From an uncultured virus (IMG/VR IMGVR_UViG_3300044701_002566) (taxonomy: Duplodnaviria > Heunggongvirae > Uroviricota > Caudoviricetes): a DNA stretch of 25,293 nt. Shown here piece after piece: positions 1 to 25,293 of this stretch. Both the position numbers and the translations under genes were made by a program. The notes under the pieces are model-generated. The model saw only the letters and a list, made by a program, of their open reading frames with translations. It was not told the DNA's origin and searched no databases. The DNA lies in IMG/VR virus record IMGVR_UViG_3300044701_002566; one strand, written 5' to 3'. Position 1 is the first letter of the stretch; the number at the start of each line of letters is the position of its first letter.

Positions 1-437
1 ACATTGATCGTAAACCCCTGCCGGTTAGCCTGTTTAATCAGGCTAAGGTTCTCACCTAATGTGAGGCTGTGGTGAGTGTAAGTGTAGGCTTTAAGATGTT
101 TCACGGCGGCGATCATGCCGCGCATGAATGCGCGCGAGATTCTGCCTCCAGTGTGCGGCAGATCGCCAGCTTGATTGTGTCGGAGAGGCATCCCTGCAGG
201 AAGTCGCCTGAGAGCGGCCAGGAAGGCTCTGAAGGGCACGCCACGGCGCCCATCGGTCACCTCCCGCCAGTGGAGCGCGAGAGGCCCACTAGCCGCGTAG
301 CACCCGCCGCCATTCTCAGGAGAGAAAGGACATGACGGCGGGCAGGTGGAGCGACTGGAAGTCGTAACCGGCATCGGACCCGTCTTGACGTTGCTAGAAA
401 CCGGCGTCAGATGAAAAAACAGGTCGGAGAGTTTCAT
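1..437 (-). CDS. GP88-like phage protein with Cys cluster (3' end runs off the window; absent from the ORF track)
   Basis: Manual translation from ATG at 437: MKLSDLFFHLTPVSSNVKTGPMPVTTSSRSTCPPSCPF...GGGCYAASGPLALHW...RHNQAGDL...YTYTHH, open to position 1. The N-x-K-T-G, TCPxxCP, GCYA, RH-x3-GD and YTYTH motifs are typical of this family. Preceded by a CT-rich leader (438-474). Confidence 0.75.
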   Translation of the reverse strand, partial: MKLSDLFFHLTPVSSNVKTGPMPVTTSSRSTCPPSCPFSPENGGGCYAASGPLALHWREVTDGRRGVPFRAFLAALRRLPAGMPLRHNQAGDLPHTGGRISRAFMRGMIAAVKHLKAYTYTHHSLTLGENLSLIKQANRQGFTIN

Positions 438-474
438 GGAGAGAGAGAGAGAGAGAGGGAGAGGGAGAGAGAGG

Positions 475-642
475 TCAGTTCTCGAACGGCTCATCCCATA
501 CGACCGTCTGACCGGAAGCGGTCTGGCGCTGCGCGGGGCGTGTGGGGCGTGTGGGGCGTGTGGGGCTCTGCCAGCGAGGGGACTGAGCGGGCAGACCGTT
601 GGCGCCCATTGGCCAATACCCCATGAGAGTGGTGTCTTCCAT
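475..642 (-). CDS. small hypothetical protein (55 aa) with PTR repeats
   Basis: MEDTTLMGYWPMGANGLPAQSPRWQSPTRPTRPTRPAQRQTASGQTVVWDEPFEN; CT-rich leader like neighbouring genes. Confidence 0.5.
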   Translation of the reverse strand: MEDTTLMGYWPMGANGLPAQSPRWQSPTRPTRPTRPAQRQTASGQTVVWDEPFEN

Positions 643-965
643 GATGAGAGGGAGAGGGAACAGAGCGGCTCAGAGTCATCTCCGATTCGCTGACGTCAGC
701 TTGCCGTCACACCGCCACCACGGCGCCGCATCGTAGGACGGTTTCTCGACTGGCACACTAGGCCGCAGAGTGGGCAGGTTCCAGCCATGGCCGCTTGTCT
801 AGCACTGTTTGCATCCTGCAGACTATCGGCAGTCAAGAATTGAACAGAGTGGTTAGGCTATCTCACCGCACCACGATCACACGCTCTCAGCATGCCGAAC
901 CGTTCGGGCAGGTAGGCTATCTCAACACACCGATGCGGCACCTAGCACGGATCGACGCCACCGCG

Positions 966-984
966 ACGGATTGTCACAATCCGT
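966..984. promoter_or_regulatory. perfect 9-1-9 palindrome overlapping an HLR1-like direct repeat
   Basis: ACGGATTGT-C-ACAATCCGT; also GTCACAAT-CC-GTTGCAAA at 973-990. Confidence 0.55.
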
Positions 985-1015
985 TGCAAAGGTTTCCCCA
1001 TCGGCGAACCGTACT

Positions 1016-1225
1016 GATCACCATTGCTTGTCGATCAGGATTGCTGATCATTCGGGCAGGATTGATCAGTATTGCTTGTCGATCAGGATTGCTGATGTTT
1101 CGACCAGGATTGATCAGTATTGCTTATCTGATAAGGGATGGTGATGTTTCGGGCAGGAACGATAAGGATCCCTTATCGATAAGGAATGCTTATGTTTCGG
1201 CCGGCAACGATAAGCTCAGCTTATG
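1016..1225. repeat. ~48-bp tandem repeat (4 units plus one extra box); each unit has two 17-bp palindromic LysR-type boxes and a 14-bp spacer
   Basis: Units start at 1016, 1064, 1112, 1161 and 1209; box consensus GATMAG-N5-CTKATS, e.g. GATCAGGATTGCTGATC and GATAAGGATCCCTTATC. Confidence 0.9.
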
Positions 1226-1270
1226 ATACAAACGTACTACAGTACAAACGTACTACAGTACAAGTGTACT
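1225..1270. promoter_or_regulatory. three tandem cyanobacterial LexA (SOS) box-like palindromes, 16-bp period
   Basis: GATACAAACGTACT (1225), AGTACAAACGTACT (1241), AGTACAAGTGTACT (1257); cyanobacterial LexA box is AGTAC-N4-GTACT. Confidence 0.75.
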
Positions 1271-1307
1271 ATAAGCTCAGCTTATGTTACAGATAAGCCA
1301 GGCTTAT
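1271..1307. promoter_or_regulatory. two further ATAAG-N5-CTTAT (T-N11-A) boxes
   Basis: ATAAGCTCAGCTTAT at 1271-1285; ATAAGCCAGGCTTAT at 1293-1307. Confidence 0.7.
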
Positions 1308-1345
1308 GTTACGAAATGTTACGAAATGTTACGAAATGTAACGAT
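1308..1345. promoter_or_regulatory. 10-bp-period HLR1/RpaB-like tandem repeat
   Basis: (GTTACGAAAT)x3 + GTAACGAT; HLR1 half-site is (G/T)TTACA(T/A)(T/A) with N2 spacing. Confidence 0.6.
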
Positions 1346-1362
1346 TGCGAATGATTCTCAAT
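1344..1362. promoter_or_regulatory. Fur-box-like 9-1-9 palindrome
   Basis: ATTGCGAAT-G-ATTCTCAAT, one mismatch from a perfect palindrome. Confidence 0.55.
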
Positions 1363-1390
1363 AGCAAGAAGCCTCTGGCTGGGTGTTTAG

Positions 1391-1475
1391 ATACGCCTCC
1401 AGCCGGTTCTCATACGCCTCTAGCCGGTTCTCATACGCCCCTGGCCGGTCCCGGTTTAGGCATCTGGCCGGTTCT
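1391..1475. repeat. 21-bp direct repeats with YRGCCGGTYC core
   Basis: ATACGCCTCCAGCCGGTTCTC (1391), ATACGCCTCTAGCCGGTTCTC (1412), ATACGCCCCTGGCCGGTCCC (1433), plus CTGGCCGGTTCT (~1464). Confidence 0.85.
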
Positions 1476-1769
1476 TCAGTGGCCTCTACGACCCCCAGCG
1501 AACCGGCCTACATAGGCATTCCACATGCCAATGGGCATGTCACCCGGCCTGTAAAGCACATAGCCTCCATCCTCTACTCCCAGCTCAGCGTCATGAAGCC
1601 ACATGCCGCTGCATTTGCCTTCCCCGCTGAAAAGGCCAATTTGCCTTTCTCTATCACGCATGGACAGGCGAACGTGAAACAACACCTCCCGTAGGAGCAC
1701 TGCCTGATAGACGCCTTGCGAGGGAGGAAAATCCTCCCCATTGGGCTGATAGGTGCGGATTGTCACCAT
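1476..1769 (-). CDS. hypothetical protein (97 aa)
   Basis: ORF track; start overlaps the stop of the upstream gene (ATGGTGA). Confidence 0.65.
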   Translation of the reverse strand: MVTIRTYQPNGEDFPPSQGVYQAVLLREVLFHVRLSMRDRERQIGLFSGEGKCSGMWLHDAELGVEDGGYVLYRPGDMPIGMWNAYVGRFAGGRRGH

Positions 1770-1915
1770 TGATCATCCCCTTCACTGTCTTCAATTATCT
1801 CTACGAAATACGGCCCCATGGCCGCATAGGCTTCATGAAGCTCAGCTTCTTCGCCCTGGTGAAGAGTGTAGTCTTCAAAGCCTTCTTCGTTCCAGAAGTG
1901 CCAACAATCAGACAT
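1763..1915 (-). CDS. small acidic hypothetical protein (50 aa)
   Basis: MSDCWHFWNEEGFEDYTLHQGEEAELHEAYAAMGPYFVEIIEDSEGDDQW; tightly packed between its neighbours. Confidence 0.6.
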   Translation of the reverse strand: MSDCWHFWNEEGFEDYTLHQGEEAELHEAYAAMGPYFVEIIEDSEGDDQW

Positions 1916-1918
1916 TGG

Positions 1919-2104
1919 TCAAGCCTCGATGATGCGAAAATCGGGATCATTGTTTCTTTTGATCCATCGACATTGATTGAACTGAGGAAGCACGATGAAC
2001 AGTTTGTCGTGGTGATTCTGTTCGACAATGGCAGTGGTGATGGTGGTGCCGATGCGGCTACGACCTCTGTTGCTGATGGCCAGGATGTTAACAATGTCTT
2101 GCAT
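1919..2104 (-). CDS. small cyanophage-type hypothetical protein (61 aa)
   Basis: MQDIVNILAISNRGRSRIG...VEQNHHDKLFIV...RWIKRNNDPDFRII; start re-assigned to the ATG after the C-rich leader. Confidence 0.7.
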   Translation of the reverse strand: MQDIVNILAISNRGRSRIGTTITTAIVEQNHHDKLFIVLPQFNQCRWIKRNNDPDFRIIEA

Positions 2105-2148
2105 GGTTCTAGGAAGGGTGCGGAGGGTGTGGAGGGTGCGGAGGCCGC

Positions 2149-2394
2149 TCAGGCGGCCTGCAGGTCTTCTTTGCTCCACCGAACGATGGTGGCAACAATG
2201 TCGTGGCTCAGAGGCTCCCACAGGGGCATGGGCAGGCTTCCTTGGCGGCTCATGCAGATGCGGCCATCTTCACGCTTGTGGAGGGCTGCCATGGCTGGCA
2301 GGAAAAGGGCGTCACCGGGCGTGGCTTCCGCGATGAAGCTGGCGATGGCGGACAGGAGCTGGTCTTGGCAGGTCAGTTGATCTTGGCAGGGCAT
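2149..2394 (-). CDS. hypothetical protein (81 aa)
   Basis: MPCQDQLTCQDQLLSAIASFIAE...; start re-assigned downstream of the promoter at 2435-2440. Confidence 0.65.
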   Translation of the reverse strand: MPCQDQLTCQDQLLSAIASFIAEATPGDALFLPAMAALHKREDGRICMSRQGSLPMPLWEPLSHDIVATIVRWSKEDLQAA

Positions 2395-2411
2395 GGCTGG
2401 AAGTAAGTGGT

Positions 2412-2486
2412 GGACCTCTCGGCCCGTTGAACCAACAATACAGACAAAGCCCCCGGCTTTCGGGGGCTGTAACAATTGTTTACAAA
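2412..2486 (-). promoter_or_regulatory. class A early promoter cassette (-10 TATTGT, HLR1-like site, GNRA leader hairpin, embedded terminator-like hairpin)
   Basis: -10 at 2435-2440; GTAACAAT-TG-TTTACAAA at 2469-2486; leader GGGCC-GAGA-GGTCC; hairpin AGCCCCCG-AAAGC-CGGGGGCT. Confidence 0.8.
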
Positions 2487-2520
2487 GGGAAGGTGCTCGC
2501 TGCACCTTCCCCAGGTCGCA

Positions 2521-3531
2521 TCAGGCCGCCAAGGCCAGAGCATGGGCCTTGGTGATGGTGGCAGCTCCAGTGCCCCACCATTGGCTCTCCAAGCGCCGCC
2601 TGGCGGCTTCCAGGTCGTTGCCACGGCCTGCTTCATGCGTCACCCACTCCGTCACGGCATTGTAGGCGCCCCAGTAGGTGCCTACAACGCCTTTGATGTC
2701 GAAGCCGATGCCGTCGCCGGCAAACTTGTTCGCCAGGCTGTCCCACTGGGGCAGATCGCCCAACACCTTCGGGCGAGCAGTGGCCTTGTCGCCTCGCTTG
2801 TCGTTCACCACGCCAGCAAGCTGCTGGCTGAACACATCGCGGCAGTATTGAGCGAACTGAGCAGAGGTGCAGGGCTTTGCGGCCATTGCTTCCAGCTCTG
2901 CCAAGCCGGCAGTGAACTGGCGCCGCTTGATGTCGATGATCTCTGGCAGGCGTTCGATCATGGCGTTGCAGTTGAGCGTGTGGCGAATGCTGATGCGCTT
3001 GCCCTTAGCGTTGGCATCGGAACGATCAGCGAGGCCCAAAGCGGCGCTGAGCGTGTTCTGGCACACCACGCGCACTGGCGTGAAGAGAGTTTGGAAGGCG
3101 ATGGAGCCGTCGTGGCTGGTGGCTCCCACAATGTATTGCTCTATTTCATCGCCCTTCACCACTTCGCGGGTGCTGTCGTTAATGCGAGCCGTGAAGGTGA
3201 CTTTCCGGCCTTTATCAAGCACGCACACGGCGCTCATTTCTGCATCTTCGTGCAGGGCCTCGGCTAGGCGAATGAGCTGTTCGTTCTGGACGATGGTGTA
3301 GCTTTCCTTCTGAACGGAGAGCACTTTTCCATTGTCCCCGCGAGTGATGGCCTGGTAGCCCTCGATGGGCTGGCCAGTGGGATCGAGAATGGGCGTGGAA
3401 AGCACTTCCCAGTCAGCCTGGCCGAGAGCGAATGCTTCACGGGCAGGCATGGTGCCGCCTGCTACATGGCCGAGACCGTGCCAGGCGGCTTGACCATGGA
3501 AGAAAGCACCGGAAGAGAATTGATGAGCCAT
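2521..3531 (-). CDS. DUF932 / LGT_TIGR03299 family phage/plasmid protein (336 aa)
   Basis: AWHGLG, ADWEV, YTIVQNE, TSHDGS, TPVRVVCQNTL, IRHT, GTYWGAYNAVTEW motifs; start re-assigned to MAHQF. Confidence 0.9.
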   Translation of the reverse strand: MAHQFSSGAFFHGQAAWHGLGHVAGGTMPAREAFALGQADWEVLSTPILDPTGQPIEGYQAITRGDNGKVLSVQKESYTIVQNEQLIRLAEALHEDAEMSAVCVLDKGRKVTFTARINDSTREVVKGDEIEQYIVGATSHDGSIAFQTLFTPVRVVCQNTLSAALGLADRSDANAKGKRISIRHTLNCNAMIERLPEIIDIKRRQFTAGLAELEAMAAKPCTSAQFAQYCRDVFSQQLAGVVNDKRGDKATARPKVLGDLPQWDSLANKFAGDGIGFDIKGVVGTYWGAYNAVTEWVTHEAGRGNDLEAARRRLESQWWGTGAATITKAHALALAA

Positions 3532-3556
3532 GGGAAAGAAAAGAGGAAGGGAAAGG

Positions 3557-3643
3557 GCGGGGTCGAGCCGCTTGATGGAGAATTTAGCCTCTATTGCGAG
3601 AAAAGTCAAATGGGGCCGTGGCCGCTTAACGGCCTGTCACACT
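3557..3643 (-). promoter_or_regulatory. class B early sigma70 promoter cassette
   Basis: TTGACT-N17-TAAATT (3609 to 3581); TTAACGGC-CT-GTCACACT at 3626-3643; leader TCAAGCGGCTCGAC. Confidence 0.85.
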
Positions 3644-3945
3644 CAGAAAGTGAGCGTGACGCCAGCGGTGCGCAGGCTCACCACGCGATCAGTGCGGAAG
3701 GAGCGCCAGGCGCCAGCACCCTGCGTGCGAGCGATGCGGAAGTCACGGCAGCGCACCACGTCAGCAGACAGTGCGGCGGTGCCAGTGCCCTTGATCTCCT
3801 GGCGGTCGCGGGGATTGAACTGCATGGTCCGCAAGGAGCCGTCTTCCTTGCGGAAGGTGACGCTCACCACACGGGAGCCGGCGTTGCGCAGGAAGGTGCG
3901 AACGGCCATGGTGCGGGAGTGAGGGAGAAAAGCAGAAGCGTTCAT
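3643..3945 (-). CDS. WYL_2/DUF2693-like SH3 beta-barrel protein
   Basis: VSVTFRKEDGSLRTM...AWRSFRTDRV motifs. Confidence 0.7.
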   Translation of the reverse strand: MNASAFLPHSRTMAVRTFLRNAGSRVVSVTFRKEDGSLRTMQFNPRDRQEIKGTGTAALSADVVRCRDFRIARTQGAGAWRSFRTDRVVSLRTAGVTLTF

Positions 3946-3963
3946 GGGAAGAAAAGAGAGGGA

Positions 3964-4053
3964 AAGCGGTGTCGAGCCGCTTGAAAGTAAAAGTTAGCCC
4001 CTATTGCGAGAAAAGTCAAACGCAACAGAGGCCGGTTCGCGCAGCGTCACACA
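3964..4053 (-). promoter_or_regulatory. class B early sigma70 promoter cassette
   Basis: TTGACT-N17-TAACTT (4019 to 3991); GTCACACA half-site at 4046; leader hairpin AAGCGG-CTCGACA-CCGCTT. Confidence 0.85.
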
Positions 4054-4253
4054 CGCTGACGGCGGCGGCGAAGCTCGTCCCCGTAGGTGCAAGCCTCGTC
4101 GCTGTAGCGACCTTCCGCGATGGGATTCCAGCCGCGCATGGCGGCCTCTGCCTGGCGACAATCACGAGCCGACCAGAGCAGTTCAGCAACGGTCATGGAC
4201 CGAGCCTTCTCCTCCCAGCGAAGGAAGTCGGAAGCGGTGGCGGGGGTGACCAT
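4047..4253 (-). CDS. hypothetical protein (68 aa)
   Basis: ORF flanked by two promoter cassettes; GRYSDEACTYGDELRRR C-terminus. Confidence 0.7.
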   Translation of the reverse strand: MVTPATASDFLRWEEKARSMTVAELLWSARDCRQAEAAMRGWNPIAEGRYSDEACTYGDELRRRRQRV

Positions 4254-4271
4254 GAGAAGGAGATCGAGGGG

Positions 4272-4360
4272 AAGCGGTGTCGAGCCGCTTGAAAGGAAAA
4301 TTAGACCATGGGAGGGGAATCGGTCAACCCCTCCCCCTTGGCTTCACATTTGGTCACAGA
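4272..4360 (-). promoter_or_regulatory. class B early sigma70 promoter cassette
   Basis: TTGACC-N18-TAATTT (4327 to 4298); TTCACATT-TG-GTCACAGA at 4343-4360; same leader hairpin as at 3964. Confidence 0.8.
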
Positions 4361-4601
4361 TGCCCATGAGCATCTCACCCACATAGGTGATGGCGGCATC
4401 GAGGCTCTCCATGGCAGCATCCCGCTCACGGCGAGCCTGGTAGTAGGCATCAGGGCCTTGTGGGTAGAAATCCCTCCCGTGGCACGTTGTAGAGGCGAAC
4501 GCCTCACGGGCTTTCAGGAGGGCATCGTAGGCCGCCGCATACTCGTCGCACAGCGTGGTGCGGCCTGTGCCGTTGAGGTGGAGCGTGGGGATGGTGGTCA
4601 T
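4344..4601 (-). CDS. conserved phage hypothetical protein (85 aa)
   Basis: PTLHLNGT...HGRDFYPQG motifs, a pattern typical of small phage early proteins. Confidence 0.75.
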   Translation of the reverse strand: MTTIPTLHLNGTGRTTLCDEYAAAYDALLKAREAFASTTCHGRDFYPQGPDAYYQARRERDAAMESLDAAITYVGEMLMGICDQM

Positions 4602-4603
4602 GA

Positions 4604-4807
4604 TCAGGCGAGATGGAAGCTGGTGTTGGTGGCCTGGAGGTGGGCGGTGTACTGGTCGTACTGATCCTGCCAGTAAGCAGCCCTTGCGAGCAGCTTCTCG
4701 AAGTAGGCAGGGTCAGGCACGCCAGCGGCGAGGTAGGTATTGGCGGTGTCGGCCCAGAACTTGCGCTGAAGCACAACGTTGTCGCCGTGGTTAAGGGAGG
4801 CGGTCAT
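4604..4807 (-). CDS. hypothetical protein (67 aa)
   Basis: MTASLNHGDNVVLQRKFW...; start re-assigned after the promoter and leader repeat. Confidence 0.65.
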   Translation of the reverse strand: MTASLNHGDNVVLQRKFWADTANTYLAAGVPDPAYFEKLLARAAYWQDQYDQYTAHLQATNTSFHLA

Positions 4808-4840
4808 GGGACGGAGGGGACGGAGGGGACGGAGGGAACG

Positions 4841-4916
4841 GAGGTTCTCGCCTCGTTGAACCAACAATACAGCCTGAGGCCCCCAGGGCAGGGGGCTTGT
4901 TACAACGCTTAACAGT
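4841..4916 (-). promoter_or_regulatory. class A early promoter cassette
   Basis: CGTTGAACCAACAATACAG at 4854-4872; GCCCCC-N6-GGGGGC hairpin; GTTACAAC-GC-TTAACAGT at 4899-4916. Confidence 0.8.
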
Positions 4917-5278
4917 CAGCAGAAGGTGGTGCGGCCATTGGTGTAGGCGTACCACTCCTTCTTCCCTGCAGACGCTTCCCGGCGGTTGGCCTCCCACTTG
5001 TCGGGCAGCTCTGCGCTGATGATTTGAGTGCCTGCAGGCACGTTGATGGGGCCGACCCCCATCGAGATGTTGAACTGATCCATCACCGGACCGTTGATGT
5101 ACCAAGCACGGGACACCTTGTAAAGGCCAAAGCCCTCCAGCTCGCGGGTGCCATTGATGGGAAAGGGCTCGTGCCAGTCAGGCAGCACGATGCGAAAGGC
5201 AAGCCTTTCAAGCCCTTCAAAGGCGGTCCAGGAGTCGTCGGTGATGAGCTGATCGACAGTGTGGTTGATGGTGGCCAT
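4916..5278 (-). CDS. hypothetical protein (120 aa)
   Basis: MATINHTVDQLITDDSWTAFEG...; start re-assigned. Confidence 0.75.
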   Translation of the reverse strand: MATINHTVDQLITDDSWTAFEGLERLAFRIVLPDWHEPFPINGTRELEGFGLYKVSRAWYINGPVMDQFNISMGVGPINVPAGTQIISAELPDKWEANRREASAGKKEWYAYTNGRTTFC

Positions 5279-5298
5279 GGTCTGAAAGAAGGAAGGGT

Positions 5299-5373
5299 GG
5301 ACCTCGCGGCCCGTTGAACCAACAATACAGCCTGAGCCCCCTCCCATCGACCCTTGTTACAACTCTTCACAAT
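5299..5373 (-). promoter_or_regulatory. class A early promoter cassette
   Basis: CGTTGAACCAACAATACAG at 5312-5330; GTTACAAC-TC-TTCACAAT at 5356-5373; leader GGGCC-GCGA-GGTCC. Confidence 0.8.
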
Positions 5374-5576
5374 CAGAGCATGGGCTTCCACCATGGGGGC
5401 TCCTGGCCGTTCATCACCACCAGCCGGCGACGCTCCAGCAGGAAGGCCATGCTCTTTGCTTGGCGCTCCAGTTCTTCCCTGTCGGCGCCAGTGTGCAGCA
5501 GCGACCAGCGTGGGCGAGCATTAGGCAGCAAGCAGCTCACCCATAGGGAGTAGCCTGCGGGATCAGCGACTGCCAT
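5373..5576 (-). CDS. hypothetical protein (67 aa)
   Basis: MAVADPAGYSLWVSC...; overlaps the stop of the upstream gene. Confidence 0.6.
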   Translation of the reverse strand: MAVADPAGYSLWVSCLLPNARPRWSLLHTGADREELERQAKSMAFLLERRRLVVMNGQEPPWWKPML

Positions 5577-5760
5577 CCTGCTCTTGGGCGACAGTGGCGG
5601 GAAGGTGCTGCAGGCGGCAGTAGCGTTCGGGGTGGATGTTCCTGCAGTCCCAGTAGTCTGCAGGGCGATCCTGCTGTGGGCCGGTGGCCACCGTGGCGGC
5701 GGCAATGATCACGGCGAGCCAGATGGCTCCCGAGAGAACGAAGGGCAATGGTGAGCGCAT
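5563..5760 (-). CDS. small membrane-anchored protein (65 aa)
   Basis: Hydrophobic N-terminus (LPFVLSGAIWLAVIIAAATVA) followed by a Cys pair. Confidence 0.7.
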   Translation of the reverse strand: MRSPLPFVLSGAIWLAVIIAAATVATGPQQDRPADYWDCRNIHPERYCRLQHLPATVAQEQDGSR

Positions 5761-5786
5761 GGCGGCAGAAGGGCAACGCTTCCCTC

Positions 5787-5838
5787 ACAATAGGAAAGAA
5801 GCCTGCCCTTCCAGCCTGCTGTCACAATTGTTTACCAG
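5787..5838 (-). promoter_or_regulatory. class A-type early promoter
   Basis: TATTGT at 5792 to 5787; GTCACAAT-TG-TTTACCAG at 5821-5838, 28 bp away as in the other class A copies. Confidence 0.7.
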
Positions 5839-5910
5839 CCGGTTCTCTGCTGGCCGGTCCTAAGCAGCAAGCTCGGTTCACAGTAACCTGCGCTACAGTG
5901 CCGCCAAGGC

Positions 5911-5940
5911 AAGAAAAAGGCGCCCCTTACGGAGCGCCCC
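5911..5940 (-). terminator. rho-independent terminator
   Basis: GGCGCTCC-GTAA-GGGGCGCC-TTTTTCTT on the minus strand. Confidence 0.8.
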
Positions 5941-6019
5941 GGTTCGTTCTCTCCACCATCTTGCCTGCCCCATTGCCCCTGTGCAGCCTTTGTCAGCAAA
6001 GGCGGATAGGTCATTGTGC

Positions 6020-6235
6020 TTACGGCTTGAGCGTCTTGATGGAGAACGGAGCGAGCCTGCCCTTACGGAGGCGTTCAGCGCGAACAAACTGCTGCGAGCC
6101 GGTTTTCGTGTTGCGAATCTTAATGAGGCCAGTGTCAGTCTTTTGAGGCACCACCACATAGGCTCCCCGCCATGCCTGAAACAGGATGTCGAATAGATCA
6201 ACGGCATCACCTGGCAAGAAAGATGGCTGGTTCAT
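6020..6235 (-). CDS. hypothetical SH3-like protein (71 aa)
   Basis: FLPGDAV...LIKIRNTKTGSQQFVRAERL pattern. Confidence 0.65.
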   Translation of the reverse strand: MNQPSFLPGDAVDLFDILFQAWRGAYVVVPQKTDTGLIKIRNTKTGSQQFVRAERLRKGRLAPFSIKTLKP

Positions 6236-6244
6236 GCGGGCAGT

Positions 6245-6266
6245 AAAAAGGGCGCCGATGGCGCCC
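6245..6266 (-). terminator. rho-independent terminator after rlpA
   Basis: GGGCGCC-ATC-GGCGCCC-TTTTT. Confidence 0.7.
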
Positions 6267-6301
6267 CTGTTGATTGATCCTCACCAGCGAAGCATAGAGC
6301 C

Positions 6302-6658
6302 TCAAGCCCTGCTGAAGCACACCCTGGCCACACCCTGTCCTGGGCTTGCAATGCGAGAGAATGCCCCGTAGCTCAAGTCGAGCACCCTGCCGCCAATGTA
6401 AGGGCCTCGATCGGCCACTACCACTTCAGTGGAGCGGCCGGTGTCTTGATTAACAACGCGCAGGCGTGTGCCGAACGGCAAGGAGCGATGGGCTGTGATG
6501 GCAGCATGAGGGTTCATGGCTTGGCCGTTTGCCATGGTCCGCCCCGCGAAGCCATCACCTTGTCCGTACCAGCTCGCAGAGCCGCAAGTGGCGGCCTGCG
6601 CTGGTAAGGAGGCAATGGAAAGGGAGGAAAGGGAAGCGAGAATGATTGTGCGAAGCAT
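6302..6658 (-). CDS. rlpA: RlpA-like DPBB lytic transglycosylase with signal peptide
   Basis: ASWYG, GRTMANG, TAHRSLPFGTRLRVVN, DRGPY, LDLSYGAF motifs; N-terminal signal ending AQA. Confidence 0.92.
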   Translation of the reverse strand: MLRTIILASLSSLSIASLPAQAATCGSASWYGQGDGFAGRTMANGQAMNPHAAITAHRSLPFGTRLRVVNQDTGRSTEVVVADRGPYIGGRVLDLSYGAFSRIASPGQGVARVCFSRA

Positions 6659-6740
6659 TTAGAGAGAGAAGTAGTTAGAGAGCCTGCCAGGTCGCCCTGG
6701 CAATGCCCACTGTATCAGAACGAGCCTGCCCTCTGCCTCG

Positions 6741-6947
6741 TGGTATGATTTGCAAGCAACTCGGCCCTGAGGCTTAACCGCCTCCAGCAATGCTGCCGTG
6801 AGGGTGGGCGGGCTTGATTGGTCTTGTGCTGCCGTAAGGAGCACAGCCGGATGACATGGCCGGTGAGGGCGACCAATCCCTGAGCAGCAGGAGAGAGCTT
6901 ATCGGAGGGTTGTAAAGAGGAAGGGGCCGCAAGGCCCCTTTTCTTTT
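6741..6947 (+). ncRNA. candidate structured ncRNA (~190 nt), 6S-like architecture
   Basis: Extended -10 TGGTATGAT at 6741-6749; nested stems (6756-62/6907-13, 6791-96/6884-89, 6816-23/6871-78); terminator at 6921-6947; no plausible ORF. Confidence 0.6.
6921..6947 (+). terminator. rho-independent terminator
   Basis: AAGGGGCC-GCAA-GGCCCCTT-TTCTTTT. Confidence 0.85.
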
Positions 6948-7055
6948 ATGATGCTGACGGTAGGTAGGCAGATGATCCTTCTCGTCTGTGAGCAATCAGC
7001 TCTCGGCTCACCAGGACTTCTCGTCATAAAGAAGGCCCCTTGCGGGGCCTTTTTC
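6947..7055 (+). ncRNA. candidate small RNA (~95 nt)
   Basis: -10 TATGAT at 6947-6952; hairpins GCAGATGA/TCGTCTGT and GTGAGC/GCTCAC; ends in the terminator at 7028-7055. Confidence 0.45.
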
Positions 7056-7062
7056 TTTATGA
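7024..7062. terminator. bidirectional rho-independent terminator
   Basis: TCATAAAGAAGGCCCC-TTGC-GGGGCCTTTTTCTTTATGA. Confidence 0.85.
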
Positions 7063-7506
7063 AAACTCTCCAACGATGTAGTCGTAGGTGCCTTCTCCAT
7101 TGCCTATACAATGCTGTCCGTCCACTTGATGGCGAAGCAGGAAGTTTGGCCCCCGTTTGCTCCTGTTGAGCTGGTGAAACTGTTCCTCACTGCAATAGCC
7201 CCAACCGTCGGGCCTGCTCCACCAGTCAGACTCCCAGTCAGTCTTTGTAGTAGAGCGCCGTTCAGTGACGGTTTTCACAAAGTCAGGCAAGGCTACGGAG
7301 TCTTCGTATTCATCAACAATGGACGATCCATCGTTGATGGCTTCAATGATGTGTTGAAGCACGTCCTTCCATGTGTAGATAAACTCCTCTGGATACACAT
7401 GAAGACTGAAGCACCAGCCATAGCTGGACTTGCCCAAGTGTAAGCCTTCTTCTTGATGCCCGCAGTGCGAACATGCAGGCTTGCGGAGGTAGAAGTTGGT
7501 TCCCAT
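7057..7506 (-). CDS. conserved phage protein with CxxC (149 aa)
   Basis: MGTNFY...CSHCG...LHLGKSSYGWCFSLH...GEFS, a recurrent phage protein pattern. Confidence 0.8.
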   Translation of the reverse strand: MGTNFYLRKPACSHCGHQEEGLHLGKSSYGWCFSLHVYPEEFIYTWKDVLQHIIEAINDGSSIVDEYEDSVALPDFVKTVTERRSTTKTDWESDWWSRPDGWGYCSEEQFHQLNRSKRGPNFLLRHQVDGQHCIGNGEGTYDYIVGEFS

Positions 7507-7841
7507 CAGACCTCACCTCCCGAGATGGAAGCAGCGTAAGCGGCAAGGTAGGCCAGTTGATCGTCGCCCGTAGGCGCGTCAGTGACCACTTCAGCGTGCT
7601 GCTCTCTGTGCTTGCCATGAGCAGCATGAAGCTGACAGAGCAGCTCCTTCACCGTGGCCTTGTGCGGGCCGAGGGCTCCGCCCTCAGACAAGACTTCCAG
7701 AGTGGTGATCCACTCTTCCAGCTTCCTCACTGGAAGCGACCAGGCCACCGTGGGCCTGTTGCTGGACATCACAAGCTGGCCGTTCTTCGTAAAGGCACTG
7801 ATGCCTTGATTGTGCTGGTAAACCGTGGAAAAGCTAGACAT
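7506..7841 (-). CDS. hypothetical protein (111 aa)
   Basis: Start re-assigned to MSSFSTVYQ downstream of the promoter at 7866-7894. Confidence 0.7.
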   Translation of the reverse strand: MSSFSTVYQHNQGISAFTKNGQLVMSSNRPTVAWSLPVRKLEEWITTLEVLSEGGALGPHKATVKELLCQLHAAHGKHREQHAEVVTDAPTGDDQLAYLAAYAASISGGEV

Positions 7842-7862
7842 GGTTGCTGCCTGAGGGACTCC

Positions 7863-7894
7863 CCCATTGTGGGGACAATGGGAGCACAGGTCAA
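7863..7894 (-). promoter_or_regulatory. sigma70 promoter with overlapping 8-4-8 inverted repeat
   Basis: TTGACC-N17-CACAAT; CCCATTGT-GGGG-ACAATGGG at 7863-7882. Confidence 0.65.
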
Positions 7895-7906
7895 TGGGAA
7901 TGGCCA

Positions 7907-8290
7907 TCAGCCCTGCTTATCATTCACCACGGCTCCCTTTCCGCTCACCACCTTCGTCTGTTGAAGCCTCTGCGGACGCCAGCCTGAGGCAATGAAGTGG
8001 CACGGTCCCAGCGGCTCCAGCACGCACCACTGCGCCGTCCTAGCCACTACTGCTTGGTAACCCTGCCGCTCTGCCTTCGTGAGCGGCCTGGGCGGCTCTG
8101 CCAGTGCAGCACGCGCCCAGTCGGCCACTTCTTCCAGATCAGCCAGGTCGTTGGTGGCAATCACGAAGTGACGGCCTCGCCTTTGGAGCTTCTCCCATGC
8201 AGGATGCGGGCACTCCTTGGCGACGGCTTCAAAGTCGGCCTGCAACACTGGCGGCAGGCAAATGCGAGCCCGTGGCGGCAGGCTACTCAT
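7907..8290 (-). CDS. hypothetical protein (127 aa)
   Basis: ORF track; coupled to the upstream stop. Confidence 0.7.
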   Translation of the reverse strand: MSSLPPRARICLPPVLQADFEAVAKECPHPAWEKLQRRGRHFVIATNDLADLEEVADWARAALAEPPRPLTKAERQGYQAVVARTAQWCVLEPLGPCHFIASGWRPQRLQQTKVVSGKGAVVNDKQG

Positions 8291-8729
8291 CTTCCGACTC
8301 TCCTTGGCAGTCCAGTTCCTCCAAGCCTTCCAGCACGGCCTGTCCCAAGTTGTCTTTCAGCATTTCCCGCCAGTGGGTGTCACCACCAAAGCTCCCCACT
8401 TCTGCGGCGGTGCGAATGGCGTGTCTGATGAGGGAAAGATCCCCGGCAGTGAGAGCAATGGCTTCAGCGTCGCCATGGAACTTCCTCTGCTGCAGCAAGT
8501 TGCAATGGAGCTGAGCCCACTTGCCCAGGCTCCAGAGCGCCACGCTCCGCAACACTTCGTCTCCATACTTCTCAATCAGTTTCTCAATGGTGATGCCCAG
8601 TCCTGCTGGAATACCAATGGTGTCGGGGTCGTTCAAGTGGTCCGAGATGCCTTCTCGGATGGCCTGCCGTCGTGGGGACTTGGCCTCATGGCAAGCCTTC
8701 AGAAAGCTGTCAACGCTGTCGTAGTTCAT
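8283..8729 (-). CDS. hypothetical protein (~148 aa)
   Basis: Likely start MNYDSVDSF. Confidence 0.7.
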   Translation of the reverse strand: MNYDSVDSFLKACHEAKSPRRQAIREGISDHLNDPDTIGIPAGLGITIEKLIEKYGDEVLRSVALWSLGKWAQLHCNLLQQRKFHGDAEAIALTAGDLSLIRHAIRTAAEVGSFGGDTHWREMLKDNLGQAVLEGLEELDCQGESEDE

Positions 8730-8776
8730 GGACAAGAGAGGGAACTCTGGCAGTCTGTTCGTTCGTGGGCACCCTG

Positions 8777-9583
8777 TCAAGCCTCTTCGTCTTCATCCTC
8801 TTCGTCTTCCCCATCGTCCTCGTCCCATTGTTGCGCAGGCAACATCGGCCTGCTGTTGCCAATGGGTTCACCATCCTCGTCCAGTTCAACAACGGCTTCA
8901 ATCGCCCCTGCCCGATCCTGAGCATTAGTCTCCGCTTGGCTGATCTTCTTCACTTCTTGACTCAACTGGCTCAAGAACTTCTTGTAGCTCTTCTCTTCGC
9001 CATCTTGAGACCTGGGCCTGGTATCAAACAAACCAAGCAGGCGAGCCTGCTGCTCCAAGCAGCCCTTGGCAACAGTAAGGAAGGAGCTTTCACCAGCCAA
9101 GGAGTGCTCTTCAATGGTGACAATTTCATCCCCATTGCGCTCTTGCACACGCTTCACAACTTTGCGCTTACTGGCCTCAAAGCTCTCCAGAGCCTTTGCC
9201 TTTAGAAGATCCTGTTCATCAAGAAGACGCGCTCTCCATTGGTCAGCAGTGGCAAGGATGCCATCAATGTACGTCTGCCGAATGTGCTGTCTATCTGCAT
9301 TGACAGTTTCCTTGCTGAGCTTGAATACCTTGGCAATCTGCGCATTGCTCAAGTTGGCAGCAAGAAGCTCGGCAGTGGCATAACGCCTAATGCGAGTGTT
9401 CTCTTTGTCGAACACTTGACCAAGTTCACGACGATTGCGAAGCCTATCCACTTGTTCAATGGATAGGCCCGCTTTCACTAATACTTCCAGGCTGTACTTC
9501 AGCAGGCTTTCTTCGTCCTTGAATTGCTTTTCAGGGACTGTACGTTTCTTCCTGTGATTAACGCCGCCTGGAATGTTTGTCAT
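8777..9583 (-). CDS. HTH protein with acidic tail, possibly terminase small subunit-like
   Basis: LSNAQIAKVFKLSKETVNADRQHIR HTH, helical region, ARLLGL motif, D/E-rich C-terminus. Confidence 0.55.
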   Translation of the reverse strand: MTNIPGGVNHRKKRTVPEKQFKDEESLLKYSLEVLVKAGLSIEQVDRLRNRRELGQVFDKENTRIRRYATAELLAANLSNAQIAKVFKLSKETVNADRQHIRQTYIDGILATADQWRARLLDEQDLLKAKALESFEASKRKVVKRVQERNGDEIVTIEEHSLAGESSFLTVAKGCLEQQARLLGLFDTRPRSQDGEEKSYKKFLSQLSQEVKKISQAETNAQDRAGAIEAVVELDEDGEPIGNSRPMLPAQQWDEDDGEDEEDEDEEA

Positions 9584-9921
9584 TGTGACTTAGGAAGAGA
9601 GAATACAAGGCTTTCCTTCTGGGAGATTATAGTAAAGTCCCCCATGTCATCAGCTAGTTTCTTGCGTTCTTTGAGAGCAATTTCAAGATCCCTCACTTCT
9701 TCGCCATAGTCCTTTTCAGAACGCTTTTGAATGTGAACCTTGGCTTCGTCAGAGTTGATGCTTTCAAGACCCTCGTTTCGCATTGCTTCAAGCAGTTCTG
9801 CTTTCAGCTCTTTCTCAAGAGTCTCAAGCCGCTTCTTGTCTGCAACGACGAGCGCAAGATCGTGCGTCAAGTCAGCGATAGTGTCAGGAAGGTCCATGGT
9901 GAAGGGAAGTGGGCTCGTCAA
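9580..9921 (-). CDS. coiled-coil hypothetical protein (Gp157-like pattern)
   Basis: KRLETLEKELKAELLEAMRNEGLESI; ATGA coupling at both ends. Confidence 0.7.
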   Translation of the reverse strand: MTSPLPFTMDLPDTIADLTHDLALVVADKKRLETLEKELKAELLEAMRNEGLESINSDEAKVHIQKRSEKDYGEEVRDLEIALKERKKLADDMGDFTIISQKESLVFSLPKSQ

Positions 9922-10154
9922 TTGTCGCCAGTATCAAAGCCTTTGTCAATCAATTCCACCATCTCTTCATAGCTTCCCCGCCAGTGGCGTTCCCCATCAG
10001 CAGGATTCCTGGCGCCATAGAGCATTCTGGCTGCAGGCATAGGCCCCTTTGCTGGAATCGAGAAACCATGATGCTGCAGGGCTTCAATGCTGATGCCAGC
10101 GTGTTCCAAGGATGGGAGCCTGTCAGGAGCCTGTGGGCGACGAGGCTTAAGCAT
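9918..10154 (-). CDS. hypothetical protein (78 aa)
   Basis: Start re-assigned to MLKPRRPQAPD; -10-like TAAACT at 10182 to 10177. Confidence 0.65.
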   Translation of the reverse strand: MLKPRRPQAPDRLPSLEHAGISIEALQHHGFSIPAKGPMPAARMLYGARNPADGERHWRGSYEEMVELIDKGFDTGDN

Positions 10155-10199
10155 TGTTTCAATGATTCGCCTCAGTAGTTTAGAGGGGAATTGTTGAGA

Positions 10200-10475
10200 A
10201 GATCGCTTTGACTGGAACGCTTGGGGCTCCCTCTCGTAGCGATCTAGCAAAAGTTGCTTAAGGAAGATCAAGGGTGGTTTAAGAAAGCGCCTATGAACAA
10301 GCTCGCTTGGGCTCGCCTGCGCGAAGGCGCTTTCTCGCGGAGGTTTTGCAGCCCCCTTTCCCATTGCCCCACCGTCTCGTCAGGAGCGCCGCAGGACGCA
10401 CTATGCAGCTCGATGCGTGACGTTCCGCAATCCCAGGCGCGTTAGATGCGCGAGGGCCTGCTCGGGAAGATTGTA
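10200..10475 (-). other. structured non-coding segment (candidate ncRNA or origin)
   Basis: -10 TACAAT at 10475 to 10470; perfect stems 10282-92/10325-35 (11 bp) and 10200-07/10238-45 (8 bp) with a shared loop motif. Confidence 0.4.
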
Positions 10476-10588
10476 AAGCCCCCGTCAAGCGAAAAAGGAC
10501 AGTTGAAACAAGTGGCACATCAAGGGAAGGTCAATGGGCAGAGAAGGCTCTTTGTGGGTATGATGCCAGAGTTGTTTCCTCAACCACC

Positions 10589-10777
10589 ATGTTCACCAAG
10601 TCACTGATCGAAGCGGTGGCTACAGCACTCAAAAGTCACAACGGTGCAGAGAGTGACCCCCATGAGTTCTGGCACGACGATGCCATCGTTGCCATTATCG
10701 AGGTAGCTCAATGGCTCCGCAGTCAAGACCTATGGAGCGCAGCCCATGCCCTCTCACTGGAGATCAACAAGCGATGA
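10589..10777 (+). CDS. hypothetical protein (62 aa)
   Basis: ORF track; -10 TATGAT at 10559; AIIEVAQWLR motif. Confidence 0.7.
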   Translation: MFTKSLIEAVATALKSHNGAESDPHEFWHDDAIVAIIEVAQWLRSQDLWSAAHALSLEINKR

Positions 10778-11205
10778 CGCTCACCATGTTTGAAAACCAC
10801 CAGCCCGGTGAGCCCTATGTGCTCACCCGCAAGCAGTTCATTCGGTTTGCAGGTTTGCCAGTCAATGCCACCGCCGAAGACGTCAAGGTGGCTATGTGGG
10901 CGGCGATTGTCTGTTGGGAAGCGGGTCGCACCTTCAATCCGCTGTCGAGCCTGTGCCACAGCAGCCTGCGGATGGACACCAGCAATGGCTGGATGGTCTG
11001 GGAGTACCAGACCACCAGCGGCACGCTGCTCCGCGCCGCTGAGTGCCGGACGTTTCTCACCCAGCCTGAGCCTGGCTATCCAGGTGTCGGGTGCTCGGAC
11101 CAGTTTCCCGAGCCTGAGTTCACGGTCATTATCCCAGTGGACCGTGACCAGCCGGGGCGTTACCACTACCAGCAGCTTCGTGAAGGAGGGGCGTTTGATG
11201 CCTAA
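10774..11205 (+). CDS. hypothetical protein (143 aa)
   Basis: ATGA-coupled start MTLTMFENH. Confidence 0.65.
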   Translation: MTLTMFENHQPGEPYVLTRKQFIRFAGLPVNATAEDVKVAMWAAIVCWEAGRTFNPLSSLCHSSLRMDTSNGWMVWEYQTTSGTLLRAAECRTFLTQPEPGYPGVGCSDQFPEPEFTVIIPVDRDQPGRYHYQQLREGGAFDA

Positions 11206-11425
11206 CAGGCTATCGGCCTGCTGCAAGGCAGCCTGCACCATTGCAGGCCGCACCACGCACTACTACGTCTGCGAGGCTTGCAACAAGCCCTGCGACGTAG
11301 CGGCAATCACCCGCCTTCGCCGTAATGGTCCCAAGCCTGGTCAGTCCGTTGAAGCATGGCTCTATGGCAAAGACAAGAACTGCCAAAAAGAGCGTGATGC
11401 AAGGCAATGGAAAAGGGGGCGCTAG
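11198..11425 (+). CDS. small Cys-rich (Zn-binding) protein (75 aa)
   Basis: SACCKA...YYVCEACNKPCD. Confidence 0.7.
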   Translation: MPNRLSACCKAACTIAGRTTHYYVCEACNKPCDVAAITRLRRNGPKPGQSVEAWLYGKDKNCQKERDARQWKRGR

Positions 11426-11637
11426 CCCCCTCTCTTGAATCGTTCCAGAATGTGCGGCAACGCACTGGGAATGAAAAGCAAGTCGTAGTTCGCAATGGCG
11501 CAGAACTCCTGCGCCTTTTTCATGCTTGGAAAGGGCCAGCTCAGTTGCTCAAGCTCGCCATCATCCAGCATCCTCGCAATCGCCCATCCCTTCTCCGTAT
11601 TCTTCAGGCATAAGATTGTCGGGCTCGGGTTCTTCAT
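11422..11637 (-). CDS. hypothetical protein (~71 aa; start uncertain)
   Basis: MKNPSPTILCLKNTEKGWAIARMLDDG... Confidence 0.5.
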   Translation of the reverse strand: MKNPSPTILCLKNTEKGWAIARMLDDGELEQLSWPFPSMKKAQEFCAIANYDLLFIPSALPHILERFKRGG

Positions 11638-11734
11638 TGGATGATGCAGAAGGACATTCAGGGGCTTGCTCCTTAACAAAAGAAGGCCCATCCTCCATGG
11701 TCGGGCCTTGCTCATCTTGCCAAATGATCCTCAT
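11561..11734 (-). CDS. small acidic hypothetical protein (57 aa)
   Basis: MRIIWQDEQGPTMEDGPSF...DCEDAG; starts 7 nt after the primase stop. Confidence 0.45.
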   Translation of the reverse strand: MRIIWQDEQGPTMEDGPSFVKEQAPECPSASSNEEPEPDNLMPEEYGEGMGDCEDAG

Positions 11735-11740
11735 GGTGCT

Positions 11741-13702
11741 TCAGAAAAACTCATCATAGTTGATGGACTCTTCTTGTTTCTCAGGTTCAAAGTCAAGAAC
11801 AGGCACTTCATAATCCCATGAATGGTACAGCCTTGTCTTCTGGCCTTCAGGGCCATCTTGGAAACTGCTGGTGATTAGCCCTTGACGCCTTGCCACTTCC
11901 AGCAACTTGCCGGTCGAGCCAGTATCAAAGCTGCCGCACAAGCTCGCCACTTGCTGCTTTGTGAAGCGTTCGCTCTTGCGCATTGTCACGGCATTTACCA
12001 CCCTGTCCAGTTCTTCCAGGGAGCCTTCCATTGGCCCTGCATAGCTCCATCCATAGTTCAGCGAATCACGCTGAAGCAAGTGCTTGCCAGCCAGTCCGCT
12101 GCGGCTCTTTAACCATTCCAGAACGAACTGATTGGGGTTGTAGTTGTTCTCTTGACGATAGAGCTTCACAACTTCACTTACATTGTCCTTGAAGCTGCTG
12201 CTATCTCGCAGCCCTCCAGTCTTGTTCAAGTGGTGGAGAATGACAATGGAGCAGCGATAGTCGTTTGCCATGTCCCGCAAGCCGTAGAGCACATCACCAG
12301 CATTGCTCTTTGTGAGATCGACATTCATCCCAGCAAGGCAAGCGGTGAGACTGTCAATCACTACAAACAATGGCCGGTTCTTGCGAATGTAGTTCTCTAG
12401 TTGCTGCATGTGAGCGAATCGCCAAGTCTCCCAAAACACAATGTCACCCGGATTCAATCCAGCTTCCTGGTAGCCAATGATGCTCAGCTTCTCACTGGTA
12501 TCAGTGAGCGGTTCATCGGCTGAGATGATCAAAGACTTACCTTTCATACATCTTCTTCCGCTCCAGTTCTGGCCGAGAGCTACATTGAGCGCCCAGTTGT
12601 ACATCATAGTTGTTTTCCCGACTCCCCCTTCTGCGGCAAGCAAGGTTACACTACCAAGCGGAACAATGCCAGCAATAAGCCATTCTCTTGCGGCGTCAGA
12701 AGATGCAATGGTAAGAGCATCAACGGCTTCAATCTCTTCCCTGCCATACACTCTGGCACGAGCTTCCGTTACAATCTTGTCAATGTTTTGCTGCCCCATC
12801 TTTACACCACGCTGCTCAAGCCAGTTGCCAGTTTCGTAGGCAATGCGAGCATCGTTAGCATAAAGGCCAACAAAGTTTTCAATGGTGGCAATGATCTCTT
12901 CGTAAGAAGGCTTGCCATCACTATTCGCGTGGCGGTTCTTGGGGACAATGGATGAAAGCAAGTCGTCTTTACTTGCGCCCTCGCCAATGTAATCTCCCAA
13001 GTCGTAACCATTGCCCGATGGGAGATTGTCCCACTCCCAAGATCGAGGATCGGCATAGAGCCACTGCGAGCCAGGATTATCAGCCGCTACTTCAGCCATG
13101 AAGGCCACACCCTGTTCGTCCCTGTCAGGACAGAGCACAAGCTGATAGCCCCTGAAGAGCGTTGAGTAGTCACCATTGGTGCGATACTGCTTCGACCCGC
13201 CCAGGAAGGTCACACAGGGGATCTCCAGTGCCCATACGGACTGACAAGTCAGCTCACCTTCAACGACGAAGATTGGCAGGCCAGTCTTCTTGCTCAGTTC
13301 CGTGGCTTCGTGGTAGTAGTAAGGCAGGATGGATGCCTTTACTTCTTGCAGTTGCGTTTTGTGGTTCGCGCTGCCCTGCTCAATAGTGGGGAACTCCTGC
13401 CAGATTTGCTTACTGCCTGAAAGGTCATTGCGCTTGACGATGACCACCTTCTCGCGCTTCTTGTTTTCGTAAGGAAATGTGTATTCCCCCGGATCTCTTG
13501 GCGGCTTTTCCCATCGCACCAAAGGGGCAAGCGCATCGCGCACTTCTGCTCTATGTGCAGGGGATGGATCGTGCCAGCAGTTGAAGGCGCCAGTGGCCTT
13601 GTTCACTGAAAAGTCATTGCCGCCGCAGGCAGGGCACAGAAACTTACCCTTCTCCTTGCTGGGCTCCAGTTGGTCGAGGAAGTCGAGGATCGAAAACGTC
13701 AC
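11741..13702 (-). CDS. primase-helicase (Zn finger + TOPRIM + RecA-type AAA_25 helicase)
   Basis: CPACGG...NCWH; VVEGE and DRDEQG (TOPRIM); AEGGVGKT Walker A; VVIDS Walker B; ILHHLNK. Confidence 0.9.
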   Translation of the reverse strand: MTFSILDFLDQLEPSKEKGKFLCPACGGNDFSVNKATGAFNCWHDPSPAHRAEVRDALAPLVRWEKPPRDPGEYTFPYENKKREKVVIVKRNDLSGSKQIWQEFPTIEQGSANHKTQLQEVKASILPYYYHEATELSKKTGLPIFVVEGELTCQSVWALEIPCVTFLGGSKQYRTNGDYSTLFRGYQLVLCPDRDEQGVAFMAEVAADNPGSQWLYADPRSWEWDNLPSGNGYDLGDYIGEGASKDDLLSSIVPKNRHANSDGKPSYEEIIATIENFVGLYANDARIAYETGNWLEQRGVKMGQQNIDKIVTEARARVYGREEIEAVDALTIASSDAAREWLIAGIVPLGSVTLLAAEGGVGKTTMMYNWALNVALGQNWSGRRCMKGKSLIISADEPLTDTSEKLSIIGYQEAGLNPGDIVFWETWRFAHMQQLENYIRKNRPLFVVIDSLTACLAGMNVDLTKSNAGDVLYGLRDMANDYRCSIVILHHLNKTGGLRDSSSFKDNVSEVVKLYRQENNYNPNQFVLEWLKSRSGLAGKHLLQRDSLNYGWSYAGPMEGSLEELDRVVNAVTMRKSERFTKQQVASLCGSFDTGSTGKLLEVARRQGLITSSFQDGPEGQKTRLYHSWDYEVPVLDFEPEKQEESINYDEFF

Positions 13703-13833
13703 GCGACATGGCGAGAGGCAATGTCCATGATGCCACGGGCGTCAACAGGATGGCTGATAAGCAAGGCTTATGGGCAATGGTGTGGACAATGGCAGGGAAG
13801 CCGCTATTGTGGCCCTGTTCCCCGATGCCTCTC

Positions 13834-14067
13834 ATGCCCATCAGCCCTTACAAGGGCGGCAAGCACAAGCGTCACTTTACGCTCAGCGACGCTGCCAATG
13901 AGCACCTTGCTGCGATTGCCGCTGATGCTCGGCTCTCCAAGAGCGAAACCTTGGAGCGCCTCATTCGTTCCACGCCTATCTACGAAGGCAGTGCCACCCT
14001 TTGCAACGGGGCATGGCGCCTCGTTGTTGACCACTCCACCACCGACCCCCTCAATGAAACTGTCTGA
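13834..14067 (+). CDS. ribbon-helix-helix (CopG-like) regulator
   Basis: KRHFTLSDAANEHLAAIAADARLSKSETLERLIR; -10 TATTGT at 13805; divergent from the primase gene. Confidence 0.75.
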   Translation: MPISPYKGGKHKRHFTLSDAANEHLAAIAADARLSKSETLERLIRSTPIYEGSATLCNGAWRLVVDHSTTDPLNETV

Positions 14068-14311
14068 GCTTCAGCAACTGCTAAACAAGGCCATCGCGGA
14101 ATGCGGCCCTGACGCTGAGGTGATTTTGGCTTTTGAGCCTGGCGCCTTGGAAGAAGGGTATGACGAGAAATGCACAGAAGGCATCACTGATGTGCGGATT
14201 GTCGAAGACTGGCCGCTCCCCGGCAAGAGCCTTACTGTTTACGAAGGAGAGAAAACCAAGAAGGTGGTTCTCTTCTATGACAACCACAGTGAGCTTGACT
14301 CTGCCGCATGA
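14054..14311 (+). CDS. hypothetical protein (85 aa)
   Basis: MKLSELQQLLNKAIAECGPDAEV. Confidence 0.7.
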   Translation: MKLSELQQLLNKAIAECGPDAEVILAFEPGALEEGYDEKCTEGITDVRIVEDWPLPGKSLTVYEGEKTKKVVLFYDNHSELDSAA

Positions 14312-14327
14312 ACCACACCCTCATAGC

Positions 14328-15302
14328 ATGAACCACGCTCTCATGCTTTACGATCCACAAGCGTTTCCTTCTTCCATGACTCTTCCTGTTACTGCTGCCA
14401 CTGAGCACCTCCTGAGTGAGCGTCGCCTCGGCATCTTCTCTCCCTTGGAGATTTCTGCAAAGCAGTTCACTGCTGCCTACGAGCTTGCCATTGGTGAGCA
14501 CGTTGAGAAGAACTACAAGGGCCTGTCCTACCTGTCCTGGCCGTTCGCCTTCCGCTATCTCAAGGAACAGTTCCCTGGCCTGTTCGTCGCGTTTGAGGAG
14601 CGTTCTGAAGGTTGGCCCGTGTTCGGACAGGAAGGCTGCTGGCTTCTGCGCCCCTACCTGACTGATGGCATCAAACGCACTCCTGCGCTGGTGTTTCCGC
14701 TGATGGACAACAAGCACAATGCTCTTCAGCAGCTCGATGCTCGCGCCGTCAGCGACAACATCCAACGAGCCAGCGTGAAGTGTATTGCGACTTTTACTGG
14801 CTTGGGCCTGAAGCTCTATGCCGGAGAGGACATTCCCAAGAGTGATGAAAAGGAACCTGCCAAACTCCCGCTCCAACAGGAAGCTCAGAAGCCGGCTGCG
14901 CGGCGAGGTGCGAAGGCAAAGGAAGCTGATGCTCCTGCTGCAGAGGCTGGAAGTAGCGGGGCTGCTCCCGCCAGCGCATCAGCCCAGTTCGACGGCAAGG
15001 CAAGCCTTCTTGCTCTCTGCAAGGCAAACCCTCTTGGCTTCGCTACGGAAACTGCCTCTCTGAAAGCAGGCAAGGCCGCCCTTGAAGCTCTTGGCTTGGC
15101 CAAAGGCGACGACATTAAGGACTCGGCCATGTTTGCCAACGTGGTAACTTCTCTGGTTACGGCATGGGCCAAGGAGGCAGGTGTCACCATCGCCAAGGAG
15201 GCGATGGCGGAAGAGATTGACAAGCTCCGCGCCATCGTTGCAGAAGGCACCATCGAGCAAGCCATCAAAGGCGTGGAGGTGTGGAAAGCGGGAAAGCAGT
15301 AG
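14328..15302 (+). CDS. Sak3/DUF1071-family single-strand annealing protein with C-terminal extension
   Basis: HVEKNYKGLSYLSWPFA...PLMDNKHNA...IQRASVKCIATFTGLGLKLYAGEDIP. Confidence 0.85.
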   Translation: MNHALMLYDPQAFPSSMTLPVTAATEHLLSERRLGIFSPLEISAKQFTAAYELAIGEHVEKNYKGLSYLSWPFAFRYLKEQFPGLFVAFEERSEGWPVFGQEGCWLLRPYLTDGIKRTPALVFPLMDNKHNALQQLDARAVSDNIQRASVKCIATFTGLGLKLYAGEDIPKSDEKEPAKLPLQQEAQKPAARRGAKAKEADAPAAEAGSSGAAPASASAQFDGKASLLALCKANPLGFATETASLKAGKAALEALGLAKGDDIKDSAMFANVVTSLVTAWAKEAGVTIAKEAMAEEIDKLRAIVAEGTIEQAIKGVEVWKAGKQ

Positions 15303-15404
15303 ACCTGGCGGCAGCCAGTCTTGCGCTTTGTTTCAATGGGGCAGTGGCAATGGAGGAAAATGGTTCTCCATTGCAAGACTGCCCTTGCCACCTTCTGCAA
15401 ACTC

Positions 15405-15677
15405 ATGTCCATTGATTTCTCCCTTTTACAAAACTGCCCTGCCTGCGAAAGCTCATGGGAAGGGCAGTCTATTCCCTTAGAGCAACAGCATCTTTTTGGA
15501 AACAAGCAATGGTTTAGTCGAGTGGTTGCTATTTACGACCAGCGAATCGACGCTACCGTGGCTTGGCAGTGTCCTGACTGCGACACATGCTGGGACAGGG
15601 AAACTGGCAAACGTCGTGATGGCTTCAATCTTGATCGCCTGAAACGAGACAACTGGCGCAATGGAGCGAAGGAATGA
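15405..15677 (+). CDS. Zn-ribbon protein (90 aa)
   Basis: CPAC...FSRVVAIYD...WQCPDC. Confidence 0.75.
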   Translation: MSIDFSLLQNCPACESSWEGQSIPLEQQHLFGNKQWFSRVVAIYDQRIDATVAWQCPDCDTCWDRETGKRRDGFNLDRLKRDNWRNGAKE

Positions 15678-16150
15678 AACTGATTGGCAACATTCAGCCA
15701 GCTTCCTTATCTTTTTACAAGACCAATGCCTTTCGTCCTGTTGAGTTGCGGGATGTGCCACTGGGAGAGATTGCTAGCGAGCGCGTAGATGAAAAAGTGT
15801 GCAAGCCTCTCGTTGGGCTGTTAAACACCTCAGGGTATGTAGTTCGTGAAAATCCTCAATGGGACGAACCAACGCTAAATGCCGTCAAGGGAAGTATCGG
15901 CCCCCATGAAGATCCCGGACTTGGACTGGTTGCTTTTTGGCTTTTGCATAAGCAGCCATTTGACAGGAAGAGGGAAAGCGAAGAACTGTCTTGGCGCGTA
16001 GATAATCCATGGCTGTTTAGCAGCCAGCAACGTAAAATAATGGCACTAGGGGACGTAGTGGTTTTTGATGCCAATAAAACTCATTCTTGGATGTGCAATG
16101 GAGGCATCTATGCCATTAGTCAAACCATTTCCCGCAAGCGAAAGCCATAG
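15674..16150 (+). CDS. 2OG-Fe(II) oxygenase / cupin-like protein
   Basis: HxD (PHEDPG) and distal His in GDVVVFDANKTHSW. Confidence 0.55.
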   Translation: MKLIGNIQPASLSFYKTNAFRPVELRDVPLGEIASERVDEKVCKPLVGLLNTSGYVVRENPQWDEPTLNAVKGSIGPHEDPGLGLVAFWLLHKQPFDRKRESEELSWRVDNPWLFSSQQRKIMALGDVVVFDANKTHSWMCNGGIYAISQTISRKRKP

Positions 16151-16182
16151 CCTGCTACGATCTCGGTCTTGAAGCTCTTTCC

Positions 16183-16947
16183 ATGACTTCCCTAGATCGG
16201 CATGAGCCGCAGCGTATCAGCATCAATGGCAAAAGGCACTACTGCTGCACAGGGTTCCCAAATGCCCCTGATGGGGCTGTGCTGCCTTCAGTCACCACAG
16301 TGCTTTCCTCCATGTCACCAGTGGGAAAGATCATGGCGCTAGTCAACTGGCGGAAGCGAGTGGGAGCCGAGGAAGCCAATCGTCGCACTCGCCTTGCCGC
16401 TAATCGCGGCACATGGCTTCATGCCATTCTTGAAGATTGGTTTGGCGATGAAGACATTGAAAATCATCTTGAAAAGGCGCCAGATTGGCAGCCTTATTTT
16501 CAAGCAGTGGAACCATTCTTGCAAGGCATTGAACAACCAGTGTTAGTGGAAAGTGCAGTGGCTTGGTACGATCAAGAACAGGCTATTGGCTATTCCGGCA
16601 CGTTAGACATGGTGGCAACAATGTCCAATGGCTCACTAGCCTTAGTCGATTGGAAAACCAGCTATAAGGAAAAGCCTGAAAAGCATCTTGCTGATTACAA
16701 GCGGCAACTTGGGGCCTATTCCATGGCCGCAGAGCAGATGTATGGCACCAGTATTGACGAAGCATGGTGCGTGATTGCTTGCTTTGACCCCGAGGATAAG
16801 GACAGCGAGCCAAGTCTTCAGTTGGTGCATCTTGATGGCTTTGAGCTGATAGCACAGCAGCGCATCATGCAGGACACTGTGCAACGATACTTTGCAGAGC
16901 ACTACCCCGGCAGCAAGGCTTTCACCATGACGGCAGACAAGGGGTAG
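16183..16947 (+). CDS. PD-(D/E)XK exonuclease (phage Cas4/MGME1-like)
   Basis: LPSVTTVLS, WRKRVG, RGTWLH, YSGTLD, VDWKTS, QLGAY motifs. Confidence 0.9.
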   Translation: MTSLDRHEPQRISINGKRHYCCTGFPNAPDGAVLPSVTTVLSSMSPVGKIMALVNWRKRVGAEEANRRTRLAANRGTWLHAILEDWFGDEDIENHLEKAPDWQPYFQAVEPFLQGIEQPVLVESAVAWYDQEQAIGYSGTLDMVATMSNGSLALVDWKTSYKEKPEKHLADYKRQLGAYSMAAEQMYGTSIDEAWCVIACFDPEDKDSEPSLQLVHLDGFELIAQQRIMQDTVQRYFAEHYPGSKAFTMTADKG

Positions 16948-17021
16948 GCAATGGGGAAGAGCGGTGGTAGTATTGGCAAGCCCTGAGCAAGGGCAAACCA
17001 TCACTCCTACGGAGAAACACC

Positions 17022-17276
17022 ATGGCCAATCGGCCCCCGATCACCGCTGCTATCGACCTCACGCCTGACGTGCTCAACAAGCTCAAGGCGGCCGGTCCCA
17101 ACGAGCGCGGCAACTACAGCCTGGATGTTGCAGTCTGGGAAAACACCAAGCGATCTTCTGACAGAGCGCCCGGTTACACCGGCAGTGTCAAGGTGAAGGG
17201 CGACAAGGACGGTCCGAAGGGTTATGCTTCTGTCTGGGTGAATGAAGCCCTCGGCGGCGGCGACGACCTCTTCTGA
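17022..17276 (+). CDS. probable ssDNA-binding protein (84 aa)
   Basis: AVWEN...PGYTGSVKV; acidic DDLF C-terminal tip; located next to the exonuclease. Confidence 0.55.
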   Translation: MANRPPITAAIDLTPDVLNKLKAAGPNERGNYSLDVAVWENTKRSSDRAPGYTGSVKVKGDKDGPKGYASVWVNEALGGGDDLF

Positions 17277-17296
17277 GTCAATCCCGACAATGATCA

Positions 17297-17325
17297 CGGG
17301 GCGCTTCGGCGCCTTTTCTTTTCTC
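17297..17325 (+). terminator. rho-independent terminator
   Basis: GGGGCGC-TTCG-GCGCCTT-TTCTTTT. Confidence 0.8.
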
Positions 17326-17332
17326 TACCACC

Positions 17333-17914
17333 ATGTTCCTCAACGACAAAGAAATCAACGCCCTCGCTGAGCTTGACATTCTCATGCCCTTCGTGGGCGA
17401 AAAGCGCCGTGAAGCCAATGGCAACAAGGCCGTGAGCTATGGGCTCAGTCAATGCGGCTACGACATTAGGCTTTCCTCTGAGCAATTCTTGGTGCTTGAA
17501 GGGCTGCAGTTTCTCCGGGAAGGAGAAGCTCTTTGTCCTAAAAACAACGCAGTGAAGAGCTACGAAGTAGTGTTAGAACACACTGAACTTGGCTTTTTCT
17601 TTGAACTACCTCCTCACAGTATTGGCAATGGAGTGAGCTTGGAGAGGTTTACGATGCCCAATGACATTGGTGCCATCGTGAAAGGCAAGAGCACCTATGC
17701 AAGGCTGGGCCTGATTACAAACATCACTCCCATTGAGCCTGGCTGGAGCGGCCACTTGACAATGAACTTCATCAACACAAGCCCATTCCCCATCCGTCTG
17801 TTCGCTGACGAAGGTATTGCTCAAGTGATGTTCTTCCATTGCGGAGAAGTGGACAAGCCGTACACTGGACACTATCAAGATCAAGGCGCTAAGGTACAGC
17901 AAGCCGTGGTCTAG
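17333..17914 (+). CDS. dcd: dCTP deaminase
   Basis: SYGLSQCGYDIRL, GKSTYARLG, TPIEPGWSG, EGIAQ, YQDQ motifs. Confidence 0.92.
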   Translation: MFLNDKEINALAELDILMPFVGEKRREANGNKAVSYGLSQCGYDIRLSSEQFLVLEGLQFLREGEALCPKNNAVKSYEVVLEHTELGFFFELPPHSIGNGVSLERFTMPNDIGAIVKGKSTYARLGLITNITPIEPGWSGHLTMNFINTSPFPIRLFADEGIAQVMFFHCGEVDKPYTGHYQDQGAKVQQAVV

Positions 17915-17916
17915 CC

Positions 17917-18279
17917 TTGAGCGCCCTTGAAGATCAGTTTCTCAAGCAGTGGGACAAGACTACTGGCATTCCACTGGAGCGCGAGTATTCAGACATCCCC
18001 GCTTGGGAAGCTGACTTTGAGCAACGCTACGCTAAAAGCAAACGTTCCAAACGCTATCGTCTCGATTTTGCTCACCCCGAGTCTCGCACTGGCATCGAAA
18101 TCCAAGGTGCTGTTTATAGTCGTGGCCGTCATGTTACGGGCAGCGGCTATGAGCGTGATTGTCGTAAATACAATCTCGCTTATACTTCAGGCTGGACAAT
18201 CTTTCTTCTCAGCGGCGCCATGGCCAAAGACCTTTTCTGGACGGAGCTGATTGCTTCTCATGTTGCTGCAAAGCAGTGA
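17917..18279 (+). CDS. PD-(D/E)XK endonuclease (DUF559/Vsr-like, possible resolvase)
   Basis: YRLDFAHP...GIEIQGAVY..GRH...GYERDCRKYN...GW; TTG start. Confidence 0.8.
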   Translation: MSALEDQFLKQWDKTTGIPLEREYSDIPAWEADFEQRYAKSKRSKRYRLDFAHPESRTGIEIQGAVYSRGRHVTGSGYERDCRKYNLAYTSGWTIFLLSGAMAKDLFWTELIASHVAAKQ

Positions 18280-18583
18280 CAGCTTCTGAAAGCAGAGCTT
18301 CAGCAGCCTCCAAGGAGCTATCACGCACTCCAATAGCTTGGCGGAGCTGCATGTTCTCCAGCATGGTTTCTTTCAGGGCAGTGTTCATCATTGCCCAGCC
18401 CTCAAGCAAGTTGCTTGCCACTGCTCTGAGTTGAGCCGGGTCGTTGCAATCCTTCAAGGCATTGCGGCTGACAGTAAGCGCAAACTCACGCTCAGCAGAA
18501 TGCTCAAACGGTCCCATGACGGCAGTACAAAGCTGACCGTTCCATTGTAACTGCATGGGCACTGCGAACTTCATTGCCTTCAA
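18209..18583 (-). CDS. hypothetical helical protein with possible NblA-like segment
   Basis: SAEREFAL...CNDPAQLRAVASNLLEGW, then a coiled coil and C-terminal LWPW. Confidence 0.6.
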   Translation of the reverse strand: MKAMKFAVPMQLQWNGQLCTAVMGPFEHSAEREFALTVSRNALKDCNDPAQLRAVASNLLEGWAMMNTALKETMLENMQLRQAIGVRDSSLEAAEALLSEAVTALQQHEKQSAPSRKGLWPWRR

Positions 18584-18715
18584 ACGCTCTCAGACAAGGC
18601 TATCGAAAGCAGAGCTGAGAACAACGGGGAATGCCGAACAGCTTAGCCTTGCTTGACAGAGGTGTTGTCAAGGCCAGAAAGGCGCTCTACACTAGCAGCG
18701 CCTCAACGTCCTGTT

Positions 18716-18904
18716 ATGGCTCCCAAGTCTGTTCAAGACCAGCTCATCGAGCTAGCTAGCGCTGTCATTGCCGCAATCTTTGTGGTGTTCCTTGGCGGTT
18801 ATGCACTGTCAGTATGCGCTGGCTTCTTCGGTCTGCCCGTCTCGCTTTCAATCTGGCAGTGGGCTCTGGTGTTTTCAACCGTTCGATTCCTCCAAGTCAA
18901 ATGA
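18716..18904 (+). CDS. small two-TM membrane protein (62 aa)
   Basis: Hydrophobic stretches; -10 TACACT at ~18688; ATGA-coupled to thyX. Confidence 0.65.
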   Translation: MAPKSVQDQLIELASAVIAAIFVVFLGGYALSVCAGFFGLPVSLSIWQWALVFSTVRFLQVK

Positions 18905-19611
18905 CCCTCCCCTCCATTGATCCTCTTGAAGACGGCAAGAGCCTGGTGGTGCTTGTTGATTCAATGGGAAATAGCCTGTCAGTTGTGAATGACGCCAGGC
19001 AGAGCTTCGAGCAGCGCTCTGAAGAATGGACAGAGCGCGATGAAAAGCTCATTAACTACCTAGCCCGTGAGCACCACACCAGTCCATTCCGAGGGGTGGT
19101 GTTTAAGTGGTTCGTGAAGGCTCCGCTGTTCATCTGCCGGCAATGGTGGAAGCATACAGTTGCCTCCACCTACGTTGACGATCAGCTTGGGTGGAACGAA
19201 AAGAGTTTCCGCTACTGCTCAGCAGAGGATGCTCAGTTCTACACGCCCAGGCAGTTCGCCAAGCAAAGCAAGAGCAACCGCCAAGCCTCTGAGGGGGTCT
19301 TGGAAAGCAATGATGAGGCACTGGCCCAGCAGCTCTATGCACAAGCCTTGCAGGGCTGCGTGCAGGCGTATGAGGGGCTTCTGCTGGCTGGCGTAAGCAA
19401 GGAGCAGGCCAGGGCAGTGCTGCCGCCTTGCATGTACAGTTCTTTTGTCTGGACATGTTCTCTGCAGACCCTGCTTCACTTCATTTCACTGCGCGTTGAA
19501 AAGGGCGCTCAGAGTGAAATTGCTGCTTATGCAAGATCGCTGCAAACGCTTGCAAGGCCCGTGGCCCCTGAAGTGTTCAGTGCCTTTGAACAAAACAACT
19601 ATCAGTTCTGA
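18901..19611 (+). CDS. thyX: FAD-dependent thymidylate synthase
   Basis: VVNDARQS, HTSPF, APLFICRQWWKH, NEKSFRY, KEQARAVLP, LLHFISLR, AQSEI motifs. Confidence 0.92.
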   Translation: MTLPSIDPLEDGKSLVVLVDSMGNSLSVVNDARQSFEQRSEEWTERDEKLINYLAREHHTSPFRGVVFKWFVKAPLFICRQWWKHTVASTYVDDQLGWNEKSFRYCSAEDAQFYTPRQFAKQSKSNRQASEGVLESNDEALAQQLYAQALQGCVQAYEGLLLAGVSKEQARAVLPPCMYSSFVWTCSLQTLLHFISLRVEKGAQSEIAAYARSLQTLARPVAPEVFSAFEQNNYQF

Positions 19612-19613
19612 CC

Positions 19614-19943
19614 ATGCACGATCCTATCAATCCCTCCCACTACACCTCCGGCACAATTGAATGTATTGAAGCGATGGAAGCCTCAATGAGCGCAGAGGCG
19701 TTCAAAGGCTTCCTCAAAGGCAACTGCCAGAAATACTTGTGGCGCTATGAGCAGAAAAACGGAGCCGAGGATCTGCGCAAGGCCATGTGGTATCTTGATC
19801 GCCTCATCGGTACTGTCGAGGCTGAGCAGAGTGCCATCGAACAAGCCTTCGGAGCAATGGAATGCAAAGATGGCTTCTGTCCATTGCCGAGCGCAGGAGT
19901 GAGGCAAGGCCCCCCTGAGGGCTACTTTCCTCCAGTGAGTTGA
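19614..19943 (+). CDS. DUF3310 (SaV / T7 gp1.7-like) protein
   Basis: DPINPSHY..G.IECIEA...GNCQKYLWR..QKNG.EDLRKAMWYL. Confidence 0.88.
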   Translation: MHDPINPSHYTSGTIECIEAMEASMSAEAFKGFLKGNCQKYLWRYEQKNGAEDLRKAMWYLDRLIGTVEAEQSAIEQAFGAMECKDGFCPLPSAGVRQGPPEGYFPPVS

Positions 19944-19944
19944 T

Positions 19945-20427
19945 CTAACCAGCCTTGAGGATTAAAGACGGCCACTGAGCCGTCTTTTCTTTTAGCACGT
20001 CATGCACTGGCACCACTCGCTGACAATGCTCCATCCATTCCTCCCAAGATGAAATGTCAGTATGAGCACTGATAAAACTATGGCTATGCACCCATGAAAG
20101 CAGAATGTGCTCACGCTCTTCGCTCCAATGTTGCTTCGGCCTCCACCATTCCAATACTGCCAAGTTGGACTTGGAAGAGTTGCAGGAAAAGCACGCTGGC
20201 ACCATGTTCCACTTTGCATAATGTGGCCCACCTTTGCTCTTGGGGACAATGTGATCGAGCGTCAGCTTCTCATGCCACTTCCCGCAATAGGCGCAAGCAG
20301 GCTGCCCCAGTGGTCCCCTCAAAGGGTAATCTTCCAAGATGCCTTTACGAAATCTACGCTTTGCGTCGGAGGGGCGTAGTTCAATGAGAGAATGGAGAAG
20401 ATCATTAGGCCCATGCTCTCCGCCCAT
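19945..20427 (-). CDS. HNH endonuclease
   Basis: CAYCG...TLDHIVPKSKGG...NMVPACFSCNSSK. Confidence 0.9.
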   Translation of the reverse strand: MGGEHGPNDLLHSLIELRPSDAKRRFRKGILEDYPLRGPLGQPACAYCGKWHEKLTLDHIVPKSKGGPHYAKWNMVPACFSCNSSKSNLAVLEWWRPKQHWSEEREHILLSWVHSHSFISAHTDISSWEEWMEHCQRVVPVHDVLKEKTAQWPSLILKAG

Positions 20428-20522
20428 CGCTGTATTGGCTTTCCTAGACGATAGCAAGCCTTTTCAGCCTCTTCGTGGCCATTATGCTGCGGATTAGAAT
20501 GATGAAAACACTTCTTTGAACA

Positions 20523-20723
20523 GTGCGCGAAGCCATTTCTAGCATTGCTGCTACCCTCACGGCCGGAATGCTCATGGCTTCTGGCGGCATGATGATTGCC
20601 ATTGGCAATCAGCAAACACGCATTACCACTCAGATTGAAGGTATCACTGAAAACTTAGAGGCTCTCACTGAAAATGTGAAGGAACTAGAGAATCGCGTGA
20701 GAAGCCTTGAGATAGGCAGGTAG
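20523..20723 (+). CDS. TM + coiled-coil small protein (lysis/holin-like)
   Basis: Hydrophobic N-terminus; heptad C-terminus ending RVRSLE; upstream of the endolysin. Confidence 0.65.
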   Translation: MREAISSIAATLTAGMLMASGGMMIAIGNQQTRITTQIEGITENLEALTENVKELENRVRSLEIGR

Positions 20724-20770
20724 CCAAACGCTGTCTCCTTGCTAGGCTACAACCATTGTCTAGGCTCATT

Positions 20771-20980
20771 ATGGAACCCAACGTTGAAGTGTTGATTGGC
20801 TTTGGGCTATTTGCCTTGAGCGAACTCATTGGCATGTCGAAGTACAAGGAAAACTCCGTCATTCAAGCCGTGCTGCGCGTAGGGTCGGAAGTGTTCCCCT
20901 ACGAGCTGAAGCGCCGCGACAAGAAGCGCAATCGCCCCCGTGATCGCCATGGGCGGTTCCTGCCTGAAGACGAGAATTGA
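20771..20980 (+). CDS. putative holin-like protein (69 aa)
   Basis: LIGFGLFALSELIGMSKYKENSVIQ, basic C-terminus, directly before the lysin. Confidence 0.6.
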   Translation: MEPNVEVLIGFGLFALSELIGMSKYKENSVIQAVLRVGSEVFPYELKRRDKKRNRPRDRHGRFLPEDEN

Positions 20981-20998
20981 ACTAGCCAGTCCTGAATC

Positions 20999-22135
20999 AT
21001 GAGCAACTTTCTTCAGGCAGCACGTCACACCGACCCCTCTTCGCCATTGCCCCATCAGGATGCTGCCTGGCAGTGGGCGTGGGAGCAGTTTCCAAAGGAG
21101 AAGCAGGAAGAGTTTTTGGAGATGTTCAGGGCTGCAGTGCCGTCCAAGGATCAAGATGGCACTAATTCCTGGCAAGGCATTGCCACGATGGCGAAAGAAG
21201 CTGGCGCTAAGTACCCCGAGCTTGCGGCTGCACAATGGGCCATTGAATCGGGATGGGGGAAATACACCAGTGGCACCAACAACTACTTCGGGCTCAAGGG
21301 ATCGGGCAAGATTGTCGAGACGAAGGAAGTGGTCAATGGGAAGGAAGTGTCCGTCAGGGAGAGCTTCATCAACTTCCCAAGTATTCGCGCTTGTGTCAAC
21401 TATCTCGTCACTCGCTGGTATAGAGACTTTGATGGTTTCAAGGGTGTCAATAATGCAGTCAGCAGAGACGACGCTGCCAGGCAGTTGGTGAAAGAAGGCT
21501 ATGCAACCGACCCGTTCTATGCGGAGAAGTTGATTAAGACAATGAACGCCAATGCTCCGGCATCAATTATCAAGCCAGCCCCTCCCACCTCTGTGCTTCC
21601 TACTCTGCCGTCAAACATTCTGCTGACGGTGCCGTATGAGTATCAGAATGATAACGCTTCTGGTACTGGCTATCGAGAGTGCTTCAGCAGTGCTGCTGCG
21701 ATGGTGGCCAAGTTTTACGGGAAGATCAAGAACGACGATGAGTACAACAAGGTGCGTGCCAAGTTTGGCGATACCACTGATGGCAACGCCCATGTAAAAG
21801 CCCTCAAGAGCTTGGGCTTGAACGCTCGATTTGCCACTAACGGCACTGCTGCAATGCTTGAGAAAGAGCTGCGTGCAGTTCGACCAGTGCTTGTTGGATG
21901 GCTCCATAAAGGGCCGGCAAGCGCACCCTCGGGAAGTGGCCATTGGTCTGTCGTTACAGGCTTCTCCCCATCGACATTCATTCATAACGATCCCAATGGA
22001 GAGGCCGACATGGTGAATGGCGGCTACGTTAACCATTCCAAGGGAGAGGCTATTGCTTACAGCCGTCAGAACTGGTTGAAGCGATGGGAGGTAGATGGTC
22101 CTGGCACTGGCTGGTACATCGCTGTAGAACGATGA
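20999..22135 (+). CDS. endolysin: GH73 glucosaminidase + C39-like cysteine peptidase
   Basis: AQWAIESGWG, NNYFGLKG, GYATDP.Y (GH73); RECFSS, GHWSVV, HNDPNG (C39-like). Confidence 0.88.
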   Translation: MSNFLQAARHTDPSSPLPHQDAAWQWAWEQFPKEKQEEFLEMFRAAVPSKDQDGTNSWQGIATMAKEAGAKYPELAAAQWAIESGWGKYTSGTNNYFGLKGSGKIVETKEVVNGKEVSVRESFINFPSIRACVNYLVTRWYRDFDGFKGVNNAVSRDDAARQLVKEGYATDPFYAEKLIKTMNANAPASIIKPAPPTSVLPTLPSNILLTVPYEYQNDNASGTGYRECFSSAAAMVAKFYGKIKNDDEYNKVRAKFGDTTDGNAHVKALKSLGLNARFATNGTAAMLEKELRAVRPVLVGWLHKGPASAPSGSGHWSVVTGFSPSTFIHNDPNGEADMVNGGYVNHSKGEAIAYSRQNWLKRWEVDGPGTGWYIAVER

Positions 22136-22221
22136 TTGCCACTGCGTTGATTGTTTGGGGTCTTACTTCTTGCTGCGTTGCAGCATTTTCGCTTTCCTGT
22201 CAGTACAGACGGAAACACTAA
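22132..22221 (+). CDS. 29-aa hydrophobic peptide coupled to the lysin
   Basis: MIATALIVWGLTSCCVAAFSLSCQYRRKH; ATGA overlap with the lysin stop. Confidence 0.45.
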   Translation: MIATALIVWGLTSCCVAAFSLSCQYRRKH

Positions 22222-22273
22222 GCAATCAAGAGTTAACAAGTGCTGTCGCAAGAATAGGCAAGCTGGAGCGGCA

Positions 22274-22681
22274 TCAGACTGTCTGAAATACCTGCAGGAA
22301 CTCTGGCGGCAGGTGGCACGCTGCAGCAGCCTGCGCCATGGCAATCAGCACTTCGTCCGCCAGCAGGCCCTGACCACGGAGCAGCAGCAGGGCTAGGCGA
22401 AGGTGCTTGATCTCACCGGCCGCTGCAGCCAGCACAGCGCCTGGCAGGCTGCAGGCGGTGATCGCGTTGCTGGCAAGGGCGAGGTCATAGGCCGCCTGGA
22501 CCTCTGGGGTGGTGAGCAGCCACAGCCCGAAGGCATCGAAGTTGGGCTCGGGGGGCAGGAACTCAGCAGCAGCAGCAGCCACTTCATCCGGTGAGGTGCT
22601 TGCCGGCAGAATGATGGCAGGCCGATCTGGGTCGCGATCGTCGATGATTGTGATAGTGGCGGAACCGTAGTGAATAGCCAT
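22274..22681 (-). CDS. tail fibre-associated protein (135 aa)
   Basis: Follows the collagen fibre gene; start re-assigned to MAIHYGS. Confidence 0.6.
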   Translation of the reverse strand: MAIHYGSATITIIDDRDPDRPAIILPASTSPDEVAAAAAEFLPPEPNFDAFGLWLLTTPEVQAAYDLALASNAITACSLPGAVLAAAAGEIKHLRLALLLLRGQGLLADEVLIAMAQAAAACHLPPEFLQVFQTV

Positions 22682-22683
22682 GA

Positions 22684-23559
22684 TCAGGGAAGGGCGCTGA
22701 CTCTGAGGTAGGTAATGGCGGCGCGGACGACGTTTTGTCCTATGGTTATAGCCGCACCTGTTAGGTTCGGCCATGTGCCGAAGGTGTGAGCTACAAACCA
22801 AAAATGAGCAGTGATTGAGTTAGCGGAACTGATGTCAATGAGCGACGGTGATCCAAGAATGTGGGATGCATAGTTGCTGGCGCCTGCCAAGGACTGCAGT
22901 TGTGGCGTGCCGCTTGAGATTGTCGCCATCCAATACATTTGACCCGCGACAAGACTAAAAGGAGTCACTGCAGCCGTCACCAAGCCGGCAGTTGCAGAAC
23001 TTAAGCTGCTAGTTGTTGCCAGAGGATTGCCAGTTGGCAGGCCATTCAAGGAGGCGTAAATAGCGAGCTGCACCGTACTGCCTGAAGAGGCATTGGTAAC
23101 TCGTGCGCCGATTTGATCGACGGAGATTGATCGTTGAGGGACAAAGGGATAAAGATAGATGGTGTTGGCGCTAAGCGGGAATCCGTTACTTATGGGGCCT
23201 GTAACAGGACTAATCCAGTTACCTGCCGCGTATCCGGCGAAGCCAGTGCCGGCCGGGCCAGCCGGACCCTCGGGGCCAATCGGGCCGGTTTCCCCTTGCG
23301 GACCCTGAGGACCGGTGGCGCCTGTCGCACCAGCAGGCCCAGTTTCCCCTTGAGGGCCAGTCGGGCCCGCAGGGCCGGTCGCACCCACCAGTGACGCCAG
23401 CCATTGCGCCTCAGTGCCAACAAACCCCTCTTCAACTGCCACTTCATAAGCAGTTTTCCCCGGAATACCTTGAGTGCCCGGTGAGTTGACTGTAACAATC
23501 CTTGTGGTAGGTGCTTGTATGACAACGCGCCTGCCGTTTTCCGTTGCTGCTATGGTCAT
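22684..23559 (-). CDS. collagen-repeat tail fibre/appendage protein
   Basis: [26 protein letters not shown] motif, G-X-Y repeats, beta-rich C-terminal domain. Confidence 0.85.
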
Positions 23560-23897
23560 GGCCTATAACTCAATCCGGGATTCCATAGCGCAGAACCTTC
23601 CAAGATGTAATACTTGACGCCGCCAGGCTCTGTCACTAAAACATCGTAGCGTCCTTGCTCTATGATGCCGCTTGTCGTAGAAGCAGGCAGTGTCAGCTTG
23701 AACATGCCGCTAGCCTGCGCTGTCCATTGCGTTGTAAACGTGGCAAGGCGAGAAGTGCCTAGCCTGTTCCATAGTTGACCGCTAACGGTATAGCCGCTCA
23801 TGTTGACGGGCGTATTGTTCTCGTCGGCATACTCCAGTTCAAGCTCAAACGTTGCCCCTTGATAGATGGTAATGTCGTAGGAACCAGGAGACTGCAT
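23556..23897 (-). CDS. tail adaptor-like beta-sandwich protein
   Basis: [11 protein letters not shown]...PVNMSGYT...GRYDVLV...YILEG. Confidence 0.75.
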
Positions 23898-24010
23898 GGC
23901 TATTTCTGCTCTGCATCTAGCTTAAAGCACGAAGAGGCGCGTGATGATGATTAGGTGTTTGGAAATGGTGCGGCGGGTGGGATAATCTTTGCAAGAAAGG
24001 CTTATCATCT

Positions 24011-24712
24011 TTAAGTCGGAACGCAAGAGAAGTTGGCATTGAAAAAGCCTGTACTCCCAACTCCTCCATCAAAAACAGGAATAGGATAAAAGCCAGACAC
24101 GTCCGTGGCATCATTGAACCCATTGACACCGTTAACAAATCTAGCGTCAAAAATGGCTGTTCCTGTTTGGCACTGAACATTACCGCCACTGCCAGAGAAA
24201 TTACCAATAGCAGCAATGACGTAACCGTCAGACAAAGATGAGTCTGGAAGACTGACAACTGGTGAAACGGATTGCCAGAAGTATCCATTACGAAGTGTGT
24301 AGGTATTGCCGTGGACAAAAGTGGCGCTAGCTAATTCTGTGTAGTCTTCTGGGGTAGATCCACCGTTCTCGATGGACCACAGCTTCACTGTATAAGTGGT
24401 GCCACTTCCCCAACCCGCCTGAGAAGCAAATCCAAGCCCGTTCAGTTGCACGCCTGTGGTGGTTCCAAAGTAAAACCCAAAAGACGATGGATTGGTGTTG
24501 TACGCGGCCAATGTACTTTCACCTGAAATGGTGTAACCAAGCGGCGCCTCAGCCGCAGAATCGGACACCACAAACTTACTCTGCACTGCAACGCTTTCAA
24601 TGCCCTCAACTTCTAATGCCTGCGTGCGTCCGCTCATCCCATCAAGGATGAACACGCCCAGGCTTTCTGCAATAGAGCTGGTAGTAGTTGTTGTCCACGG
24701 GTTGTCAGCCAT
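24011..24712 (-). CDS. virion structural protein with DUF4082-like beta domain
   Basis: FGFYF...NGLGF...VKLW...LASAT...GYFWQSV...YVIAA pattern. Confidence 0.6.
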   Translation of the reverse strand: MADNPWTTTTTSSIAESLGVFILDGMSGRTQALEVEGIESVAVQSKFVVSDSAAEAPLGYTISGESTLAAYNTNPSSFGFYFGTTTGVQLNGLGFASQAGWGSGTTYTVKLWSIENGGSTPEDYTELASATFVHGNTYTLRNGYFWQSVSPVVSLPDSSLSDGYVIAAIGNFSGSGGNVQCQTGTAIFDARFVNGVNGFNDATDVSGFYPIPVFDGGVGSTGFFNANFSCVPT

Positions 24713-24717
24713 AAACG

Positions 24718-25059
24718 TTAGGGAGTAAGTGCTGCTCCAAAAATGGTCAGCGATGGTGAGTCGGTGTCTGCCACTGCAACTAGAGCATCATCCTCTAGGC
24801 TTACCACGGCGGGAGGATTATTGGCGTTGGCAATCATTGCAGTGTTGCCCAGTGCATCAGTAACTGTCACCAGTCCGGCGAGGATGGCTTCGGTGGTGAT
24901 GTTGGTAGTGACGGAGCCAAGCGAAACGGCAAAACTTCCGCCTTGCACAATCTTCGTGGATTCCCAGTAGGGCGACGCTGTGGCGGTGATGCCATTGAGG
25001 CTGATGCCAGAGAGCGTGACGCTGGTCTGCCCTGACGGACTCTGATTGATGGCGGCCAT
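24718..25059 (-). CDS. structural hypothetical protein (113 aa)
   Basis: S/T/A-rich; coupled to the upstream stop. Confidence 0.65.
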   Translation of the reverse strand: MAAINQSPSGQTSVTLSGISLNGITATASPYWESTKIVQGGSFAVSLGSVTTNITTEAILAGLVTVTDALGNTAMIANANNPPAVVSLEDDALVAVADTDSPSLTIFGAALTP

Positions 25060-25293
25060 CAGACCATCCTCGCCAGGAACAGCGGAGAGGCGCCTGTGAC
25101 GGCAGAAGCGTTGGCGGCAAAGTCAAGCACCTCCCACTCTTCAGTGCCTGCGCTCACGACGAACGTGTCACCAGGGCTGAAGGTGTTGGTGGCATAGTGG
25201 AAGGTCAGGCCGAAGTCAGCAGGCAGCGGGTCCGTGATGTACGGCATGAACGGCATACTGTGAAATACGGGATTACTGTTGCTGGTGAAGGCA
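25059..25293 (-). CDS. C-terminal part of a structural protein (5' end beyond the window)
   Basis: Frame is open to the window edge (AFTSNSNPVFHSMPFMPY...LPADFG...GDTFVVSAGTEEWEVL...LFLARMV). Confidence 0.7.
   Translation of the reverse strand, partial: AFTSNSNPVFHSMPFMPYITDPLPADFGLTFHYATNTFSPGDTFVVSAGTEEWEVLDFAANASAVTGASPLFLARMV

Follow-up and report, generated by a model that had tools for sequence, protein, structure and literature searches.

A gene-free phage island of tandem host-type operator sequences in a relative of Synechococcus siphovirus S-CBS4, a possible landing pad for host regulators

The window, which is the whole stretch of 25,293 nucleotides analysed here, comes from a phage that is a freshwater relative of the Synechococcus siphovirus S-CBS4. 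Near its start lies a gene-free gap running from about position 495 or 680 to 1475, which is broader than the first-pass annotation had stated, and this gap holds the only large repeat-rich non-coding region within the window, hereafter the island. The genes and elements of the locus, together with a second site bearing related boxes, are as follows.

3..494, minus strand: downstream flanking gene, DUF7227 (Pfam E=1.6e-48), cut by the window start
963..987: left-edge palindrome of the island, 92% complementary (inverted repeat I11), with 12-nt arms and GGATTGT-C-ACAATCC as its core
1015..1224: array A, four 48-bp units with two ATMAG-N5-CTKAT palindromes each (TRF 1015-1200, 3.9 copies)
1034, 1065, 1082, 1113, 1131, 1162, 1179 and 1210: boxes of array A located by pattern search, to which a degenerate box at 1017 is added
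1225..1270: array C, three (R)GTAC-N4-GTACT palindromes resembling the LexA box (sites 1225, 1241 and 1257; 16-bp period)
1271-1285 and 1293-1307: two further A boxes, the second overlapping the start of array B
1306..1345, plus strand: array B, three copies of ATGTTACGAA and a degenerate fourth, HLR1-like direct repeats with a 10-bp period
1344..1362: box D, a 9-1-9 palindrome with a GCGAAT-G-ATTCTC core, resembling a Fur-family box (8 of 9 arm positions complementary)
1391..1476, plus strand: array E, four 21-nt direct repeats ATACGCCYCYRGCCGGTYCYY (starts 1391, 1412, 1433 and 1456), abutting the stop codon of the 97-aa gene
1476..1769, minus strand: upstream flanking gene of 97 aa with no family, its stop codon touching array E
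13744..13771: two A-type boxes separate from the island, where the primase/helicase gene (11741..13702, minus strand) and a small RHH-like ORF diverge

The five classes of tandem or palindromic boxes cover 348 of the 462 nt (75%) between positions 1015 and 1476, and their counts are well over the shuffled-sequence expectation (100 shuffles for A, B, C and E). With at most one mismatch ATMAG-N5-CTKAT was found 14 times in the window against 1.95 expected, RGTAC-N4-GTACT gave 5 strand-matches against 0.38 and GCCGGTTC was present 7 times against 0.76, counts reached by none of the 100 shuffles in each case, while the three exact copies of ATGTTACGAA were equalled in 2 of 100. The arrangement of A, C, B, D and E is genuine, and all the five classes lie where the first-pass annotation, which had described stacked box arrays with little filler, had placed them. 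Of the 11 A boxes that it had counted, ten stand (1034-1307; 8 exact and 2 with one mismatch) and the eleventh (1017-1031) is degenerate. The centre spacings of the first eight alternate between 17 and 31 bp.

The ORFs that overlap the island (795..1226 and 1383..1694, both on the plus strand) had no match in Pfam or PHROG, and they are unlikely to be coding because the 16-bp and 10-bp units vary in copy number among relatives, which a reading frame would not tolerate. Rfam and tRNA scans of the window gave no match. A terminator-like match at 1233-1262 was rejected as the LexA-box array C folding on itself.

Looking for syntenic islands in which motifs are kept and spacers diverge, as had been predicted, we found them in relatives. 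The island recurs in 25 distinct metagenomic relatives with the same classes at differing copy numbers (A 2-16, B 2-8, C 0-5 and E 0-7 across the 25 islands), these being the distinct ones among 31 of 46 candidate loci that had at least three motif classes. The close relative L042 bears 16 A and 5 C boxes against the 10 and 3 present here. A-type box positions, which were preselected by the search pattern, are conserved, and the N5 centre and flanks hold 0.2-0.4 bits. The junction GCTNATGTTACRAAATGTTA in the 1271-1307 part is kept in relatives, and the same 22-nt stretch of the left-edge palindrome occurs in L051 and L041. In L044 about eight units of reverse-complement CTTAACCY with an 11-bp period constitute the cyanobacterial Pho box. 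Of 47 related loci, 20 have a homologue of the 97-aa gene next to the island and 9 have the DUF7227 gene downstream of it, DUF7227 being replaced by DUF7178 in L042 and GP88 in L015, and the distance from the arrays to the next start codon is 340-1445 bp over the window and its relatives.

S-CBS4 lacks both the repeats and the island, at the syntenic site as well as over the rest of its sequence, so the island is dispensable for the lineage. Its replication genes are orthologous to those of the phage (58% identity), and an unannotated homologue of the 97-aa gene crosses the end and start of its record. The nearest record, G001, begins at window position 4025, short of the island; DNA searches of the phage collection returned no match, and a pattern scan of genome contigs yielded 7 matches, none of them an island. 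Thirteen of 18 viral matches to a 20-mer were set aside as an unrelated family of near-identical contigs with different, GTTAC-rich repeats and no other island boxes. A 120-aa protein that co-occurs with the island was modelled as all-beta (pLDDT 67) with no Foldseek match at E<=0.001. Host comparisons were made with genomes picked as stand-ins on size, GC and RuBisCO type, and the phage's own host may differ; the RlpA-like phage protein singled out no host genomes. G006 and G012, two of five genomes picked initially, were not regarded as host-like because they are without RuBisCO and have a different lexA box.

The A boxes are palindromes of 5-N5-5 layout with the T-N11-A geometry of a LysR-type operator. 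In 30 of 31 picocyanobacterial genomes a single AT.A[GA]-N5-[CT]T.AT element is located -123 to -129 relative to the start of csoS1, for an estimated chance level of about 0.014 per 230-nt upstream region, and the csoS1-upstream box of G229 differs from window positions 1112-1128 by one spacer base. A 5-N5-5 layout is also published for the motif of the LysR-type regulator RbcR (PMC13249358). Three host-type genomes, G229 included, have one strong LysR-family gene each. As a sequence element, the A box is the conserved one upstream of the host carboxysome/RuBisCO operon, and the general LysR-type likeness noticed at first pass can be narrowed to this csoS1-upstream element (30/31) with RbcR-type 5-N5-5 geometry. 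Across host genomes at large the A-box pattern gave 6 matches against 1 in the control and an estimated 3 or so expected; four of these matches, with surroundings checked by ORF lists alone, appear to be inside ORFs.

A LysR-type operator would be expected some 100 nt or less ahead of a transcription start, but array A is 340-1445 bp away from the next start codon in the window and relatives, and no promoter-like site was found for it. The sole A-type boxes near a promoter are the pair at 13744-13771, so the phage may use that host factor in cis. By eye, this pair is followed by a putative -35-like TGGACA (13783-13788) and a putative -10-like TATTGT (13805-13810).

The boxes of array C are 14-nt palindromes with GTAC half-sites, and their core GTACAnnTGTA recurs ahead of host lexA in 24 of 30 genomes, where the upstream regions read RGGTACAnnTGTATTG; the phage boxes are fully symmetric. 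The other six genomes were without a GTAC/GTAT-type match upstream of lexA, and five of them hold a more divergent box variant. The LexA-like identity of array C, which the first-pass annotation had recognised as a likeness to the cyanobacterial LexA box, is thus supported by the motif match. Tandem LexA-like boxes were also encountered in 49 further viral contigs, of which 14 had Fur-like boxes as well.

The assignment of array B to the RpaB element HLR1 stood in part. The published consensus is (G/T)TTACA(T/A)(T/A) in direct repeats with N2 spacing (PMC6525291), and array B fits it with G for A at position 6, i.e. GTTACGAA-AT with one deviation per repeat, while perfectly fitting copies GTTACAAA occur in L015, L035 and L060. 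In the host-type genome G147, matches to the HLR1 pattern lie upstream of an hli-type gene and of psbD, the psbD site being seen again in G324. However, the host genomes lent no further support: the pattern was not enriched (8 matches against 11 in the reversed control, and likewise in the family scan), and HLR1 was not matched in any of 24 psbA/psbD upstream regions even when 2 mismatches were allowed.

Box D has one asymmetric base in its window copy, and in relatives it appears with the half-sites swapped or as the perfect GAGAATCATTCTC. Host matches to TGAGAATNATTCTCA (GAGAAT-N-ATTCTC type) numbered 4 against 0 in controls and adjoin feoB (twice), znuA/znuB and hupE. Box D is hence of the 7-1-7 type of inverted repeat found at host metal-uptake genes, as for Fur/Zur sites; its sequence supports a Fur-family-like identity, and the four host matches support the earlier suggestion of a Fur box.

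Host-type boxes of several kinds might be a coincidence if all of them were operators of phage-encoded proteins only, for instance of the RHH-like protein (13834-14067). RHH proteins bind repeat arrays. The RHH-like ORF, with a Pfam RHH_1 match at E=0.14 and a beta-alpha-alpha model at pLDDT 61.5, stands beside two A-type boxes. However, host promoter elements are matched by each of four independent motif classes. Moreover, the RHH homologue is present in G003 and S-CBS4, where its promoter has GGCTTAA-type repeats instead, while the G003 island retains standard A boxes, and S-CBS4 has the RHH gene without any island. We therefore give this explanation almost no credence.

Array E stands apart from the host-type boxes. 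It is the most constant part of the island, with repeats in most relatives (88 instances), and its motif is not enriched in host genomes (21 matches against 66 in the control, 41 against 97 for the tandem form). The 21-bp GCCGG repeats, to which the first-pass annotation had given no identity, were accordingly rejected as a host motif, being rarer than the control there. They could instead be iterons of a replication origin, bound by a phage initiator such as the primase/helicase, with a low-GC stretch that unwinds and the host-factor boxes as accessory modulators. The four to seven phage-specific direct repeats of 21-bp period fit this, as does their setting: 17-22 bp direct repeats (here 4 x 21 nt) lie beside an A+T-rich stretch, the adjacent segment 1306-1375 has 36% GC against 55% for the whole window, and it is inside the island that GC falls lowest over any 70 bp of the window. 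A stretch of about 70 bp beside the repeats is almost all A/T by eye in G003, G004 and L052, the repeats of G344 have AT-rich spacers, and no other large repeat-rich non-coding region of the window competes for the role.

The genes tell against an origin. No initiator gene is adjacent, the primase/helicase being about 10 kb off, and S-CBS4, with its orthologous replication genes, has neither repeats nor island, so that the repeats are not conserved along with a cognate replication protein. Between phages whose primase/helicases share only about 57% identity, the E core is almost unchanged. In the complete relative G344 the GC-skew extremes (9.5 and 72.5 kb) track gene orientation and miss the island (6.5-7.4 kb). 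DnaA boxes are missing as well, with 0 matches to the consensus TTWTNCACA in the window. The iteron origins of phages and plasmids are alike in having a low-GC stretch next to some four to seven direct repeats, each about 21 bp long, and unlike in that the island has no adjacent initiator gene, no DnaA box, no counterpart in S-CBS4 and consists mostly of other box classes. We regard an origin as rather improbable.

The island might alternatively be a structural landmark in DNA handling, such as a pac/cos site, an injection pause or a partition-type centromere. Centromere repeat arrays are similar in architecture, and the contig G003 starts within the island. Its architecture further resembles the T5 iss region, an untranslated stretch of 1662 bp in which repeats and palindromes follow a conserved order and host DnaA boxes are present (10.1101/866236). 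In the T5-like phages, order is kept among relatives while neighbouring genes vary, as is also the case here, and several boxes for one host DNA-binding protein are present, eight DnaA boxes in all (10.1101/866236). The island differs in having boxes for several host transcription regulators, no DnaA box in the window and no location in a terminal repeat at a first-step-transfer boundary, being internal in complete relatives: the complete G341 and G344 both end in direct repeats (measured at 127 bp for G344), with the G344 island lying internally. It is also dispensable, as S-CBS4 lives without it, whereas the T5 iss is described as essential (10.1101/866236). A pac or cos site would lie at or beside the terminase genes, but in each of five complete relatives 8-11 kb separate the island from terL; contigs of two probable source runs traverse it unbroken (479-2160), and no ParA/ParB-type gene was found among the ORFs scanned. 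Absence from S-CBS4, distance from terL and lack of a DnaA box weaken the T5-like injection-stop, packaging and origin alternatives, and we deem a landmark very improbable.

Regulators bound to the island may alternatively act in cis. As a checkpoint, bound host regulators would control whether transcription passes from the early operon, of which the 97-aa gene is the last, into the downstream genes (DUF7227, ERF, dNMP kinase, RusA, MazG, dCTP deaminase and a sigma-70 gene in G002), through a roadblock or an array-edge promoter, and infection would be tuned to the carbon, light, DNA-damage and metal state of the host. Host Pho boxes are known in cyanophage genomes and LexA-controlled phages exist. 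The island does sit between co-directional genes, host-type boxes suit a sensor as well as a sponge, the A-box pair lies just upstream of promoter-like hexamers (13744-13810), and HLR1 sites are reported in cyanophage genomes (PMC6525291). Against it, no sigma-70-like promoter was found in positions 1-2600 (1.3 expected), the next start codon is at a far and variable distance, the downstream gene is not constant (DUF7227, DUF7178 or GP88), and G344 has just two genes between the island and the convergence point. The orientation of array B is not conserved either, being inverted relative to the flanking gene in L035, L060 and G344, and 10-16 LTTR boxes with up to five LexA boxes are more than one promoter needs. 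Phage promoters with host-regulator operators likewise place the host regulator's own motif on phage DNA, as with HLR1 in cyanophages (PMC6525291), but they have one or few sites, whereas the island stacks boxes for at least four regulators, each in 3-16 tandem copies, far from start codons. A checkpoint seems unlikely to us, though it retains some weight.

Titration by decoy site arrays is known from chromosomal DnaA-titrating loci, plasmid operator titration and synthetic decoys. The island resembles them in its many predicted high-affinity sites off promoters and in a copy number that is an evolving variable, differing between close relatives; titration by the island, in turn, is read from its anatomy. 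A full-text literature search returned no natural phage-borne multi-regulator DNA decoy. The sites are many, near-ideal, dense, hundreds of bases from starts and attached to no single downstream gene, and sequestration is therefore the likeliest main effect; it is this anatomy alone, with many idealised copies, variable copy number, a long and variable start-codon distance and a changing downstream gene, that favours a decoy function. The arrays are established, as are their conservation and identity with host promoter elements, and we infer from them that host proteins bind the island and that titration is the outcome.

We tentatively prefer to see the island as a landing pad for host regulators on phage DNA that acts mainly by titration. 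This conserved gene-free pad would be made of tandem copies of host operator sequences, with about 10 LysR-type carboxysome/RuBisCO boxes (to 16 in relatives), an HLR1-like array, LexA boxes and a Fur/Zur-type box, besides PhoB Pho boxes in one relative and the phage-specific 21-bp repeats. Host global regulators would be loaded onto phage DNA, and the arrays would pull them off host promoters as the number of phage genomes rises; their loss would lower activation of the carbon-fixation operon and ease repression at genes for light stress, SOS and metal uptake. In 5 phage records (3 complete), no LysR-HTH, Trans_reg_C, FUR or LexA domains were detected.

Some observations sit uneasily with a sponge. 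The 21-bp repeats are left unexplained by it and, with the adjacent low-GC/AT-rich stretch, resemble an iteron origin; PhoB is an activator, the titration of which would seem harmful to the phage; and some of the boxes could be bound by phage proteins whose fold went unrecognised.

It is possible, though we would stop short of calling it probable, that the replicating phage chromosome serves as a multi-regulator sponge for the RbcR-type activator, RpaB, LexA and Fur/Zur (and PhoB in some relatives), reprogramming the host through DNA sequence alone. If so, the phage would redirect its host's carbon fixation, SOS, metal uptake and protection against high light without auxiliary photosynthesis or Calvin-cycle genes, none of which was seen among the phage ORFs scanned, and the island would be a DNA-encoded counterpart to the psbA, hli and CP12 genes of other cyanophages. 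The tandem LexA-like boxes in 49 more viral contigs, 14 with Fur-like boxes, would then suggest that the sponge strategy is widespread. The single ATAAG-N5-CTTAT palindrome, which in 30 of 31 picocyanobacterial genomes keeps a fixed distance to the carboxysome/RuBisCO operon downstream of it, is in itself a strong candidate for an RbcR-type operator, and it concerns the main primary producers of the ocean and lakes. Host takeover by cyanophages is usually ascribed to proteins, namely the products of auxiliary metabolic genes. The island suggests a protein-free route, in which the viral DNA sequence may recruit or drain the few global regulators of the host.

All elements listed for the island (the gene-free stretch of repeats and boxes at 1015-1476) in the first-pass annotation were confirmed in the sequence, each of them being non-random, and the boxes occupy 348 of its 462 nt. 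These comprise ATMAG-N5-CTKAT boxes (A), a 10-bp HLR1-like array (B), RGTAC-N4-GTACT boxes (C), a Fur-family-like palindrome at 1344-1362 (D/F) and 21-bp direct repeats at 1391-1476 (E). The first eight A boxes build four 48-bp units in which the centre spacings alternate between 17 and 31 bp. The gene-free gap extends from ~495/680 to 1475, with a minus-strand gene on either side:

starts at 494, minus strand: DUF7227 gene, flanking the island on one side
ends at 1476, minus strand: 97-aa gene, flanking the island on the other side

The region had been called non-coding, and this holds, since the overlapping ORFs have no family match and the copy number of the 16-bp and 10-bp units differs between close relatives. 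Some small minus-strand genes have simple repeats at their starts or close by (439-473, 535-566, 2115-2144 and 4808-4844): a (GA)17 run, which encodes the Leu/Ser/Pro-rich N-terminus of the DUF7227 protein, and several tandem repeats of 9 bp (GGGGCGTGT, AGGGTGCGG, GGGACGGAG).

Judged by its sequence, the window comes from a siphovirus that is a relative of Synechococcus phage S-CBS4. The primase/helicase shares 58% identity with its S-CBS4 counterpart over 98% of its length, and the order of genes (tail fibres, endolysin, thyX, dcd, exonuclease, Sak, primase/helicase, DUF932) is the S-CBS4 order read in the opposite direction. Near-identical DNA is present in freshwater metagenome runs, and the phage collection searched at DNA level held no matching isolate. 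A 120-aa protein encoded at 4916-5278 (minus strand), all-beta and of no recognised family, had no match in a structural search; it is shared with island-bearing relatives (G344, G004, L016, L045, L046 and L065), and no copy turned up in S-CBS4.

Syntenic islands in related phages had been predicted and do exist. The exact 20-mer of array B occurred at 18 viral-contig loci, namely the same phage (1), syntenic islands (4) and another contig family (13); the last were rejected as islands, being an unrelated family whose GTTAC-rich repeat region is of another kind. Searching with a degenerate pattern for the junction gave 41 metagenome loci and seven genome loci, none of the seven being an island. 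Among the 46 candidates (the window, the four viral-contig loci and the 41 metagenome loci), at least three motif classes were present in 31, 25 of which are distinct. The usual order is A, B, D or an AT-rich stretch, and then E adjoining the 97-aa gene, with copy numbers of 2-16 for A, 2-8 for B, 0-5 for C and 0-7 for E, and modules are gained and lost between relatives. At locus L044 (~2300-2400), about eight GGTTAAGRA units of 11-bp period (reverse complement CTTAACCY) flank two LexA-like boxes, in the place where other islands hold more HLR1-like repeats; this array is the cyanobacterial Pho box described in PMC1906773. One sub-lineage (contig G004, loci L052 and L046) carries, left of the A array, 3-8 copies of an extra array of ~24-bp period and ATAAAGAA-YNG-GCGCGG type:

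L026, 6400-6500: extra ~24-bp array
L052, 1128-1240: extra ~24-bp array
L046: extra ~24-bp array

The corresponding place in L041 is occupied by a perfect inverted repeat, each arm ~45 nt long. In L035, L060 and the complete genome G344, the orientation of array E relative to the 97-aa gene is unchanged while array B is inverted or absent and other repeat classes are added; the island of G344 (L251, 6690-7130) contains TATGCGCATA-type palindromes and ~5 copies of GTTCCGCAT. The flanks are mosaic, with the 97-aa gene in 20/47 loci and DUF7227 in 9/47, and the place of the downstream gene is taken by DUF7178 in L042 and by GP88 in L015. In S-CBS4, neither the island nor any of the arrays was found across the whole 69 kb. 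It has an unannotated homologue of the 97-aa gene that runs across the record ends (L001 29215-29421; L002 1-about 125), so the record appears to have been opened inside a gene. The island is conserved, dispensable, fast-evolving and non-coding. Tandem AGTAC-N4-GTACT boxes of 16-bp period are also present in another 49 viral contigs with 37-61% GC (loci L201-L250, where L250 is an additional simple repeat); Fur-like GAGAATNATTCTC boxes accompany them in 15 of the 50 loci (14 excluding the window's own contig), and L214 has 12 LexA-like and five Fur-like boxes within 1.4 kb.

The identity of the boxes was examined in two host-type samples, genomes from the phylum of a cyanobacterial MAG match and the family of genome G229 (form-IA RuBisCO with csoS1, 1.0-3.9 Mb), the latter apparently being Prochlorococcus/Synechococcus/Cyanobium-type picocyanobacteria. 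The suggested LysR-type likeness of the A boxes is borne out by motif geometry and position. Among genomes with a locatable start of csoS1, which heads the carboxysome-rbcLS operon, 30 of 31 have exactly one AT.A[GA]-N5-[CT]T.AT at 123-129 nt upstream (loci L130-L132 and L145-L173), and the RbcR motif, as described in PMC13249358, has the same geometry and activates from ~90 nt upstream of the TSS. High-GC genomes carry ATCAG, ATGAG and CTGAT variants resembling the phage boxes, the site at 1112-1128 differs from that of G229 by one spacer base, and G229 contains just one strong LysR-family gene. The likeness of array C to the LexA box likewise stands: RGGTACAnnTGTATTG is found in 24/30 lexA upstream regions, a GTAC/GTAT-containing variant in 5 of the remaining 6, and the phage boxes have the host core in full symmetry. 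In the phylum sample, G006 and G012 (L107, L108; 64-65% GC, without a RuBisCO match) have a CGAAC-N4-GTTCC type box upstream of lexA in place of the GTAC type. For the supposed Fur box, TGAGAATNATTCTCA with at most one mismatch gave four sites against none in controls across five genomes, all adjoining feoB (twice), znuA/znuB or hupE, which upholds the assignment. The RpaB reading of array B was upheld in part; the array matches the HLR1 definition given in PMC6525291 and similar host sites precede an hli-type gene and psbD, but the pattern was not enriched over control in host genomes and 0/24 psbA/psbD upstream regions had it within two mismatches. By motif match, then, the principal classes of box correspond to host promoter elements of carbon-fixation, SOS and metal-uptake genes, as well as to the RpaB consensus, and we infer that host regulators bind the island. 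That the binders are purely phage-encoded is highly improbable. No LysR-HTH, OmpR-type, FUR or LexA DNA-binding domain was detected in five phage records (three complete genomes), the control genomes being positive. A small ORF at 13834-14067 (plus strand) weakly resembles RHH_1 (E=0.14), is modelled as beta-alpha-alpha (pLDDT 61.5) and has homologues in G003 and S-CBS4; on this stretch of S-CBS4 the annotated gene, gp081, is on the other strand.

We tentatively favour titration, at somewhat below even probability, in which replicating phage DNA would draw host regulators onto the island boxes, because these are many, idealised, tightly packed, variable in orientation, far from the next start codon (340-1445 bp) and without a constant downstream gene. 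A checkpoint acting in cis to control the entry of transcription into the block downstream is a weaker and doubtful possibility. An A-box pair lies at a divergent early promoter (13744-13771), so the phage may also use the A-box host factor in cis; in G344 the island comes after the 97-aa gene and is followed by just two genes before transcription converges. On contig G002, which contains window positions 1-12061, the block stays on the same strand:

downstream of the island, same strand: ERF, dNMP kinase, RusA, MazG, NrdR-like zinc ribbon and a second dCTP deaminase
5163-6155 (L023), minus strand, downstream of the island: sigma-70 family protein (regions 1.2, 2 and 3)

Titration does not account for array E; its repeats, single or tandem, were not enriched in host genomes. 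An origin of iteron type, made up of array E and the low-GC stretch, is unlikely. Iteron origins share one aspect with the island, as do single host operators in phage promoters. No DnaA box was found in the window, and the cumulative GC-skew extremes of G344 (9.5 and 72.5 kb) follow the orientation of its genes. That the island is a landmark for packaging, injection or partition is more improbable still. The nearest structural analogue, the T5 iss region, described in 10.1101/866236 as repeat-rich and untranslated with host DnaA boxes, differs in its defining features, namely those boxes and its position in the terminal repeat. Five complete relatives (73-75 kb, TerL 75-76% identical to S-CBS4), two of them with terminal repeats, have tandem LexA-like boxes 8-11 kb from terL. 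In L015, an inserted HNH endonuclease gene (2472-3053, minus strand) separates array E from the 97-aa gene, an arrangement reminiscent of the HNH insertion between repeat regions of T5. A full-text literature search returned no account of a phage carrying an array of sites for multiple regulators.

The palindrome upstream of csoS1, mostly ATAAG-N5-CTTAT, is a candidate operator of RbcR type for the carboxysome/RuBisCO operon and, with its fixed distance from the gene, is of interest for host biology itself.

Follow-up and report, generated by a model that had tools for sequence, protein, structure and literature searches.

A previously undescribed structured small RNA of freshwater phages, encoded back to back with an rlpA-like gene

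Introduction

Phage-encoded regulatory RNAs are, to our knowledge, few in number and mostly short antisense transcripts. Among them, C4 of phages P1 and P7 and CI of phage P4 are antisense immunity RNAs that recognise short complementary sites in the leader of a phage mRNA. A comparable arrangement is found in the type I pairs tisB/istR-1, shoB/ohsC and zor/orz, in which a small RNA and an mRNA are transcribed divergently and share about 18-20 nt of complementarity. Small RNAs may also act on proteins: the known RsmZ/CsrB sponges carry several GGA motifs, which are displayed in hairpin loops.

The locus described here lies in a 25,293-nt stretch of DNA from an uncultured virus (IMG/VR IMGVR_UViG_3300044701_002566), which is called the window below. 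The window is a phage fragment encoding a primase-helicase, a Sak-like annealing protein, an exonuclease, a dCTP deaminase, a thymidylate synthase, an endolysin and tail fibres. A 400-nt gap between two - strand genes houses, at 6741-6947, a genuine gene for an elaborately folded small RNA of freshwater phages that was previously undescribed. A first-pass annotation, made from the sequence alone, had described this stretch as an RNA gene with 6S-like architecture; the promoter, the transcription unit and the terminator that it named were borne out, and the 6S reading was not.

Like C4 and CI, the new RNA is a structured phage RNA with complementarity to a short leader site, and matched changes of RNA and target occur among related phages. 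Unlike them, it is more than twice as long, is predicted to form ten helices, and would present a single 6-nt patch in a three-way junction, not in hairpin loops; it is proposed to target a cell-wall enzyme gene transcribed in the opposite direction, and it has a promoter of its own, with no processing from an operon transcript. The Rfam C4 model gave no match in the window. With the type I pairs the locus shares the back-to-back genes and the complementarity of the small RNA to the 5' untranslated region of its neighbour, upstream of the ribosome binding site. It differs from them in that the complementarity spans 6 nt and the RNA is highly structured, and in that the neighbour encodes a secreted RlpA-family enzyme of 115-119 aa (in the window, a 118-aa DPBB/RlpA-family protein) as opposed to a small, hydrophobic and toxic membrane peptide. 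PADLOC returned no match. As in small RNAs that target a neighbouring gene, promoter and terminator are placed beside the proposed target, and the complementarity to its leader is kept by compensatory change.

Results and discussion

The RNA gene and its expression signals

The coordinates of the RNA gene, its structural elements and the flanking genes are collected in Table 1. The extended -10 element that the first-pass annotation had assigned to the gene (TGGTATGAT) is present on the + strand; a search for a -35 element upstream of it gave no match. Among the 33 family members collected as described below, 31 carry a TGnTAnnnT element 6-10 nt 5' of the covariance-model match. The strong terminator claimed earlier was recovered by a terminator scan as GGAAGGGGCC-GCAA-GGCCCCTTTT followed by a T run. 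A hairpin of -18 to -26 kcal/mol lies downstream of the RNA core in 33/33 members, and a regular expression located a T tract behind it in 31/33.

Table 1. Coordinates of the RNA gene, its predicted structural elements and neighbouring features in the window
Feature	Position	Strand	Remarks
RNA gene	6756-~6947	+	~190 nt; structured core 6756-6913, then terminator
Extended -10 promoter of RNA gene, TGGTATGAT	6741-6749	+	read in sequence
P1	6756-6762 with 6907-6913	+	closes whole RNA
Domain 1	6764-6809	+	P2 around P2a, P2b and P2c (three hairpins)
P2	6764-6767 with 6806-6809	+
P2a	6769-6773/6780-6784	+	loop UUAACC
P2b	6785-6788/6792-6795	+
P2c	6796-6803	+	CC-GUGA-GG
Domain 2	6810-6900	+	P3 around three-way junction P4/P4a/P4b, plus P5
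P3	6810-6815 with 6895-6900	+
P4	6816-6823/6871-6878	+
P4a	6826-6844	+	GUAA loop
P4b	6846-6864	+	loop containing CAUGG
J4 hexamer GAGGGC	6865-6870	+	single-stranded in three-way junction; proposed leader-recognition patch
P5	6879-6891	+	variable hairpin
Linker AUCGGA between P3 and P1	6901-6906	+	unpaired in model; identical in 33/33
Intrinsic terminator	6919-6947	+	stem 6919-6942, GCAA loop, T run
rlpA-like gene	6302-6658	-	118-aa secreted RlpA-family (DPBB) lytic transglycosylase domain protein; proposed target
Leader hexamer GCUCUC	6678-6683	-	J4 complement; ends 19 nt before start codon
rlpA-like leader 5' hairpin	6686-6701	-	GCCAGG-GCGA-CCUGGC
Extended -10-like element TGATACAGT	6709-6717	-	presumed rlpA-like promoter; conserved box upstream of RNA gene
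Converging gene	7057-7506	-	149-aa protein, no known family

The claim that the stretch holds no credible ORF agrees with the absence of any + strand ORF of at least 30 aa overlapping 6750-6947. Since, in addition, the members of the family are separated by 1- and 2-nt indels in the alignment, the region is taken to be non-coding. ORFs on the - strand across the RNA vary in place and length from member to member, and ARAGORN found neither tRNA nor tmRNA in the window. As had been noted, the RNA gene is oriented opposite to its neighbours, both flanking genes being on the - strand.

Public-run data were available as contigs from four sequencing runs, which cannot prove the ends of an RNA. One contig of 189 nt equals 6756-6917 at 100% identity and starts 7 nt past the -10 element; its library is labelled metatranscriptomic and its run is flagged 'RNA? 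(probably DNA)', and it is taken as a weak hint that the gene is expressed. A few variants were seen among the public-run contigs, and one diverged relative matches only at both ends of the stretch compared.

Collection of homologues

Homologues were collected by pattern and covariance-model searches, and at least 33 distinct sequences from viral contigs were retained (alignment A10). With a pattern derived from the conserved box that precedes the RNA promoter, two diverged copies were found, and patterns from the blocks shared by these copies led to further homologues in viral contigs. Short exact patterns of 14-15 nt were discarded as a means of finding homologues, their matches being mostly due to chance. 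A covariance model (R2), for which only the other subfamily was used (15 sequences, A7), matches the window at 6757-6914 over its full length (65.1 bits, E 2.5e-16). It also matches 28 of the 40 viral loci among the listed matches of a first gapped pattern and at least 43 loci among the 119 listed matches of a second. Both gapped pattern scans demand the invariant block described below, and the second yielded at least 119 loci, for which reasons the family is expected to be larger, and perhaps more varied, than sampled here.

When applied to the 41 genome_contigs loci listed by the pattern scan, R2 gave no match (best E 0.43); a host or prophage copy was therefore not found in this set. A model built from the window alone with a minimum-energy-like structure (R1) was run on 100 loci around relatives of the 149-aa protein and recovered near-identical copies, with nothing else below E 0.7. 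Searches of the surroundings of these relatives with blastn and nhmmer likewise returned nothing beyond near-identical copies, and comparison of 6640-7080 with phage GenBank records gave no DNA match.

One close relative, a metagenome contig (L084) whose 149-aa protein is 92% identical, differs from the window at 2/357 nt over 6700-7056. In the flanking 50-nt bins the difference is 0-20% on the right and 20-77% on the left (6100-6699). The border of similarity is sharp at 6699/6700: the RNA side is 99.4% identical, and beyond it the rlpA-like leader and gene are of another type. This pattern indicates either strong constraint on 6700-7056 or a recent exchange of that block. The window's exact RNA stands in L084 next to a leader of the other type, to which J4 can still form five pairs. 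On this comparison, exchange within one specificity class seems to involve the RNA gene and the target gene as independent blocks.

Fold and covariation

The RNA is predicted to consist of ten helices arranged in two branched domains, which are closed by pairing of the 5' and 3' ends, and this fold is supported by covariation. In the alignment of 33 sequences, 96.8% of 1804 cells in 57 pairs are paired, a percentage that is inflated because both main alignments were fitted to the model structure; compensatory changes occur in 51/57 pairs, 0/500 shuffles were as good, and slid controls gave 40-51% paired. Covariation among homologues, which the first-pass annotation had named as a check on the RNA, accordingly came out in favour of a structured molecule. 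The equally fitted alignment of 22 sequences has 98.2% of cells paired over 57 pairs, of which 43 changed on both sides (0/500 shuffles as good; slid controls 43-52% paired). Fitting of the alignment to the structure does not explain the many pair types per position. A MAFFT alignment of the 22 sequences, fitted to no structure, shows double changes in 27/51 predicted pairs, and RNAalifold yielded the same architecture when applied to each subfamily separately. Across the family, 200 pair cells are G-U and 3 are A-C, which identifies the + strand as the RNA. The folding energy of the single sequence is not better than chance (z = -1.49 for the + strand and -2.54 for the - strand); the case for structure is for this reason based on the 33 homologues and not on folding energy.

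Part of the fold drawn by hand in the first-pass annotation can be recognised in this model. Its closing stem GCAACTC/GGGTTGT corresponds to P1, in which both sides changed at 6/6 modelled pairs and pairing extends to 99.5% of cells; the variants GCAACUC/GGGUUGU, GCAAUUC/GGAUUGC, GUGGUU/AGCCAU and GCAGUC/GGCUGC all pair. The stem GATTGGTC/GACCAATC (P4) and the two head hairpins (P4a and P4b) have the backing of covariation as well, and within the helices of domain 2 (P3-P5) 31/33 pairs show changes on both sides. The stem CTGA-GGCTT/GAGCT-TCGG has to be given up: GGCTT is part of the local hairpin at 6769-6784, and GAGCT pairs with 6810-6815. The hand-drawn fold as a whole evaluates to -58.7 kcal/mol, versus -83.6 kcal/mol for the minimum-energy fold.

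The CCGUGAGGGUGG block, which comprises the 12 columns 6796-6807, is identical in 33/33 sequences, as is the linker between P3 and P1. An alternative to P2, in which UCC (6765-6767 region) would pair with GGA in AUCGGA, was considered and dropped, since compensatory changes favour P2. For a candidate pseudoknot between the P4b loop (CAUGG) and CCGUG, both partners hardly vary, and some members lack the loop motif. The repeat reported earlier is real, with TGCTGCCGTGAGG beginning at 6791 and TGCTGCCGTAAGG at 6827. As a side observation, the 13-nt repeat (6791-6803/6827-6839) represents two similar hairpin modules of the type ...GCUG followed by CC-GNRA-GG, one in P2b/P2c and the other in P4a; the first copy contains the invariant GUGAGG of domain 1.

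The divergent rlpA-like gene and its leader

The 118-aa product of the neighbouring gene has a signal peptide and matches Pfam DPBB_1 (E 1.5e-22). It scores 78.5 bits against NCBIfam rlpA, below the cut-off of 82.15; the scores of three members, including this one, are 78.5, 82.0 and 123.1 bits. By tblastn, an rlpA-like gene of 115-119 aa lies divergently adjacent to the RNA in 31/33 members, with about 100-125 nt between the RNA 5' end and the rlpA-like start codon. The two members without it are the lowest-scoring ones (45 and 42 bits) and derive from fragmentary records (29% and 22% complete). The divergent arrangement of the RNA gene and the rlpA-like gene is conserved.

The box upstream of the RNA gene reads TGATACAGT on the - strand in the window and TGGCACAAT in the other subfamily, and a regular expression located a TGnYAYnnT-type element at this place in 27/33 members. 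We infer that the box is the promoter of the rlpA-like gene. The two -10 elements are about 25 bp apart, and the two promoters would therefore overlap back to back. A sigma54 reading of the box (TGGCAC...TTGC) was rejected on account of wrong spacing. A box of this kind (about 23 nt, AATGCCCAC.GTA.CAGAACGAG) was also observed at 1497-1522 of an otherwise dissimilar IMG/VR contig (L165), in which no RNA gene could be recognised next to it in the alignment.

The rlpA-like leader opens with a short hairpin. In 31 leaders a hairpin with a GNRA loop and differing stems occupies this place, followed by an unstructured, pyrimidine-rich stretch. A Shine-Dalgarno-like 4-mer was found in 0/31 leaders. 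Directly behind the 5' hairpin lies a hexamer that is the complement of J4, and its end is 19-21 nt from the start codon in 31/31 leaders, although the intervening sequence varies.

Matched variation of J4 and the leader hexamer

J4 and the hexamer of the rlpA-like leader vary in a matched fashion. At this site, six pairs can be formed in 27 of the 31 members and five in the remaining 4. The classes of J4/leader sequences include GCGAGG/CCUCGC, GAGAGG/CCUCUC (in two separate lineages), GCAGGG/CCCUGC, AUGGGG/CCCCAU, GUGAGG/CCUCAC, GUAAGG/CCUUGC and GAGGGC/GCUCUC, the last being that of the window. Over 11 classes, 64/66 cells pair (59 of them Watson-Crick), compared with means of 52.8 (43.4 Watson-Crick) when the partners were shuffled (p about 1e-5). 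Of the cells that are not Watson-Crick, 5/7 are G-U, as pairing between two RNAs would give.

Because the leader site had first been spotted by eye, a blind scan compared the RNA alignment with the leaders, aligned by MAFFT, over all 16,520 pairs of six-column windows. J4 and its leader site ranked first (93% paired) and were the sole window with at least 90% pairing and co-variation; the invariant GUGAGG of domain 1 ties with J4, being able to pair as often with this leader site, but shows no co-variation. A test with free register yielded p = 0.022 when full pairing was scored and p = 0.0008 when Watson-Crick pairs were summed; it is less powerful because the pyrimidine-rich leaders pair promiscuously when G-U is allowed, and 62/120 non-cognate combinations also reach six pairs (G-U allowed, anywhere in the 45-nt leader). 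A further candidate contact, in which the P2a loop UUAAYY would serve as a seed for leader UAAUUG, was rejected: several members have plain tetraloops instead, and the leader of the window lacks the partner.

Proposed role

With moderate confidence, and from comparative sequence evidence, we favour a role for the RNA as a structured regulator that would act in trans on the mRNA of its rlpA-like neighbour, through pairing of J4 with the leader. The RNA would be made from its own extended -10 element to its own terminator. The six unpaired junction bases of J4 would then pair in trans with the leader hexamer and thereby dock the RNA through a 6-bp helix; stacking would be possible, since helices on both partners bound this helix. 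The docked RNA would border, on the 5' side, the site where ribosomes land that load without a Shine-Dalgarno sequence, and docking may reduce the translation or the stability of the rlpA-like mRNA. Repression is our guess as the likelier outcome, activation being given roughly half its weight. Overlap of the divergent promoters could contribute a transcriptional either/or.

The contact between J4 and the leader is short (5-6 bp), and the pairing may be only part of the function, because ten helices and 33 near-invariant positions exceed the needs of a 6-nt seed. An RNA of this complexity, with an invariant core, suggests a role beyond that of a seed carrier. The fixed spacing of 19-21 nt and the invariance of the core (CCGUGAGGGUGG and AUCGGA) led us to consider a guide-bearing machine that docks by J4 and then either cleaves the leader or presents its core to the 30S subunit. 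In the one case, the RNA would be a natural ribozyme acting in trans, with guide and substrate co-evolving; in the other, a purine-rich core would be offered to 30S and replace the missing Shine-Dalgarno sequence in trans. Constant spacing, leaders devoid of a Shine-Dalgarno sequence (31/31) and an over-engineered fold would be expected of such a machine, which we nevertheless hold to be improbable.

The family is best read as new and without an Rfam counterpart, and as an unusual variant of phage antisense control. In the excerpts returned by a full-text literature search, nothing resembled a structured phage RNA paired with an rlpA-like gene. This large RNA family is found widely among freshwater phage contigs; covariation supports it strongly, and its core is complex and tertiary-looking. 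The natural compensatory variants of J4 and the leader hexamer define specificity classes. If regulation by J4/leader pairing is correct, it would represent a new way to display a seed, namely in a three-way junction with flanking helices on both partners, would show how a phage times a potentially dangerous enzyme that cuts the cell wall, and would provide RNA structural biology with a compact natural RNA-RNA docking module.

Alternative readings

The relationship between the two hexamers could also be one of DNA: leader site and J4 would be two sites, direct repeats about 190 bp apart, of a phage DNA-binding protein, and the RNA would be a scaffold, sensor or catalyst. On the + strand the two copies are near-identical in most classes, and this view would sit well with an RNA that is far more complex than a seed-bearing small RNA needs to be and whose invariant blocks are unexplained by helices. 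We nevertheless judge it unlikely. The copies differ in 5/11 classes, and 5/7 differing cells correspond exactly to G-U pairs at the RNA level; J4 coincides precisely with the six unpaired bases of the junction, and the leader copy precisely with the interval between the 5' hairpin and the unstructured leader. Moreover, no conserved candidate gene for a regulator lies beside the pair, the downstream neighbours being variable. Much less credible still is the view that the RNA is a leader acting in cis, as riboswitch or attenuator, on a + strand gene further downstream, the terminator serving as expression platform. A complex conserved fold followed by a terminator has this appearance, and a small + strand ORF does lie behind the terminator in some members of the other subfamily. 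In the window, however, no credible + strand gene follows the RNA, and the sole listed ORF (6948-7169, 73 aa) crosses the second terminator into the converging gene ending at 7057. Downstream ORFs are unlike in place and length among members, and the strong terminator hairpin is present in 33/33 without any competing anti-terminator having been found.

Two readings assign the RNA to known protein-binding classes, and both appear very improbable. The first-pass annotation had taken it for a phage-encoded 6S mimic, that is, an imitation of an open promoter acting on host sigma70 RNA polymerase. Length (~190 nt), a free-standing gene with its own promoter and terminator, and paired 5' and 3' ends are indeed shared with 6S RNA (RF00013 and related families). 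A covariance-model search found no Rfam family at its gathering score anywhere in the window; at E up to 10, no family covers 6750-6918 convincingly and 6S is not matched in 6600-7100, and the 6S models gave no match in eight other members at E up to 1. In place of the rod with a central bubble that characterises 6S RNA, the present fold has two branched domains with 10 helices, 5 branch points and no bubble resembling an open promoter. The long strand of the asymmetric central bubble that had been proposed (6776-6790) lies in P2a and P2b, both of which have compensatory changes, and the TGCTGC/GCAGCA stem finds no support in the covariation-backed fold. Unlike 6S RNA, this RNA is also linked to one neighbouring gene through co-varying complementarity. 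A tempting but wrong annotation as phage 6S RNA is thereby removed, and the other designation offered at the time, a new class of non-coding RNA, is the one that holds for a structured RNA with its own promoter and terminator, very strong covariation and no entry in Rfam. A sponge for a CsrA/RsmA-type protein, in the manner of RsmZ or CsrB (RF00166), is brought to mind by a purine-rich, unpaired GGA within AUCGGA, by the terminal terminator and by a PrrB_RsmZ match in 1/8 loci (L372). That match is below threshold (27.3 bits versus a gathering score of 44), most of it being owed to the terminator and to dispersed GGA motifs; at E up to 10, PrrB_RsmZ is not matched in the window. Instead of repeated GGA loops, the family as a whole conserves a single unpaired GGA, and its fold is unrelated. 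Regulation of the rlpA-like mRNA through J4 remains the preferred reading.

Other features of the surrounding region

Right after the terminator, a second TATGAT (6947-6952, + strand) is followed by about 80 nt with conserved hairpins (6946-7064), and a second terminator-like hairpin at 7030-7058 doubles as the terminator of the converging gene. Double changes occur at 4/34 predicted pairs in 4 sequences; 6946-7064 could be a second small RNA or merely a conserved 3' region. Both -10-like hexamers read TATGCT in one relative (L166), versus TATGAT in the window. In four loci (L350, L376, L349 and L357), a TATGCT, an AGGAG and a + strand ORF of 65-70 aa were observed at about +200 to +430 from the RNA start. 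This ORF behind the RNA terminator belongs to part of the other subfamily and is missing from other members.

Elsewhere in the window, the predicted ORFs at 8777-9583, 16183-16947 and 17333-17914 have pyrimidine-rich sequences upstream of their starts, without a Shine-Dalgarno sequence; other ORF starts have clear GGAG-type sites. An HNH endonuclease ORF (19945-20457, - strand) lies between the nucleotide-metabolism genes and the endolysin gene and represents an ordinary homing-type insertion.
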